From the NCBI GenBank assembly GCA_030647415.1, contig JAUSKB010000016.1, forward strand, positions 1 to 59,843: 59,843 nucleotides of DNA. Reading direction: 5' to 3'. The notes beneath the pieces were generated by a model. It was not told the DNA's origin, did not search any database, and saw only the letters and a list, made by a program, of their open reading frames with translations. Position 1 is the first letter of the stretch. Every line of letters begins with the position of its first letter. Positions 1 through 59,843 of the stretch are shown here, piece after piece. The position numbers and the translations under genes were made by a program. The DNA comes from a bacterium. GTDB taxonomy: Bacteria; Patescibacteriota; Minisyncoccia; UBA6257; GWB1-50-10.

Positions 1-2
1 CC

Positions 3-134
3 AAAGGTACTGATTTCACTACCATACCAGAGAGGGAGCTCGCGTTTGTCGAGCGCGAGCTGAACACGCGACCCCGGAAACGACTGGGATACAAAACGCC
101 GCTTGAAGCTATGAGTGTTGCACTTCAGGGTTGA
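3..134 (+). mobile_element. IS30-family transposase, C-terminal fragment (5' part outside window)
   Basis: The frame is open from the window edge and reads ...TIPERELAFVERELNTRPRKRLGYKTPLEAMSVALQG*. The LNxRPRKxLGYKTP tail is the conserved C-terminus of IS30 transposases. Confidence 0.7.
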
Positions 135-225
135 ATCTACCTTGACAATACTTGACATTTTTATAGCTATATATTATGATGAAACAAGAATTTACCCGAA
201 TTTTCATTCACAACAGAGGTGGAAA

Positions 226-603
226 ATGGACTATCACAAGTTTTTCTGGGGAATGCTCGTACTCCTCGTTTTCTTCATGGGAAAATATTTCTTCACCCTC
301 AAAGAAAGGGAGAATCTGAGGAATGAGCGGGATTCCGCGAGAGCGCGTTTCACCGTACTCGCCGAAGGGCTGCGTCTAGCAAGTAATTCTACTCCAGAAA
401 CTGGAGTTGAATTGCCGCCAGCAAACGACAGCACGTTCCGGGTACTCCTTCTAAGGGATTGCCCCGGATCCATGACGGACCGGACATACCTTGAAGTAAC
501 AACGGTCCGACTGAAAAATGGATCGTTTGAGGGGCAATTTTGGACCGGTTCTGGATACAGACAAATTGTCGTCCGAAAGGACGACGTGGAAAGATATTTC
601 TGA
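226..603 (+). CDS. hypothetical membrane-anchored protein
   Basis: The ATG at 226 is preceded by agaggtgg. The N-terminus has a hydrophobic helix (FFWGMLVLLVFFMG). A terminator follows at 614-647. The tracked start at 115 lies in AT-rich, non-coding-looking DNA. Confidence 0.5.
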   Translation: MDYHKFFWGMLVLLVFFMGKYFFTLKERENLRNERDSARARFTVLAEGLRLASNSTPETGVELPPANDSTFRVLLLRDCPGSMTDRTYLEVTTVRLKNGSFEGQFWTGSGYRQIVVRKDDVERYF

Positions 604-613
604 AGAAATGCCG

Positions 614-647
614 AGCGAGGGCGCACAACGCCCTCGCTTTTCGTTTT
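614..647 (+). terminator. rho-independent terminator candidate
   Basis: Stem-loop agcgagggcg-cacaa-cgccctcgct, followed by tttcgtttt. Confidence 0.7.
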
Positions 648-666
648 CAGACATAACATTAAAGCG

Positions 667-692
667 AAGCCCCGATATTATTCGGGGCTTTT
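667..692. terminator. bidirectional stem-loop between convergent ORFs
   Basis: Stem-loop aagccccg-atattatt-cggggctt, flanked by A/T runs. It lies between 226..603(+) and 698..889(-). Confidence 0.55.
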
Positions 693-697
693 GATAC

Positions 698-889
698 TCA
701 TCGAAATCCGAGCATCCGCAGACTTTCGCCCGACCGGGCGAGGAAAAGGCAGATAACGAGGAAGACTATGCCTGTGCAGAGCGTGGCAACAACCTTCCAC
801 CTGGGCCAGTATGCAGACTTCGGAATGTCTCTCCGTGCCCACCCGATGCCAAAACAAAGAACTACAAATCCTAAAACTGTCGTAAACAT
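698..889 (-). CDS. small two-helix membrane protein (hypothetical)
   Basis: 63-aa ORF with two hydrophobic segments (FTTVLGFVVLCFGIGW, VATLCTGIVFLVICLFL). A stem-loop lies just downstream. Confidence 0.35.
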   Translation of the reverse strand: MFTTVLGFVVLCFGIGWARRDIPKSAYWPRWKVVATLCTGIVFLVICLFLARSGESLRMLGFR

Positions 890-1030
890 ATTACCTCCTA
901 TGTTGTACTACTTCAGTTCAAGCATATCTGTCGCGCGGCGTCAAGCACACAGGCACCATATGTCGGACATTCGATGTCCGGCTTTTGCCCTCGGGTAGGC
1001 CACACGATTGAGGTCTATGTATGTAATCCG

Positions 1031-1531
1031 CTACAGTCCGCTGCCATTCTTCAGCATCAGCTGAAGCACAAGCCCGATGAGGAGACTCGCCGCATTCGCC
1101 GCGATGACAACACCCGCGACCCAACGCCACCCGACCAGCCGCCGGTTCAGGAAGTAGAGGGTCGAACTTTCAAAAAGAATTGCAAACAGTTCAATGGCTA
1201 CCAGGCTTGCCCAAAAACCGGAGACTGAGAACGCCTCCCAAACCACAAACCAGGCAATGGGAAGCGAAAACACGTTCGCGAGCACATCATGCCATACGAG
1301 ACGGCGCGGAATGTTCCCCCGCTTGCAGAATGCCCTAACGACCATAGCCTCCACGAGCACCGAAATCAGAAAGAGCGGTATCACGATCATAAGAACCCCG
1401 GCCCTGCCATGAATGAGGTAGTTCCATCCGTCGCACTCCTGGTACGGACAGGGAGGATTCGCGCTCGCAAGGAACGGCGTCACGAAGACCAGTAACCCGA
1501 CCACAAACAGCCACAAGGTTGACCGTTTCAC
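1031..1531 (-). CDS. hypothetical polytopic membrane protein
   Basis: 166-aa ORF with a signal-like N-terminus (MKRSTLWLFVVGLLVFVTPFLASA) and three or more further hydrophobic helices. Confidence 0.5.
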   Translation of the reverse strand: MKRSTLWLFVVGLLVFVTPFLASANPPCPYQECDGWNYLIHGRAGVLMIVIPLFLISVLVEAMVVRAFCKRGNIPRRLVWHDVLANVFSLPIAWFVVWEAFSVSGFWASLVAIELFAILFESSTLYFLNRRLVGWRWVAGVVIAANAASLLIGLVLQLMLKNGSGL

Positions 1532-1582
1532 CTCATCAGTATACCACTTGGCGGCGCGCCCTGTATCCGAAATCCAGAAAAC

Positions 1583-2689
1583 CTACATCTCCCCTTCTAG
1601 TTCCTCGAGGAGCCGCTTCGCCTTCGTCGAGAGGTGCTTCGGGGTCCTCACAGAAAGCGAGATGAGGAGGTCCCCGCGATGCTTCGGCGAGCCGAACCGC
1701 GACATCCCCTTCCCCGAGACCCTCACCGGATTCTCCAGCCGATGACCGCCCGGCACCGCGACCTCGAGCATCTCGCCGTCCACGCCCACGATGCGCACCG
1801 GCCGCTCGCGAAGAATGTCTCCCAGTTTCACCTCGACGTTCGTATGCAAATCCTCACCGTGGCGCGCAAAACGACCGTGCGGCGCCACGCGGACCGCAAC
1901 GTAGAGGTCGCCGGACGCCTCGCCGCGCTCGCCCGCCTCGCCCTGACCCACGAGCTTCACCACCTGTCCGTCCTCGATGCCCACAGGAATCGAAACGGTG
2001 ACCTCCCGCATACCGGAAATCCTTCCCGTACCCTTGCAGTGCGTGCAGGGCGCGTTCGGTTTCTCGCCGCTTCCCTCACAATCGGTGCAGGCGACGCGAT
2101 GCGGAATGGAGCCGAATATCGTCCGCACCTCGCGCGCTACCGACCCGGTGCCGTGGCAGACTCCGCACGTGGCAACTCCCCTCGCCTTGTCGTACCCCGC
2201 ACCGCCGCAAGCCATGCAGGAAACGTGCGTCCGGACGCTCGCCTGCCGCCCAACGCCGTGGAACGCCTCCTCGAGCGAGAGCTTCGCCTCGAGCTCGATG
2301 TCCGAACCGCGCGAACGTTTCCGGCGGACCGTGGCGCCACCCGTGAACTGGTCGAAAATGGTCTCGAAGATGTCCCCCATGTCGCCGCCCATGTTCACAT
2401 TCCACCGCGCGCCGCCGGGAAATCCTCCCACGCCGGCAACATCCTCCCAGCGGAATCCTCCAGCTGGCGGACTGCCGCCATCGAACGTTTGTCCAAATTG
2501 GTTATACTGCGCCCGCTTCTCCTTGTTCCCAAGCACCTGGTAGGCCTCGTTCAGCTCTTTGAACTTCGCCTCGTTCCCGCCTGATTTGTCGGGGTGGTGC
2601 TGGTGCGCGAGCTTCCGGAACGCTTTTTTAACCTCCTCGTCGGAGGCGTTTTTATCAATGCCGAGTATCTTGTAGTAGTCTTTGGCCAT
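1583..2689 (-). CDS. dnaJ: molecular chaperone DnaJ
   Basis: J-domain MAKDYYKILGI...HHPDK, a G-rich linker, and four CxxCxGxG repeats (CMACGGAG, CGVCHGTG, CTDCEGSG, CTHCKGTG). Confidence 0.96.
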   Translation of the reverse strand: MAKDYYKILGIDKNASDEEVKKAFRKLAHQHHPDKSGGNEAKFKELNEAYQVLGNKEKRAQYNQFGQTFDGGSPPAGGFRWEDVAGVGGFPGGARWNVNMGGDMGDIFETIFDQFTGGATVRRKRSRGSDIELEAKLSLEEAFHGVGRQASVRTHVSCMACGGAGYDKARGVATCGVCHGTGSVAREVRTIFGSIPHRVACTDCEGSGEKPNAPCTHCKGTGRISGMREVTVSIPVGIEDGQVVKLVGQGEAGERGEASGDLYVAVRVAPHGRFARHGEDLHTNVEVKLGDILRERPVRIVGVDGEMLEVAVPGGHRLENPVRVSGKGMSRFGSPKHRGDLLISLSVRTPKHLSTKAKRLLEELEGEM

Positions 2690-2797
2690 GGGTAGGGATT
2701 AGCCACTAGGGTCGAGCCATTAGGGTAGATGGGGAGGGCTTGATATACCAGGTGCCGAGTGGCTATACCCTAGACCCTAAATCCCAATGGTCATCCC

Positions 2798-3844
2798 CTA
2801 CGGGACGCTCACAAACTCGTGTGAGCGCATCTCGACATTCATCTTCGCAAAACCGGTGAGGAGGAGAAATTTAAATATAAGAAACGCGATGCCCTCCACG
2901 ACCCAGTACGTGAGTGACGCGAAGCTCTTCAGTGTCCCAAAAATAAGGAGCGCACATATAACACCTAAGAGCCACATAGCACTCGTGGGTAGGGTCGCCA
3001 CATACCGCTCAAGCGCCGTTGCGAGCGCATCGCGCATCGGCAGACGCTCGTCGAGCGGACCCGCAAACCGCTCGAACGACTTCTGAATCTGGACCGCGGC
3101 TTCCGCTATAAGCTGCTCCTGCGCCGGGGGCGGCAATGCGAGAAATCCATCCGTGAGCTGCCCAGAGACTTCCCCGGTAATCGTTTTCGGGTACAGATGC
3201 TTAAGCTCTGCCGCCGCCGTGGCGCGGAAAAACTCCGTACCAGTCATCTCGAATGAAACGCCGGGGAACCAGAGCTGGAGCACCGGGTCGGCCGTACTGG
3301 CGGTGGCGCGTACCAGCGTCCCACGGAGCTCCGGCGTAAAGCCGCCCCACACCGTATAGTTCAGATAGACGAGGAGGGAGGCAAAAAGTAGCGCCGCAGT
3401 GGCGAGCCGAGGCAGGACCGTCCGGGCAATCGCGAAGAAGCGGACCCGAACGCTGTTTTTCACCGCTCCCGCCGCGCGAACGAAGGCGCGGAGAACGAGT
3501 GTGGCATACACGATGAACCCAATGACGAGCACCGTGGGAAATTCAGCTCCCGTGAAGCGACTCGCAAACCCGACGACCGGCAAAAGGCACGCCACGAGTG
3601 CCGCCATAGCGAGGACACTCCGGTTCTTTACGAGGAACGGAACGAGGGTACCAATCACCCCAAAACAGACGAGCGCGGCGAGCGCAAGCCACGCGCGGCC
3701 CGCGCTCGGCGCACTCATGAGCGCTTGTGCACGCGTAACGACGAGGAGTCCGCTCGCGGCGAAGAGAATTGCAACCGCGCCTATCTTCCACACGTTCGTG
3801 TCTTCATTCGGGACTCGGGACTCACTGATTATTTGTGGTTCCAT
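2798..3844 (-). CDS. hypothetical polytopic membrane protein embedded in the heat-shock operon
   Basis: 348-aa ORF with many hydrophobic helices. Its ATG overlaps the dnaK stop (TAATG at 3842-3846). Confidence 0.6.
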   Translation of the reverse strand: MEPQIISESRVPNEDTNVWKIGAVAILFAASGLLVVTRAQALMSAPSAGRAWLALAALVCFGVIGTLVPFLVKNRSVLAMAALVACLLPVVGFASRFTGAEFPTVLVIGFIVYATLVLRAFVRAAGAVKNSVRVRFFAIARTVLPRLATAALLFASLLVYLNYTVWGGFTPELRGTLVRATASTADPVLQLWFPGVSFEMTGTEFFRATAAAELKHLYPKTITGEVSGQLTDGFLALPPPAQEQLIAEAAVQIQKSFERFAGPLDERLPMRDALATALERYVATLPTSAMWLLGVICALLIFGTLKSFASLTYWVVEGIAFLIFKFLLLTGFAKMNVEMRSHEFVSVP

Positions 3845-5778
3845 TATGGTTTGGGGTCTGGCGCTCCACCAGCTGGCGGACCCGACGGACTCTGCGTATC
3901 CGTCGGCGGTGTTTCGCCGGCTGGCGGAGCACCGGTCGTCTTCGGTTCTTGATACATCGCGGCGCCAACCTTCTGAAGTTCTCGGGAAAGCTCTTCTGTG
4001 GCAGTCGTGAGCGCTATTCGGTCGGCTCCTTCTTGTGCCTTTTTGACCTTCTCGATAGCGGCCGTCACCGTCGCCTTCGCGTCCACCGGCGCCTTCTCGC
4101 CGGCGTCCCGGAGCGTCTTTTCCGCGAGGTAGACGAGCGATTCAGCCTGGTTCTTCGCCTCGATGGTCGCCCGCTTCTCCGCATCCTCGGCGGCATGCAC
4201 GGTCGCCTCCTGTTTCAGGCGCTCGATCTCCTCCTTCGAGAGCGCGGTCGAAGCTTCGATACGGACCGACTGCGACTTGCCACTCGCCTTATCCTTCGCC
4301 GACACGTTCAAAATGCCGTTTGCGTCGATGTCAAAGGTCACCTCAATTTGCGGGACGCCGCGCGGCGCGGGCGGAATGCCATCCAAAATAAACCGCGCAA
4401 GCGTCTTCACGTCCGCCATGAGCGCCCGCTCCCCCTGGCCGATATGGACCTCCACGGACGTTTGGCTGTCCGCTGCCGTGGAGAAGGTTTGCGTCTTCGA
4501 GGTCGGCACCGTCGTGTTCTTCGAAATCATCGGCGTCGCAACGCCACCGAGGGTCTCGATGGAAAGTGAGAGCGGCGTAACATCCAAGAGGAGAATGTCC
4601 TTCACGTCTCCCTGGAGGATGCCGGCCTGAACGGCCGCCCCGGCGGCCACCACCTCATCCGGGTTGATGCCCTGATGCGGCTCCCTGCCGAAAAGCTGCT
4701 TCACCGCCTCCTGGATCATCGGCATGCGCGTCTGGCCGCCCACCAGCAACACCTCACGGATGTCCGAGAGCGCGAGGCCAGCGCCTTTCGGCGACGCGCC
4801 GGTCACCGCCTCCCGGGTGAGGTCGATGGAGCGCTCAACGAGGTCCCGCACAAGGTCCTCGAGTTTGGCGCGCGTGAGCTTCATTAGGAAGTGTCTGGGT
4901 CCCGAGGCGTCTGAACTGATGTACGGGAGATTCACCTCGGTCTCCATTGCCGTCGAGAGCTCATGCTTTGCGCGCTCCCCCGCCTCCTTGAGGCGCTGGA
5001 GGGCGAGCGGGTCCTTCGAGACGTCGATGCCATCCTGCTTCTTGTACTCGAGGACCAGATACTCGATGATTCGCTTATCGATGTCGTCGCCGCCAAGGTG
5101 CGTGTCGCCGCCCGTCGCTTTGACCTCCACGGTCTGCTCCTTCGTATCCGCATCGTAGCCGATTTCGAGGACCGAGATATCAAAGGTTCCTCCACCGAAG
5201 TCGTAGACGGCCACCTTTTCATTCTTCATCTGGTTCGCGCCGTACGCGAACGCGGCTGCAGTCGGCTCGTTGATGATGCGCCGGACCTTGAATCCTGCGA
5301 TCTCCCCGGCATTCTTCGTCGCCTGCCGCTGACCATCATCGAAGTAAGCGGGAACGGTGATGACCACCTCCTCGATCTTCTCCCCAAGCTTCGCCTCCGC
5401 ATCCGCCTTGAGCTTCTGGAGCACCATGGCCGAGATCTCCTCGGGCGTGTGCCACCGGTCCCCCATCTTTATTTCCACGCCGCCCTGCGAGGACGCGCGG
5501 AGCTCAAATGGCAGCCACGCGCGGTCGTGAGCAACCGCCGCATCGCTGAACTTACGGCCGATGAGCCGCTTCACGGAGAAAATCGTGTTCTTGGGGTTCA
5601 CGACCGCCTGCCGTTTCGCGAGGAGACCGACGAGCCGTTCGCCCGCCTTGCTCTGCGCGACGATTGACGGGGTGGTCCGGTTCCCCTCGCTTGATTCGAG
5701 TATCTTGGGTTCTCCGCCCTCGATGATTGCCATCGCCGAGTTCGTGGTCCCGAGGTCGATTCCGAGTATCTTTGGCAT
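3844..5778 (-). CDS. dnaK: molecular chaperone DnaK (Hsp70)
   Basis: [17 protein letters not shown]..., [10 protein letters not shown], and the full Hsp70 architecture (644 aa). Confidence 0.98.
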
Positions 5779-5808
5779 AAATGTTTGTTGTTTGTTTGTT
5801 GGTTTGAG

Positions 5809-6435
5809 TTAGTTGTCTGCAGTTCGTTGTGGGTCGTCGGTTGTTTGCTCGCCTCGCCCGCCTCGCCGAGACGTCGAGTCGAGGCTGGGCTGAAGCTCTG
5901 GCGAAGCGGGTTGTCGGTCACCCACCAACATCACCCGCGCGGGCCGGAGCACGTTGCCATGGAAGAGGAACCCAGCGCTCACCTCCTCCGCGACCGTCCC
6001 CGGCGGATCTCCGCCGGTTGGCGGACCCGCGGCCTCGCCGACCGCCTCATGCCGCGCGGGATCGAATGGAGTGCCGGGCGGCACCGTGAGGCGTTCGAGC
6101 CCCCGACGGGCGAGTACCGATTCGAGCTGGGACCGCACGAGCACCATCCCCTGCAATGCCCCCGCGTCATCCTTCACCGCCTGGACCCCGAGGTCAAAGC
6201 TGTCGACGACCGAGAGAAGGTCGCGCACCAGGTCCTCCGTCGAAAACTTCGCGAAGCGCTCGAGTCGCTCCGCCTCCTCCCGCTTGTGGTTTACGAGGTC
6301 GGCTTTTGCGCGCTTCCATCCGTCGAGGTACTCATCGCGCTCGGCGCGACACCGGGTGAGGTCGTCTGGCGTGACAGGCTCGCTACCGCCATTCGTAGCC
6401 GGTTCAGGATTCATATTTTGATCATCAGTAGGCAT
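5809..6435 (-). CDS. grpE: nucleotide exchange factor GrpE with an about 35-aa repeat-derived C-terminal tail
   Basis: GrpE core (...DLVRDLLSVVDSFDL...GNVLRPARVMLVG). It sits between hrcA and dnaK. The tail QPASPELQPSLDSTSRRGGRGEQTTDD... is encoded by repeat A1 plus spacer-like DNA. Confidence 0.9.
   Translation of the reverse strand: MPTDDQNMNPEPATNGGSEPVTPDDLTRCRAERDEYLDGWKRAKADLVNHKREEAERLERFAKFSTEDLVRDLLSVVDSFDLGVQAVKDDAGALQGMVLVRSQLESVLARRGLERLTVPPGTPFDPARHEAVGEAAGPPTGGDPPGTVAEEVSAGFLFHGNVLRPARVMLVGDRQPASPELQPSLDSTSRRGGRGEQTTDDPQRTADN
5848..5910. repeat. GC-rich palindromic element family A, truncated copy A1
   Basis: The core cctcgcccgcctcgccgagacgtcgagtcgaggctgggctg.agc...gcgaagcggg is shared with 16461-16519 and 40232-40290. 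Confidence 0.85.
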
Positions 6436-6521
6436 ATGTAATAGGTAATAAGTAACTGGTAAGAGGCAATTGAAAATTCAGTTTACGATATCGTTTCCTA
6501 TTACTGGTTACCAATTACTAA

Positions 6522-7223
6522 CTACCCTTCCTCTATCGACCGCTCGAGCGCACGGAAGAGCGAGAGGGATTTCCGGTAATCCATGCGTTTCGGCCCCACA
6601 GCGATAAGGAGGAATTCACCGGCGGGACCGGCGAGCCGGTCGGCGACCACCGCGAGGTGCCCGCTCGTCGTGAAGGGACTCTCACCGATGAACACCTGCG
6701 GCCACTCGTCTGTCGTTTCCCACCGGTCCCGGCACGCGGCAATTCGGTCCGGCAGTTCCTCAAAATCCCGGACGACCTCAAGGAGGTCGCGCTTCTCCGG
6801 AAGCTCGAGGTGCGTGAGAAGGCTCCCTAAGCCGCTCTCGTACATCGCGCCATGGTCCGTCTCGTAGCCAATGCCCAGGAGGTCGAGGTAGCCCGCGACC
6901 TCGTCCACAAACGACTGCGGGTTACCGCTCGAGAACTCGCCAAGAAACGCCGCGGCACGGCGCGGCACGGTGTCCGCGTCGCCCCGCGAAACGAGCTCGC
7001 GAACAAAGAACCGGTATGCTTTGTCGGTGGGCAATCGGCCGCCCGACGGGTGCATCTGGCGGAGGTAGCCACTGTCAGCAAGTTCCTGCAGCTCCCAGCG
7101 GATCATGGCCGGCTTGATGCCAAAATCGAACGACTCGTAGAGACGCTCGGATGTCACCGGAAGCCCTTCAGCGATGAATCGCGCAACCGATGAAAAAAGG
7201 ATGTTCCGTGTCCGGTCTGTCAT
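6522..7223 (-). CDS. hrcA: heat-inducible transcription repressor HrcA (short form)
   Basis: Winged-helix N-terminus (ILFSSVARFIAEGLPVTSERL...) and the motif GYLRQMHPSGGRLPTDKAYRFF. First gene of hrcA-grpE-dnaK-dnaJ, with a CIRCE-like site upstream. Confidence 0.8.
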   Translation of the reverse strand: MTDRTRNILFSSVARFIAEGLPVTSERLYESFDFGIKPAMIRWELQELADSGYLRQMHPSGGRLPTDKAYRFFVRELVSRGDADTVPRRAAAFLGEFSSGNPQSFVDEVAGYLDLLGIGYETDHGAMYESGLGSLLTHLELPEKRDLLEVVRDFEELPDRIAACRDRWETTDEWPQVFIGESPFTTSGHLAVVADRLAGPAGEFLLIAVGPKRMDYRKSLSLFRALERSIEEG

Positions 7224-7235
7224 AGCTATTCCTTA

Positions 7236-7269
7236 GGCGAAACCTCTGTGGGTTACCGGAGGTTTCGCC
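7236..7269. repeat. hairpin family B, copy B1 (ggcgaaacctc/gaggtttcgcc)
   Basis: Perfect 11-bp stem ggcgaaacctc...gaggtttcgcc. The same arms recur at 27153, 27400, 50584 and 52892. Confidence 0.85.
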
Positions 7270-7280
7270 TCATGATAAGA

Positions 7281-7307
7281 TTAGCACTCAAGGAAGTCAA
7301 GCGCTAA
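7281..7307. promoter_or_regulatory. CIRCE-like HrcA operator (right arm degenerate)
   Basis: ttagcactc-N9-aagcgctaa compared with the consensus TTAGCACTC-N9-GAGTGCTAA. It lies 58 nt upstream of the hrcA ATG. Confidence 0.7.
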
Positions 7308-7428
7308 TCCCTCACCCTTGGACGATTTCTTTCGGAAAATCTCGTTAAATCTGGGTGCACATTTGGTGGCAATCCTGGCGAAACTGCTGAATTTGTCCTG
7401 TTAGAACCAATCGTCCAAGGGTGAGGGA
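7308..7428. repeat. 121-bp element with perfect 20-bp terminal inverted repeats
   Basis: tccctcacccttggacgatt (7308-7327) and aatcgtccaagggtgaggga (7409-7428). It fills the gap between the pilin-like stop and CIRCE. Confidence 0.85.
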
Positions 7429-7434
7429 CTACGA

Positions 7435-8280
7435 CTACCACGAGGCGGGACAGGTGGCCGTCGAGGTGGTAATCGTTCCGGCATTTGAAACGCCGATGCG
7501 GTAACACGTGCCGTTCGGCGATGTGAGCACGATGCCGGCGGCCGAGGTCGTGACGCCGATATCCCCCGCCGAACGGAGTTTCGCGGTACCCGCGGGGGCC
7601 ACGGTGCCGATACCGACACCGCCGTCCGTGGAAATGGTGCCCGAGAGGAAGAGGTCCTGCCATTTGCGGAGTGCGGTGCCGATGCCGCGGTTCGGCCCGA
7701 TGTCGCTCACCGGAAGCAGATTGGAATCAAACGTCGCCGCAGACACTTTCGCGATGGCGCTTTGCCATGACCGCGCGACCTGGGCACCTTGTTTCCCTGA
7801 AGAGCTGACGAGTGTCATATTAACCTCCACGACCGCGGTGCCACCGGGGTTTTGAAATGGCGTCACGAGGAACTGACCAACGGTCACCCTATCATCCGTG
7901 AGCGCCACCGGCGTCCCGGCCGCCTGACCATCCGGAATCTCCTCCACATATATCGCCGTACCCTCGCTGTTTACATATATCTTCACGCGGTCATTCACGG
8001 TGGCGGTGGACATTCGGAGCACTAAGGTGCTTGTGGGAACGCCCAATATGCTTTCCACGGCGCTCGCCGCGCGGACATAGCGCTGAATCGTGTCCGCGAC
8101 GAAGGTAATCTCCCGGGTGACATCGTTCGCTGATGCCTGCCGGACCTGCGTGCGAGTGACCGTCGTCAAGATGGAAATTAGAAATACCGCAGCCATCGAG
8201 AAGATGGCGATGTAGACCAGGAGCTCGACTAGTGTGAACCCTGTTCGAGTTTTGCAAACATTCTGGTTCTCGTGAAACAT
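7435..8280 (-). CDS. type IV pilin-like protein (prepilin N-terminal cleavage/methylation motif)
   Basis: From the ATG at 8280 the protein reads MFHENQNVCKTRTGFTLVELLVYIAIFSMAAVFLI, the classic G/FTLxE plus hydrophobic helix. The tracked ORF extends to 8367, but that part looks like a repeat arm. Confidence 0.75.
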   Translation of the reverse strand: MFHENQNVCKTRTGFTLVELLVYIAIFSMAAVFLISILTTVTRTQVRQASANDVTREITFVADTIQRYVRAASAVESILGVPTSTLVLRMSTATVNDRVKIYVNSEGTAIYVEEIPDGQAAGTPVALTDDRVTVGQFLVTPFQNPGGTAVVEVNMTLVSSSGKQGAQVARSWQSAIAKVSAATFDSNLLPVSDIGPNRGIGTALRKWQDLFLSGTISTDGGVGIGTVAPAGTAKLRSAGDIGVTTSAAGIVLTSPNGTCYRIGVSNAGTITTSTATCPASW

Positions 8281-8402
8281 CGTTGTATCCGGGACCGCCT
8301 GTGTTCGAGGTTCGGATTGCACGAAAAACTCAAACAGGGTAAACCCAGTGCGCGGATTGAGACTCATGAATACGCTATAATCATACCATACTATTTCGCC
8401 CG

Positions 8403-10325
8403 ATGACCCGACACTGGCCGACCATAGTTGCGGTACTGCTTACCGGAGGGGCTACGGTATTCATGGGCTACGCCGCATGGACTGATACGGCGGTCATGGA
8501 TGAGCTGCCACATATCCCCGCAGGATACAGCTACGTGCGGTTCCTCGATTATCGCCTGAACCCGGAACATCCGCCGCTCCTCAAGGCCGCGGCGGCGCTC
8601 CCGCTCCTCGCAGTCCAACCGAAATTTCCGACCGAGAGTAAAAACTGGACGACCGAGGTGAACGGGCAGTGGGAAATCGGCCGCGAGTTCTTCTACCGTG
8701 TGGGGAACAACGGCGCGATACTCGTACAGCTCGCCCGCATCGTGCCCATTCTCCTGACGCTCGTGCTCATCATGCTCATCTTCCGCTGGGGCACGGAGCT
8801 CCTCGGGGCGCGGTGGGCGCTCATCCCCACGGCGCTCGCGGCGCTCTCGCCCACCCTCCTCGCGCACGGCCACTACGTGACCACTGACCTCGGCGCCGCC
8901 TTCGGGGTCTTCCTTGCCACCATGACCTTCGTGCGCTATCTCATGAACCCAACTGGCGGCCGTCTTCTCGCCGCCGGCATCTCGTTCGGCGTCGCCCAAC
9001 TGTTGAAATTTTCGCTTTTTCTCCTCGTCCCCTACTTCGGATTACTCGGCATCATCTGGTGGCTCGGAACAACCATTCGGAACCAGCCGAGCGACCACCG
9101 GATGTGCGCAGCCATCCGAGGCCTTTGGCTCACCGTCCGCCGATACCTCGCAGTGCTCGGTATCGGCTACCTCCTCGTCTATGCAATCTACGCCATTTTC
9201 ACGCTCGGGTACCCGGCGGCGAAACAGCTCGCAGATACGGAGAGTATATTGCGGTCATTTGAATCGTCGCAGTGGGTCGCGCCGTACCTCACCCCGCTCA
9301 TCGGAAACCCCATCACGCGGCCCTTCGCGCAGTACCTCCTCGGGCTCTCCATGGTCTTTGTGCGGGCGGCGGGCGGAAACACCGGGTACCTCTTCGGCAC
9401 CGTGACAAACGCCGGCTGGTGGTTCTACTTCCCGCTCATGTTTCTCATGAAGGAGACACTCGCATCGCTCCTCATACTCGGGGGCGGCGCTGTCGTGGCC
9501 ATCACCGCCTTCCTAAAGGCGCTCCGCGGACGCCGGCCGGTCCGCCGCTTCGCGGAATGGCTCGGGACGCACTTCCCCGAGTTCGCGATGGGCGGATTCG
9601 TCGCGCTCTATTGGACGGCGAGCATCTCGAGCCCCTTGAACATCGGCGTACGCCACCTCCTGCCCGCCATCCCCTTCATGTACCTCCTCGCCGCGGCGGC
9701 ATGGAAGTGGTGGGTGAACCGCCCGCCAACTCCGACCATGGACCTCACGGCGCCCGCATCGCCCGTACCGCCGCTTCTTATGCGGCTTCGCGCCGACCGG
9801 AGCGCACGGTGGACGGCTGTGCTCGTTGCCCTCCTCGTCTGGCTCGGCGCAGAGACCGCGTTCGCCTCGCCATACTTCCTCTCATACTTCAATGAACTTT
9901 CGGGCGGGACGAGGAGCGGCTACCGATACGTCGTGGACTCGAACTACGACTGGGGGCAGGACCTCGGCAGATTGCGTGAATGGCTTGCCACGTACAATCG
10001 GGAACATCCAAACGAGCCCGTGAAGCAAATCGCAATGGACTACTTCGGGGGCGGCGACCCGGGAACCGCGCTCGCCCCACTCGGCGTCACGGTAGTAAAT
10101 TGGTGGCCCGCAAAGGGAGATCCGAGAGGAGAGAACATCGAATGGCTCGCAGTCTCCGTGAACTCCCTCCAGGGGGGCTTGGGCGAACCGGTCCGCGGAT
10201 GGCAACGGCCATCACAAGACAGCTATGCGTGGCTCAAGGATTTGAAGCCCGTGCCATCCGGCGTGGGCCAGGTCCCGACCCCCACTGCCCGCGCTGGTAC
10301 CTCAATATTTATCTACCACCTCTAG
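8403..10325 (+). CDS. GT-C fold glycosyltransferase (PMT/ArnT-like, family 39/83-type)
   Basis: 640 aa with more than 10 TM helices. The first loop carries a DE motif (AVMDELPHIPAGYSY) and then NPEHPPLLK. The C-terminal domain is soluble. Confidence 0.65.
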   Translation: MTRHWPTIVAVLLTGGATVFMGYAAWTDTAVMDELPHIPAGYSYVRFLDYRLNPEHPPLLKAAAALPLLAVQPKFPTESKNWTTEVNGQWEIGREFFYRVGNNGAILVQLARIVPILLTLVLIMLIFRWGTELLGARWALIPTALAALSPTLLAHGHYVTTDLGAAFGVFLATMTFVRYLMNPTGGRLLAAGISFGVAQLLKFSLFLLVPYFGLLGIIWWLGTTIRNQPSDHRMCAAIRGLWLTVRRYLAVLGIGYLLVYAIYAIFTLGYPAAKQLADTESILRSFESSQWVAPYLTPLIGNPITRPFAQYLLGLSMVFVRAAGGNTGYLFGTVTNAGWWFYFPLMFLMKETLASLLILGGGAVVAITAFLKALRGRRPVRRFAEWLGTHFPEFAMGGFVALYWTASISSPLNIGVRHLLPAIPFMYLLAAAAWKWWVNRPPTPTMDLTAPASPVPPLLMRLRADRSARWTAVLVALLVWLGAETAFASPYFLSYFNELSGGTRSGYRYVVDSNYDWGQDLGRLREWLATYNREHPNEPVKQIAMDYFGGGDPGTALAPLGVTVVNWWPAKGDPRGENIEWLAVSVNSLQGGLGEPVRGWQRPSQDSYAWLKDLKPVPSGVGQVPTPTARAGTSIFIYHL

Positions 10326-10375
10326 CGGCTTCGTTCTGCGATAAATATTAGGAGACGAAAATTCATATCTGCATA

Positions 10376-10399
10376 GGTGGTATGACATGTCATACCACC
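10376..10399. repeat. 24-bp perfect palindrome, family P copy 1
   Basis: ggtggtatgacatgtcataccacc. Related copies lie at 31812-31833 and 33895-33915. Confidence 0.85.
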
Positions 10400-10471
10400 A
10401 CCGTACAGCGTGGTGCCGAAGAAAGGCCAAGCCTCCAAGATGAGGTTCTTGCTCCGTAGTTTTTTGGCGAT

Positions 10472-10500
10472 CAAAAAGCCGGCCACGCATGTGGTCGGCT
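10472..10500 (-). terminator. rho-independent terminator of 10507..10950
   Basis: On the minus strand: agccgaccac-atgc-gtggccggct followed by TTTTT, 6 nt after the stop. Confidence 0.7.
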
Positions 10501-10506
10501 CTTGCT

Positions 10507-10950
10507 TTAGAACCAGAAGAGAAGTATCGGCGTGTCGGGCGGCATGCTCTGGACGAACAGGAGCACCGCCCAATCCATGCGGGAGAAACCGCGGGGCGGG
10601 ATAAACGAACTGAAGGCGCCCGAGTACAAGAACCGAATGTGGTTCCCGCAGAGGTCCAGTGGAGCAGCATTGCACTCTCGAAGTAGCGTCTCGGTGCGCT
10701 TCGGAAGCGGCTTCGATTCCAACAATTCAAAAGTGATGTTCGCCGACGAGAAATCGCGCTTTCGAAGCAGTACTTTCACACCCTCTGGTAGCGGCTTCGA
10801 TTCCAACCGCTCGATGCTCCCCGCGAGGTCATCCGAATCAACCTCGGCGGAGAAGCTGACCCGATCGCGACAGAAAAGCACCTCACTTTGCTCGAAGAAA
10901 TCCCTTCCCTCAACGACTGGAATCAGCGCCAAACGACGTCTATTACTCAT
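10507..10950 (-). CDS. hypothetical protein with an internal 28-aa repeat
   Basis: 147-aa ORF with LESKPLPEGVKVLL / LESKPLPKRTETLL repeats (agcggcttcgattccaac at 10706 and 10790). It has its own terminator. Confidence 0.4.
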   Translation of the reverse strand: MSNRRRLALIPVVEGRDFFEQSEVLFCRDRVSFSAEVDSDDLAGSIERLESKPLPEGVKVLLRKRDFSSANITFELLESKPLPKRTETLLRECNAAPLDLCGNHIRFLYSGAFSSFIPPRGFSRMDWAVLLFVQSMPPDTPILLFWF

Positions 10951-11030
10951 ACCATCCTCCTTCTTATTTACTGCCTCAACCCTACGCCCGAGCGATTCGC
11001 GCTGTCAATCGCAAATTATCGAAGCGCAAA

Positions 11031-11053
11031 TTATCGAAGTCCGACTTCGATAA
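11031..11053. repeat. hairpin family H copy 1 (ttatcgaagtc.gacttcgataa)
   Basis: Palindrome just downstream of the stop of 11076..11972. It is preceded by the tandem gcaaattatcgaag x2. Confidence 0.8.
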
Positions 11054-11075
11054 ATTTAGGACTATTCCGCAACAC

Positions 11076-11972
11076 TCACCGGTAATAGAGCCGGCCGGGG
11101 ATACGAAAATCAATGGTAGTGAGCTTCTCGAATAAGACCTCGGTCTTGAGCTTCCGGAGGGTCGCGGCGAGGTCCTGCGGCACGAAATCAAAGCTGAAGA
11201 GCAATGTCGGACCCGAGGTGCCAGTGCTGAGCTTTGTCGAAGCAAGCGTCGCCTCCCATTCGTGGAGCCCCTGCTCACGGATCATGACCCGAAGAACCTG
11301 TTCACCGCTCTCCGTGATTGCCTGGAGCGTTTCGTCCATGCGACCGACCCATGCGGGATTCGGCATAATGCGCTGGCCCAGGACGCGCTGCGTACCGCTC
11401 TCGTCCGTGATGACCAAAATGAGTGACCCTTCGGTGCGCGGCACCTGGGCGAGCAGAATACCCTCTTCATCAAACCCAAAGCAATTGTTGGCCGTACCTG
11501 CACTCGGCGAAGTCGAAGTGCTTGCCGCACACCAAACCCCCGCGATAGTACGGACCGTCGCCGTAATGGTGACCCGCCGGTCCCAGAATAAAAGTTTCGA
11601 TGTCGCCGCAATGAGCATGGTGTCCACGCGGACGCGAACCTCGGCGTTGTCCGCACCCATCCATACGAAGAGGTGGTCGGGACCGAGCACCGCGAGCACC
11701 GGCGACTTCGCCACCGCGAGCGCGGAAAGCGCCGAGATTAACCGCTCGTGCGCCGCGGGCGGCGCGCCAACGACCTCGAATGAGACCCGGAGGAGCGGTG
11801 AGGTCATAACAAACCACGCAACACCGATTACAGCGAGCGTAACCGCGACCCCGAGTATCGCCCACAAGACCCCCGAGCGTTTTTGCGAAGGCCTGACGGT
11901 GCGGCGTCTGCCCAAACCATCGGGCACCGTCGCTTCCGTCTCGGGCGGTCCGTTTGATCTCTTCCGCTTCAT
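11076..11972 (-). CDS. single-pass membrane protein, possibly FtsQ/DivIB-like
   Basis: Basic N-terminus, one TM helix (VLWAILGVAVTLAVIGVAWFV), then a POTRA-like beta-rich region. The assignment is by architecture only. Confidence 0.35.
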   Translation of the reverse strand: MKRKRSNGPPETEATVPDGLGRRRTVRPSQKRSGVLWAILGVAVTLAVIGVAWFVMTSPLLRVSFEVVGAPPAAHERLISALSALAVAKSPVLAVLGPDHLFVWMGADNAEVRVRVDTMLIAATSKLLFWDRRVTITATVRTIAGVWCAASTSTSPSAGTANNCFGFDEEGILLAQVPRTEGSLILVITDESGTQRVLGQRIMPNPAWVGRMDETLQAITESGEQVLRVMIREQGLHEWEATLASTKLSTGTSGPTLLFSFDFVPQDLAATLRKLKTEVLFEKLTTIDFRIPGRLYYR

Positions 11973-11978
11973 TGGTAC

Positions 11979-12608
11979 CTAGTCCGAAAATACTCGAACC
12001 GGGAACGAAATAGATGACGCCGGGGCGTCCGGAATCGTAACGGTGACGTTCACGGTATAGTCGCCCGGTTTTTTCCACGCGTGCCTGACCAGCCGGACCG
12101 CCCCCTGACCGACAGTCCCGCGATCGGCAGCAGCGTCACCCCACTGCACCTCATAGGTGCCGCCGGGCGCGATCGAAAGCACGAGCTCGTTGCCTACGGT
12201 AACCGACAGCGCGGAGAGTGGCGCGGGCACGGTGAACCCGGCGCCGGTCGGGAGCAGCACCGAGGATTGTTCAAGCACCGTGCCCTTTGAAATGGTGCCG
12301 GCGGTGGTCACAATCTTTTCACCAAGCCCAGCGAGCGTCTCGCCCGCCTTCTGCTTCGCGTACCGGACGACGCCGCCCTCTGCCTCTTCCACCACCCGGT
12401 CGGCATACGCCGATACCTCCTGCTTCGCGGTCTCCACGGTCATGCTGGTTACCTTCCGCTTCGCCGCCTCGTACGTTTCCACCGCTTGGTTTTTTGCGTT
12501 CTCCCAGGTGAACGGCCCCTCCCACCAGCTCGTAGCGGCCCAGTACACGCCGTACCCGATTGCGACGACGAACAGGACCCAGAGGAGCTTCCGAAGTATC
12601 ATGCCCAT
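11979..12608 (-). CDS. membrane-anchored protein with a PKD-like C-terminal domain
   Basis: N-terminal TM helix (LLWVLFVVAIGYGVYWA). The C-terminus YEVQWGD...HAWKKPGDYTVNVTVT resembles a PKD fold signature. Confidence 0.45.
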   Translation of the reverse strand: MGMILRKLLWVLFVVAIGYGVYWAATSWWEGPFTWENAKNQAVETYEAAKRKVTSMTVETAKQEVSAYADRVVEEAEGGVVRYAKQKAGETLAGLGEKIVTTAGTISKGTVLEQSSVLLPTGAGFTVPAPLSALSVTVGNELVLSIAPGGTYEVQWGDAAADRGTVGQGAVRLVRHAWKKPGDYTVNVTVTIPDAPASSISFPVRVFSD

Positions 12609-12697
12609 GTATCTATTCTACACCAACAGCAATATCAAATCTAAAAAATCAAATATCAAATATAGGACTCGCGCGGTGAACTCTTGAGATGCACGAT

Positions 12698-13981
12698 TCA
12701 GCTTTGATTTTTGAGGTCTGATTTTTGATTTTCTCCGACGATTTCCTTCTTCCCCACGTATTTTTGGAGCGCCTTCGGCACCCGCACCGTCCCCCTTTTG
12801 GTCTGATAGTTCTCGAGGATGGCGAGGATTGGCCGCTGGGAAAAGGCGGTTGCGTTCAAGAGGTGGAGGTACCCCTTCTCGCCCCCTGCCGTGAATTTCG
12901 CATTGATGCCGCGCGATTGGAAGTCCGTCGTGTTGGAGCACGAGTGTGTCTCGCGGTAGCATCCCTCCGCCGGGAACCAAATATCCACATCGAACTGCCG
13001 AAAGTCGGTCCACCCCATGTCACCCGTGCACATCTCGACGACGCGGTACGGGAGCTCGAGCGCCGCAACGAGCTCCTCCTGCAGTGAGAGGAGAAACCGG
13101 TGTTCTTCTTCAGACTTCTCGGGATGACAGAAGGAGAAAAGCTCCACCTTGTCAAACTGATGGACCCGCAGGATGCCTTTCGTGTCCTTGCCGTACGAAC
13201 CTGCCTCGCGCCGGAATGAGGTCGAGAAACCTACGTAGCGTTTCGGGAGTCTGTTTTCATCGAGCGTTTCCCCAGCGTGGAATGGACCCATGGAATGTTC
13301 GGCGCTCCCCACAAGATAGAGGCCGTCCTTTTCGAGAAAGTAGCGCTCCTCTTTTTGGTCCGCCGCGAGCCGCCCCATCCCCTCGAGCATCTCGGGGCGC
13401 ACCATGACGGGCGGGATGACCGGCACGAACCCGTGCGGCAAAAGCGTGTCGAGCGCGAGACGCTCAAGCGCAAACTCGAGGAGGGCGCCCTCGCGGAGCA
13501 GGTACCCGAACCGGGACCCCGAGACCTTCGCGGCGCGTTTCACATCAATGAGGCCGAGGCGTTCGCCGATTGAGAGGTAGTCCTTGACCGGGAAGTCGAA
13601 CACCGGGCGCTCCCCTACCTCGCGGAGGACACGGTTCGCCGATTCATCGGGACCGACCGGCACGTCGGGTGCCGGCACATTCGGCAGACGGTTCAGAAAA
13701 CCGGTCCGCTTCGCGGCAAGGTCCGCCACCTCCTTTTCGAGCTGTCCGATGCGCGTTTTCAAGAGCGTCGCCTTGCTCACTAAATCGTCTTTCTGACCTC
13801 CCGCGAGCTCCTTCGAGATGACGTTCTGCTCGCGGCGCAGCTCATCGATCGCCGCGACCTTCGCCTTCCACATTTCGTCTGCACGAAGGAACTTGTCGAC
13901 CAACTTCGGGTCGACCTTCTTCTTCTCCACGCCCGCCTTCACGAGGTCGGCGTGCTCACGGATGTATTGGATGTCAAGCAT
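12698..13981 (-). CDS. serS: seryl-tRNA synthetase
   Basis: MLDIQYIREHADLVKAGVEKK coiled-coil arm plus class II motifs (FRREAGSYGKDTKGILRVHQFDKVE; GGEKGYLHLLNATAFS). Confidence 0.96.
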   Translation of the reverse strand: MLDIQYIREHADLVKAGVEKKKVDPKLVDKFLRADEMWKAKVAAIDELRREQNVISKELAGGQKDDLVSKATLLKTRIGQLEKEVADLAAKRTGFLNRLPNVPAPDVPVGPDESANRVLREVGERPVFDFPVKDYLSIGERLGLIDVKRAAKVSGSRFGYLLREGALLEFALERLALDTLLPHGFVPVIPPVMVRPEMLEGMGRLAADQKEERYFLEKDGLYLVGSAEHSMGPFHAGETLDENRLPKRYVGFSTSFRREAGSYGKDTKGILRVHQFDKVELFSFCHPEKSEEEHRFLLSLQEELVAALELPYRVVEMCTGDMGWTDFRQFDVDIWFPAEGCYRETHSCSNTTDFQSRGINAKFTAGGEKGYLHLLNATAFSQRPILAILENYQTKRGTVRVPKALQKYVGKKEIVGENQKSDLKNQS

Positions 13982-13986
13982 GGAAT

Positions 13987-14085
13987 GATACCAATATGCT
14001 AATGGTACGAATGATGCGAATCATACGAATGGAAACGGATTAGTATTATTCGTATCATTCGCATGAATTCGTATATTAGCATCAC
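13987..14085. repeat. spacer-filling palindrome family C (cgaat words), copy C1
   Basis: Arms gataccaatatgctaatggtacgaatgatgcgaatcatacgaatgg / ttagtattattcgtatcattcgcatgaattcgtatattagcatc. It fills the gap between the serS start and the lysS stop. Confidence 0.85.
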
Positions 14086-14086
14086 A

Positions 14087-15529
14087 CTACGCATTCCGCA
14101 TCGGCGGGAAGAAGACCGTCTCGCGGATGGGTTTGTCGGCCATAACGGCGAAGAGCCGCTCGGAAAGCCCGAACCCGGCGGTCGGCGGCATACCGTACTC
14201 CAGGGCCTCGATGAAATCCTCGTCAATGCGTTGTGCCTCCTCGTCCCCCGCCTCGCGGAGCGCCATCTGCTCCTCGAACCGCTTCCGCTGTTCGTCCGGG
14301 TCGTTCAGCTCCGCCCAGCCGTTCCCTACCTCCGTACCTGCCGCGAGCACCTGGAACCGGAGTGCCCGGCCCGGCCGGTCGGGGTCCGCTTTTGCGAGCG
14401 GCGAGATGATGAGCGGGTGGCCGACGAGAAAGCATGGTTCTATAAGCGTCGGTCGGACGGTCTTTTTGTATATCAAATCGATGAGCCGCCCCGTTCCGAG
14501 CGTCGGGTCCACGGGGAGCGCAAGCTTCGCGGCGACCGCGGTAAGCGCCTCGCGGTCCGCAGTCAGGGGGTTGACGCCTGTCGCCGCGGCGAATGCGTCC
14601 ACATAGTCTACCTCACGCCACGTCCCGCCCCACTCGAGGATGACATCGCCGAACGTGGTGACGGTCGAACCCCAGGTCGCCTCGGCCACATGACAATAGA
14701 GGCCGGCGACGAACGCCATCATCTGCTGGTGGTCCCAGTAGGCGGCGTAGCACTCCATCTGCGTGTAGTCCTGTAGATGGTCGCGGTCGATCCCTTCATT
14801 CCGGAAGATGCGCCCGATCTCGAAGACCTTCTCGAACCCTCCCACGAGGAGTTTCTTAAGCGGCAGCTCGAGCGAGATGCGGAGAAAGAAGTCCTGGTCG
14901 AGGGCATTGTGGTGCGTCACGAATGGCGTCGCGTCCGCACCGCCGGGCACTTGCTCGAGCACCGAGGTCTCCACCTCAAGGAACCCCGCATGAACAAGCT
15001 CCTCGCGCATGGCGCGCCAGAACGAACTCTTCTTCCGGAACAGCTCCCGAACACCCGGGTCGGCGATAAGGTCGAGGTACCGCTTCCGGAGCCGGAGTTC
15101 CGTGTCGGAAAGTCCGTACCAGGTCGTCGGCACCGGCCGGAGGCTTTTTGCCGCAATCGTGGCCGCCACCGCCGCGATACTCGGCTCGCCTCGTTTCGTC
15201 GTGAGCGGGTTCCCGGTCACCGAGAGGAAGTCACCAACATCCACCGTCTCCACGAGGTGGGAAAACATTTCCGAGCCCAGCTCATTCGCGTCGAGAATCA
15301 CCTGAAGTTTTCCCGTACCGTCATCAAGGTCCGCGAAGATTATCTTGCCTTGGTCGCGCCAGGAAACGACGCGGCCGGCAACCGACCGCGCGTCATGCTG
15401 CCCGGCGAGGACCGCCGCGCGCGCCGCCGCGAGCGTCTCGGTGCGGGCGACGGTGGCAGGGTACGGATCGGCGCCCGCACGCACTCGTGCGAGCTTTCGA
15501 CGTCGTTCTTCTATGAGCTCGTCAAGCAT
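14087..15529 (-). CDS. lysS: lysyl-tRNA synthetase (class II)
   Basis: OB-fold N-domain (GRVVSWRDQGKIIFADLDDGTGKLQV) and class II core (FRNEGIDRDHLQDYTQMECY; GMPPTAGFGLSERL). Confidence 0.96.
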   Translation of the reverse strand: MLDELIEERRRKLARVRAGADPYPATVARTETLAAARAAVLAGQHDARSVAGRVVSWRDQGKIIFADLDDGTGKLQVILDANELGSEMFSHLVETVDVGDFLSVTGNPLTTKRGEPSIAAVAATIAAKSLRPVPTTWYGLSDTELRLRKRYLDLIADPGVRELFRKKSSFWRAMREELVHAGFLEVETSVLEQVPGGADATPFVTHHNALDQDFFLRISLELPLKKLLVGGFEKVFEIGRIFRNEGIDRDHLQDYTQMECYAAYWDHQQMMAFVAGLYCHVAEATWGSTVTTFGDVILEWGGTWREVDYVDAFAAATGVNPLTADREALTAVAAKLALPVDPTLGTGRLIDLIYKKTVRPTLIEPCFLVGHPLIISPLAKADPDRPGRALRFQVLAAGTEVGNGWAELNDPDEQRKRFEEQMALREAGDEEAQRIDEDFIEALEYGMPPTAGFGLSERLFAVMADKPIRETVFFPPMRNA

Positions 15530-15534
15530 TCTGA

Positions 15535-15608
15535 GATACTAATATACGAATTCATTCGAATGATACGAATAGTACTAATGCACCCCTATTCGTATCATAT
15601 ATTTTATC
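15535..15608. repeat. palindrome family C, copy C2 (right arm truncated)
   Basis: gatactaatatacgaattcattcgaatgatacgaatagtactaatg ... ctattcgtatcatat. It fills the gap between the lysS start and the greA stop. Confidence 0.8.
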
Positions 15609-16068
15609 AGGTGATGGACAGGATCCGGAGCGAGGCGGCGCCGCGCGGCGTCGTCACGTGCACCTCGTCCCCCACCCGCTTGCCGAGCAGGCTCCGCCCA
15701 ATCGGGGACTCGTTCGAAATCAATCCGCGGCCCGGCTGGGCCTCACTCGAGCCGGTGATCGTATAGGTCACCGTATCCCGGTCTCGTTCCGCCGTCACCG
15801 TGGAACCGATCTTCACCATGCCCGCAGCGCTCCCCGCCGACGTTATGATCGAGGAGGTGCGAAGAATGTCATCCAGCTGGCTGATACGCTGTTCCAAATT
15901 CGCCTGTTCGTCCCGCGCGGTCTGGTAATCGAAGTTTTCCGAAAGGTCCCCGAGGTCCTTCGCCTGCTTCAAGCGTTCAGCGATACGTCGCCGACCATCG
16001 GTTTTTAGCTCCCGGACCTCCTTTTCGATCTCCTCGAACCGTTCTTTGGTGAGATATGCGTGTTTCAT
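15607..16068 (-). CDS. greA: transcription elongation factor GreA
   Basis: 153 aa; LTKERFEEIEKEVRELK...DLSENFDYQTARDEQ coiled coil plus a C-terminal globular domain. Confidence 0.93.
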   Translation of the reverse strand: MKHAYLTKERFEEIEKEVRELKTDGRRRIAERLKQAKDLGDLSENFDYQTARDEQANLEQRISQLDDILRTSSIITSAGSAAGMVKIGSTVTAERDRDTVTYTITGSSEAQPGRGLISNESPIGRSLLGKRVGDEVHVTTPRGAASLRILSIT

Positions 16069-16080
16069 CGTGTGTAAAAA

Positions 16081-18036
16081 TCAGGTGCGCGGCTCGGTCG
16101 CCTGAGGCGACCGATCACGCATCCGGTGCTCATAGTACCACAGAAATACGTCGCGTGCTACCGGCGTGGTATTCATACTCCCTTCCCGTGAGTTTTCAAT
16201 GAGAATGAGCAGCGCGAGCTCCGGACGGTCCGACGGCGCGAATCCCACGAAGAACGCGTTGGTTCGCTGATTGTTCTCAATTTGTGCCGTCCCCGTCTTC
16301 CCGGCGACCGGGATCGGCAGGTCGTGGAGCGCGTACGAGGTGCCGTACGGCTGCCGAACGCCGTCCCGCATACCTTGCCGAACGACCTCGAGTGCCGGTC
16401 CCAATGTCGAACTGGAATCCTGTAGGATGATCGGCCCGCCTCGACTCGCTCGCTCGCTCGCCTCGCCCGCCTCGCCGAGACGTCGAGTCGAGGCTGGGCT
16501 GGAGCTCCGGCGAAGCGGGTCGGGCGAGGCGGGCCCGCCGACCGACTGGACGATCCGCGGCTGGTACCATATGCCGCCGTTCGCAACCGCGGCAATGTAG
16601 TTCAAGAGCGCGATGGGCGTGACCCCAAGGTCTCCCTGCCCGATTGAGACGTGATACGTGTCGCCGATGCGCCACGGGCGGTCGAAGGTGCGCTCGAACC
16701 ACTCCGGGTCCGGCAAAAAACCTTTCTCCTCCTCGTCAAGGTCGATGCCGGTCGGCTGGTCGAGACGGAACACCTGCCACCACCGCTTCAATGCCACGAT
16801 GCCCAACCCCCGCTGGGATTCGAATCCCCCGCCGACCTCGTAGAAGTAGACATTCGACGACCGCGCGAGCGCGCTCCGTACATCGACCCAACCGTGCGGT
16901 TTCCAGTCCGGGAATATGCTCGGCTGGTCCGGCACATACGGATTGGGAAGCTCAAGCTTTCCAGAAGAAAATATACTCGTGTCAGGGGTTACGATGCCAT
17001 CGGTCAGGGCTGCAGTCGCCATGAGCGGTTTGATGGTCGAGCCGGGACTGTACACACCGCTAACCGCGCGATTGAACAGGGGTTTCGTCGGGTCCGAGAG
17101 GTAGGAGGCGATCTTCCCGGGGTCGTACCCCGGCACGCTCGCGAGCGCGAGCACCTCGCCGTTCTGGGGATTGAGCGCAATCGCCGCGCCGCTCGTTCGG
17201 CCGAGCTCGGCGAGTCCCTGGCTCAACCGGTCAGAGAGGTACGTCTGAAAATCGGCATCGATGAATGTCCGAAGGTCCCCGCCGGCCGCCGAGTCCTGCG
17301 CCGCGCGTTCGCCGCGGACCTCGCCCCGAGCATCCCGGAGCGTCACCCGTTCGCCGTTCACCCCGCGGAGCACCGAGTCGTAGGAACCCTCGAGCCCTAC
17401 GCGACCGACCACATCGTTCACGATGAGCCGGTCATCAGCGTGGAGGTCGGCGTCGTTCGCAAGCCCCACATACCCGATGAGGTGCGAGAATGCGAGCGGG
17501 TTCGCGACTACACGGTTGAACGACGGGACCACGGAGACGCCGGGGAGCTTCGCGGATGCGACGGCGACCAACACATCCTGCGATGGATTCGTGGTAAGCA
17601 CCAGTTCGTCGGCCACGTTCCAGTTCTTTTTGGCGACGGTGTCGAACAGCGTCTGCTGGTCGCTTCCGAGGGCCTCACCAAGGCGCGTGAGTGTGGCCCG
17701 CCGCTCCTCCGGACTGGTCGGCAGATACCGAGGCGCAAGGATGATGTTGAACGACGGGACATTCTTCACGAGCGGCACGCCATACCGGTCATAGATGACG
17801 CCGCGCGGCGCAAGCTCCACGCGCGAATCGCTCATATTCGCGAGCGCACGCGCCGCAAACGCCTCATGTTCGACGAGTGAAAAATATCCGACTCGAATAC
17901 CGACGCCGACAACGACGAATATGCCGACAAGAAGCAGTCGCCGAAACAGGCGGTCCGTCACCGGAACCTCAAGGAGGTCGTCCTCGACAACTCGGTCGGT
18001 CAGAATATCTTCGAGGTTCAGCGGTTCTCGGGACAT
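16081..18036 (-). CDS. mrdA: penicillin-binding protein 2 (elongasome transpeptidase) carrying an in-frame repeat insert
   Basis: N-terminal TM helix, a PBP dimerisation region, and transpeptidase motifs (SPGSTIKP, SSN, KTGTA). Downstream of mreBCD. The insert ...GGPASPDPLRRSSSPASTRRLGEAGEASERASRGG... is element A2. Confidence 0.9.
   Translation of the reverse strand: MSREPLNLEDILTDRVVEDDLLEVPVTDRLFRRLLLVGIFVVVGVGIRVGYFSLVEHEAFAARALANMSDSRVELAPRGVIYDRYGVPLVKNVPSFNIILAPRYLPTSPEERRATLTRLGEALGSDQQTLFDTVAKKNWNVADELVLTTNPSQDVLVAVASAKLPGVSVVPSFNRVVANPLAFSHLIGYVGLANDADLHADDRLIVNDVVGRVGLEGSYDSVLRGVNGERVTLRDARGEVRGERAAQDSAAGGDLRTFIDADFQTYLSDRLSQGLAELGRTSGAAIALNPQNGEVLALASVPGYDPGKIASYLSDPTKPLFNRAVSGVYSPGSTIKPLMATAALTDGIVTPDTSIFSSGKLELPNPYVPDQPSIFPDWKPHGWVDVRSALARSSNVYFYEVGGGFESQRGLGIVALKRWWQVFRLDQPTGIDLDEEEKGFLPDPEWFERTFDRPWRIGDTYHVSIGQGDLGVTPIALLNYIAAVANGGIWYQPRIVQSVGGPASPDPLRRSSSPASTRRLGEAGEASERASRGGPIILQDSSSTLGPALEVVRQGMRDGVRQPYGTSYALHDLPIPVAGKTGTAQIENNQRTNAFFVGFAPSDRPELALLILIENSREGSMNTTPVARDVFLWYYEHRMRDRSPQATEPRT
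16433..16535. repeat. GC-rich palindromic element family A, full-length copy A2 (inside mrdA)
   Basis: 11-bp perfect termini ggcccgcctcg / cgaggcgggcc. The core is identical to A1/A3 (cctcgcccgcctcgccgagacgtcgagtcgaggctgggctg). Confidence 0.88.
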
Positions 18037-18058
18037 GGTTTCGGAGGCATCGGGGGCA

Positions 18059-18169
18059 GTTTACCCTGTTAGAGATTTACATGCACGCCTTTCAAAATAT
18101 ACCTGTTTGTACTAATACCAGCAGGTATACATCCAAAATGATTCTCTGTAAATCTCTAACAGGGTGAAC
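18059..18169. repeat. 107-bp-class TIR element family F4, copy 1
   Basis: Arms gtttaccctgttagagatttaca / tgtaaatctctaacagggtgaac (1 mismatch). It lies 23 nt upstream of the mrdA ATG. Confidence 0.88.
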
Positions 18170-18237
18170 CCAAACAATTTCCCCCACAAAAGTGGTGCGG
18201 GGTGCACCTCGAGCGCTCGAGCACCGCAATCCGCTCC

Positions 18238-18726
18238 CTACCCTTCGCCGCGAACACGGTGGAGCGCGTACCAGACCGCGAGCACAAGCACAGCGTCGAG
18301 AACAAACCCGATGCCGACGGTGCGAAGCTGTATGAAAAACGGGTCACTAACCCGCCAGGTCGCGAGCCCCCAGAAGACCTCGGTGCTAGCGAGCGTGAGG
18401 TACGTATCGGCGAACGACCGGCCGGTGAAAAATGGTGCGAACACGGCGACGAGGAGCGTGATGCCGACCACGAGTGCCACCGACCCGACATCGAACGGGG
18501 TCCAGAGGAACGAGGCCGCAAGTATGAGGCCGCCGACCACGACGGGCACCCAAAATCGTGGGGCGAGAGCGGCGATGCACACCAACAGCACGAGGATAAG
18601 ATTCGGGTTCACCGAGCCGATTGCAAGCACACGGCTCACCTGGACAAGGTAGAGTGCGACTCCGGCCACGCCGAGCGCGAGCGCGAGCGGCACTGAAACT
18701 GTCCACCGGGGAGGACGCACGCGCAT
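18238..18726 (-). CDS. mreD: rod shape-determining protein MreD (by position and topology)
   Basis: Polytopic small membrane protein. Its ATG at 18724-18726 is 1 nt after the mreC stop. Gene order is mreB-mreC-X-mrdA. Confidence 0.6.
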   Translation of the reverse strand: MRVRPPRWTVSVPLALALGVAGVALYLVQVSRVLAIGSVNPNLILVLLVCIAALAPRFWVPVVVGGLILAASFLWTPFDVGSVALVVGITLLVAVFAPFFTGRSFADTYLTLASTEVFWGLATWRVSDPFFIQLRTVGIGFVLDAVLVLAVWYALHRVRGEG

Positions 18727-18727
18727 A

Positions 18728-19426
18728 TCAGGGAAACTCGGTCGGCAGTAGGACCTGCTCCAATGAATCAATGTGATACCCGACGGCCACGAGCGCCGTT
18801 TGCCAGGCGTTCTGCATCGCCGGCTCCACCGTTGCGATGGTCCCGATGACCGCCCCCAGAGGAAAGCCGGGGTCGATGCTCATCACGATGTCGCCCACCT
18901 CGAGCACGTCTGTTTGTGGAATGAGCTCGAGCCGTGGCGGGTTTCCACCCACGAGGACGGCCTTCACGCGGTGCGTGCCTACGCTCACGCTCGACCGCCA
19001 CCCGGGGTCAAAGATGGTTTGAGCGACCGCTTGGGTGCGGCGAACCTCCCGCACTGCCCCGAGAAGCACGTCCGCGGCGGCAAATATCGGCGTTCCGATC
19101 GCGAGGCCACCAACGCTCCCCCGAGCAATCGTGAGTCGATCGCGGTCATTAAATGGGTACCGAGAATACAGCGCCACCGGCACATAGCCGGCGCGCCAGG
19201 ACGTGTTGCCTGACGGCGTTTCAGAAACCGCACGCGCGAGCGCCGCACGGAGCGTTTCGTTCTCCAGTGTAAGGGTCGTAATCGTCCGATCAGTGGCGTC
19301 TGTCAGGAGTAATCGAAGCGTAGTGAGGATCGGGGCACGAAACACAATGAGGAGCGCAAGTGCAGTGAGCGCCGTGACGCCAAACGCGAATGCGCGGATG
19401 GATCTCATAATAGTCGAATTCCGCAC
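18728..19426 (-). CDS. mreC: rod shape-determining protein MreC
   Basis: N-terminal TM helix, a coiled coil (LENETLRAALARA), and a beta-barrel C-domain. Immediately downstream of mreB. Confidence 0.8.
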   Translation of the reverse strand: MRNSTIMRSIRAFAFGVTALTALALLIVFRAPILTTLRLLLTDATDRTITTLTLENETLRAALARAVSETPSGNTSWRAGYVPVALYSRYPFNDRDRLTIARGSVGGLAIGTPIFAAADVLLGAVREVRRTQAVAQTIFDPGWRSSVSVGTHRVKAVLVGGNPPRLELIPQTDVLEVGDIVMSIDPGFPLGAVIGTIATVEPAMQNAWQTALVAVGYHIDSLEQVLLPTEFP

Positions 19427-19462
19427 GCCGGCCCGTTCTCACCGTGGTCCGTTCGTAGTGAA

Positions 19463-20503
19463 TCACCGGAGATGCAGCCCCGGCATGACGGAAAAGTTGT
19501 TGAGTAGCGACTCGAACTGGTCGAACTGCTCGCACACCATGCCGGTGCCGCGAACCACGCAGGTGAGCGGTTCCTCAACGATGCTCACCGCGACACCAAT
19601 CTCCTTCTCAATGATTGCGTCGATACCGCGCAAGAGGCTCCCCCCGCCGCAGCAGTGCACCCCGTTCTTGTACACGTCGCCGACCAACTCCGGCGGGGTG
19701 CTCTCGATGAGGTCCTTCAGGGCCTCGGTGATGACTTTAAGCGGTCGGACGAGCCAGGTCCGCACCTGCACGTCTCGGACCGGGACCTCGCGGGGAAGCC
19801 CGCTCGTGAGGTCGCGGCCACGAATCACGATCTCGAGGCGCTCGCCCGCGACCGGCGCGGCCGTTCCCACCGCGAGCTTGATCTCCTCTGCGGTCGGCTC
19901 GCCGATGTGGAGCTTCAGCTCGTCCCGCGTCGCCCGGATGATTTCCTGGTTCAGGTAATCCCCGGCGATCTTCAGCCGCCGGGAGATGACGATGCCGTTC
20001 ATGGAAATGACCGCCATGTCGGTGGCACCAGCGCCCAGATCGACAAGGAGGTAGGCGGTCGCCTGCTGGATGTCGAGGTGGCTCCCGAGGGCCCCCGCGA
20101 GCGGCTGTTCGATGAGAAACACCTCGCTTGCCCCCACCTCGCGGAGCAGGTCCTCGACCGATTTCCGCTCCACCTCCGTCAGGTTGGTCGGGACCGACAC
20201 GATGGCGCGCGTGAGCCAGGACCACGGCAGATGCTCGCGCCGAAGGAACCGCTCGAGGAGCTCCCGCGCCATGTCGAAATCGGCGATTACCCCGTGACTT
20301 ATCGGCCGGAGCGCGGTGATGTGGGTCGGCGTCCGCGCGAGCATGCGCTTCGCATCAAGACCGACGGCGATGGTTCGGTTCGTCCGGTTGTTGAAGGCGA
20401 TGATGGACGGCTCGTTCACCACGATGCCGGTGCCCTTCAGGTAGATACGGGTGGTGTCCGTCCCGAGGTCGATGCCGATGGTTTTGCGGAAATTGAAGGC
20501 CAT
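19463..20503 (-). CDS. mreB: rod shape-determining protein MreB
   Basis: Actin-fold motifs IGIDLGTDTTRIY, VDLGAGATDMAVIS, GGGSLLRGID (346 aa). Confidence 0.95.
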   Translation of the reverse strand: MAFNFRKTIGIDLGTDTTRIYLKGTGIVVNEPSIIAFNNRTNRTIAVGLDAKRMLARTPTHITALRPISHGVIADFDMARELLERFLRREHLPWSWLTRAIVSVPTNLTEVERKSVEDLLREVGASEVFLIEQPLAGALGSHLDIQQATAYLLVDLGAGATDMAVISMNGIVISRRLKIAGDYLNQEIIRATRDELKLHIGEPTAEEIKLAVGTAAPVAGERLEIVIRGRDLTSGLPREVPVRDVQVRTWLVRPLKVITEALKDLIESTPPELVGDVYKNGVHCCGGGSLLRGIDAIIEKEIGVAVSIVEEPLTCVVRGTGMVCEQFDQFESLLNNFSVMPGLHLR

Positions 20504-20504
20504 A

Positions 20505-20653
20505 AGAGTAATCGCGAATAATGCTAATTATTGCAAATAATGCGAATGAATGCGCACTCCATTCGCATCAGTATACCTGCTATTCGCATTATTCGCGATT
20601 ACTCTTTTCATTCGAATTATTACCTTTGCTATTCGAATTATTCGCGATTACTC
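20505..20653. repeat. 149-bp complex palindrome family C-prime, copy 1
   Basis: Left arm gagtaatcgcgaataatgc. Two alternative right arms: attcgcattattcgcgattactc and attcgaattattcgcgattactc. It overlaps the last codons of proS. Confidence 0.85.
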
Positions 20654-21897
20654 CCGAGGAGCGCGGGCAGGTCCTTCAGCGCGACGAGCTCAGGCTTCCC
20701 GTTCTTGCGCTCTTTTACCTCCACCTTGTTGTGCGCGAGGGTCTTTTCGGAAACGACGAGGCGTGCGGGGATACCGATGAGGTCGGCGTCCGTGAACTTT
20801 TCCCCTGCCGACATTTCGTGCCGGTCGTCGAAGAGGACCTCCATGCCTTTTTTCGTCAGCGCCTCATACACCTTCTCGGCGTAGGCACGAACCTTTTCAT
20901 CCTCACCGAGCACAACGAGGTGCGCGGCGGCGGGCGCGACACTCCGGGGCCAGACGATGCCCCTATCGTCGTGGTGCACCTCTACGATGGTCCCCACGAG
21001 CCGGTCTACCCCGATACCGTAGGATGCCATGATAACGGGGTGGAGCGCACCCGCCGCATCGCGGTAGCGGAGATTCAGTGGCTCCGAGAACCGCGTGCCG
21101 AGCTTGAAAATATTCCCCACCTCGCTCGTCGCGACGTGCTCCACGACGCCGCCGGGGCATTTGGGGCAGGTGGCGCCGGACTTGAGCTTCGATATCTCCT
21201 TGTTCTCCGCATAGCCGCAGAGCCGGCAAAGCACCGTCTCGTCCTCGCCGGCAGACGTTTCCACCATGAACTCATGCGAGTGCTCCTTAGAGAAGTCGCC
21301 GCCCGATGCCTCCGTGACGAACGCGGTGAGCTCCATGCGCTTGAAAACCTTGAGGTAGGCGTGCTTCACCACTTCGTAAAACTCCGCAAGCGATTGCTCA
21401 TCCGCGTGGAAGCTGTAGAGGTCCTTCATGGAAAACTCCCGCCCGCGCATGAGGCCGGACTTCGCGCGCGCCTCGCTCCGGAACTTCGTCTGTATCTGAT
21501 AGGTCGAAATCGGCAGGTCGGCGTAGGAGAAAATGATATGCGTGCCGATCGCGGCGACAATCTCCTCGTGCGTGGGACCCAGGCCGTACTCCTTCCCTTG
21601 CAGGTCCCTAAACTGGTACATCACGCTCTTCATGCTCTCCCATCGGCCGGTCGCGTCCCATGCGGCGCGGGGATGGAGGGCAGGCATGAGGAGCTCCGAG
21701 GCGCCAAGCGCGTTCATCTCCTCGCGGATGATGCCGATGACCTTCTCGCGGACGCGAAATCCCAAGGGCAGGAAGGTGTGGACGCCCGCCATAAGCTTCG
21801 AGATGAACCCACCCCGCGCAAGGAGCTGCGCGTTCACCGAGACCTCATCCTTCGGGGCCTCTTTGAGCGTGCGGGAGAATAATTTTGACTGCCTCAT
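20638..21897 (-). CDS. proS: prolyl-tRNA synthetase, short form without INS editing domain
   Basis: MRQSKLFSRTLKEAPKDEVSVNAQLLARGGF..., motif 2 FRSEARAKSGLMRGREFSMKDLYSF, motif 3 SYGIGVDRL. Only 419 aa. Confidence 0.92.
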   Translation of the reverse strand: MRQSKLFSRTLKEAPKDEVSVNAQLLARGGFISKLMAGVHTFLPLGFRVREKVIGIIREEMNALGASELLMPALHPRAAWDATGRWESMKSVMYQFRDLQGKEYGLGPTHEEIVAAIGTHIIFSYADLPISTYQIQTKFRSEARAKSGLMRGREFSMKDLYSFHADEQSLAEFYEVVKHAYLKVFKRMELTAFVTEASGGDFSKEHSHEFMVETSAGEDETVLCRLCGYAENKEISKLKSGATCPKCPGGVVEHVATSEVGNIFKLGTRFSEPLNLRYRDAAGALHPVIMASYGIGVDRLVGTIVEVHHDDRGIVWPRSVAPAAAHLVVLGEDEKVRAYAEKVYEALTKKGMEVLFDDRHEMSAGEKFTDADLIGIPARLVVSEKTLAHNKVEVKERKNGKPELVALKDLPALLGSNRE

Positions 21898-22046
21898 GGA
21901 GTAATCGCGAATAATGCTAATTTAACTCAAATAATGCGAATAAATGCGCTCTATTCGCATTATTACCTCTACAATTCGCATTATTAGCGATTACTCTCTT
22001 CATTCGCATTATTATATCTGCAATTCGCATTATTAGCGATTACTCC
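21898..22046. repeat. 149-bp complex palindrome family C-prime, copy 2
   Basis: Same organisation and orientation as 20505-20653, and roughly 80 percent identical by eye. It abuts the proS ATG. Confidence 0.85.
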
Positions 22047-22047
22047 T

Positions 22048-22079
22048 TATAGTACCCAAATTTCCGCATTCGGCAACTT
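22048..22079. repeat. 32-bp direct repeat, left flank of the hicAB cassette
   Basis: tatagtacccaaatttccgcattcggcaactt; matches 22814-22845 at 30/32 positions. Confidence 0.85.
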
Positions 22080-22092
22080 ACCACAAATGGAC

Positions 22093-22338
22093 CTAAAGTT
22101 GCCGCCGGATGTCATCCCATGTCACCCCGCTGTACCGCTCGATTTCCTTGAGCACGTATGAGAGAACCTCCTTCGGGAGCTTCTGCGGTATAGTGACCGA
22201 TTTTTGGGTCGGCGGCCAGGTAGTTTTGTAGTGGCTGCCGTCCCCGCCCCGCTCGTCGATCAAAAACCCAAGACGCCGGAGCGCCTTGATGAGTTTCCTC
22301 CGCTTCAATTCCCCGGGTAATTCGCTATGCGGCGGCAT
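22093..22338 (-). CDS. hicA: HicA/YcfA-like toxin (type II TA)
   Basis: 81 aa from the ATG at 22338: ...KRRKLIKALRRLGFLIDERGGDGSHYKTTW...VTIPQKLPKEVLSYVLKEI. It overlaps the upstream antitoxin ORF by 14 nt. Confidence 0.6.
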   Translation of the reverse strand: MPPHSELPGELKRRKLIKALRRLGFLIDERGGDGSHYKTTWPPTQKSVTIPQKLPKEVLSYVLKEIERYSGVTWDDIRRQL

Positions 22339-22684
22339 ACGCTTCCCCCCGGTCGGTCTCACGGCGAATCGCCGCTTCGGGAGCGTATGCGGACGGCACG
22401 CTGAACGCCGTAAGGATGCCGTCTTTAACACTCCGGTCAAGTTCCTCTGGCGTGCGGCCGTGAGCGACGATGCTGCCGTACGTAAAGTTCGCGCTCACCG
22501 AGACGAGTGTGTCGCCCTCGCGGTGATGTTCGAACCGAATCGGGCCGAAGTTCTTGAAGTACCGGTGCAGGTCGAGCAGACCGCTCGGGACGGTCGAGGT
22601 ACCCAAGATGAACTTCCCAACCCGGTCCTTTGCAACTTTGAAGATGTTCATGGGACTTTTAGATTTATTCTCCTGCCACAGCAT
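22325..22684 (-). CDS. hicB: HicB-like antitoxin (UPF0150-type fold)
   Basis: ...VSANFTYGSIVAHGRTPEELDRSVKDGILTAF resembles the HicB N-domain. It is paired with and overlaps hicA. The start could be 22684 or 22651. Confidence 0.5.
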   Translation of the reverse strand: MLWQENKSKSPMNIFKVAKDRVGKFILGTSTVPSGLLDLHRYFKNFGPIRFEHHREGDTLVSVSANFTYGSIVAHGRTPEELDRSVKDGILTAFSVPSAYAPEAAIRRETDRGEAYAAA

Positions 22685-22698
22685 CCGTCAACACGTTG

Positions 22699-22707
22699 AT
22701 TATACCA
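22699..22707 (-). promoter_or_regulatory. extended -10 box candidate for hicBA
   Basis: The minus strand reads TGGTATAAT about 15 nt upstream of the 22684 ATG. Confidence 0.35.
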
Positions 22708-22758
22708 CATGGTCAGCCGATTTCCTTTCACGCCCATCCACCGCCTACTCACTCGTTA

Positions 22759-22780
22759 TTATCGAAGTCGGACTTCGATA
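22759..22780. repeat. hairpin family H copy 2
   Basis: ttatcgaagtcggacttcgata. With its flanks (ctcgttatt...gattc) it matches 25371-25408. Confidence 0.85.
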
Positions 22781-22813
22781 GATTCAAGAGTTTTGACTGG
22801 CGCATTGCCTCTC

Positions 22814-22845
22814 TATACTACCCAAATTTCCGCGTTCGGCAACTT
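22814..22845. repeat. 32-bp direct repeat, right flank of the hicAB cassette
   Basis: tatactacccaaatttccgcgttcggcaactt. Confidence 0.85.
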
Positions 22846-22953
22846 TCAGGAATCTCCCCGAGTGGGACGAAGTTGGTGATGTGTGCCGGGAAATAGAGAA
22901 GGTTGCCTGAGAATGAAAACACAAAGTCGCCTCATACCGAGGCGACTCCTTAC

Positions 22954-23712
22954 TCACTCTACCCATTCCACATGCTCACCGACAGAGACCCACTTTCTAT
23001 CGGCGCCTTTCTCATAGGAAACAATCCTACCTCCGTAGCCGACTCTGAAGTGAACCTCAACCCTGTCGAACTTCGGGTTGAACACGAAGGTCATCGTCGG
23101 CATCGTCATCAAATGCCAATATCCGCCCCAATGCCCATGGAGAATCGGGAGAAACTTTTTCACGAGCGCCTCGCGCTCGGCGCTCGTGCCTGTGGCCCGT
23201 GAAGGGCGCATGATACCGGGGGAACCGAACTTCGTCGATTTGCTACCGAGAAACCGCTTGAGCAGGGTGTCGTACTTCAAGGTCAGATAGAGGACCCTGA
23301 CCGTGTCTCCAAAGTCGAGCTTCGGCCTGAAGCTTTTGATGACGAACTTCGTGGCTCCATTGCGGTCGTCCCACTTCCCGTTCTCGCTGATGTAGTACAT
23401 GAACGATCCCGGGACCACGACGTTCCGATACCCGTCATTGATCGCACCATCGGAGTTGAACGACACTTTGTCCTTGAGATCGAACGGAGTGAATAATTGC
23501 CGATACAGGCCATAGACCACCCCCGCCGTATCGCTCTCTTTCTTGGTGTCTCTAGGTGCGTATTCTTTTCCCCACCGATCCAGAAATCCCGAGAAATTCC
23601 ACTCGTGATCGCTGGTCGCATAAACTATCTGTTCCAATGATTTCTGGGCCTGCAAGGTTACTGGAAACAGAAGCACAAGCAACACTATAGATATATGAGA
23701 CTTTAACCTCAT
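22954..23712 (-). CDS. secreted hypothetical protein
   Basis: Signal peptide MRLKSHISIVLLVLLFPVTLQAQ, a good SD (aaggaaggag N6 ATG), and lower GC than the surroundings. Confidence 0.6.
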   Translation of the reverse strand: MRLKSHISIVLLVLLFPVTLQAQKSLEQIVYATSDHEWNFSGFLDRWGKEYAPRDTKKESDTAGVVYGLYRQLFTPFDLKDKVSFNSDGAINDGYRNVVVPGSFMYYISENGKWDDRNGATKFVIKSFRPKLDFGDTVRVLYLTLKYDTLLKRFLGSKSTKFGSPGIMRPSRATGTSAEREALVKKFLPILHGHWGGYWHLMTMPTMTFVFNPKFDRVEVHFRVGYGGRIVSYEKGADRKWVSVGEHVEWVE

Positions 23713-23904
23713 AACCGACTCCTTCCTTATTGATTGTGAATACTCTCGAAACTCTGGTTTAGAGATAACACTGATGGCGTTCTCCTGTCAAACCTCGTCG
23801 CTCCCCTTGCTGGACGCGTTGAGCCTCGCCCGTAGGCTACGGCCGAGGGAACGGTGGATTGGCCCCTAGTTAAACAAGAAATGGAGCTTATGCCTATATT
23901 TGTA

Positions 23905-23939
23905 TAAAAAGTTTGAAGCCCTGGGTTCGCCAGGGCTTC
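23905..23939 (-). terminator. rho-independent terminator of 23960..24478
   Basis: Minus strand: gaagccctgg-cgaac-ccagggcttc, then aaacTTTTTat. Confidence 0.6.
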
Positions 23940-23959
23940 GGTTTGCCTCCACCTCCTGT

Positions 23960-24478
23960 CTAAAACTGTTTTTGCAGCTCGATCCACGCTAACTCCCACG
24001 AAGATGATTTGTCCTTCGTCACGTACTCCTCAAGCCGATGACGTTTAGCTTCGTTATTCACAGAAGCTAAAATCCTAAGCCGATGCTCGGCGTCATAATC
24101 ATCTTCCTTTAAACGGAGGGCTTCTTCGCAGATCTCCTTGTTTTCGAGGGTGATGAAGAAGTTGGAGGTGCCGTGATTCGTGAACATCAACCGTGGTATC
24201 CCCATGACGACCGCCTGTGCCAAAAGATCGTATCCATTCCTTTCCAACAGCACCTTGTAGTCATTATCACGCTTAAGGTTCGAATAGCTACCAATGCTGT
24301 CGGTGGAAAGAAACGGCATTGACCGATCAGTCAGGAGGGCGTCCGCCACAGGCAACAGCTCCTGCGCCTCCTTTCTGCTGGTCGCGTACATGAACTCAAA
24401 GCCCTTAACCGTCGAGAAGAAGCTTTTGGCCGCCTGCAGGTTTTCTTTGGTGTCTTCAACTATAAGAATTTTTTTCAT
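23960..24478 (-). CDS. orphan receiver (REC)-like domain protein
   Basis: MKKILIVEDTKENL...ALLTDRSMP resembles a CheY-like acidic pocket and phospho-acceptor Asp. SD gggag N7 ATG. No output domain was recognised. Confidence 0.45.
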   Translation of the reverse strand: MKKILIVEDTKENLQAAKSFFSTVKGFEFMYATSRKEAQELLPVADALLTDRSMPFLSTDSIGSYSNLKRDNDYKVLLERNGYDLLAQAVVMGIPRLMFTNHGTSNFFITLENKEICEEALRLKEDDYDAEHRLRILASVNNEAKRHRLEEYVTKDKSSSWELAWIELQKQF

Positions 24479-24590
24479 TAATTTCTCCCAATATTGGTTT
24501 ATGAATGATTCCTTACTTTTCTATTGAAATTATAGCACTATTGTATGCTTTTTGTCAAATTTATCTGCTCCCCCCAGTTGGACTCAAACC

Positions 24591-24627
24591 CACAGCAATT
24601 TCCCCACATCCTGCACCGTGACGATGG
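24591..24627 (-). pseudogene. relic copy of the rseP 3' end
   Basis: cacagcaatttccccacatcctgcaccgtgacgatgg matches 25421-25457 at 33/37 positions. It would encode ...TIVTVQDVGKLL, compared with rseP ...AIVTVQDVGKLL*. Confidence 0.8.
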
Positions 24628-24643
24628 TACGGCGGCCCCGTGT

Positions 24644-24952
24644 TTACCCTACGAGGCCGACCTGCTTATCAAATACATTCGCAATCTTGTGCAGTGTTGC
24701 GATCGAGAAACTGTGTGTTCCTGACTCAATCCGGGCAATGACCGACTGGGGCATGTCGGCTTTGGCCGCAACCTCCTTTTGGGTCATCTTCCGTTCCTGG
24801 CGCAATGTTTTGATTTCGTGCGCCAATTGTAATCTGCTCATTTCTTCGGAAAATGTTTTGCGAAATCGCTCACTCTTGAGCTTTTCTTTAATAACCGCAT
24901 CGAGAGAAATTGAATTGTATTTTTTGGCGATTTTTTTCATCTTTTTATGCAC
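24644..24952 (-). CDS. higA: XRE-family HTH antitoxin (HigA-like)
   Basis: ...RQERKMTQKEVAAKADMPQSVIARIESGTHSFSIATLHKIANVF, a Cro/C1-type HTH. Located downstream of the toxin gene. Confidence 0.75.
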   Translation of the reverse strand: MHKKMKKIAKKYNSISLDAVIKEKLKSERFRKTFSEEMSRLQLAHEIKTLRQERKMTQKEVAAKADMPQSVIARIESGTHSFSIATLHKIANVFDKQVGLVG

Positions 24953-24963
24953 GCGATAGATAG

Positions 24964-25257
24964 TCAGCGAGTTATGTCTTTATAGATTTTCTCTGCTCGT
25001 TCGATAATTCGCTTGGGTGTTTTCTGGCTCTTTTTCCTGAAGGCATCTACAACATACCCCGTTGATCCCACGAAGAAAAATACGATTCGATACTGTTTCA
25101 CCACCATTTCCCTAATTTTCCCTTTCAGTGGTTTAATAAGCAATCCTTCTGTGCGATTTTCCTGAAGCGACTTAAGGTGAGCAATAATCTTTGCGGTATC
25201 ATCTTCGGGAATCCTTTCGAGAAAATCGGAGGTGTCATCAAGGATCCGTATATTCAT
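24964..25257 (-). CDS. higB: RelE/ParE-superfamily toxin, Gp49/HigB-like
   Basis: ...GKIREMVVKQYRIVFFFVGSTGYVVDAFRKKSQKTPKRIIERAEK, the typical Gp49-like signature. The toxin-first gene order is as in higBA. Confidence 0.75.
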   Translation of the reverse strand: MNIRILDDTSDFLERIPEDDTAKIIAHLKSLQENRTEGLLIKPLKGKIREMVVKQYRIVFFFVGSTGYVVDAFRKKSQKTPKRIIERAEKIYKDITR

Positions 25258-25381
25258 AGCTTGCGCGCGCTATTTTGTCGACCTTTATACACTAACACCA
25301 ACAGTATAGCAATATTGCTATACTTGTAAAGAGGTGTTGTTCCGTCAGTTTTTGTCTCGTGTTTCGTGTCTCGTTATTATA

Positions 25382-25403
25382 TTATCGAAGTCGGACTTCG
25401 ATA
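25382..25403. repeat. hairpin family H copy 3
   Basis: ttatcgaagtcggacttcgata, 17 nt downstream of the rseP stop. Confidence 0.85.
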
Positions 25404-25419
25404 GATTCGATTTCTACTA

Positions 25420-26481
25420 CTACAGCAGTTTCCCCACGTCCTGCACGGTGACGATGGCCATGAGGAGAAGGAGGGCGGCGAACCCGACGCCGTTTATGGC
25501 TATCTGTACTCGGCGCGGGATGGGGCGCCGAATGAGCTTTTCAACAAGCAACACGAGGACCCGGCCGCCGTCCAAGGCCGGAAACGGAATCAGGTTCAGG
25601 ATGACCAGGTTCAGCGAGATGAGGGCGAGGAGCTGGAAAAAGTAGACCGCGCCGAGCTCGCCCGTGCGGACGGCAAAGCTCACAATACCGACCGGCCCGC
25701 TCACCTTCTGGAGCACGCCGGGCTCCGTAAAAACATTTGTGAGGAGGTACCAGAAGCTCGATGCCACCTCCCCGAGCGTCCGGAAGGTCTGGAAGAAGGC
25801 CTCGGCAATCGCCTGGTGAATCGGGAGGGCCGGAAACCCGATGGAGGTGAGCGCAATACCGAGTGAGCCCTCGCCCGGCGGCGGGGTCGCCCGCCCGACG
25901 AGCGTGACGGTGCGCGTCCCGCCCGCACCGGTGAGTTCAAGCGAGAGCGTCTTCCCCGCCGCGGACCTGGCGAGCGCGACGAATGCGTCGGCGTCTATTG
26001 GGTCCGCGAGCGCCGTCTCTCCCCATGTGGCGCGGGCGATGACATCACCCTGCACGATGCGTGCTTCAGCCGCGGGCGAACCGGACGAGACGCCACCCAC
26101 GATGAGATGCTCCGGCGCGCCGGCGGCGAAGACACCCGTCAAAATTACAAATCCGAAGAGGACGTTCATCGCTACACCCGCAAGGAGAATACCGATCCGC
26201 TTCCAGAGTGGTTTCGCTCCAAAGCGCCGTTCCGGCTCATCGCCCACCTCCTCTTCCGACTTCCCAGCCGGCTGTTCCCCGTGGATGCGCACGAACCCGC
26301 CAAACGGCAGGGCGTTCACGCTGTATGTCGTCTCGCCCACCGTCCGGCTCCAGAGCCGCGGCGGGAACCCGATACCAAACTCGTCCACGCGCACTCCGGC
26401 CGCCTTTGCCGCCAAAAAATGGCCCAGCTCATGGACCAGGATGACGAGCGACAAACCGATGATGGATAAAAAAATAATCAT
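25420..26481 (-). CDS. rseP: RIP metalloprotease RseP (site-2 protease, M50)
   Basis: HELGHF zinc motif in the first TM helix, a PDZ-like middle region, and the C-terminal motif LNLIPFPALDGG. Confidence 0.92.
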   Translation of the reverse strand: MIIFLSIIGLSLVILVHELGHFLAAKAAGVRVDEFGIGFPPRLWSRTVGETTYSVNALPFGGFVRIHGEQPAGKSEEEVGDEPERRFGAKPLWKRIGILLAGVAMNVLFGFVILTGVFAAGAPEHLIVGGVSSGSPAAEARIVQGDVIARATWGETALADPIDADAFVALARSAAGKTLSLELTGAGGTRTVTLVGRATPPPGEGSLGIALTSIGFPALPIHQAIAEAFFQTFRTLGEVASSFWYLLTNVFTEPGVLQKVSGPVGIVSFAVRTGELGAVYFFQLLALISLNLVILNLIPFPALDGGRVLVLLVEKLIRRPIPRRVQIAINGVGFAALLLLMAIVTVQDVGKLL

Positions 26482-26482
26482 A

Positions 26483-26572
26483 ATTCCTAATTTCTAATTA
26501 CCAATTTCTAATTACCAATCACAAACCAGAAATCCCCATTGGATATTAGAAATTGGAAATTAGTAATTTTAT
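26483..26572. repeat. spacer-filling imperfect palindrome (ctaat/attag words)
   Basis: ctaatttctaattaccaatttctaattaccaat ... attggatattagaaattggaaattag. The arms are colinear. It fills the gap between the rseP start and the frr stop. Confidence 0.75.
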
Positions 26573-26574
26573 CT

Positions 26575-27123
26575 TTACTCTCTAATCTCCCCTTCCTTCT
26601 TCTCGACCAGCGAGTCAATGAGCTTGTTCGCCGTATCCACCGCCTCCTGGATCTGGTCCTTGAACATGAACTTCCGATCCTCAGGCACCTCGCCATCGGA
26701 GAATCCCTGCTGGACCGACTTATTCGCCTCATCGCGCGCGTGCCGGATCTGGATGCGGTGGTCCTCCGCGAGCCGTTTCGTGTGCTTCACAAGCTCCTCG
26801 CGCCGCTCCTCGGAAAGTTCCGGGAGCCGCACCCGGACGGTAAGCCCATCCGCGGTCGCGCTCACATGGAGTGAGGAGGTTTCGATCGCCTTTATGATGC
26901 CCGGTATCGCTTCTTTATCCCACGCTTGGATGACGATGTCCCGCGGCGGCATGACGCCAACGGAGGCAACCTGCTTCAGGGGCAGGAGCTCCCCGTAGTA
27001 CATGACCCTCAGGTCCTCCACCAGCCCCGGCGAGGGCCGCCCCGTGCGGATTCCGGCAAACTCCTTCGTGAGACTGTCAGTGATGGGCTTCAGTGCGGCT
27101 CGAAAATTTTCGATGCTAAACAT
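26575..27123 (-). CDS. frr: ribosome recycling factor
   Basis: 182 aa; ...EFAGIRTGRPSPGLVEDLRVMYYGELLPLKQVASV... Confidence 0.93.
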   Translation of the reverse strand: MFSIENFRAALKPITDSLTKEFAGIRTGRPSPGLVEDLRVMYYGELLPLKQVASVGVMPPRDIVIQAWDKEAIPGIIKAIETSSLHVSATADGLTVRVRLPELSEERREELVKHTKRLAEDHRIQIRHARDEANKSVQQGFSDGEVPEDRKFMFKDQIQEAVDTANKLIDSLVEKKEGEIRE

Positions 27124-27152
27124 GTGTGTTTATATTACTTCATCCGAGCCCT

Positions 27153-27190
27153 CAAGGCGAAACCTCAGAATTCCCCGAGGTTTCGCCTTG
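27153..27190. repeat. hairpin family B, copy B2 (contains the holB stop codon in its loop)
   Basis: caaggcgaaacctc-agaattcccc-gaggtttcgccttg, a 14-bp perfect stem. Confidence 0.88.
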
Positions 27191-28019
27191 GGAGCCGCCC
27201 CAAACGCTCCCGGATTGCCCGCTCCTGAAGCACCGGATTCACATTGAACCGGCGGACCAGCTCGAGCCGTTCCGCAAGCCACGCAAGTCTGCCCGGCTGG
27301 CCCGCCCGACCGGACGACTGCGGTCGTTCGGGCAGGTACCCCCGAAATCCGTTCGCGTGCGCCTCGACGAGCATCCGCTCGATCTCGGCGCCAGGATCTC
27401 GAGGCGAAACCTCGGAATCTCCTAGAGGTTTCGCCTCCGGCTTCGACAGCTCGAGCGCACAACCGATGCTTCCGAACGACCGCGCGGCGATGCGGGAAGC
27501 TGCCGCGGGTGAACAGCTACGATGCTGAAGTAAAAATCGCTCCACATGAGCCGCAGGTAGCCGCGGCACGTACACGACGGAAAGCCGTGAACGGAGCGGC
27601 GGAGTGAGTAGGTCTGCCTGGCTCGTCACGACAAGGAGCAGCGCATGTGGCGGTGGTTCCTCGACAATCTTCAAGAGCGCGCCCTGCGCCTCGGGGGTGA
27701 GCGCCTCGGCACCGTCGATGACCACAGTCCGGCGCGGAGACCGAAACGGCGTCTGCCAGAGGAACCTACGGATGTCACGGATAGCATCGATACCAATCGT
27801 CCTATTTTCTCCTGGTGCGGTCGTTGTGATATCCATGAGCGCTGCCGCACCGAACTCGAAGCTACCACACTCAAGGTACGCGGCAAACGATGCCGCGAAT
27901 GTTGCCTTCCCGATACCGCGGTCGCCGACAAAACAGTAGGCGTGCGTTAGCGTGCCCTCCCGCGAGAGGCGGGCGAATATCGCAGTAAGTTTATCGTACC
28001 CTACTAGAGTGGATGACAT
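27165..28019 (-). CDS. holB: DNA polymerase III delta-prime subunit (clamp-loader AAA+)
   Basis: HAYCFVGDRGIGKATFA P-loop, VVIDGAEALTPEAQGALLKIVEEPP. The C-terminus runs through two B hairpins. Confidence 0.8.
   Translation of the reverse strand: MSSTLVGYDKLTAIFARLSREGTLTHAYCFVGDRGIGKATFAASFAAYLECGSFEFGAAALMDITTTAPGENRTIGIDAIRDIRRFLWQTPFRSPRRTVVIDGAEALTPEAQGALLKIVEEPPPHALLLVVTSQADLLTPPLRSRLSVVYVPRLPAAHVERFLLQHRSCSPAAASRIAARSFGSIGCALELSKPEAKPLGDSEVSPRDPGAEIERMLVEAHANGFRGYLPERPQSSGRAGQPGRLAWLAERLELVRRFNVNPVLQERAIRERLGRLPRRNLGEF
27400..27436. repeat. hairpin family B, copy B3 (in-frame inside holB)
   Basis: gaggcgaaacctc...gaggtttcgcctc; translated as EAKPLGDSEVSPR. Confidence 0.85.
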
Positions 28020-28020
28020 A

Positions 28021-28150
28021 AAATCCTAAATCCTAATTTCTAAACTCTAAACAAATTCGAAACTCTAAATCTCAAACAATGCGAAGGGCTCTGAATCCGT
28101 TTCGAATTTCGTGCTTGGGATTTGTTTAGAATTTAGGATTTAGTGCTTAG
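28021..28150. repeat. spacer-filling imperfect palindrome (ctaaa/tttag words)
   Basis: aaatcctaaatcctaatttctaaactctaaacaaattcgaaac ... gtttcgaatttcg..gatttgtttagaatttaggattt. It fills the gap between the holB start and the mreB2 stop. Confidence 0.75.
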
Positions 28151-28153
28151 AGT

Positions 28154-29161
28154 TTACCTTTTAGAGAGCAGTGTCCGCTTGTAGACATCGAGGTGGTTTA
28201 AAATGGTGGCCGTCCCCTTCGCCACGCATAAAATCGCGTCTTCCGCCACATAGGCGGCGACGCCGAGCGAGCGCTTGAAGAACTCCTGAAGGTCACGGAG
28301 CTGGGCGCTACCGCCGGACAGGATAATCCCCTTCTCCATGATGTCGGCGGCGAGCTCCGGCGGCGTCACATTGAAGACGGACTGGACCGCGTTCATGATC
28401 TCCACGAGGTGGGGATTGATGGCCTCCGAAACCTCGTTCGACGTGATGGTAAGGTCTTTCGGGAGCCCCGAGGGGAGGTCTCGGCCGCGCACCTTCATCT
28501 CGATCTTCGAGCGGTTCGAAAGCGCCGTCCCCACCCCAATCTTCACGTTCTCCGCCGTCGTGTCCCCGATGGCAAGCCCATATTTCTTCCGGATATAGTC
28601 GCTGATGGACTGGTCGAACCGGTTTCCGGCGACCCGAAGCGAGGACCAGGTCACGATGCCGCCCAGGGAGATGACGGCAACCTCCGTCGTGCCGCCACCC
28701 ATGTTCACAATCATATTCCCCTCCGCCGAGTGGATGGGGATGCCCGCGCCGAGTGCCGCGAGGAGCGGCTCCTTCACGAGGTAAACCTCGCGCGCACCCG
28801 CCTCCTTCGCCGCGTTCATCACGGCGCGGTACTCGGTCGAGGTAATGCCCGCCGGCACCGAGATGACCACCTCGGGCCGGAACAGGTTCAGGGAGCCGAT
28901 GCTCTTCGCAATGAAGTACTTCAGCATCGCCCGCGTGATGTAGTACTCGGCGATGACACCATCTTTCAGGGGCCGGTAGGTCACGATGTTGTCCGGCGTG
29001 CGGCCGACCATCTCCTTCGCCTCGGTGCCCACGGCGAGCACGGTGTTGTCGGGCAGTCGGAGTGCGACGGCCGTCGGCTCGTTGATGACGATACCCTTGT
29101 CCGGCAGGAAGACAATCGTGTTCGTCGTGCCGAGGTCGATGCCAATCTTGCGGATGAACAT
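28154..29161 (-). CDS. MreB/Mbl paralogue (second actin-like rod-shape protein)
   Basis: [18 protein letters not shown]..., NMGGGTTEVAVISLGG, SGGSAQLRDL. Confidence 0.93.
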   Translation of the reverse strand: MFIRKIGIDLGTTNTIVFLPDKGIVINEPTAVALRLPDNTVLAVGTEAKEMVGRTPDNIVTYRPLKDGVIAEYYITRAMLKYFIAKSIGSLNLFRPEVVISVPAGITSTEYRAVMNAAKEAGAREVYLVKEPLLAALGAGIPIHSAEGNMIVNMGGGTTEVAVISLGGIVTWSSLRVAGNRFDQSISDYIRKKYGLAIGDTTAENVKIGVGTALSNRSKIEMKVRGRDLPSGLPKDLTITSNEVSEAINPHLVEIMNAVQSVFNVTPPELAADIMEKGIILSGGSAQLRDLQEFFKRSLGVAAYVAEDAILCVAKGTATILNHLDVYKRTLLSKR

Positions 29162-29318
29162 GAGTGGAGGAGAGTAATCAGTAATTGGTAAAAGGTAATT
29201 GGAGGCTCAAAACCAACATACGCGAGTTCCTATTACCTATTACTTGCTACTTATTACCTGTTACCAAGTACCTATTTCTATCCACCCCACTTTACCGCCA
29301 TAGCGCCGTTTTCGCAAG

Positions 29319-29349
29319 CAAAAAGCCGCCATATACTGAAATGGCGGCT
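29319..29349 (-). terminator. rho-independent terminator of 29372..29584
   Basis: Minus strand: agccgccat-ttcagtat-atggcggct followed by TTTTT. Confidence 0.6.
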
Positions 29350-29371
29350 CCCTCCTTAAAACCCCCCCCAC

Positions 29372-29584
29372 CTATCCAGATACGAAGGTTATATACAGGA
29401 ATGCCTCAACAATGCGCCGGGGAATTCCACAAGAATGCATATTTCGGGCGATGTCCGACGGCTTCTGACCAACGAACGAATGGCAGAACTTTCGAGCGGC
29501 AGTATCAATCTCCGATTGACGAGAAGATCCCGTTGGTCGATACATTCCATTCCAAAGTAATTTCACATCACTCTGATCGATCAT
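29372..29584 (-). CDS. small hypothetical protein (possible HTH)
   Basis: The ATG at 29582-29584 has a perfect AGGAGG 5 nt upstream, and the gene has its own terminator. Sequence MIDQSDVKLL...GQKPSDIARNMHSCGIPRRIVEAF. Low GC. Confidence 0.5.
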   Translation of the reverse strand: MIDQSDVKLLWNGMYRPTGSSRQSEIDTAARKFCHSFVGQKPSDIARNMHSCGIPRRIVEAFLYITFVSG

Positions 29585-29697
29585 ACTTCCTCCTAAGATG
29601 TTTGAAATTCTTAACACTGAGAAACATAATACTTTGTAATCTAATTTTTGTCAATAATGCGCGGCGCGCGGCGAAGTCGTAAACTGAACCCTGACAC

Positions 29698-31125
29698 ATG
29701 CCCCTCCGGCTCCGGAAAACCTTCTTCTACCTCTGCCTCGTCGCCTTCCTCGCCGTCGGCGGCTACCTCGTACTCTTCACGCGGGGGCTCGTCTTCGACC
29801 TGCGGCACTTTGAGCTCGTCCCCACGGGCGCGCTCTACCTGAAATTCACCCCGTCCGACGCGACACTCCTCGTGAACGGCAAGGAGCGGCCGGCCGGCGC
29901 CAACATCCTCTCCCCCGGCACATTCGTGGACAACCTCGCGCCCGGCACATACACAGTCACCGTGACCCGTCCGAATTTTTCGACGTGGACAAAGGCGCTC
30001 ACGGTATCTTCGACAATGGTGACCGCCGCAAGCCACATCCGACTCTGGCCCACTCACGCCCCCGCCACACCCGTCGCCATCGATATCGCGAATTTTTGGC
30101 TCACCGGGGAAGGTGCGGTGCTCCAAGATGCCTCGGGGACGTTGCGGCTCGCGCGTCGAACCATTCGCGGCTCCACAGTCGTTGAAAGCGACCAGGGTTC
30201 ATCACGACTCCTGACTGAGGGGCAGGGCCAGTTCTACCTCATGGATCTCTCGGCGCCGGACACCACAACAAATATTTCGGCACTCTTCGTCTCCCTCCGT
30301 AGCAGGACTATTTCACCAGTTGGTCCTGTTGCAACCGGCACACTGGTACGGTCGGGTTCGACTACCTCAACAAACTTATTGCAAGCAAGCTCGCCGCAAG
30401 CCGAACACGTCCGCGCCGTCCTCCTGCATCCCTTCAGCGGACAGAAGCTTATTGTCGGCACCGATGCTGGCCTCTACGAGCTCGACACAAAAAAGGTTTC
30501 ACTCGAACGGCTCGCGAGCGTGGACCGATTCACCGCGCTCGCAAAGAGCGGCGGTGATGCGTTTATTATGAACGGTTCGAGCACGATGACAGTGGTGAAT
30601 CTTATCCTCCATACCAGCGTCACCTACGCGTTCCCGCTTTCTTCCGGGCTTCGGTCGCTCATCGCTTCGCCAAACGGGAGCTACCTCGCGGCGATTTCCG
30701 ATACCGGCGTCCTGTCGGTGCTGGACCGGACCGCCGGGACATTCACGCCCGTCGCGCACAACGTCGTAACTGCTACCATCGCCCCGGATAACACAGCGCT
30801 CATCTTTCTCTCAACCGACGGGCGCTTGAACCTGTACTACCTCTCGGACGTCGCCGGGGACGAGCTTTTCACTGCGGGGCAGCTCACGGCGAGCGCCGGC
30901 CCGCTGCCGGTGCCGCCGGCGGGAACGCTCACCGCGCTTCCAAGTTTCTCCGGAACGGTGCTGGTACAAGCCAGCGGCACGTTGCTTGCCGCGGAGACCG
31001 ACCTCCGCGGACAGGTCAACAGCACCGCCCTCGCCGCGCACGTCCGTTCGTTTGCGATTCGCGACACCACCCTCTACCTGCTCTCGACCGACGGTACCTT
31101 GAGCTCCATGAACCTCGCGCCGTGA
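29698..31125 (+). CDS. membrane-anchored PEGA-domain / beta-propeller-like protein
   Basis: N-terminal TM helix (FFYLCLVAFLAVGGYLVLF), a PEGA-like segment (ATLLVNGKERPAG...LAPGTYTVTVTRPNFSTW), and repetitive beta-rich sequence downstream. Confidence 0.6.
   Translation: MPLRLRKTFFYLCLVAFLAVGGYLVLFTRGLVFDLRHFELVPTGALYLKFTPSDATLLVNGKERPAGANILSPGTFVDNLAPGTYTVTVTRPNFSTWTKALTVSSTMVTAASHIRLWPTHAPATPVAIDIANFWLTGEGAVLQDASGTLRLARRTIRGSTVVESDQGSSRLLTEGQGQFYLMDLSAPDTTTNISALFVSLRSRTISPVGPVATGTLVRSGSTTSTNLLQASSPQAEHVRAVLLHPFSGQKLIVGTDAGLYELDTKKVSLERLASVDRFTALAKSGGDAFIMNGSSTMTVVNLILHTSVTYAFPLSSGLRSLIASPNGSYLAAISDTGVLSVLDRTAGTFTPVAHNVVTATIAPDNTALIFLSTDGRLNLYYLSDVAGDELFTAGQLTASAGPLPVPPAGTLTALPSFSGTVLVQASGTLLAAETDLRGQVNSTALAAHVRSFAIRDTTLYLLSTDGTLSSMNLAP
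31023..31125. repeat. 103-bp direct repeat, copy 1 (functional 3' end of 29698..31125)
   Basis: caccgccctcgccgcgcacgtccgttcgtttgcgattcgcgacaccaccctctacctgctctcgaccgacggtaccttgag... recurs at 31838-31940. Confidence 0.9.
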
Positions 31126-31151
31126 GCTACGGCCGGGGTACCCATGCATCT

Positions 31152-31745
31152 ATGAAAAACTATCAGAATATAAAAGCGATTGCATTTGATTTCTGGGACG
31201 TCTTTGCAACTATGAATCCCCCCATGAACCATTACCTGGAAGAACGTGGCGTCTCAATTAAAAAATACTTAGACAAAATTCACAATCTTATCGTATCCCA
31301 CGACCTTGGAAAGATAGACGAAAAGCAGTTCCTTCAGGCATGCTCTCGAATAGTGGGGGTGGAAATCCCGTACGACCAGTGCCGGTACATATACCGAGAT
31401 GGGACCTTGAACGCGCCGCTAATTGAGATTATAAAAAAACTGAAGGCGAGATATAAAATCGCGCTTCTCTCGAATAATAATAGAGAATATGTCCAAGAGC
31501 ACATTTACAAGCCCGGCTTGGATAAACTTTTCGACGTAATGGTCGTTTCCTACGAAGCGGGCTACCAAAAACCTGCCCCTGAAATATACAAAAGCCTCAT
31601 TCAGAAGCTGCAAGTAGAACCAAGCGAGATACTGTTTCTTGATGACGACACAGGAAAGTTAGGAGCGGCAGAGGTGCAAGGAATCCAAACGCTTGCTTAC
31701 AAAGGAGAGGAAACAGATAAAATCCTGGAACACTTTTCTAGTTAG
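31152..31745 (+). CDS. HAD-superfamily hydrolase
   Basis: Motif I AFDFWDVF, motif II LLSNNN, motif IV FLDDDTGKLGAAE. Low GC relative to neighbours. Confidence 0.7.
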   Translation: MKNYQNIKAIAFDFWDVFATMNPPMNHYLEERGVSIKKYLDKIHNLIVSHDLGKIDEKQFLQACSRIVGVEIPYDQCRYIYRDGTLNAPLIEIIKKLKARYKIALLSNNNREYVQEHIYKPGLDKLFDVMVVSYEAGYQKPAPEIYKSLIQKLQVEPSEILFLDDDTGKLGAAEVQGIQTLAYKGEETDKILEHFSS

Positions 31746-31811
31746 AAAGTCCTGCCTACCAGTAGGCAGGCTCGGTTCGTTCCACCAACAGGCGGACCTG
31801 TCTTGGGGAGT

Positions 31812-31833
31812 GTGGTATGACATGTACCACCCC
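31812..31833. repeat. family P palindrome, degenerate copy 2
   Basis: gtggtatgacatgtaccacc. Confidence 0.6.
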
Positions 31834-31837
31834 TTTC

Positions 31838-31940
31838 CACCGCCCTCGCCGCGCACGTCCGTTCGTTTGCGGTTCGCGACACCACCCTCTACCTGCTCTC
31901 GACCGACGGTACCTTGAGTTCCCTGGATCTCTCGCCGTAG
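31838..31940 (+). pseudogene. 103-bp direct repeat, copy 2 (orphaned 3' end of 29698..31125)
   Basis: Near-identical over the first approximately 80 bp, diverging in the last approximately 20 bp. It ends in its own in-frame stop (tag at 31938-31940). Confidence 0.85.
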
Positions 31941-32229
31941 ATACGAGCTTGAGCGTCAAAGGGGGGTTATAAAGGAAGCGAGTTGAAAAAACTTGCGTTT
32001 TCTTTATATTTATGTTTCCATGAAAACAGTTAAAATCCCATTCACAAAATAGGAGAGGAAGTTGGAAGAAACCATTGGGCGTGTCTCTGGACTCATCGTA
32101 GTCCTGAGCGTCGTGCCCTATGCCATTCGGACATGGCAAGGGAAGGTACACCCGAACCCCACAAGCTGGTTCCTCTGGACTCTCATAGGGTTCGTGCTTC
32201 TTGTTACCTACCGTGACTCCGGCGCAACG

Positions 32230-33311
32230 GGGTTAAGGAAACTTTCGTGTGGGTAAGGACAGGCAAAAGCGCTTGATGTCGTCGAGCTCTTTTGCCTGTT
32301 TTGACAGCAAGATAGACATACGCAAGTCTATCTTGCATGAAACACCCATACTGCCCAGGCTGTTCGCGTCGCATGGAGCGCCACGGAAAAACAGCGGCGG
32401 GTACCGAACGGTACCGCTGTCCAAAGTGTCGGAAGACCACTGTCATCCACCGAACGGACACCCGGAAGCGGCATCTCCGCGACCACTTTGTCGACTGGCT
32501 CACCGGCACGGACTCAAAGCAAAAGATCGCCGAGAAGCTCGGCGTTTCCCGTCAGGCATTATCTAAGGAGTTCCAGCAGTTCTTCGGCGTTGGCCTCGAG
32601 CCGCCGATTCCCACCGAACTCACGGCGAGGATCCTCATCGTGGACGGCACGTACATTGAGGGGCGGGCACTCTGCGCTCTGGTCGCCGTGACGGAGCGGG
32701 ACCGGATCTTTTGGCGGTTCGCCACAGAAGAGCGCTACGGCACCTGGCTCGCCTTCCTCGAGTCGTTCCCGCCACCGAAGGTTGTTGTGGCCGACGGTCA
32801 GAAAGGCATGCAGCGCTTCGTGAAACATCACTGGCCTCAAACCGCCTTCCAGCGCTGTCACTTCCATCTGGTCATGCTCGTCACCCACTATCTCACCCGG
32901 AATCCCTCGGAAGAGGTGGGGCGAGACATTCTCGACCTCGTGCATCGTCTTAAGTATGTGAAAGCGCCTGCAGAGCGCGACCGGTGGCTCCTACTCCACC
33001 GAATCTGGGAAAAACGGTACGAAAAGGTTTTCGCCGAACGAACCGCAGGAGGAGTATACGCACATCGGAAGCTACGAAGCGTACGGTCGGTGCTCCGCCG
33101 CGCCACACCCCAGCTCTTCACGTATTTGGACTACCCAGGGTGCCCAAACACGACCAACCTCGTTGAGGGATGGGTGAATACCGCGATTGCGGAAGGCATC
33201 GGCAGGCACCGGGGACTCACCCTGGAAAAGAAGAAAACGCTCGTGTCGGTTATCCTCTCGAATTTGAAGCGGCCGACGAGAGAAAAACCCACACGAAAGT
33301 TTCCTTAACCC
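32230..33311 (+). mobile_element. IS1-family insertion sequence (single-ORF type), 1082 bp
   Basis: Perfect 25-bp TIRs gggttaaggaaactttcgtgtgggt (32230-32254 / 33287-33311). 8-bp TSD gcgcaacg (32222-32229 / 33312-33319). Confidence 0.9.
32337..33308 (+). CDS. IS1-family transposase
   Basis: The N-terminal zinc ribbon CPGCSRRMERHGKTAAGTERYRCPKCRKT mirrors IS1 InsA (CPSC..NGKSTAGHQRYLCSHCRKT). DDE-like region ILIVDGTY...VVADGQKG...TNLVEGW. Confidence 0.75.
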   Translation: MKHPYCPGCSRRMERHGKTAAGTERYRCPKCRKTTVIHRTDTRKRHLRDHFVDWLTGTDSKQKIAEKLGVSRQALSKEFQQFFGVGLEPPIPTELTARILIVDGTYIEGRALCALVAVTERDRIFWRFATEERYGTWLAFLESFPPPKVVVADGQKGMQRFVKHHWPQTAFQRCHFHLVMLVTHYLTRNPSEEVGRDILDLVHRLKYVKAPAERDRWLLLHRIWEKRYEKVFAERTAGGVYAHRKLRSVRSVLRRATPQLFTYLDYPGCPNTTNLVEGWVNTAIAEGIGRHRGLTLEKKKTLVSVILSNLKRPTREKPTRKFP

Positions 33312-33763
33312 GCGCAACGTCAAACATATGGCCTGCGGTATTCGGGTTCACAAATCCACTCCTCATCATCATTCTCCTCATAAAGAACGGGGAACGGTGG
33401 AAGAGACTGGAGCGGTTCGAGGTGGTCTGTTTTATCCTCGGTCTTGTATCGCTCGCGGGGTGGCTACAATTCCAAGGTGAGCAACGGCTGATACAGTATG
33501 CGCTCTACACGGCGATCGTCGCGGATTCATGTGCAGCAATTCCCACGATCATGTTTGTCTGGCGCTTTCCCTTGGAGGACAGGCCGTTCGCATGGCTGCT
33601 TTTCTCGGTCGGTTACGGACTAGCGATCTTCTCCATCACAGAGCACCATGTTAGCAACTATATCCTTCCAATCTACATGGCACTTGGCTCATTTTTCGTT
33701 TCACTTCCACTCGTGCTCGAGCGTGTGAAACAGCGAGTTGTTTGGAGAGAGTGGTTGTAAGAG

Positions 33764-33791
33764 AGCCGCGAGAAAAATCTCGCGGCTTTTG
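33764..33791 (+). terminator. rho-independent terminator of the interrupted membrane gene
   Basis: agccgcgag-aaaaat-ctcgcggct followed by TTTT, 4 nt after the stop. Confidence 0.75.
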
Positions 33792-33894
33792 CATTTCCTC
33801 AAACGGTGCAACTTGTCATTCCAGACGGCCGTCTGAAATGACAAGTTATTGCAGGGACGCAATTTAGAAAGTTTTTGGTGTTTCCGCCGTGGGA

Positions 33895-33915
33895 TGGTAT
33901 GACAATGTCATACCA
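33895..33915. repeat. family P palindrome, copy 3
   Basis: tggtatgacaatgtcatacca. Confidence 0.8.
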
Positions 33916-33955
33916 CCACTCCCCATCGCCCCTCCCCCGCAACAGTGGCGCTGCG

Positions 33956-34603
33956 CTACCGCTTGCGCCACTGTTGCGGCCTTCTCGCTTTGCGGGAACC
34001 GAACTTCTTCTGTTCCACCTTCCGAGAGTCACGGGTGAGAAGACCGAGTGCCTTGAGGCGAGGACGCCAAGTTTTCTCTTTTTTGACGAGCGCCCGAGCG
34101 ATCCCCAACGAGAGCGCTTCCGCCTGCGCCTGCACGCCGCCGCCCGCCGCATGCGCCGTCACGCGAACCTCTGCGAGCGAGAGCGACGCGCCCATGAGCG
34201 GTGCGGATGCGATATGCTGGTGACGTTCAATCGGGAAGTATGCGGCAAAGGGGCGGTCGTTCACCGTGATGCCGGTTTTCACGCTCTCCGACCCCTCGTG
34301 CAATCGCACGCGCACCACCGCCGTCTTCCGTCGGCCGACCGCCTCAAAGTACCGGCCAGTGCTTTTTTGAGAAACCGCTTTCACAGCATGTCCGGCGATG
34401 CGCGGACGCCCATCCGTATCGCTGCGCACGGCGTGGTGGGCGGGCGGCGCGGCGGGACGAGCCACGTGCCGCACGGTCGGCTTCGCCGGAACTGCGATCT
34501 TCCCACCTGCCGCGTCCGCCACGCTTCGCAAGTCATGCGGGCGAACCGCGCTGTGCGTAGCACTGCGGGCAGGGTTTTTTGGCGCGGCGGGAGTTGGTGT
34601 CAT
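33956..34603 (-). CDS. rpsI: 30S ribosomal protein S9 with an about 85-aa N-terminal extension
   Basis: C-terminal 130 aa are canonical (YFEAVGRRKTAVVRVRL...SRKARRPQQWRKR). The N-terminus is Ala/Pro/Arg-rich. The ATG is 9 nt after the rplM stop. Confidence 0.9.
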   Translation of the reverse strand: MTPTPAAPKNPARSATHSAVRPHDLRSVADAAGGKIAVPAKPTVRHVARPAAPPAHHAVRSDTDGRPRIAGHAVKAVSQKSTGRYFEAVGRRKTAVVRVRLHEGSESVKTGITVNDRPFAAYFPIERHQHIASAPLMGASLSLAEVRVTAHAAGGGVQAQAEALSLGIARALVKKEKTWRPRLKALGLLTRDSRKVEQKKFGSRKARRPQQWRKR

Positions 34604-34612
34604 AGGGTTTGG

Positions 34613-35002
34613 TTATGCACGGATGAAAAGCTGGCGAAGTCGTTTGGCACGAAGACGATTCTTCGGTAGCATGTTCTGAATCGCGTGGCGGATCACCCAT
34701 CCTGGTTGCTTCCTGAACACGTCTTCAAATTTACGAACCTTGAGGTGACCGAGCTGCCCGGCGTGCTTGTAGTAGCGCTTCTGGGTCGCCTTTCGCCCCG
34801 TCACCACGACCTTCCGGGCATTCTCGATGTGCACTTCAATGGGCGCGAGGAGCCGCGGGTCGTACGTTGCCCGCCGCTTCCCCTGAAGGAGCGTTGCCAC
34901 CTCGGAGGCAATCCTGCCGAGCGGCCTTCCGGCGGCGTCGATGACATGCACTTCAGGATTTGCCGTCGCTTTCGCATTCGGTTTTCGTGGTCGTGGTGAC
35001 AT
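34613..35002 (-). CDS. rplM: 50S ribosomal protein L13
   Basis: ...HVIDAAGRPLGRIASEVATLLQGKRRATYDP...MLPKNRLRAKRLRQL. Confidence 0.93.
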   Translation of the reverse strand: MSPRPRKPNAKATANPEVHVIDAAGRPLGRIASEVATLLQGKRRATYDPRLLAPIEVHIENARKVVVTGRKATQKRYYKHAGQLGHLKVRKFEDVFRKQPGWVIRHAIQNMLPKNRLRAKRLRQLFIRA

Positions 35003-35010
35003 AAGTAGCG

Positions 35011-35361
35011 TTAGACGAATTCAATGACTGCCATTCGGGACGCATCGTGCTGCCGGGGCTTTCCGAGCTTCGTAATTTTCGTGTAGCCGCCCTTCCGGTC
35101 TTTGTATTTCGGGGCGAGGTCGTGGTAGACCGTGTACGCAACGGACTTCGGGAGCGTCTTCATGAGCAGGCGAAGCCCAGCGACGTTCTGTTTCTTGCCG
35201 TGCGTGATGTACCGCTCCACCACATGGCGGATCTCCTTCGCGCGCGCCTCGGTCGTCCGAACACGCTTGCGCGTAATGAGGTTCGCCGCGAGCCCATGCA
35301 GGAACGCACGGCGCTGACCGCGCTTTCTGCCGAATTTCCGACCGGTGGAGAGATGCCGCAT
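35011..35361 (-). CDS. rplQ: 50S ribosomal protein L17
   Basis: MRHLSTGRKFGRKRGQRRAFLHGLAANLI... Confidence 0.95.
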   Translation of the reverse strand: MRHLSTGRKFGRKRGQRRAFLHGLAANLITRKRVRTTEARAKEIRHVVERYITHGKKQNVAGLRLLMKTLPKSVAYTVYHDLAPKYKDRKGGYTKITKLGKPRQHDASRMAVIEFV

Positions 35362-35467
35362 GTTAGTTGGCTAGTTAAATAGTTGGTTAGTTTATTAGTT
35401 ATGATTCGCTTTCGTTGGACGGTACCTGTTTCAAACTACCCAACGAGTAAACGAGTCAACTGATAAA

Positions 35468-36214
35468 CTAGCGTTTCTTCTTCGTCTTCCCGCTTGGCGC
35501 TTCAAGTGAGACGGTGGGCGTCACTTCGACGCCTGCAACCTTCTCGAAATGGTCCTTTAGGATATTGCCTGCCTTATGGAGCGCTTCGGACGGCGTGATG
35601 GAACCATCCGTCTCGATCTCGAGCTGGAGCCGATTGTAGTCCGTCTGGTCGCCCACCCGCATATTCTCCACTATGAACGAGACACGGACGATTGGCGAAA
35701 AGATTGCGTCGAGCACGATGGTGCCGACCGGAAGCCGCTCAAGCCGACGCGCCTCCGCCGGGACGTAGCCGAGCCCCTTCTCGACTGTGAGCTCCACGTC
35801 GAGATCAGCCGATTTCTTGGTGAGCGTCGCGAGATGTAATGGTGTGTTGATGACCCTCGCAAACGTCGTCGATTCAATGTCTTCGGCGGTCACTGCCCGC
35901 TCGCCCTTCGCGTGGAGCGTGAGTACTTGCGGCTCGTCCGCAAAAAAGTGGAATCGAACCTGCTTCAGGTTCAGTATGAACTCGACCACATCTTCCATCA
36001 TGCCTGGAATTGTCGAGAACTCGTGGTCGACCCCCTTGACTTTGATTTGCGTGATGGCGGCGCCGGGCAACGACGAAAGCAGGGTTCGCCGGAGCGCGTT
36101 CCCCAGCGTGGTGCCGTACCCGGTGTACAGTCCTTCGATGTGGAATACGCCGATATTCTGCTCCTCGGAGACCTTTTTGATGACGACGGTGTCACTGACG
36201 TGTGTGTATTTCAT
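35468..36214 (-). CDS. rpoA: DNA-directed RNA polymerase alpha subunit, N-terminal domain only
   Basis: Canonical alpha-NTD (GYGTTLGNALRRTLLSSLPGAAIT...). The ORF ends at 248 aa (...EAPSGKTKKKR*) with no alpha-CTD. Confidence 0.9.
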   Translation of the reverse strand: MKYTHVSDTVVIKKVSEEQNIGVFHIEGLYTGYGTTLGNALRRTLLSSLPGAAITQIKVKGVDHEFSTIPGMMEDVVEFILNLKQVRFHFFADEPQVLTLHAKGERAVTAEDIESTTFARVINTPLHLATLTKKSADLDVELTVEKGLGYVPAEARRLERLPVGTIVLDAIFSPIVRVSFIVENMRVGDQTDYNRLQLEIETDGSITPSEALHKAGNILKDHFEKVAGVEVTPTVSLEAPSGKTKKKR

Positions 36215-36319
36215 CCCGTTAGAAATTTAAACATATTCGTTGATTTTTTGTATACGACTGTTTTTTGGAAACATGATTTTATTGATTCACCAATCCCGCG
36301 TAAATTTCTAACGGGATGA
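36211..36319. repeat. TIR element family F4, copy 2
   Basis: Perfect 19-bp arms tcatcccgttagaaattta / taaatttctaacgggatga. The rpoA ATG (36212-36214) lies inside the left arm. Confidence 0.9.
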
Positions 36320-36321
36320 AT

Positions 36322-36513
36322 GCGAATTTTTACTGAGCGAAGCGAAGGCTAAAAATTCAGCACCCCGCTTGATACGTTTGAAACGGAGGGCACTCCGGAT
36401 ACTCGACTGTATCCTATTTTGAGAAATATTGTCATTGGTTCGGCGATATCTAGCGGGGTAAGGTTTGATGGCTGTATTTTCTGCGCTTTCAGCTTGAAAA
36501 TCCAGACCAAGCC
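36322..36513. repeat. about 195-bp long-armed palindrome family F5, copy 1
   Basis: Left end gcgaatttttactgagcgaagcgaaggctaaaaattcagcaccccgc. Right end gcggggtaaggtttgatggctgtattttctgcgctttcagcttgaaaatccagaccaagccc. It abuts the rpsD stop. Confidence 0.85.
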
Positions 36514-36514
36514 C

Positions 36515-37114
36515 TTATCGGGCATAAAACTGGCTCACAACTGTTATGTCGAAGGGGAAATTCGTGTCGCTGGTGGTCGATGTTGCGAAAACGTTTCCGC
36601 TCATCGTGTCGGTATTGAGCTTGAGCCATGTGGGCGGCGTGAATTCTTTGAGGCGTTCCGAAAGCTCTTCAAACTGCTTCGAGTCGCGGGATTCGGGACG
36701 GATGGACACGGCGTCGCCGGGACGGAGCAGGTGTGATGCCACGCTCGAGCGGCGACCGTTCACCAGGATGTGCCCATGATTCACCAGCTGCCGCGCGATG
36801 CGCGGCGACTTCGCGAGCCCGAGCTGAAACACGACCTGGTCCAACCGATGCTCTAGCGTCTCGCGAATCGCCTGCGGCGACGGCTCGGCGAAAATCCGGC
36901 GCATCTGCCGGTCGGTGAGGCCGAAGTACCACTGAATCTTCTGCTTCTCCATGAGCTGCTTACCGTAGTCGGTTTTCGTCTGCCGCCGCTCGCCGTGCTG
37001 GCCCGGACGCGACGGCCGGCGTACCATGACGCACTTCGGTGAATTGCAACGGTCCGCCTTCACAAAGAGCTTCACGCCCAATGCCCGTTCTTGTTTTTCG
37101 GTGATTCGTTTCAT
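36515..37114 (-). CDS. rpsD: 30S ribosomal protein S4
   Basis: Zinc-knuckle N-terminus (ADRCNSPKCVMVRRPSRPGQHG) and an S4 RNA-binding domain (RLDQVVFQLGLAKSPRIARQLVNHGHILVNG). Confidence 0.95.
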   Translation of the reverse strand: MKRITEKQERALGVKLFVKADRCNSPKCVMVRRPSRPGQHGERRQTKTDYGKQLMEKQKIQWYFGLTDRQMRRIFAEPSPQAIRETLEHRLDQVVFQLGLAKSPRIARQLVNHGHILVNGRRSSVASHLLRPGDAVSIRPESRDSKQFEELSERLKEFTPPTWLKLNTDTMSGNVFATSTTSDTNFPFDITVVSQFYAR

Positions 37115-37310
37115 GCCGATTTTATTTGAGCGGAGCGAAATTTAAAATCGAGCACCCCGCACCACTTTTGCAGCAAGGTAGTGATTCAATGATGGTGTGT
37201 GTGATAGATGTCATATTTTTCAGTAATGATTCGTGAGGCAAAAGTGGTGCGGGGTAAGGTTTGGTGGCTGTATTTTCTGCGCCTTCGGCTTGAAAATCCA
37301 GACCAAGCCC
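37115..37310. repeat. long-armed palindrome family F5, copy 2
   Basis: Inner perfect 18-bp stem accccgcaccacttttgc / gcaaaagtggtgcggggt. The outer right arm is near-identical to 36453-36513. It exactly fills the gap between the rpsK stop and the rpsD start. Confidence 0.88.
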
Positions 37311-37763
37311 TTATACGCGTCGCCGCTTCTTCGGCCGTGGACCGTTGTGCGGGATGGGCGTGCAATCGCGCACCGCAGTGATATTGAAACCTTTAGCTGC
37401 GAGCGTCCGCATCGCGGAATCTCGGCCTTTGCCAATACCCCGCAACACGATTTCCACGTTCGTTGGCCCCGACCGCTTCACTTTCTCCGCAATCGCCTCC
37501 GCAACCTTCGAGGCCGCAAATGGCGTCGCCTTCTTCGGACCGGAAAACCCGAGCGACCCCGCGGACATCCATGCTACCACGCCACCCTTCAAATCGGTCA
37601 CGGTAATCATGGTGTTATTGAACGAAGTGTGGATGTAAATCTTGCCGGCGTCCAAGCGCTGCCTGGTGCTCTGCGCCGACTTGGCAGCCGCGGTTGCTTC
37701 GACCGCCTCGGATTCCTTGATGAGGTCGTCCTGGTTCTTCGTGATGGTCTTTTTCTTTCCCAT
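37311..37763 (-). CDS. rpsK: 30S ribosomal protein S11
   Basis: ...GKIYIHTSFNNTMITVTDLKGGVVAWMSAGSLGFSGPKKATPFAA... Confidence 0.95.
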   Translation of the reverse strand: MGKKKTITKNQDDLIKESEAVEATAAAKSAQSTRQRLDAGKIYIHTSFNNTMITVTDLKGGVVAWMSAGSLGFSGPKKATPFAASKVAEAIAEKVKRSGPTNVEIVLRGIGKGRDSAMRTLAAKGFNITAVRDCTPIPHNGPRPKKRRRV

Positions 37764-37777
37764 ACGTTCGTTCGGCG

Positions 37778-38161
37778 TTACTTTAGGTCGACCTTCCGCT
37801 TGCCGCTACCGGCAGTCTTTCGGACGTTCCCGCGAATTGTGCGTGAATTCGTCTTGGTGCGCTGTCCGCGAACGGGCAGTCGGCGGGCGTGTCGGGTTCC
37901 CCGGTAACACTTAATATCCTTCAAGCGGGCGACATTCTGACGGACCTGCGACCGCAACTCCCCCTCCACGGTAAGGTGCTTCTCGAGGAACGTCTGAATA
38001 CGGTTCACCTCTTCGGGCGTGAGATCCTTCGTCCGCTTCTCCGGGGCGATACCGGTTCCCACAAGAATCTCCTCGGCGCGCGTGGCGCCGATGCCGTAGA
38101 CGGAGCGGAGACTCACGGCAATCTTCTTGGTATCAGGGATGTTGATGCCGACGATTCTCAT
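37778..38161 (-). CDS. rpsM: 30S ribosomal protein S13
   Basis: MRIVGINIPDTKKIAVSLRSVYGIGATRAEEIL... Confidence 0.95.
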   Translation of the reverse strand: MRIVGINIPDTKKIAVSLRSVYGIGATRAEEILVGTGIAPEKRTKDLTPEEVNRIQTFLEKHLTVEGELRSQVRQNVARLKDIKCYRGTRHARRLPVRGQRTKTNSRTIRGNVRKTAGSGKRKVDLK

Positions 38162-38163
38162 AA

Positions 38164-38274
38164 TGATACAAATATACTAATGGTACGAATGATACTAATC
38201 ATACGAATGGGAATTCGTTGGTGTTATTAGTATTATTCGTATCATTCGCATGAATTCGTATATTGGTATCGCAC
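38164..38274. repeat. palindrome family C, copy C3
   Basis: gatacaaatatactaatggtacgaatgatactaatcatacgaatggg ... ttagtattattcgtatcattcgcatgaattcgtatattggtatc. It fills the gap between the rpsM start and the rpmJ stop. Confidence 0.88.
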
Positions 38275-38387
38275 TAGCCCTGCCTCTGCTTATGCTTCTT
38301 GTTCACACAAATAACGAAGACACGACCACGGCGTCTGACCGTTTTGCATTTCATGCAGATTTTCTTTACTGATGAGCGTACCTTCAT
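38274..38387 (-). CDS. rpmJ: 50S ribosomal protein L36
   Basis: Not in the ORF track (too short). The minus strand encodes [37 protein letters not shown], canonical L36 in its usual place between infA and rpsM. Confidence 0.9.
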
Positions 38388-38490
38388 CCTGTTAGAGTTT
38401 TACACGCAATCCAACTGCGTGTAAAAAGTTTTTCGTTTGGCAAACAAGTTTCCATAGGATTCGTGGGTTTGTAAAACTCTAACAGGATGA
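38384..38490. repeat. TIR element family F4, copy 3
   Basis: Perfect 21-bp arms tcatcctgttagagttttaca / tgtaaaactctaacaggatga. The rpmJ ATG (38385-38387) lies inside the left arm. Confidence 0.9.
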
Positions 38491-38502
38491 ATGGAACCCT
38501 TT

Positions 38503-38727
38503 CTAGAACCTGCGGACGATTCTGCCACGACGGTCGTCGTACGGGGTCATCTCGACCATGACACGGTCGCCAGGTATGACGCGAATGCGGTGCAACTTCA
38601 TCTTCCCGGCAAGGTGTGCGAGGACCTCCTTTCCGGTCTTGTCCTCGGTAATGCGAAAGAGAAGCCCAGGTAATGCTTCCTGGACAGTTCCTTCAATCCG
38701 TACTATCTGTCCTTCGTCTTTTGGCAT
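38503..38727 (-). CDS. infA: translation initiation factor IF-1
   Basis: MPKDEGQIVRIEGTVQEALPGLLFRI...KMKLHRIRVIPGDRVMVEMTPYDDRRGRIVRRF. The tracked 38760 start is probably too long. Confidence 0.92.
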   Translation of the reverse strand: MPKDEGQIVRIEGTVQEALPGLLFRITEDKTGKEVLAHLAGKMKLHRIRVIPGDRVMVEMTPYDDRRGRIVRRF

Positions 38728-38898
38728 CCTGAAGCCTCGCACCGAATACGCAATACACAATACACATAGCTAAGTATACAAATGAGGCGGGAGATGTCAA
38801 GCACAACTGCAAGTAATAGGCAAAAGGTAATTGGTACTAGGGGAACCCAGCGCTTTTCTTATTACCTATTACTCATTACCTATTTCTCTCCATGAGCG

Positions 38899-40611
38899 CT
38901 ACTCCACCACGACCGTGATTTTCCGGGAATCGTTCGGCGCCCGGCGGACCCAGAACGGCCACAGATGCACGGTTGCCTTCGAGATGCCGGGAATGTCTGA
39001 AAGCATTGAGTTGAGCTTCGTTTCATCCTTGCCCAGTATGAGCGTGGTAAGTGCAGTGCTATCGAGCACATACCGGAGCGCTACCGTGCCGGATGCCGCG
39101 ACCGTGAGTGTACCACGATCGAAGTCGACTGTTGGCACCTCGAACGACGCATCGATCGAGTCCACGGTGAGCGACGAGGACTGCTGCGCCGCCGCACGCA
39201 CCGCCCGTGCGCCAACCGCCTCCTTGAACATGCGGTCATCAAAGACAATCTGCTTGAGCGACGCCTCACCGAACAACCGAAACGTACCGGAATCGTCCCC
39301 CGACGAGCGGAGGCGGCGCAGAACGACGAACCGCGTTGCGTCACGGAGCTCCGTAAAATGCTCATTTGCGGTGAGGAGCACCAGCTCGCTCACGAGCGCA
39401 TCACGGAGCGACGCATCGAGCGACTGCACCGCCCTCGCCTCCTCTTCCTTCGTGGGCGCTGCCCGTTCGCCCATGAAACCGCCCCGGAGTGCGTCCGGCG
39501 CCGCCGCGGTGAACGTATCATATTTCGGCGTACCCTGGAATCCCGGAATCCGCCATCCGTCGCTCGCAGGGACATTATGCGCCTCCCCGGCCGCATCAGC
39601 CGTCACCGAAACAGTCGTCGTGGACGATTGGATGGTTCCCCCAGAAACCCGTGCACCGGGAATGACCGATCGCTGGTTTAAGCGGAACACCGTGCCCTCC
39701 GGCGAGACAAACCGGGTCGTTGCGACCAGCACTTGCGGTTCCGAACTGAACGCGTTCGTCACCACGAGTGTTCCCGACGCCTTCGTGGCCACACGTTCCG
39801 TCCCTGCCGTCGGGAAGGTGAGCTCCAACGTGCGCCGTGCGTCGAACGACTGTGCAGGCAGCACGATGCGCGTGCCGGTACTCTCGGGCGCAGTGACACG
39901 GACCGAGGCGTCGATCAATTCCATGAACGGGATGGGAATCCGTGCGGCGCGAATCGTGACGGTCGCGCGCGGCACCACCGCGGTCGCCACCCACCAGCCT
40001 CCCCCGAGTACCGCGGCGGCGCATACGGAAATCACCAGGACGCGGAACCAGTGCGGTGACCGCTTGGGACGCTCCGGCTCCGGCTCTGGAACCGCGGCAG
40101 GTTGTGTGTCCTTCGTCGAACGTTCGCTGTTTTCAATTTCGAGTTTTGACTCTTCGCGCTCAACTTCTTGACGTTCGATATCAGACGTTAGACGATCTGC
40201 GGCAGATTCCACCGCTTGCGCATTCAATCCACCTCGCCCGCCTCGCCGAGACGTCGAGTCGAGGCTGGGCTGGAGCCGCGACGAAGCGGACCCGACGAGT
40301 GGGCGAGTCGAGGCGGGCCGTGCGATGATATCGGAAACAGCCCGCTCCTTCGAGTGGAAGAATGCGTTGCGGGATGGGATCCCGGCGAGCGACGCGAGTT
40401 CGAGGATATGGTCGTCCGCCGACTCGATCATGAGCTCCTTCCCCGCGTGCTCGGCTTCCCGGCGCAAGAGGTGGAAATTCTGCACCGAAACGCCAATGTC
40501 GGCTCCGGACGGGATGGTAAGCATAATCCTCGTGGAATCCTCGGTAAGGATCTTTTCCACGATTGCCGGGAGGCTATCCCCGCGCGCAATGAGTATTTTT
40601 TTCTCGGTCAT
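38899..40611 (-). CDS. hypothetical bitopic envelope protein carrying an in-frame family A element
   Basis: 570 aa: a cytoplasmic N-domain, one TM helix (VLVISVCAAAVLGGGWWV), and a large beta-rich C-domain. The insert ...SASSRLQPSLDSTSRRGGRGG... is element A3. Confidence 0.65.
   Translation of the reverse strand: MTEKKILIARGDSLPAIVEKILTEDSTRIMLTIPSGADIGVSVQNFHLLRREAEHAGKELMIESADDHILELASLAGIPSRNAFFHSKERAVSDIIARPASTRPLVGSASSRLQPSLDSTSRRGGRGGLNAQAVESAADRLTSDIERQEVEREESKLEIENSERSTKDTQPAAVPEPEPERPKRSPHWFRVLVISVCAAAVLGGGWWVATAVVPRATVTIRAARIPIPFMELIDASVRVTAPESTGTRIVLPAQSFDARRTLELTFPTAGTERVATKASGTLVVTNAFSSEPQVLVATTRFVSPEGTVFRLNQRSVIPGARVSGGTIQSSTTTVSVTADAAGEAHNVPASDGWRIPGFQGTPKYDTFTAAAPDALRGGFMGERAAPTKEEEARAVQSLDASLRDALVSELVLLTANEHFTELRDATRFVVLRRLRSSGDDSGTFRLFGEASLKQIVFDDRMFKEAVGARAVRAAAQQSSSLTVDSIDASFEVPTVDFDRGTLTVAASGTVALRYVLDSTALTTLILGKDETKLNSMLSDIPGISKATVHLWPFWVRRAPNDSRKITVVVE
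40232..40319. repeat. GC-rich palindromic element family A, copy A3
   Basis: Core identical to A1/A2. The right end gggcgagtcgaggcgggcc is the reverse complement of the A2 left end. Confidence 0.88.
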
Positions 40612-40612
40612 T

Positions 40613-40717
40613 TACCCTGTTAGAGTTTTACAGACACACAAATATCTCACAAAGTTTTGTTCGCGCAATAACAAATTTTTATATGCAATGGATTATGTGT
40701 AAAACTCTAACAGGGTA
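40613..40717. repeat. TIR element family F4, copy 4
   Basis: Perfect 20-bp arms taccctgttagagttttaca / tgtaaaactctaacagggta. The left arm starts 2 nt from the ATG of 38899..40611. Confidence 0.9.
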
Positions 40718-40734
40718 GACCCTTCTGTTTTGTA

Positions 40735-40756
40735 TGTAAACTTCTAACAGGGTGAA
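40735..40756. repeat. solo F4 arm
   Basis: tgtaaacttctaacagggtgaa, an extra right-type arm 18 nt after copy 4. Confidence 0.75.
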
Positions 40757-40773
40757 TGTTCTTTATAATACAA

Positions 40774-42063
40774 CTATGGTTGCGCGATAAGCCACCGGGC
40801 GCGGCGGCGCAGAAGCTGGTTTAAGATACCATACTCGCGGCGGGCATACGGGTACATCACCGCGGCAAACGTCTCCGCAGAAAACGTAGTGCTCGCCTCG
40901 CTCCGCCATGGAGGGGCGGGGCGGGGCGGGCCTTCGCCCCGCCAAAGCGGGCTCCGGCACCGCGAAGGCGGGGCGTTCCCGACGACGGTAAACCCCCGTG
41001 CGGAACAGACCTGATCCGCCGAGATGCAGGAGATGGGCGCATGAGACAGGAGCGTCTGAAACCGCGGCACCGAGGCTCGAAAATGGACCAAGCGGTCACC
41101 CGCGGACCTATCCACCGCTGCATCATGGGCAGGTTTGCTGCCAGAAACTTTTATTGAGGTGAGCTTCCGCTTCCCGGAAAGTCCGTCAATGTACTCCAGT
41201 AGTTGCGTAGCTTTCAGCCGAAGCACCCGGTCGACCGCACGCGCAAATCGCTCTGATGTCCTGCCATGGGCGACCGCGGTGAGTAGTTCCCGTGCCACCA
41301 GCGGGGAGCTCATGAAATGTTCCGCAACCGCAGTAATGACCGAGGCGGCACCCCAGTCAAATTCGCGCAGAAACGCCAGATCTTCATCGCGCCGGATAAA
41401 CACGGTCGTTCGCTGTTCGCCGACATCGAGCAGGTACCCTCCCGAACCCTTGAGGAGGGTGCTCGCGAGGAGGCTCCCCCGCTCGGCGACGGTAAGTTCG
41501 CCGACCCAGCCGTGGAATCGATTGAACGCTTCCGCGAGCGTTCGGGGCACGAACGTACCGCGGAACCCCACCGCGAGCACACCGCCCCGGAACCCGATCG
41601 GATTCAAGAGCCGATGCCCATCAAGGGAGACGTTAATCACCTCGATTGCGGCGAGCGTGAGATCGAGGTCGGCGATGTCCATTTTTTTCGCCGCCCAGGA
41701 CCGGTACCGATTCAGGAACTCCCACAGCGCCTTAAAGACGAGCGTGTCGAGCTCCCCCTCGTCGATGGGACGCTCGATGACCTCACGCCGCACGCGCGCG
41801 ATACTCTCGACGGTCGTTGCGCGACGGCCGTCGAGCACCACGACACCTCGGTCGAATGGAAATAGTCGCCGGCGAACGCTCCGAAAGTCATTCGCGTGGT
41901 ACGGCGTCCCAAGCGCAACCCGTTGCTCCACATGGTCAACGGTCGCCGGCGTGACCGTGAATCCGCGCCCCGCCTCGTCGGAGTCCGCCTCCTCAATGAC
42001 GATAAAATGCTCCCGAGCGCGTTTCAGGATGGTCCCAATCCGTTCTCCAAGTGTCGCCATCAC
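40774..42063 (-). CDS. actin-fold FtsA/PilM-like protein
   Basis: ...GGYLLDVGEQRTTVFIRRDEDLAFLREFDWGAASVITAVAEHF... is the typical phosphate-2/adenosine region of FtsA/PilM. The C-terminus has a basic amphipathic tail. Confidence 0.55.
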   Translation of the reverse strand: MMATLGERIGTILKRAREHFIVIEEADSDEAGRGFTVTPATVDHVEQRVALGTPYHANDFRSVRRRLFPFDRGVVVLDGRRATTVESIARVRREVIERPIDEGELDTLVFKALWEFLNRYRSWAAKKMDIADLDLTLAAIEVINVSLDGHRLLNPIGFRGGVLAVGFRGTFVPRTLAEAFNRFHGWVGELTVAERGSLLASTLLKGSGGYLLDVGEQRTTVFIRRDEDLAFLREFDWGAASVITAVAEHFMSSPLVARELLTAVAHGRTSERFARAVDRVLRLKATQLLEYIDGLSGKRKLTSIKVSGSKPAHDAAVDRSAGDRLVHFRASVPRFQTLLSHAPISCISADQVCSARGFTVVGNAPPSRCRSPLWRGEGPPRPAPPWRSEASTTFSAETFAAVMYPYARREYGILNQLLRRRARWLIAQP

Positions 42064-42073
42064 CGTGCTTCTA

Positions 42074-42182
42074 GTTTACCCTGTTAGGGTTTTACACACA
42101 AATTTTTCCGGATAAAAACCTATGTTCTGACACAAAAAAAACACCAGGACGCGGATTGCTCGTAAAACCCTAACGGGGTATA
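42074..42182. repeat. TIR element family F4, copy 5
   Basis: Arms gtttaccctgttagggttttaca / cgtaaaaccctaacggggtatac. It lies 11 nt upstream of the ATG at 42063. Confidence 0.85.
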
Positions 42183-42250
42183 CCGTAGACAGTAACGCGT
42201 ATACAGTCACCATCTTCCTGTGTCTCTCGTTTCTTCTCTCTTGTCGCTGT

Positions 42251-43609
42251 CTACGCTTCCTCCGCCGCGATGAGCCGCTTTGCGGCGTCCGCGGGGATCG
42301 AGTACCGCTCCCGCGACGCATTGATGATCTCTTGCCTGAACGAGCGGTGCGGCGGCGGCAGGACTCGTAGTGTCTCCGCCGAAAACGGGTCGTAGGTGTC
42401 GCCGTCGATGGTCATCTTCACATAGAACTGCTGCATGCCGAGATTGATCATGTCCTTTGCCTTAAAGACCGGCGTCATTTCCGCCTCGAGCTCTGCGGCA
42501 TCCTGCCCGCCGACACGAAAAATGATCATAGAACCGACGTTCCCCAGAACCGCGCTCCGGACCCCCGCGATGAGTTGACCCATGTACTGGTGCGCCATCG
42601 TGAGGCACAGCCCATACTTCCGTGCCTCGGAAAGAAGGTTCTCGAACGTCTCCGTGACCAAGTTGTGGAACTCGTCCATATAGAGGTAGAAGTCGCGCCG
42701 GTCGCGCTCCGCGAGCGCGGCGCGCGCCATACCTGCCTGCTTGATCTTCGTGATGAACATAGAACCGAAGAAGCTCGCGTTTTCCTCGCCGAGCTTCCCC
42801 TTCGAAAGGTTGATGAGGATGATCTTCCTCTCGTTCATAAGTTGCTCCAGGTTCACCTTGTTCTCCTTCTGGCCAAAGATGTTCCGAAGAAGCGGGTTCG
42901 AGAGAAACTGGCCGAGTTTGTTCACCAGCGGGATGATGGCATCAGTGTCAAACTTCTCGGACCAATCAGCGAACTCGATGGCCCAGAAGCGCTTCACCAT
43001 GTCATCCTCGATGTACTCTACCACCTTCTGCCGGTAGTTCCGGTCCTTCAGGAGCATGATCATCCCCCGCATCGTCGCGTGCGGGTAGTCGAGGAGCGCG
43101 AGGCAGGCGAACCGGAAGACGTGCTCGAGCCGCGGCGTCCAGTTCGCGCCGAACTGCTTCTCCATGACCTCGATGAGCCCTTGCGTCAGCTGGTGTTTGA
43201 ATGAGGGGTCGACGTTTGCGAGCGGATTGAATGAGGCGGGGAACTCAGTGTCCGCGGGGTTAATGATGCAAACATCCCGCATGCGCTCCTCGGGAATGAA
43301 GTCGAGCATCGCGTCGATGACGTCGCCGTGCGGGTCCATAAGACAGAACCCGTGACTGTACGCAACGTCCTGCCGCATCATGAGTTCCAGGAGCTTTGAC
43401 TTCCCCACGCCGCTCTTCCCGATGACGTAGAGGTGCCGCTGCCGATCCGTGCGCTTGATACCGAAGATGAATTTCTTCTCCTCGAGCGCGGCGACGTAGT
43501 TCGTGCGCCCGATGAACGAGACCTCGGCCGGCGGCACGCGGCCGTAGACCGGCAATTCCGGTGGCGGCGGCGCGTACTTGATGAGTTGGATCTTGGAGCT
43601 ATTGGCCAT
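42251..43609 (-). CDS. VirD4/TraG/TraD-like P-loop ATPase (T4SS coupling-protein-like)
   Basis: Walker A YVIGKSGVGKSKLL, Walker B FYLYMDEFHN, and the C-terminal motif GNVGSMIIFRVGGQDA. No TM segment. Confidence 0.65.
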   Translation of the reverse strand: MANSSKIQLIKYAPPPPELPVYGRVPPAEVSFIGRTNYVAALEEKKFIFGIKRTDRQRHLYVIGKSGVGKSKLLELMMRQDVAYSHGFCLMDPHGDVIDAMLDFIPEERMRDVCIINPADTEFPASFNPLANVDPSFKHQLTQGLIEVMEKQFGANWTPRLEHVFRFACLALLDYPHATMRGMIMLLKDRNYRQKVVEYIEDDMVKRFWAIEFADWSEKFDTDAIIPLVNKLGQFLSNPLLRNIFGQKENKVNLEQLMNERKIILINLSKGKLGEENASFFGSMFITKIKQAGMARAALAERDRRDFYLYMDEFHNLVTETFENLLSEARKYGLCLTMAHQYMGQLIAGVRSAVLGNVGSMIIFRVGGQDAAELEAEMTPVFKAKDMINLGMQQFYVKMTIDGDTYDPFSAETLRVLPPPHRSFRQEIINASRERYSIPADAAKRLIAAEEA

Positions 43610-43617
43610 GCAACTAT

Positions 43618-43720
43618 GATACTAATATACGAATGGTACGAATGATACTAATGGATACGAATGGGAATCTATTGGTAGTATTCGTATCATTCGAATGCAT
43701 TCGTATATTGGTATCACGCT
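43618..43720. repeat. palindrome family C, copy C4
   Basis: gatactaatatacgaatggtacgaatgatactaatggatacgaatggg ... gtagtattcgtatcattcgaatgcattcgtatattggtatc. It fills the gap between the ATPase start and the upstream stop. Confidence 0.88.
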
Positions 43721-44224
43721 TCATTCGAGAACCCCGAGCTCCGTGAGGAACTTTTGGTACGAACGAAGCGCGTGCTTCGTGTCATGCTCAGATACATCGA
43801 AGTCCGGCGTGTGCACCAGCTCGTTCCGGAGCCGGTGCGCGCGCCACAAATTATCGAGTGTGGCGAGCTCCGCGCCGTTCAATGACTCCAGCCGATCGGC
43901 CATATGCTCGCCCGGGTACCCGATGCGCTGGAGAATGCTGTCGGTGAACTTATCTGCCTCAATGATCGCGAGCGCGTATGACTGTGGCGGATTCCGGTCC
44001 GCTTGCTCGAGTATATGAAGCCACTGCTCGCGAACCTTTGGATCACCGAGTACCGGCCGCTTCCTCGCCGCCTGCAAATTTCGGACAAACGTCGGCCGAT
44101 ACTCGAGCTCCTTCAAAAATGAGTATACGAACACCGCAAAGAGCACGAGGTCCAAAAAAATGATTACGCCCCGAATGGTGAAAATGGCGCGTCCCCAGTT
44201 GATGCTGCCGATAAATTCAAACAT
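43721..44224 (-). CDS. hypothetical single-pass membrane protein
   Basis: The ATG at 44222-44224 overlaps the upstream stop by 8 nt. MFEFIGSINWGRAIFTIRGVIIFLDLVLFAVFVYSF... Confidence 0.55.
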   Translation of the reverse strand: MFEFIGSINWGRAIFTIRGVIIFLDLVLFAVFVYSFLKELEYRPTFVRNLQAARKRPVLGDPKVREQWLHILEQADRNPPQSYALAIIEADKFTDSILQRIGYPGEHMADRLESLNGAELATLDNLWRAHRLRNELVHTPDFDVSEHDTKHALRSYQKFLTELGVLE

Positions 44225-45626
44225 AGTGTTCGATTTCCCCCTCCTCGCCGAAGATTGCGAGTCCCGACGGCGGACCAGCTTTCTTGCTCTCCACACGCTT
44301 GATGTGTGGTGCGGTGAGCACGCCCGCGGTCGGCGGATGGAAGAGTGTCGCAACACACTTCGTCGTCAAGAGAAACCGCTTCGACGCAAAGTTAAGGTTG
44401 AGGGGGGAAGACGTAACGAGTTTCCCCCACCACGTCGCTGGCGGAACCTCGCGCTGCAGGAAATTCCAAAAAAACCGCTGCCGCCGGTAACTGGTTCGCC
44501 GTCGCGCGCGCACGTGCGGCCACTTCCACGGGTTTGCCTTCACCCCCGCATTCGAGTTCGATTTGAATCCATTTAAATCGGACGCGGTGTACTGATTGAA
44601 CGCGCCAACGATGCCGCTCTTCACCACCGCGTCGTTGAATAGGCTGACGGGGGCGGCATAGAAGCAACGAATCAGGGTATCGAACGCCGGTTTCGAGAGA
44701 TTCCCCTCAACCGCCTCAAGCACTTCGAGCTGGCGCGGCGATCGAGCAACTGGCGCCTGACGCTTACTTTCGTCATCGCTGGCAACCTCGATGGTTGCCG
44801 GTTTCCGAAGGTTCGCGAGGAATGGTTCCCACCGCGTACCCCATTCTGGATCCGCCGGCGCAACGAGCAACTGCACCGCCGCAACCTCCTCACCCTTGAG
44901 TGACCCGAACACCTCGAGGAGCACCGAGATGGGGTCGAACTGCTCCTCCTCTGCCTCGCGCGCGAATGCATCATACGTCTTAATGGGGTACGCCTCCTCC
45001 CGAAGTAGGATGAGTTCGGTCCCCCAGAAGTCCCACCCCCGCGCTACCATGTCGGCATCTGATGTGGGGAGTCGGCCGAGATAGTCCTCTGTTTCGCGGA
45101 CCTCAACGTCGGTGTAGTATGAAAACAGTGCGATTTTCACCATGTGCTGCTGTTTTTTCTGGCACCGGATATAGAAATGGACCTCTCCTCCAAAACTCAC
45201 CACCTCAAGAGAGATGGGAATGACAAATTTCCCATCCCAGAATTCCTCCACGATATTGTCAGGGTCGCCACGAACTGACTGAAAGGTCTGGAGCACCTGC
45301 TCCATCGCCTGCGGACTCTTCGTAACCTCGCGCGGCATGTGAAGCTCGAGGAGCACGAATTCAAGCGAGTGCTTGAATAGCTCCTGCCGCCAATGCTTCC
45401 AGGCTCCGGCGGTAAGCGGCACGAGTAGAAAAAACGCCCATAACCACCACGTACGCAAAAGGAACCGAAACACTTCGAGGAGTACCGGCATGAGAAAAAC
45501 GTCGGGAAGCACGAACGCGCTCCCCGCCCCGGTGAGGGCAAGGAGGGCGACGAGCCACCATGCCTCCGGCTTCTGGAAAAACTCGGCAATCAGACCGAAT
45601 ATGTCGTGGAAAACACCCTTGATCAT
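44217..45626 (-). CDS. hypothetical membrane protein co-operonic with the VirD4-like ATPase
   Basis: 469 aa: three N-terminal TM helices, then a large soluble domain. No family was recognised. Confidence 0.6.
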   Translation of the reverse strand: MIKGVFHDIFGLIAEFFQKPEAWWLVALLALTGAGSAFVLPDVFLMPVLLEVFRFLLRTWWLWAFFLLVPLTAGAWKHWRQELFKHSLEFVLLELHMPREVTKSPQAMEQVLQTFQSVRGDPDNIVEEFWDGKFVIPISLEVVSFGGEVHFYIRCQKKQQHMVKIALFSYYTDVEVRETEDYLGRLPTSDADMVARGWDFWGTELILLREEAYPIKTYDAFAREAEEEQFDPISVLLEVFGSLKGEEVAAVQLLVAPADPEWGTRWEPFLANLRKPATIEVASDDESKRQAPVARSPRQLEVLEAVEGNLSKPAFDTLIRCFYAAPVSLFNDAVVKSGIVGAFNQYTASDLNGFKSNSNAGVKANPWKWPHVRARRRTSYRRQRFFWNFLQREVPPATWWGKLVTSSPLNLNFASKRFLLTTKCVATLFHPPTAGVLTAPHIKRVESKKAGPPSGLAIFGEEGEIEHYV

Positions 45627-45733
45627 GCGTGTAACGGCTGTGTACCCATTATAGACTCATTGCCCATGAAACGGAAAACTCCCTGTGGGGAGTCTTCTCG
45701 TGTTTTCCTATTACTTTTTACCTCTTACTATCC

Positions 45734-46759
45734 TTACGCCTCCTTCGTGTGGTAGCGGCCGTCCTCGAGGCGCTTGAAAAACTTCCGGTTCTGGAGCGCC
45801 AGAAGAATGGTATTTTCCTTCAGGAACCGTTCCTGGTTCACCCGCGTCACTACCTCGTGCGCCTGAAGCGGCCCGTTCTTCTTCAAGAGCCGGGCAACCA
45901 CCTCGCGGACCGTACCGGGCTGGTACCCCTGCTCGCGAAGTCCGTAGATGCCGCGACCCACCAGCACGAACCGGTCGTCCTTAATGAGCTCGTTGTGCAC
46001 CGTCTGCACGTGCGCAGTCTTCTTATCGATGCCGAGCTTCGAAATGTTTTTCGAAATGTCCTCGAAGTGAAGCGGCGAGGAACTCTTTCGGAGCACCAGG
46101 TACGCCTTGTCGCGGACCGTCTTCGGAGCGATTTCGGGCCACTCGACAAGCCCGACATCGCCGAACACGTTCACACCGAAGTGCTTGGGGATGGAGAGGA
46201 GGTGCGCCGACGCGGGGTCCTTCGCCACCGCGAGGTACACCTTCCGGTCGAAGAACTCCTGCCGGTCGGTGGTCTTGAAAACGCTCGTCGCGTGCTTCAC
46301 AAACTCCGTGAACTTCTTGTGCGCCGCATCGTCCGCATACCAGTACGCGTTCGTTGTGTCGTCCTCTTTTCGGTACGACGGCGCACCGGCCGCGAACAGT
46401 ACGAACCGAATCTTTTGGTCGAGGTGCTTCGTATTCGAGCCGGCGAAAAACTTCTGCCGGATGTCCTTGATGAATTCCACATCGCTCCGGACCCCGCCGA
46501 CCGCGGCGAGGTGCGCCACGACCAACTGCACGAACGGTCCCTCCGACACCTTCAGTGCGCCACCGAGCTTTTTCATCGCCTGCTCCTGGATCTGGCGGAC
46601 GCGCTCGCGCGTGATGCCGAGTTCGTCCCCGACGGCCTGCAGCGTCGCCGCCTTCCCGGTCTTCAGACCGAAGCGCGACAAAAGAACCTTCCGCTGGTTC
46701 TGCGTGAAGTCCGTGAAGACCGTTTCGAGAAATTGATCGACGTTCTTAATCATAGGCAT
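45734..46759 (-). CDS. sigma-70 region-4-like HTH plus HARE-HTH domain protein
   Basis: N-terminus RKVLLSRFGLKTGKAATLQAVGDELGITRERVRQIQEQAMKKL (sigma r4). C-terminus ...IKDDRFVLVGRGIYGLRE (HARE-HTH-type motif). Confidence 0.6.
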   Translation of the reverse strand: MPMIKNVDQFLETVFTDFTQNQRKVLLSRFGLKTGKAATLQAVGDELGITRERVRQIQEQAMKKLGGALKVSEGPFVQLVVAHLAAVGGVRSDVEFIKDIRQKFFAGSNTKHLDQKIRFVLFAAGAPSYRKEDDTTNAYWYADDAAHKKFTEFVKHATSVFKTTDRQEFFDRKVYLAVAKDPASAHLLSIPKHFGVNVFGDVGLVEWPEIAPKTVRDKAYLVLRKSSSPLHFEDISKNISKLGIDKKTAHVQTVHNELIKDDRFVLVGRGIYGLREQGYQPGTVREVVARLLKKNGPLQAHEVVTRVNQERFLKENTILLALQNRKFFKRLEDGRYHTKEA

Positions 46760-46977
46760 ACTGGTACGGTACTACAGATACCATATCTCCGTCAAGTAAA
46801 ACCACCGCTGTGGAAAACTATGGCCGGTTCTCGGTCCATCGTTTGCGAGAATATTACCATACATAGCACAAATGTGTCAAGTACTTGCCTCAAACAACGC
46901 CTCGGCGGCCCCCCCCGATTGTCGAATATACCGCTCATGACGCTACTTTTTGCCTTTTCAGTGCAGGTTGTAGCACG

Positions 46978-47006
46978 AAAAACAGCCGCCTCAGGCGCCT
47001 GTTTTT
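46978..47006. terminator. bidirectional terminator-like stem-loop
   Basis: aaaaacagccgcc-tca-ggcgcctgttttt (one mismatch in the stem). Confidence 0.5.
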
Positions 47007-47383
47007 CGATCCCGCTTTCCGATAATCCCGGTTAGAAACCAGGTGGGTCCCCGCAGTCCGGCACGTATGAAAACAATTGGAAAGAGTTCTCAATGATGTC
47101 GGGCAATTGGTAAGGGTCCCTATGGAAATTGCTTGATCCGGAATCAGAGAAGCGGGACATCCATACTATACACCAGGAATTTTGCCGCCAGCTCATTCGG
47201 AGGTGCATAACTCCATTGACGGAACATCCTCGATGTTGTCCTATCGATACCTGAAAACCTTTGTCTCCACCGCCGCGTTTTCCGGATCCCGTTGACAGAA
47301 ATCGGCGGAATGGATGGGAATCCGCCGTGGTGTCAACTGCATGCCGCATCCCGGCACTTGACCGATTTCGGGGAGCTCCGAAA

Positions 47384-47881
47384 TTATTTTCCGTTCACGA
47401 TGCAATCCACAGCGCGAATCTCATCCAGGATGCCGGGGATGAGTTCGTAGTTCTTCCCCTCGTCGGGCGTGATCCATGCGGAATCCGTCATGTCCTTCCC
47501 TAGCTTCACCTCGCCGCCTGCATACCGGCACCAGTAGGAGAGCACAAGCACCGGAACGTCATCCGGCCGGATGAATGTCATGTCCGTAAGGTATGAAAAA
47601 TCTTTCACGGTGAGCCCGCACTCCTCCGCAATCTCCTTCGCGAGCGTCGCGGGAACAATGTCGTACCAATGGTGCGTGCCCTCGGTCTTCGGCAGGTGCT
47701 CATACTCGTGCCGCACGAGTTTCCCGCCGGGCACCGTCCACGCGCCGGGGTACGCCACCTCGCGCTCCGAGCGCTTCAGGATGAGATATTTCCCCTCCCG
47801 TTCGATGATACCCGTCACCGTGACGATATGAAGCCGTGGGTCAGGTTTACCCTGAGCAACGTCGAAGGGTTTGTTTTCCAT
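47384..47881 (-). CDS. NUDIX hydrolase
   Basis: Nudix-box-like GGKLV...LAKEIAEECGL with an unusually long insert inside the box. Confidence 0.65.
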   Translation of the reverse strand: MENKPFDVAQGKPDPRLHIVTVTGIIEREGKYLILKRSEREVAYPGAWTVPGGKLVRHEYEHLPKTEGTHHWYDIVPATLAKEIAEECGLTVKDFSYLTDMTFIRPDDVPVLVLSYWCRYAGGEVKLGKDMTDSAWITPDEGKNYELIPGILDEIRAVDCIVNGK

Positions 47882-47884
47882 GAG

Positions 47885-48475
47885 TTATTCGTCAACTCCG
47901 AACCGCTTGTACTCGAACTTCACGAGCTTCCCGAACCAGTGCTCAATCTCGTGTCTCGCCTCCTCCGGCGTCTCCGACGCGTGCATTAGGTTCATCACCG
48001 CCCGTTTTTCCTTGTTCGCCAGCGCCGGCGAATCAATGGAATAATCGCCGCGAATCGTCCCCATGTCTGCGTTCACCGGCAATGTCACGCCGGCAATCTT
48101 CCGCACCATATCTACCGCGTGGACACCCTGCACAACCATGCGGACCAGAGGCGCCGAGTCCATGTAGTCGAGGAGCCACCCGCGCACTTTTTTCCCGATT
48201 GCGAGCGCGTCCGTCGTGCCAACCTCCGTCATGGGGTCGTACCCATACTTTTCGTACGTCGCGAGCGTCTTCCCGCCGAGACGCGCAATCCATGCCTCGT
48301 CCTTCGGGTAGTGGTCGTCGAGCTGCGAGCGGGTCGGCTTGAACATCTCGATTGCCACAACTTTCAGGTCCCGCTGCTCGATGCGGCGGATAATCTCGCC
48401 CACGAGCCCCTTCCGGACCCCGTCGGGCTTCACCATCACGAATGTGAGTTCTTCTTTCGGATGTCTTGTGTGCAT
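47885..48475 (-). CDS. ndk: nucleoside-diphosphate kinase (with an about 45-aa insertion)
   Basis: ELTFVMVKPDGVRKGLVGEIIRRIE..., NLMHASETPEEARHEIEHWF. 196 aa, longer than the usual approximately 140-150. Confidence 0.85.
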   Translation of the reverse strand: MHTRHPKEELTFVMVKPDGVRKGLVGEIIRRIEQRDLKVVAIEMFKPTRSQLDDHYPKDEAWIARLGGKTLATYEKYGYDPMTEVGTTDALAIGKKVRGWLLDYMDSAPLVRMVVQGVHAVDMVRKIAGVTLPVNADMGTIRGDYSIDSPALANKEKRAVMNLMHASETPEEARHEIEHWFGKLVKFEYKRFGVDE

Positions 48476-48506
48476 CTGTTGTTGGTCGTCGGTTGTTTGT
48501 TGTCGG

Positions 48507-49928
48507 TTATTCTTCTCCCGTCTCCACCTTGATGGAGAGTTCGTGAAGCTGAGTAAGCGTTGCCTCCGAAGGTGCGTCCATCACCGCAATCTGGCCGCTC
48601 GAGGTCGCCGGAAAGGCCATCACCTCGCGGATACTCGATTCTCCCAGGAGCACCATCATGAGCCGGTCGATGCCTGGCGCGATGCCGCCGTGGGGCGGGA
48701 CGCCGTGGCGGAACGCCGTAAGCATGTGGTCGAACTGCGCTTTTTGTGTCGCGTTGAAGCCGATGAGGTCAAATACTTTCTCCTGCACCTCCGGGCGGTG
48801 GATACGGATGCTTCCCCCGCCGACCTCGTAGCCGTTCAGGACCATGTCGTGCTGGAGGCCGCGGACCTTCGTGGGATCGGTATCGAGAAGTGGTACGTCG
48901 TCGGGGTGCGGCGCCGTGAACATGTGGTGCGACGGGGCGAACTTCGCCGCCCCCGAGCCATGAAAGAAATCCTCCTTCGACTGCTCGGTGAAGAGCGGAA
49001 AATCAATGGTCCAGGAAAATGCGAGCTCGTTCGGGTCTTTTTTGTCCTTCCGAAGGTCCGGTTTGTCCGTACCGTACGTCGCTACCGCCTCCGTATGGGA
49101 GAGCCGCGGCCACGGCTTCTTCGTGATGTGCTTCTCGGGGAAGATGGATTCGGCGAGCTTCGTGAACAGGTCTTCGGCGAGCCGGAGAATATCCTCCTGC
49201 GTCACGAACGACATCTCGAGGTCGAGCTGGGTGAACTCCCCGTACGCCCGGTCCGCGCGTGGGTCCTCGTCGCGGAAACAGCGCGCAATCTGGAAGTACC
49301 GCTCGAATCCCGCAACCATGAGGAGCTGTTTGTACTGCTGGGGCGACTGTGGGAGGGCATAAAACTTGCCGGGCTGGAGGCGGGAGGGCACGAGGAAATC
49401 GCGCGCGCCCTCGGGTGTGGTCTTCGTAAGAATGGGCGTCTCTATCTCGGTGAATCCCTCGTTCGAGAGATACTCCCGGATGAACCGGACCGCCGCATGC
49501 CGAAGCTTCAGGTTTTTCTGCATCCGCGGCCGGCGGAGGTCAAGGTAGCGGTACTTGAGGCGAAGCTGCTCGTCCACATCGTGGCCGTCGGTGTCGAGCG
49601 GGAAGGGCGGGGTTTTCGCCTCATTCAAAACCTCGATCGCGGTGACCGAAACCTCGTACGCGCCGTTCGGGAGATTCGGATTCTCCATGCCCGCCGGGCG
49701 TTTCTTCACCATACCGGTGAGCCGCACCACCCACTCGCTCCGGAGCGTCTGGCCCACCTCATGCGCCGCGACCTCCTTGGGCGTGAAGACAACCTGCGCG
49801 ATGCCGCTTCGGTCCCGGAGGTCTATAAAAACAAGCTTCCCGTGGTCGCGCCGGACATCCACCCATCCCTCGAGCGTGACCTGCTCGCTCTCATGGGCGC
49901 CGATGTCCTTTGTGAGGGTTCGTTTCAT
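48507..49928 (-). CDS. aspS: aspartyl-tRNA synthetase (short, no GAD insertion)
   Basis: OB domain (VTLEGWVDVRRDHGKLVFIDLRDRSG) and class II motifs (FRDEDPRADRAYGEFTQLDLEMSF; GGIAPGIDRL). The likely start is MKRTLTKD at 49928. Confidence 0.93.
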   Translation of the reverse strand: MKRTLTKDIGAHESEQVTLEGWVDVRRDHGKLVFIDLRDRSGIAQVVFTPKEVAAHEVGQTLRSEWVVRLTGMVKKRPAGMENPNLPNGAYEVSVTAIEVLNEAKTPPFPLDTDGHDVDEQLRLKYRYLDLRRPRMQKNLKLRHAAVRFIREYLSNEGFTEIETPILTKTTPEGARDFLVPSRLQPGKFYALPQSPQQYKQLLMVAGFERYFQIARCFRDEDPRADRAYGEFTQLDLEMSFVTQEDILRLAEDLFTKLAESIFPEKHITKKPWPRLSHTEAVATYGTDKPDLRKDKKDPNELAFSWTIDFPLFTEQSKEDFFHGSGAAKFAPSHHMFTAPHPDDVPLLDTDPTKVRGLQHDMVLNGYEVGGGSIRIHRPEVQEKVFDLIGFNATQKAQFDHMLTAFRHGVPPHGGIAPGIDRLMMVLLGESSIREVMAFPATSSGQIAVMDAPSEATLTQLHELSIKVETGEE

Positions 49929-50046
49929 TCCTTCATAGTAATATCGGAGACGTCCGACGTCCAATGGACATCGGGCGTCCGAATATTAGGTTCCATGAGT
50001 TTCTGACCACAACAAAAAAGGAGCGGTTTCCCGCTCCTTGCAACCA

Positions 50047-50283
50047 TCATCTTTGTAAAATCTCGACTTCCGGATACCTTGCGGGATCGAATCCGCGGAG
50101 CTTGATCTCCTTGAGGATTAAATCATTCACAAAAGAAGTGAAACTGTTATTTTTCGTCTTAAGGTTCTGCTGGCTAACAAAAATTTTCACATATTGCGAC
50201 AGGTTCTTAGGGAGAAAAATGGTGGTCCTTTTCTTCTCTCCATACAACATGAACACTTCCGCTTCCGGTCTGCCCCTTTTCAT
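50047..50283 (-). CDS. small ribbon-helix-helix-like protein (cassette gene)
   Basis: The ATG at 50281-50283 is preceded by GGAGG. MKRGRPEAEVFMLYGEKKRTTIFLPKNLSQYVKIF... has a beta-strand then helices, typical of CopG/RHH. Low GC. Confidence 0.45.
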   Translation of the reverse strand: MKRGRPEAEVFMLYGEKKRTTIFLPKNLSQYVKIFVSQQNLKTKNNSFTSFVNDLILKEIKLRGFDPARYPEVEILQR

Positions 50284-50420
50284 ATTTTCCTCCATTGTTA
50301 ATGTCCCATTGAAAAATGTATTTTATTGTTATCACTCTTTTATTCTCGTGTCAACCATGTTTTATTACAACATATTCGAATTTACAGAGGCGAAGCCTCT
50401 GTGTGCAAGCCTCTGTGTGC

Positions 50421-50519
50421 AACGAGTTTGCCGTGGTCGCGGCGGACATCCACCCAGCCCTCGAGCGTTATGGTCTGACCTTCGTGCGCGGTGATGTCTT
50501 TCGCGAGGGTGCGTTCCAT
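50421..50519 (-). pseudogene. orphan copy of the aspS 5' end
   Basis: Encodes MERTLAKDITAHEGQTITLEGWVDVRRDHGKLV, compared with aspS MKRTLTKDIGAHESEQVTLEGWVDVRRDHGKLV. The 89-bp DNA match is 50431-50519 against 49840-49928. Confidence 0.85.
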
Positions 50520-50583
50520 ATACAAACACATACTACCACGGCGTCGCCGAATGTAAAAAAGGGTCAGGAGCCTCGGATTCACA

Positions 50584-50618
50584 AGGCGAGACCTTAAAAG
50601 AATCCCAAGGTCTCGCCT
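50584..50618. repeat. hairpin family B, copy B4
   Basis: aggcgagacctt-aaaagaatccc-aaggtctcgcct, downstream of the 50644 stop. Confidence 0.85.
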
Positions 50619-50643
50619 CGGGGAACCGGGTTCCTAATCTTTC

Positions 50644-51522
50644 TTAACGCGCGGTGAAAACCTGCAACCCCAACCCGCCCAACCGCACCTCAATTGTCCC
50701 CCGCTCGTCCGTGCGAAAAATGGCGGCGCCCGCGGCGCGGAGCCGCGCGAGCGTTTCGGACGTCGGGTGGCCGTAGCTATTCTTCCCGACTTCAATGACG
50801 GCGACCGCGGGGCGGAGCGCGCGGAGAAACTCTTCTGATGAGGAAAACTTCGACCCGTGGTGGCCGACTTTCAGAATATCCACGGGACTTACGCCCGCGC
50901 GGACGAGTGTCCGCTCGACCGGCGCCCCAGCGTCGCCGGTGAAGAGGGCGGAAACGCCGCCGCTCTCGACGCGCGCGACGAGCGTCGTATCGTTCAGGTC
51001 ATCCGAGCGAAGCAGGTCTGGCGTCGGCGAAAGTATGCGAACCGTACCGCCGCTCGTCCGAATACGGTCGCCCGCTCCGAGCTCGACCATACGGATGCCA
51101 CGCTCCTCGATGACCCGGATGAGCTCGCGGTACGCATCGGTATCCCGCGACCGCCCCGAAGAGAGGAAGGCGCCGACATCATACTGCCGGAGTACCTCGA
51201 TAAGCCCGCCAAAGTGGTCCTCTTGCGGATGGGTCATGAGCACCAGGTCGATATAGCGGTCGGTCGGGGCGAGCGCGCGTCCCAGTTCCCGGAGCACCGC
51301 GCCGGTCGGCGGCCCGCCGTCAATGAGGAGCTGTACGCCGCCGGCCTGCCCGCCTCCGGCGGGGAATTCCACGAGTTCGCTATCCCCCTGCCCCACGTCG
51401 AGAAAGAGAAATCTCGTTTCGGCGGATGACGCAAGCACTCCCCGCCACACAACGATATCGAGCGCGAGGAGGGCGAGCGCGAGTATGAGGATTTTTTCTT
51501 TATGTTTCTCAAGTATGCGCAT
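50644..51522 (-). CDS. ComEC-type metallo-beta-lactamase domain protein (separate ORF)
   Basis: FLDVGQGDSELVEF, LVLMTHPQEDHFGGL, KVGHHGS. It overlaps the upstream comEC channel ORF by 14 nt. Confidence 0.85.
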   Translation of the reverse strand: MRILEKHKEKILILALALLALDIVVWRGVLASSAETRFLFLDVGQGDSELVEFPAGGGQAGGVQLLIDGGPPTGAVLRELGRALAPTDRYIDLVLMTHPQEDHFGGLIEVLRQYDVGAFLSSGRSRDTDAYRELIRVIEERGIRMVELGAGDRIRTSGGTVRILSPTPDLLRSDDLNDTTLVARVESGGVSALFTGDAGAPVERTLVRAGVSPVDILKVGHHGSKFSSSEEFLRALRPAVAVIEVGKNSYGHPTSETLARLRAAGAAIFRTDERGTIEVRLGGLGLQVFTAR

Positions 51523-53098
51523 TTTTGAGATGGGTTCTCGTCATCCAGACCACGAATCCGATAAGCACGGCATAGTACGCGAACGCGCCAGCCCACGAAA
51601 TGGCGGGGGCGACGGGCACGGAAATCAAGCTGAATAGCCGGATAACGCCCAACTCATACTGCGTGAGCGCCCATGCGACGAGACCGACGACTTGCGCAAG
51701 GAGAATCGACGCGGCACCGACTGCGGCGGTTAAGAACCCCACACCCATTGTAATCGGCACCGCGGCAAGGATGAGCAGGTTCGCCGCGAGCGAGGTCACA
51801 GACACCATCCCAAACTGCGCAATCAAGATGGGTGCAACCGCGAGCTGGGCTGCGGCAGTCGTGGATAGTGTGGTACGCCAGTCGAGGAAACCTTTGTTCC
51901 CCCGGGACGCCGTAAATCGCCGGAGCACGGGCTCAAGGTAGACGATGCCGAGAAGGGCGACGAAGGAGAGCTGGAACCCCACGTCGAACGCGAGCACCTT
52001 CGGGTTCACGAGAACCATCGCGAGGCCGGCGAGGACGACGGCCTGCCGAACGTCGAAGAGTCGTCCAGTCTCCTTCGCGGCGAGGGCGAGTGACCCCATG
52101 ATTGCGGCTCGAACCACCGATGCCTCCGCCCCTGCCATACACACAAACCCGAGTATCACCGCAAGCGTGACGAGGAACGCTGCTCGACGCCGTCGAGATA
52201 TGAGCCAGAGCGCCGCACCCATGACCGCCTCGCCAAGAATGGTGATGTTATACCCGGAGAGCGCGACAAGGTGCGTCGTGCCGGAGCGCTGCATGGAGTT
52301 CTTTAGCTCATCCGAAAACGCACCGCGCTCCCCCACCGTGAGGCCGGAGAGAAACGAGGCGTCCTCCGCCGGCAGGACGCGCGCGAAGACGCCGGTCACC
52401 GCATGCTTCAGGGAGAAGAGCGCGGACTGAATCGGCGAGCCCTGCCCACGCGCGACGACGGTAACCGTCGGCCGGTTCATCACGCCCGACACACGCTCCT
52501 TCGCAAGGTACCGGGCGTACCCCTCGGGCTCCGGTTGCTTCACGACGCCGGCGAGTGAAACCTCGTCCCCGTACCGGACCGCCGGGTACGGCGGGAGGTT
52601 CGCGATGACCCGCCCGACCGGACGCCAGCCCGACAAAGCCGTTCTGGCGGGGTCGTTCGGGCGGGCCCGCCCTGCTGCGGCTCCGTGAGCTGGCGGATCG
52701 AGCCGGATGAATGCTGAACGGTACCCATCCCGAAGCACCGGATCATTCACCACAACGCCGCGCAACGTCTGGGTTCCCAGTGACACCGCAGAGGCACGGA
52801 ATCGCATGTCGTCGAAGTGGTAGTACACCGACCCCGCGATGATGAGCGGCGCGAGCGCCGCAAGCACAAAGCACCGGCGTCGCATCGCGCCCCAAGGCGA
52901 GACCTCAAGAATCCCCGAGGTCTCGCCTTGGGGCGCGAGTACTGAAATGAAACGTGGCGCAAAGAATCCAACAATAAGCAACACCGCGGCGAGCGCGGCG
53001 ACTATAAGAAGCACCTGATAGGTCAACCCAAGACTCGCGAGGAGGACCCCGAGGAGGAATGTGAGCGCTCCGTAGAACAGCACGCTCGGTGCAGGCAC
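51509..53098 (-). CDS. comEC: DNA internalisation competence protein ComEC/Rec2, channel part
   Basis: N-terminal OB/DUF4131-like region and a polytopic competence domain (...SGTTHLVALSGYNITIL...). It contains in-frame hairpin B5. Confidence 0.85.
   Translation of the reverse strand: MPAPSVLFYGALTFLLGVLLASLGLTYQVLLIVAALAAVLLIVGFFAPRFISVLAPQGETSGILEVSPWGAMRRRCFVLAALAPLIIAGSVYYHFDDMRFRASAVSLGTQTLRGVVVNDPVLRDGYRSAFIRLDPPAHGAAAGRARPNDPARTALSGWRPVGRVIANLPPYPAVRYGDEVSLAGVVKQPEPEGYARYLAKERVSGVMNRPTVTVVARGQGSPIQSALFSLKHAVTGVFARVLPAEDASFLSGLTVGERGAFSDELKNSMQRSGTTHLVALSGYNITILGEAVMGAALWLISRRRRAAFLVTLAVILGFVCMAGAEASVVRAAIMGSLALAAKETGRLFDVRQAVVLAGLAMVLVNPKVLAFDVGFQLSFVALLGIVYLEPVLRRFTASRGNKGFLDWRTTLSTTAAAQLAVAPILIAQFGMVSVTSLAANLLILAAVPITMGVGFLTAAVGAASILLAQVVGLVAWALTQYELGVIRLFSLISVPVAPAISWAGAFAYYAVLIGFVVWMTRTHLKNAHT
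52892..52931. repeat. hairpin family B, copy B5 (in-frame inside comEC)
   Basis: ccaaggcgagacctc-aagaatcccc-gaggtctcgccttgg, a 15-bp perfect stem translated as QGETSGILEVSPW. Confidence 0.88.
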
Positions 53099-53160
53099 TA
53101 TTTAGTTATAGCACAACTATATCTCCGAACGGATCCAGATTAATCGCGCAACAACTTTAC

Positions 53161-53475
53161 TTATTTGTTTGCTACAAGTCTGTGGAGCTTGCGAGATAAT
53201 ATACATGCCGCCAACTCGGGAATAACACTCATCATAAGTTGCTTTGTTTCATCGTCAAAATTGTCCCAATAATCAACAATCTTATCCAACTCTGCGGGTT
53301 TCTGCCATATTTCTCCACTCTCATTGCTGTATTTTTTTTCAATCAAACAGAAAATTCGGTGGGCAACAACCACCACGTCTTCATGAATCCCATCGACGGA
53401 AATGAATTCTCTTACCACCCCCTCCGCCCTATTGGATCCCTCCGGCCCGGGCTGGTAGCCAGGTTCGCTTTTCAT
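53161..53475 (-). CDS. hypothetical protein
   Basis: 104-aa ORF, AT-richer than its neighbours. No family was recognised. Confidence 0.4.
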   Translation of the reverse strand: MKSEPGYQPGPEGSNRAEGVVREFISVDGIHEDVVVVAHRIFCLIEKKYSNESGEIWQKPAELDKIVDYWDNFDDETKQLMMSVIPELAACILSRKLHRLVANK

Positions 53476-53547
53476 ATCCCCATCCTACCCCCCCCGCAGG
53501 GGCGTCAAGCCCGCACGGCGGGTTGTCCACAACTATGCAGCACATGA

Positions 53548-53886
53548 TTATTGCGACGAAAAGGCGCGTGCCGCGAGGGCGAACTGGTCAAAGTACTTCT
53601 GGATTCCCGCGAGCGAGCTCCCGTACAAGCGTCCCCCGTACACGGCATCGCAGAACACCTCGCGCGCACGGGCAATCTCCCACCGCCTTCCCGCCCACCG
53701 AGGGTCCGCGAGCGTCAAGTCAAAGAGATCGAGCGCGCGGTCGACGGCGCCACGGAAACGCGCCTCGTCCCGCTCCTGCCACCGGGCGGCGCGGGAAACC
53801 TCGCTGCCGATATTCCCCAGTTGGGATTTGAGCGAGAGCGCATACCACGCGCCGCCCGCGAGTTCAGCGTGTAACGGGCGCATCAT
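53548..53886 (-). CDS. hypothetical helical protein, downstream partner of a 2-gene module
   Basis: 112 aa. The start overlaps the upstream stop (ATGA at 53883-53886). No family was recognised. Confidence 0.5.
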   Translation of the reverse strand: MMRPLHAELAGGAWYALSLKSQLGNIGSEVSRAARWQERDEARFRGAVDRALDLFDLTLADPRWAGRRWEIARAREVFCDAVYGGRLYGSSLAGIQKYFDQFALAARAFSSQ

Positions 53887-54230
53887 GAAAGAATGAGTCG
53901 CTCGATGACCGCGAGAATCTTCCCGCGAATTTCAGCGTTCTCAACACCTCGGGACCGGTTACCGAGCGAGGGCTTCAAGTTAATCATGGAATCGAACTCA
54001 ACCCAATCCTCCTCCTGCTGGGGATACAGGTTTATTCCCCAGGTGTCTTCCCGCACCGACCCCGCCTCCTCGGTCAGCAACACCTCTTCGTCCGCGTGGA
54101 GCTCGCCGCCGACTGCCATGATGCCCTGCCGCACGTCTACGACCACTTTCACCACATCACCGAACTCTTCGGAGGCAATTTCTGCAAGCTCCGATCGTGT
54201 GATGGGTGTTCGAATGATTCGAATGGCCAT
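53883..54230 (-). CDS. small conserved protein (recalls the DUF5674-type sequence pattern)
   Basis: MAIRIIRTPITRSELAEIA...GGELHADEE...TWGINLYP...FDSMINLKPSLGNRSRGVENAEIR. The family assignment is from memory and needs an HMM check. Confidence 0.5.
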   Translation of the reverse strand: MAIRIIRTPITRSELAEIASEEFGDVVKVVVDVRQGIMAVGGELHADEEVLLTEEAGSVREDTWGINLYPQQEEDWVEFDSMINLKPSLGNRSRGVENAEIRGKILAVIERLILS

Positions 54231-54409
54231 TGCGATACAAGTGTAGCTTGAATCTACTCATATCGCCACCGCGCTGGGTACCGCTACACAATCACCCCCC
54301 TACCGTCGCTCGTATTCACTCGCTCCCACAACACCCCCGGTTTTGTGTCCGCTTCACTCATTCCAACTCGGTCCGACCTAGGTCGAACCGATCCCCTTTA
54401 GCGGCGTGG

Positions 54410-55783
54410 TCATGTGATAATGCCCCCGCCGAGCATTTCCCCGTCCTCGGAATACCAGACCGCGGACTGGCCGGGGGCGATGAATTTGACAGGAGCAGTA
54501 AAAAGTAAGCAGTAATTGTCCCGACTTTGTCGTGGACTCACGACTCTGTCGGAGGTAATAGGTAATGAACTCCCAGTTACCTCTTGCGTATTACTTATTA
54601 CCAGCTCTCCCCTCACCAACGGCTGCCGGTACCGCACCCGGGCGAGGACGGACATGCTAACATTCTGCAGAATGTTAGCATGTTGCAGCGTGTCATTGCC
54701 ATCGCTTGGCAAATCCGTCATTCTAACATTCTTAAGAATGTTAGAATGACTTCCGTTGATAAAATTTACATTTGCAAGCGTCACCTCCGTGCGGAAGAGC
54801 GCGGGATTGTCAGTGCCCTCGGCGACCATGACGACATTCTTCTCCACATCGATTGCCGAGATGTAGTATGGCGGCGTTTCTGCGTTTCCTTTTTCTTTTG
54901 TCTTTTTTCCTAAGTTGAGCCCATGCCGCTGCCCGATGGTGTACAGATGCGTGCCGCGGTGCTCCCCTACTTTAGTACCATTAGTCGCAATGACGTCCCC
55001 CGGACGGTCAGGGATGTGCCTCGCGACGAAGTCGGCGAGCGCGACGTCGCCCAGGAAGCAGATGCCCTGCGAGTCTTTTTTGTCTGCCGTAGGCAGACCA
55101 GCTTTCCGCGCGATGTCCCGTACTTCGGATTTCAGGAGGTCGCCGACAGGGAAGAGCGCGTGCGCGAGCTGTTTCTGCGTGAGCGTCCACAGGAAATAGC
55201 TCTGATCTTTGTTCTTATCCTTCGCCTCAAATAACGAAAAAGAGGGTGCGGCACCGCGCTTTTGTGAGGGGTAAGACTTGGGCGTCGCCCCGGAGACACC
55301 CCGAACGGAAGCGCGGTGCCGCACCCGTGCATAATGCCCCGTCGCCACATACTCCGCCCCGAGCGAGAGCGCCTTTTCCATGAACAGCCCGAACTTTATT
55401 TCGCGATTACAGACCACGTCCGGATTCGGCGTGATGCCGCGCCGGTACCCGTCAATGAGGTACTCCACCACACGCTGCCGGTACTCCTCCTCGAAGTCGA
55501 ACACGTAGAACGGGATGCCGAGGTGGTTCGCGACGCGCCGCGCGTCCTCCGCGTCTTTTTCCGATGGGCACTCGCCAGCCACGCCGAGCTCGTCAAGCCG
55601 CGCCTGGCTCCAGCACTTTAAGTACACCCCCGTCACGTCGTAGCCCCTAAACCCCTCCGGGGTCGGGCGACCAAACAATTTTTCGAAATTGTTTGGTGTA
55701 GCCCGCTTGAGCAACAACGCCGCAACGGAGCTATCTACCCCGCCCGACATACCTACGAACACTTTTTGTCGTTTGATTGACAT
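54410..55783 (-). CDS. mnmA: tRNA 2-thiouridine(34) synthase MnmA, about 95 aa longer than usual
   Basis: PP-loop VFVGMSGGVDSSVAALLL, DKNKDQSYFLW, and the C-terminal FIAPGQSAVWY. The extra length maps to palindromic DNA inserts. Confidence 0.9.
   Translation of the reverse strand: MSIKRQKVFVGMSGGVDSSVAALLLKRATPNNFEKLFGRPTPEGFRGYDVTGVYLKCWSQARLDELGVAGECPSEKDAEDARRVANHLGIPFYVFDFEEEYRQRVVEYLIDGYRRGITPNPDVVCNREIKFGLFMEKALSLGAEYVATGHYARVRHRASVRGVSGATPKSYPSQKRGAAPSFSLFEAKDKNKDQSYFLWTLTQKQLAHALFPVGDLLKSEVRDIARKAGLPTADKKDSQGICFLGDVALADFVARHIPDRPGDVIATNGTKVGEHRGTHLYTIGQRHGLNLGKKTKEKGNAETPPYYISAIDVEKNVVMVAEGTDNPALFRTEVTLANVNFINGSHSNILKNVRMTDLPSDGNDTLQHANILQNVSMSVLARVRYRQPLVRGELVISNTQEVTGSSLPITSDRVVSPRQSRDNYCLLFTAPVKFIAPGQSAVWYSEDGEMLGGGIIT
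54497..54602. repeat. word-type (taat/ggta) palindromic insert inside mnmA
   Basis: agtaaaaagtaagcagtaattg ... ggtaataggtaatgaactcccagttacctcttgcgtattacttattacc. The same vocabulary occurs in intergenic spacers at 6437-6522, 29172-29272 and 38810-38886. Confidence 0.7.
54654..54749. repeat. two perfect AT-rich palindromes inside mnmA (28 bp and 32 bp)
   Basis: atgctaacattctgcagaatgttagcat (54654-54681) and tcattctaacattcttaagaatgttagaatga (54718-54749). The 96-bp block equals 32 codons. Confidence 0.9.
55243..55325. repeat. GC-rich inverted-repeat insert inside mnmA
   Basis: Perfect 18-bp arms gggtgcggcaccgcgctt / aagcgcggtgccgcaccc, separated by 47 nt. Confidence 0.85.
55670..55697. repeat. 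12-bp-stem hairpin insert inside mnmA
   Basis: accaaacaattt-ttcg-aaattgtttggt; translated as TPNNFEKLFG between the PP-loop and the next conserved block. Confidence 0.8.
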
Positions 55784-55832
55784 GATGTATGTTTAGTAGT
55801 AATACGATACTAGGTTCATTTCACAACCACAA

Positions 55833-56222
55833 ATGGAGATTTTTATGAGAAACCATGGCTTTACCCTGGCCGCTGTACTGGGCTTCGTCCTGCTTGTCGT
55901 CACGCTCGTCTGGAGGATCGTAGGAACAGGCCCATCGCCAGTCGAGATCTTTGCGGGCGCCATCGTCAGCCCCACGCTGATCTGCATCGGTCTCGCGGGT
56001 GGCGGCATCGTGCCGACCCCCAGAGTGCGGACATGGATGTTCATTATGCTCATGGTGGCAGGTCTGGGTATCATTGGGCTGGCGACGGCGGTAAGGGTCG
56101 GGTATCCCGCCGGGATGCACGAGCGGGAGATTGCTGACCTTCTGGCACTACTCGGCGCGAGCTTTATAATCACCGCATTGACGACCGTGGCGGTCGCAAA
56201 AACGCCCGCCCAAAAACAGTGA
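55833..56222 (+). CDS. small four-helix membrane protein (hypothetical)
   Basis: 129 aa with four hydrophobic helices. Preferred over the overlapping minus-strand ORF 55793..56413. Confidence 0.45.
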   Translation: MEIFMRNHGFTLAAVLGFVLLVVTLVWRIVGTGPSPVEIFAGAIVSPTLICIGLAGGGIVPTPRVRTWMFIMLMVAGLGIIGLATAVRVGYPAGMHEREIADLLALLGASFIITALTTVAVAKTPAQKQ

Positions 56223-56306
56223 GAAGCAGCGCGCCATCCGTCAATCGACGGAGGCACGCTTCGTTTTTTCGCATGCACCTTTTGTACCGATTCAGAGCGC
56301 CGACGT

Positions 56307-56348
56307 CGAATATACCATAATCGACGGCCGTCGATTATGGTATATTCG
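56307..56348. repeat. 42-bp perfect palindrome between convergent genes
   Basis: cgaatataccataatcgacgg|ccgtcgattatggtatattcg. Confidence 0.9.
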
Positions 56349-56433
56349 GTGAATAGCCAGATTGTACGCTGGAAAAAGAGGGAGCTACTGTGAGGTGCGG
56401 CCTTCCTTCGCACGAGCCTGCCGACAAGCGGAG

Positions 56434-57789
56434 CTACGGGCGGGCGCGGAGCAGGTCGAAGACGCGGTACGCCTCCCCTGCCCCCATCGTGATGACCACA
56501 TCCTTCGGACGGAGCGAACGGCGAAGTTCGCTAGCGATTTTTTTGAAACTTCCAACGTACGAAGCATCGGTCTGTACAGCCATTGCAACGGCAAGGTCAC
56601 GCGCATGCACTGTGCCGTCGTCCCGCTCCCGTGCCGCGTAGATATCTGCGAGGAGCACGTGGTCGGCATCGTTGAAGGCGGTCGCGAACTCACTCATGAG
56701 GAGTTTCGTCCGTGAGTAGAGGTGGGGCTGGAAAACGACCCAGATGCGCCGACGGGAACCAAAGTGTTCCCGCGCGGCCTTGAGCGCCGCGCGAATCTCC
56801 GTCGGGTGATGGGAGTAGTCGTCGTAGAAGCGGACGCTGTTCCAAGTTCCCTTGTACTCGAACCGGCGACCGACACCACGAAATGAACGAAGCGACTTTC
56901 GGATTATGGTGTCCGGGATGCCGAGAAATTTCCCGACCGCATACGCCGCCTGCGCGTTCCGGATATTGTGGTCGCCAATAACATTTAAATCTTTCAATCT
57001 TGGTGACTTTGAATAGTCCACGACCTTCGACCCGCGGATGACTTCGCGAATGTGCGGCGCCTTCGGGTCACAAATTACCGCCCCATTTCTCCCGAGTTTC
57101 GCCACAAACTCACGGAAGGCGCGTTTGATGTTCCCGATGTTCTTGTAGTAATCGAGGTGGTCGTTGTCGATGTTGGTGATGACAATGACGCTCGGGTGGA
57201 TATCGAGGAAGGACTTTTTGTACTCGCACGCCTCAGCGACGAGGTAAGGCCCTGTACCGCCAATAAAATTAGTCGCCATCCCGTTAGAAGCCACCCTGCC
57301 CGCAACACGGCTACGGCTGCCACGGGGCGGCCTGCTTCTAACGGGACTCATCATGCCGCCGACGATGACGGTGGGATCGAGTTTCGCATCTCGCAGGAGC
57401 TTCCCTACCATCGCCGTCGTGGTCGTCTTCCCGTGCGCACCTGCAACCGCGATGGTGAACTTCTCGCGCGAAATGATGCCGAGCATCTCGGCGTAAGAAA
57501 GACATGGGATTCTCTTTTGGCGTGCGGCAACAAGCTCGGGATTCGTGTCCGACACCGCCTTCGTGTACACCACCAAGTCCGGCTTCCCAATATCGGACAT
57601 CCGATGTCCGACATGGACGCGGATTCCCTCGCGGATGAGCGCGTCTGTTATGGACGACCGACCGGAGTCCGACCCGGTCACCCGCTTCCCCATGCGTGCG
57701 AGCATCCGTGCGATGGCGGATACCCCCACGCCACCAATGCCGACGCAGTGCACGCTTCGGACCTCCTCAAGTTTTATCCGCTTTAGCAT
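56434..57789 (-). CDS. murC: UDP-N-acetylmuramate--L-alanine ligase with an in-frame palindromic insert
   Basis: VHCVGIGGVGVSAIARMLARMGKRVTGSD, GAHGKTTTT, EACEYKKSF, DDYSHHPTE. The insert is ...SPVRSRPPRGSRSRVAGRVASNG.... Confidence 0.93.
   Translation of the reverse strand: MLKRIKLEEVRSVHCVGIGGVGVSAIARMLARMGKRVTGSDSGRSSITDALIREGIRVHVGHRMSDIGKPDLVVYTKAVSDTNPELVAARQKRIPCLSYAEMLGIISREKFTIAVAGAHGKTTTTAMVGKLLRDAKLDPTVIVGGMMSPVRSRPPRGSRSRVAGRVASNGMATNFIGGTGPYLVAEACEYKKSFLDIHPSVIVITNIDNDHLDYYKNIGNIKRAFREFVAKLGRNGAVICDPKAPHIREVIRGSKVVDYSKSPRLKDLNVIGDHNIRNAQAAYAVGKFLGIPDTIIRKSLRSFRGVGRRFEYKGTWNSVRFYDDYSHHPTEIRAALKAAREHFGSRRRIWVVFQPHLYSRTKLLMSEFATAFNDADHVLLADIYAARERDDGTVHARDLAVAMAVQTDASYVGSFKKIASELRRSLRPKDVVITMGAGEAYRVFDLLRARP
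57279..57346. repeat. F4-type arms flanking a GC-rich centre, inside murC
   Basis: Perfect 13-bp arms tcccgttagaagc / gcttctaacggga (compare the F4 copy 2 arm tcatcccgttagaaattta). Confidence 0.85.
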
Positions 57790-57924
57790 ATTGTACTATA
57801 GTGTACACGAACCCCGCTGTAGCACTACTGGCGCTTGCTAGAGAGCTCCGCTTTTGATATCCTCCTGAACGCATAGTGTTTTACTTGTTACCTGTTACTT
57901 TTTACCCGTTACCTCTTACCACCC

Positions 57925-58500
57925 ATGCTCGACTACAACGAACTGAAAATCGGCACCATTTTCACGAAGAACGACGACCCGGACCCGTACGTCGTCCTCG
58001 AGTACGCCTTCATCCGCATGCAGCAGCGGAAACCGGTGACGCAACTGAAGATCAAAAACCTCCTCTCCGGCAAGGTGCAGGATTATGCCGCGCACCAGAA
58101 CGAGTCGTTTTACGAGGCGGAGATCGAGAAGCAACCAGTCACCTTTATCTACCACCGAAGCGACGAGTACTGGTTCCATGAGGTCGGGAAGCCCGGCAAC
58201 CGATTCAAGCTGCCCGATAGCATCGTGGGAGACGCCGGAGAGTACCTAAAGAGCGGCACCGAGGTAAAGGCGTTCCGCTTCGATGATAAGGTCATTAACA
58301 TCGAGCTCCCCGTGAAGGTGGACCTGAGAGTCGCAGAGGCGCCGCCGGGCGTGAAAGGCGACACGGCGACCGGCGGCACAAAGGTGGCGGTCACGGAGAC
58401 CGGCGCGAAGGTGAACGTTCCCCTCTTCATTAATGAGGGCGACATCATTAAAGTCAGTACGGCTACCGGCCAGTACGTGGAGCGTGTCGAAAAAGCATAA
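57925..58500 (+). CDS. efp: elongation factor P
   Basis: 191 aa with three-domain EF-P layout: ...KIKNLLSGKVQDY..., ...VAEAPPGVKGDTATGGTKVAVTETGAKVNVPLFINEGD... Confidence 0.9.
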   Translation: MLDYNELKIGTIFTKNDDPDPYVVLEYAFIRMQQRKPVTQLKIKNLLSGKVQDYAAHQNESFYEAEIEKQPVTFIYHRSDEYWFHEVGKPGNRFKLPDSIVGDAGEYLKSGTEVKAFRFDDKVINIELPVKVDLRVAEAPPGVKGDTATGGTKVAVTETGAKVNVPLFINEGDIIKVSTATGQYVERVEKA

Positions 58501-58517
58501 GAATGGCCACTAGACAC

Positions 58518-58552
58518 ACCAATCTCACGACGTTCCACGTCGTGAGATTGGT
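58518..58552. terminator. bidirectional stem-loop between convergent efp and 58560..
   Basis: Perfect 15-bp stem accaatctcacgacg-ttcca-cgtcgtgagattggt. Confidence 0.75.
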
Positions 58553-58559
58553 TCTGTTA

Positions 58560-59843
58560 TTACTCCACAAACCTCTGAAGCGATGCACGGAGCGCGGCTC
58601 GAAGGTCTTCGATGCTCGGTTCCTCCTTCTCCGTCGCGAACTGCTTTTGCCGATGGTGCTCTTCCTTTGCACGGTCCTCGTCAACTTTCGCGGCCAATGC
58701 CGAAAGGCCGAGCTCCTCACCGGGCGGCACATCGGACGCCGCAAAGCCCGCTCCCTCGAGTATCAAACGGCGACGGGGCGCGGCAGAAGATGATTCGCCG
58801 GCTGGCGAAGGCTGTGGGACGGATGATTGTGTGCGTTGCCCCGACACAGGCGCCGGCTCGGAAACGGTTGCGCGCGACGGAATGGGGGCCTGTGCTTTCG
58901 GTTGCTGACCGACCGCCGCGCTGTGCGCCGCCCGGACGAGCTGGGTCACCTTCGCGATGATAGGCTTCAGCGGCCGCGCGATGAATGGCCGGCCCACCAG
59001 CTGGCTTGAAGGTGTCGCCGGGACGGGCGCAGTCATTGGTACGCGCGAAGGGGTAGATTTTACTGGGGCTAGTCCCGCAGCTGGCGGATGCGGCACAGGA
59101 ACTTGTCGGGCCGATGCGCCGGCTGGCGGAGGAGTCGGACTGGATGGACGCGCTGACTCGCTCCCCGACCGAGTAACTGACGCCGGTGCTGGGCGGGGAG
59201 ACCGAGGGGCATACCCGCCACTCTCCTCGAATTCGATGCCGAGACCCGCGAGATCGTCCGTGCTCCCCCGGCGCGGCCCTCCTTCGCCAGAGGCTTCGGA
59301 CAGGCGCGGCAGTTCATCCACCGTCGGGCCTTGCGGCATGCCGCGAACTGGCTGGAGCTCGCCGGACTTAATCTTGTTCAGACAGTCGAGGCAGTACACC
59401 GGGCGGCCGGGCATCGGCTCGAACGGTACCGTCGTATCCTTGCCGCAGGATGAGCAAACCGCCGGGAACTTTCCGGAAGCTGACGCGCGTGAAGAGCTCG
59501 TCCCCATAGAGCTCGCGCCCGCCCAATTTTGGATTTCGTCCTCGACAACAGCACGAGACCGCGCGTACCGTTTCCGGGAAGATTCAATAACCTCCTTCGC
59601 GGTGTGCTTCGACTCCTGCACCTTGAAGGGAGGAAGTGTCGAGGCGGAGAATGGGCGCGAGGTCATGCCGTTCACCATGAGTTTGAGGTAGATGTTGGCG
59701 TTCGGGAGCCCCACCATATCCGCGATGGTGAGCTCCGGTTCAAACTCGTTTTCCAGGAACTCAGCGTCTGCGGCCCCCACCCGAAACACAATCATGGTGC
59801 CGACGTTCCCGAACACGGCGTCGCGGACCTTCGTTGAGGTGTC
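58560..59843 (-). CDS. VirD4/TraG-like ATPase paralogue, C-terminal part (N-terminus outside window), with a CxxC-x17-CxxC tail
   Basis: ...VFGNVGTMIVFRVGAADAEFLE... parallels GNVGSMIIFRVGGQDAAELE of 42251..43609. Then CSSCGKDTTVPFEPMPGRPVYCLDC and a long Pro/Ala/Ser-rich tail. The frame stays open to the window edge. Confidence 0.65.
   Translation of the reverse strand, partial: DTSTKVRDAVFGNVGTMIVFRVGAADAEFLENEFEPELTIADMVGLPNANIYLKLMVNGMTSRPFSASTLPPFKVQESKHTAKEVIESSRKRYARSRAVVEDEIQNWAGASSMGTSSSRASASGKFPAVCSSCGKDTTVPFEPMPGRPVYCLDCLNKIKSGELQPVRGMPQGPTVDELPRLSEASGEGGPRRGSTDDLAGLGIEFEESGGYAPRSPRPAPASVTRSGSESARPSSPTPPPAGASARQVPVPHPPAAGLAPVKSTPSRVPMTAPVPATPSSQLVGRPFIARPLKPIIAKVTQLVRAAHSAAVGQQPKAQAPIPSRATVSEPAPVSGQRTQSSVPQPSPAGESSSAAPRRRLILEGAGFAASDVPPGEELGLSALAAKVDEDRAKEEHHRQKQFATEKEEPSIEDLRAALRASLQRFVE

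What the first reader, a model, noticed from the sequence alone, without database searches (positions are those of the whole stretch)
57279..57346. F4-type palindromic element inserted in frame inside murC
Perfect 13-bp arms tcccgttagaagc / gcttctaacggga flank a GC-rich centre. Together they encode the approximately 23-aa stretch SPVRSRPPRGSRSRVAGRVASNG. This lies between the conserved GG... and ...EACEYKKSF blocks of MurC, where homologues have only a short loop.

The ORF stays intact at 451 aa. The arms match the intergenic F4 copy at 36211 (tcatcccgttagaaattta).

This resembles Rickettsia palindromic elements, which insert in frame into protein genes.
Basis: partly seen in the sequence, partly recalled or inferred. 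Interest (0 to 1): 0.78.

Follow-up and report, generated by a model that had tools for sequence, protein, structure and literature searches.

The report
Mobile coding palindrome inside murC
A 66-base hairpin-forming piece of mobile DNA sits in frame inside the essential cell-wall gene murC of a candidate-phyla-radiation bacterium; it belongs to a large family, apparently undescribed, that inserts the same way into many housekeeping genes and is read through as a floppy protein loop.

Summary
Perfect 13-bp arms (57279-57291 / 57334-57346) flank a 42-nt GC-rich centre inside an intact 451-aa murC (56434-57789, minus strand). None of the 120 best MurC homologues checked carries the segment, including one of 79-83% identity, so it is a net 63-nt (21-aa) insertion.

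The element is one copy of a widespread family. The arm pair CCCGTTAGAAGC...GCTTCTAACGGG occurs in more than 120 genome loci (about 0.13 expected by chance), mostly Patescibacteria but also Omnitrophota, Planctomycetota and others.

The GC-rich 65-73-nt subtype, to which the murC copy belongs (73.6 bits), has a conserved Y-shaped fold with covariation. It lies in frame in RsmH, PurD, CarB, MetRS, FolD, GyrA, PolA, AtpG and other genes.

Genic copies always use the frame PVRS...ASNG, occur in either orientation, and always have a length divisible by three.

A filled/empty allele pair in near-identical RsmH genes shows clean insertion with a 6-bp target duplication. AlphaFold models the MurC insert as the protein's only disordered segment.

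It works like the Rickettsia palindromic elements but differs in size and in having target-site duplications; sequence relatedness was not tested. The transposase is unknown and translation was not tested directly. I found no description in the searchable literature.

The parts
56434..57789 (-). murC coding sequence (451 aa), the host gene, intact through the element
   Evidence: The ORF is listed. Pfam finds Mur_ligase, Mur_ligase_M and Mur_ligase_C. PDB MurC matches reach E = 6.6e-84. The invariant residues V143, G144, N174, F175 and E186 are kept.
57280..57345 (+). Element core, 66 nt, from CCC to GGG. The '+' strand is the orientation of the covariance model (the strand carrying the UACG loop), so the element is antisense to murC.
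   Evidence: Model R1 scores it 73.6 bits (E = 2.6e-15) on the + strand and 28.6 bits on the - strand. The boundaries are defined by the filled/empty pair in RsmH.
57279..57291 (.). Left terminal inverted repeat TCCCGTTAGAAGC. On the murC strand it encodes the C-terminal ASNG of the inserted peptide.
57334..57346 (.). Right terminal inverted repeat GCTTCTAACGGGA. On the murC strand it encodes the N-terminal PVRS of the inserted peptide.
57292..57296 (+). P2 5' strand CACCC. It pairs with GGGCG at 57325-57329, with one A-C mismatch against the family consensus CGCCC.
   Evidence: Alignments A4 and A6.
57298..57307 (+). Remnant of the variable hairpin P3 (GCCCGCAACA). In this copy it is too short to pair, so this part of the element has decayed.
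   Evidence: window row of alignment A6; fold.
57308..57319 (+). P4 hairpin, CGGC-UACG-GCUG, intact.
57324..57333 (+). P2 3' strand plus the conserved unpaired linker (GGGGCG GCCT).
   Evidence: The 22-mer GGGGCGRYCTGCTTCTAACGGG occurs in 45 genome loci.
57274..57279 (.). Left flanking hexamer CGCCAT, a possible decayed target-site duplication.
   Evidence: It matches the right hexamer at 3 of 6 positions. The family rule is a 6-nt direct repeat of the form RYNNRY.
57346..57351 (.). Right flanking hexamer ACTCAT, which fits RYNNRY.
36210..36320 (.). Intergenic relative between rpsD and rpoA, and the closest window relative of the murC arms. It has 20-nt perfect arms TTCATCCCGTTAGAAATTTA and a 71-nt AT-rich centre. 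The rpoA ATG lies inside one arm.
18059..18169 (.). Intergenic 'F4' copy with arms GTTTACCCTGTTAGAGATTTACA and a 65-nt centre.
38383..38491 (.). Intergenic 'F4' copy with 22-nt perfect arms and a 65-nt centre.
40613..40717 (.). Intergenic 'F4' copy, immediately upstream of the start of ORF 38899..40611. An extra half-arm lies at 40742-40751.
42074..42183 (.). Intergenic 'F4' copy.

Best explanation
The murC segment is a copy of a small non-autonomous mobile DNA element of the MITE kind.

Anatomy of the element:
- 12-13-bp terminal inverted repeats, CCCGTTAGAAGC...GCTTCTAACGGG.
- A structured GC-rich centre.
- Insertion at RYNNRY hexamers, duplicating 6 bp.

How it got there. It entered the loop between the invariant GG and NF motifs of the MurC central domain. 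This happened after the lineage split from its closest sampled relative.

Why it survives in an essential gene. I infer three reasons:
- The core plus the duplication is a multiple of three.
- In this register the element has no stop codon in either orientation.
- It encodes a hydrophilic stretch rich in Pro, Gly, Ser and Arg (PVRS...ASNG) that sits as a disordered surface loop.

MurC is therefore translated straight through it.

Shown versus inferred:
- Shown: the insertion, family membership, mobility and target duplication in the family, the frame and length rule, and the predicted disorder.
- Inferred: that this particular copy arrived by the same transposition, that it is translated, and that MurC stays active.
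- Unknown: the enzyme that moves the family.
For: Insertion in murC:
- Nineteen aligned MurC homologues have 7 residues where the window has 28.
- The DNA alignment with the closest homologue shows one 63-nt gap.
- None of the 120 listed MurC homologues carries the PVRS...ASNG motif.

Family:
My own arithmetic gives a chance expectation of about 0.13 hits in 596 Gb.
- The covariance model built from 14 copies scores the murC copy at 73.6 bits.
- 56 copies of this subtype were collected from 54 sources.

Mobility:
- The RsmH gene of L005 carries a 69-nt copy. A gene product 100% identical outside the insert lacks it.
- At DNA level the filled allele reads GAGAAT-ATTGAT-[element]-ATTGAT-GGA and the empty allele reads GAGAAT-ATTGAT-GGA. 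The flanks differ by 2 substitutions in about 175 nt.
- Over 123 copies, the left and right flanking hexamers are 54-79% identical position by position in register 6, against roughly 0.02-0.4 (mostly 0.1-0.3) in other registers. The compositionally unbiased central two positions are 71-74% identical.

Translation-compatible design:
- About 20 genic copies of this subtype all read PVRS...ASNG and all have lengths of 66, 69 or 72 nt. By my tally, about 10 are sense and about 10 antisense to the host gene.
- Hosts include RsmH, PurD, CarB, MetRS, RibD, FolD, a beta-CASP RNase, ComEC, ScpA, Sua5, PfkB, GyrA/ParC, PolA, AtpG, Fpg and MPG.
- Intergenic copies include lengths of 65, 67, 68, 70, 71 and 73 nt.
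- A second register is also stop-free in 35-41 of 44 copies, but it is Leu-rich (Kyte-Doolittle +0.2 against -0.7 to -1.0) and is never used in genes.

Protein:
- The AlphaFold model has mean pLDDT 86 and pTM 0.85. Its only segment below 50 is residues 146-173, exactly the enlarged loop, with no secondary structure.
Against: - For the murC copy itself the flanking hexamers match at only 3 of 6 positions. The net gain is 63 nt, not the 72 nt expected, so at least one further 9-nt change must be assumed.
- The nearest relative is only about 80% identical, so no empty allele of this very gene is available.
- No autonomous element or transposase with these termini was found.
- Translation through the element and MurC activity are not tested.
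- The covariation in the inner hairpins could come from hairpin-templated repair rather than from selection.
- Many of the genomes are metagenome bins, so some phylum labels may be wrong.
Confidence: 0.85

Rival explanations
1. Domesticated or adaptive insertion. The element is kept in murC because the hairpin or the peptide does something useful. Examples would be an internal RNA structure that tunes murC expression, an RNase III or protein-binding site, or a loop that changes MurC interactions. This does not exclude a mobile origin.
For: - The inner helices covary: score 0.172 against 0.069 in shuffles, 13 pairs changed on both sides, 0 of 500 shuffles as high.
- Unpaired linkers are conserved across distant lineages.
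- Insertions at the same site recur in RsmH and Sua5 of genomes only about 70% identical.
- The mRNA-strand hairpin is very stable, -42.7 kcal/mol.
Against: - The murC copy has lost helix P3 and has a mismatch in P2, as expected for decay rather than maintenance.
- The hosts are unrelated genes and both orientations occur.
- Near-identical strains differ by presence or absence.
- The peptide is predicted to be disordered.
Confidence: 0.1
2. Intervening sequence removed after transcription. The hairpin, flanked by direct repeats, would be excised from the mRNA or bypassed by the ribosome, so it never appears in MurC.
For: - The stable stem brings the two flanking hexamers together.
- From my own knowledge, not tested here: CPR bacteria carry many intervening sequences in rRNA, and translational bypassing of GC-rich palindromes is known in yeast mitochondria.
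Against: - Excision or bypass would remove any need for frame, length or stop-codon constraints. Yet all roughly 20 genic copies are multiples of three, stop-free and in one register out of two open ones.
- There is no match to any Rfam family, including introns and ribozymes.
- No splicing machinery for such a hairpin is known in bacteria.
Confidence: 0.04
3. The gene is inactivated. The insertion has disabled MurC, and the ORF is a young pseudogene or is backed up by another copy.
For: - The loop lies only about 14 residues before the catalytic EACEY motif.
- Only 60 kb of the genome is visible, so a second murC cannot be excluded.
Against: - The ORF is intact and all columns invariant among 20 homologues are kept.
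- The rest of the model is confident.
- The element has had time to decay, with P3 lost and the duplication blurred, while the frame stayed open.
- The same family sits in gyrA, polA, metG and atpG in other genomes.
Confidence: 0.04
4. Local origin or ancestral loop. The palindrome arose in place, by template switching or slippage, or it is an old lineage-specific loop that only by chance resembles the repeat family.
For: - Another palindrome in the window, in mnmA at 55244-55326, has one arm overlapping conserved native codons, which hints at local generation for some palindromes.
Against: - The whole 66 nt, not just the arms, matches a family model built from other genomes at 73.6 bits.
- The nearest homologues lack the segment.
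Confidence: 0.02

Closest known systems
Rickettsia palindromic elements (RPE; Ogata et al. 2000 and 2002, as summarised in PMC10969869)
   Same: - Short palindromic repeats found both between genes and inside unrelated housekeeping genes.
- Always in frame, encoding a family-specific peptide that is tolerated in the protein.
- Regarded as selfish DNA in a small, host-dependent genome.
   Different: - RPEs are about 100-150 bp and confined to Rickettsia. This family is 50-80 bp (66-72 bp for the genic subtype) and spans many Patescibacteria classes and other phyla.
- Here a clean 6-bp target duplication and a filled/empty allele pair are shown.
- Both orientations of one element are used in the same register.
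- Sequence similarity to RPE consensus sequences could not be tested with these tools.
Bacterial MITEs (for example Correia/NEMIS, ERIC, Nezha, Coxiella QMITE)
   Same: - Terminal inverted repeats and a target-site duplication.
- No coding capacity for a transposase.
- Many copies and presence/absence polymorphism.
- Occasional in-frame genic copies.
   Different: - Much smaller than most MITEs.
- No parent insertion sequence with the same ends was found.
- Copies with identical 12-bp termini carry unrelated centres: a GC-rich Y-shaped type, a two-hairpin 60-nt type, and an AT-rich 76-79-nt type.
- The inner helices covary.
- In-frame genic insertion is the rule for one subtype rather than an exception.
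REP/BIME elements and their RAYT transposases
   Same: Short, abundant, hairpin-forming chromosomal repeats, mostly between genes. A structure-specific enzyme acting on single strands is a plausible mover.
   Different: - REPs are 20-40 nt, carry GTAG or CGTC heads (PMC3733652), are extragenic and make no target duplication.
- Here there is a 6-bp duplication, different termini and frequent genic copies.
Coding palindromes of Nematomorpha mitochondrial genes (PMC6649704) and mobile GC-cluster/'byp' elements of yeast mitochondria
   Same: Inverted repeats embedded in protein-coding sequence while the reading frame is maintained.
   Different: - These occur in organelles.
- The Nematomorpha repeats reach 284 bp and both arms encode conserved protein.
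- Yeast byp elements are skipped by the ribosome. Here the frame statistics argue for read-through.

Membership tests
MITE (non-autonomous DNA transposon) | Terminal inverted repeats | tested here: met
   The murC copy has 13-bp perfect arms. More than 120 loci share identical 12-bp arms.
MITE (non-autonomous DNA transposon) | Target-site duplication flanking the element | tested here: met
   For the family: a 6-nt direct repeat in register 6, and an exact ATTGAT duplication in the filled allele against the empty RsmH allele. For the murC copy itself only 3 of 6 positions match, which is inconclusive.
MITE (non-autonomous DNA transposon) | Small size with no transposase gene, present in many copies | tested here: met
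MITE (non-autonomous DNA transposon) | Presence/absence polymorphism between close relatives | tested here: met
   RsmH products 100% identical outside the insert occur with and without the element. murC was compared only with a relative of about 80% identity.
MITE (non-autonomous DNA transposon) | A related autonomous insertion sequence with the same ends | tested here: not met
   No inverted arm pairs at insertion-sequence distances were found in about 0.9 Mb of loci. The pattern tool cannot span more than 600 nt, so this is a weak negative.
Rickettsia palindromic elements (RPE) | Sequence similarity to one of the RPE family consensus sequences | not testable with these tools
   No RPE consensus or Rickettsia genome was available in the collections. 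The size differs: 66 nt against about 150 bp as given in PMC10969869.
Rickettsia palindromic elements (RPE) | In-frame insertion into unrelated protein genes, encoding a conserved peptide | tested here: met
Rickettsia palindromic elements (RPE) | Host range restricted to Rickettsia | tested here: not met
   The hosts are Patescibacteria, Omnitrophota, Planctomycetota and others.
REP/BIME | A 20-40-nt imperfect palindrome with a GTAG or CGTC head, extragenic, without target duplication | tested here: not met
   The element is 66 nt, has CCCG termini and a 6-bp duplication, and has genic copies.
Integron attC site | R'' (RYYYAAC) at the 5' end and R' (GTTRRRY) at the 3' end, following cassette genes next to an integrase | tested here: not met
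   The order is reversed: GTTAGAA comes first and TTCTAAC last. The window copies lie in the ribosomal-protein/rpoA operon and inside murC. The comparison with the attC consensus is from my own knowledge.
Self-splicing intron, ribozyme or other described structured RNA | A match to a curated RNA family | tested here: not met
   Rfam gave 0 hits at gathering score in the whole window. In 57200-57420 only chance-level hits appeared, at most 18 bits.
Intein | A protein-splicing domain of at least about 130 aa with the conserved blocks | tested here: not met
   The insert is 21-22 aa of low-complexity sequence, and no Pfam domain covers it.

The most novel reading that the evidence does not exclude
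A cross-phylum superfamily of tiny (50-80 bp) transposable palindromes shares the same 12-bp termini. One subtype, with a conserved Y-shaped single-strand fold, has evolved to be translatable in one register in both orientations. It has colonised essential genes (gyrA, polA, metG, carB, atpG, murC and others) throughout the candidate phyla radiation.

[quoted passage not shown] It would be moved by a still unknown, probably structure-recognising enzyme, and it would act as a continuing source of new surface loops in the proteins of reduced genomes.
Probability: 0.5. Interest if true: 0.9.

Novelty: new variant of a known kind. Interest (0 to 1): 0.82.

Why it matters
In-frame colonisation of housekeeping genes by palindromic mobile DNA has so far been treated as a peculiarity of Rickettsia. 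A 2024 review (PMC10969869) only speculates that it may occur elsewhere.

Here the same phenomenon appears in a different and very large part of the bacterial tree. Direct evidence supports it: an insertion polymorphism, a defined target duplication, a strict reading-frame rule and a conserved nucleic-acid fold.

- It offers a testable model for how mobile DNA creates protein loops.
- It could account for some of the unexplained insertions seen in CPR proteins.
- It warns annotators and structure predictors about a recurrent 22-25-aa 'PVRS...ASNG' segment.
- It poses a clear open question: which enzyme moves a 66-nt element with identical ends in several phyla?

Tried and rejected
- **Integron attC reading of the arms.** Rejected: the order of the core sites is reversed and the context is a ribosomal operon.
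- **Known RNA families.** Rfam gave nothing at gathering score and only chance hits at relaxed thresholds.
- **Phage carriage.** There were 0 exact arm-pair matches in 2.9 million viral contigs.
- **Autonomous partner.** No arm pairs at insertion-sequence spacing were found in the fetched loci.
- **Distribution of the window's own 'F4' arm variant** (CCTGTTAGAGNTTTACA ... TGTAAANCTCTAACAGG). There were 0 hits in the species-representative genomes, so that variant looks lineage-specific, and the window's genome is not in that collection.
- **Counting host proteins with a peptide profile.** A 44-aa concatenated profile gave only 6 hits, because E-values for 22-aa matches against 5.8 billion sequences are too weak. 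This was uninformative.
- **G-U versus A-C asymmetry to identify the folding strand.** The raw count was 45 against 22, but 27 of the G-U pairs come from a register shift in one P4 variant, so no conclusion was drawn.
- **Literature.** Searches for the arm sequences, for CPR plus MITE, for coding palindromes and for papers citing the RPE work found no description of this family.
- **Metagenome scan for an empty murC allele.** Not run: the MurC protein cluster has a single member on a single contig in the 15-billion-protein collection, so no close strain is on record.
Full report
**Observation.** TCCCGTTAGAAGC lies at 57279-57291 and its reverse complement at 57334-57346, separated by 42 GC-rich bases. 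It lies in the 451-aa ORF 56434..57789 on the minus strand. That ORF is MurC by Pfam and by its match to solved MurC structures. The encoded stretch is MMSPVRSRPPRGSRSRVAGRVASNGMAT.

This is not a chance feature. Perfect inverted repeats with arms of at least 13 nt and loops of at most 100 nt occur 20 times in the window, against a mean of 0.1 in simulated windows. The core CCYGTTAGRR occurs 14 times against 0.67 expected. The hairpin is far more stable than shuffled sequence on both strands.

**It is an insertion.** In an alignment of the 19 nearest MurC homologues, all have 7 residues between the conserved GG and NF motifs. These homologues are annotated, where named, as Candidatus Jorgensenbacteria and other Patescibacteria. 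The window has 28 residues there. The closest homologue (P0002, 79-83% identical, 432 aa) was fetched with its contig. The DNA alignment shows a single 63-nt gap at this point and about 80% identity on both sides. None of the 120 listed MurC homologues contains a PVRS...ASNG segment.

**It belongs to a very large family.** My own arithmetic gives about 0.13 chance matches in 596 Gb.
- The hosts are mostly Patescibacteria of many classes: Saccharibacteria, Paceibacteria, Kaiser-, Nomura-, Doudna-, Wolfe-, Azam- and Terrybacteria, and others.
- Bins labelled Omnitrophota, Planctomycetota, Nitrospinota, Nitrospiria, Thermodesulfovibrionales, Deltaproteobacteria and Riflebacteria also carry it.
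- Copies with the same ends carry three kinds of centre: a GC-rich 65-73-nt type, a 60-nt type with two hairpins, and a 76-79-nt AT-rich type.

The murC copy is of the first type. A covariance model built from 14 such copies scores it 73.6 bits on the plus strand and 28.6 on the minus strand. Its 3' 22-mer, GGGGCGRYCTGCTTCTAACGGG, occurs in 45 genome loci, almost all Patescibacteria.

**The family is mobile and duplicates 6 bp.** Over 123 copies, the six bases before the element and the six after it are 54-79% identical position by position. In other registers identity is roughly 0.02-0.4, mostly 0.1-0.3. The two central positions have no composition bias and are 71-74% identical. The pattern of the hexamer is RYNNRY.

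A filled/empty pair settles the matter. The RsmH gene of a Nomurabacteria genome (L005) carries a 69-nt copy. Proteins P0123 and P0124, from other assemblies, are 100% identical outside the insert and lack it.
- Filled allele: GAGAAT-ATTGAT-[CCC...GGG]-ATTGAT-GGA.
- Empty allele: GAGAAT-ATTGAT-GGA.
- The flanks differ by two substitutions in about 175 bases.

The element boundaries are therefore exactly CCC...GGG, and insertion adds the core plus 6 nt.

**Genic copies obey a strict reading-frame rule.** About 20 copies of the GC-rich subtype lie inside long ORFs.
- Pfam identifies the hosts as RsmH, PurD, MetRS, RibD, a beta-CASP RNase, ComEC, ScpA, FolD, Sua5/TsaC, a PfkB kinase, GyrA/ParC, a carbamoyltransferase, a pseudouridine synthase, ATP synthase gamma, DNA polymerase I, Fpg and methylpurine glycosylase. 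A copy also lies in a long ORF with CarB-like sequence, which was not run through Pfam. Other subtypes lie in an aconitase-family small subunit and an ABC ATPase of Omnitrophota.
- Every one is read as PVRS...ASNG.
- Every one has a core of 66, 69 or 72 nt.
- By my tally, about 10 are sense and about 10 antisense to the host gene. This gives two peptide types, PVRSRPAEGTATTVSGRSASNG-like and PVRSRSPQGGRSRARSGAASNG-like. The murC copy is of the second type.
- The duplicated hexamer shows up as a repeated dipeptide (ID..ID, VN..VN, VD..VD).
- Intergenic copies include lengths of 65, 67, 68, 70, 71 and 73 nt.
- A second register is also free of stops in 35-41 of 44 copies, but it is leucine-rich (Kyte-Doolittle about +0.2 against -0.7 to -1.0) and is never found in genes.

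This is what selection on a translated product predicts. It is not what excision from the mRNA predicts.

**The element has a conserved fold.** The 56 aligned copies support four helices:
- P1: a 12-bp terminal helix formed by the arms.
- P2: a 5-bp helix, CGCCC/GGGCG.
- P3: a variable hairpin whose pairs switch between C-G, G-C and U-A.
- P4: a hairpin capped by UACG.

Overall 89.9% of cells are paired, against 35-47% when the partners are slid. Thirteen pairs change on both sides. The covariation score is 0.172 against 0.069 in shuffles (0 of 500 as high). The alignment was fitted to the model and the copies are related, so these numbers lean towards the structure. Hairpin-templated repair could also produce paired changes. 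I therefore treat the fold as real but its function as open.

The murC copy keeps P1 and P4. It has one mismatch in P2 and has lost P3. With the blurred flanking repeat (CGCCAT against ACTCAT, 3 of 6) and a net gain of 63 rather than 72 nt, this points to an insertion that is not recent.

**Effect on MurC.** An AlphaFold model made with the 20-sequence alignment is confident overall (mean pLDDT 86, pTM 0.85). Its single segment below 50 is residues 146-173, which is exactly the enlarged loop. It has no secondary structure and lies between two strands of the central domain, shortly before the EACEY motif. All columns invariant among the homologues are kept. That MurC is active is an inference.

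**Relation to the window's other repeats.** The intergenic 'F4' copies lie at 18059-18169, 36210-36320, 38383-38491, 40613-40717 and 42074-42183. They have about 20-nt arms and AT-rich 65-71-nt centres, and they lie between genes of the ribosomal-protein/rpoA region and neighbouring genes. Only the copy at 36210 shares the CCCGTTAGAA version of the core with murC. So the murC element is a cousin, not a member, of that local type. The F4 arm variant was not found in any species-representative genome. The window also holds other in-frame palindromes, listed under things noticed in passing.

**Comparison with what is known.** Functionally this is the Rickettsia palindromic element phenomenon: palindromic selfish DNA, in frame, in unrelated housekeeping genes. 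It is not a member of that family on the features I could test, namely host range and size, and here a 6-bp target duplication is shown directly. Sequence similarity could not be tested.

It meets the structural definition of a MITE except that no autonomous partner was found. It fails the definitions of REP elements, integron attC sites, inteins and all Rfam families. Searches of the paper library found no description:
- The arm sequences, CPR plus MITE, coding palindromes, and papers citing the RPE work all returned nothing relevant.
- The 2024 MITE review names RPEs as the outstanding in-frame case and only conjectures others.
- The library does not cover subscription journals, so prior description cannot be excluded.

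**Verdict.** The main unknowns are the mobilising enzyme, direct proof of translation, and the role of the conserved fold.

Noticed in passing
window 54410-55783 (mnmA, minus strand): 55670-55697, 55244-55326, 54652-54750: mnmA is 457 aa, against about 375 aa for solved MnmA structures, and carries three in-frame palindromes.
- A 12-nt-arm hairpin encoding TPNNFEKLFG, inside an 18-aa insert.
- An 18-nt-arm repeat (GGGTGCGGCACCGCGCTT, 47-nt spacer) in an insert of about 20 aa. Its left arm overlaps the conserved GHYARV codons.
- Two zero-loop palindromes, CTAACATTCTnnAGAATGTTAG, encoding NILKNVRM and NILQNVSM. These contain the same GTTAGA core as the murC arms.
   Followed up: partly
window 52885-52938 (in ComEC, 51509..53098 -), 27401-27437 (in a DNA pol III delta'-like gene, 27165..28019 -), 7235-7270, 27153-27190, 50584-50618: A second five-copy family: CCAAGGCGARACCTC, then 10-12 nt, then GAGGTYTCGCCTTGG. 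Two copies are in frame inside genes, with peptides LAPQGETSGILEVSPWGAM and EAKPLGDSEVSPR. It shares the 10-mer CCCCAAGGCG with the reverse strand of the murC-type element.
   Followed up: partly
window 36210-36320 and 40613-40717: In these intergenic 'F4' copies the arm supplies a -35-like TTTACA or TTTACG, and the AT-rich centre supplies a -10-like TAAAAT or AAAAAT at 17-nt spacing, on the strand of the downstream genes (rpoA; ORF 38899..40611). The rpoA ATG lies inside the arm. They may act as portable promoter or 5'-UTR cassettes. This rests on a consensus scan only.
   Followed up: partly
L005 and proteins P0121, P0122, P0126, P0129, P0130, P0131 (RsmH); L097, L142, L157 (Sua5/TsaC): The same site of RsmH, before the IDGIIFDLG motif, carries the element in lineages only about 70% identical, while closer relatives (77-100% identity) lack it. 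Three genomes carry it at the same site of Sua5. This means either an insertion hot spot at (A/G)TTGAT-like targets or an old insertion with repeated precise loss.
   Followed up: partly
protein P0016 (MurC homologue, 454 aa), alignment A2 columns about 461-484: Another MurC has a different 24-aa insert, PYPHTKRGAFANNVSGATPRCGV, in the C-terminal domain. Its peptide resembles the mnmA 55244-55326 insert (VSGATP, KRGA), which suggests a further coding-palindrome family shared between genomes.
   Followed up: no
window 56307-56348: A perfect 42-nt zero-loop palindrome (CGAATATACCATAATCGACGG|CCGTCGATTATGGTATATTCG) lies in the stretch between mnmA and murC, where the only ORFs have no Pfam match.
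   Followed up: no
window 37154-37255; 20504-20653; 21881-22063: Further intergenic inverted-repeat families.
- ACCCCGCACCACTTTTGC with a 66-nt spacer, next to rpsD.
- AAGAGTAATCGCGAATAATGC-type arms, with AATAATGCGAAT repeats, flanking the class II aminoacyl-tRNA synthetase gene at 20638..21897.
   Followed up: no
window 16433-16564 (in PBP2, 16081..18036 -): A GC-rich imperfect inverted repeat lies inside a low-complexity stretch of about 45 aa (YQPRIVQSVGGPASPDPLRRSSSPASTRRLGEAGEASERASRGGP) in the transpeptidase domain of the penicillin-binding protein. It may be another decayed coding palindrome.
   Followed up: no
loci L007, L014, L031, L080, L098 (Planctomycetota bin JAZDMB01): The 76-79-nt AT-rich copies in this bin share extra conserved flanks (cctgc|element|ctgRgaagctMa). 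This suggests a longer composite unit in that lineage.
   Followed up: no
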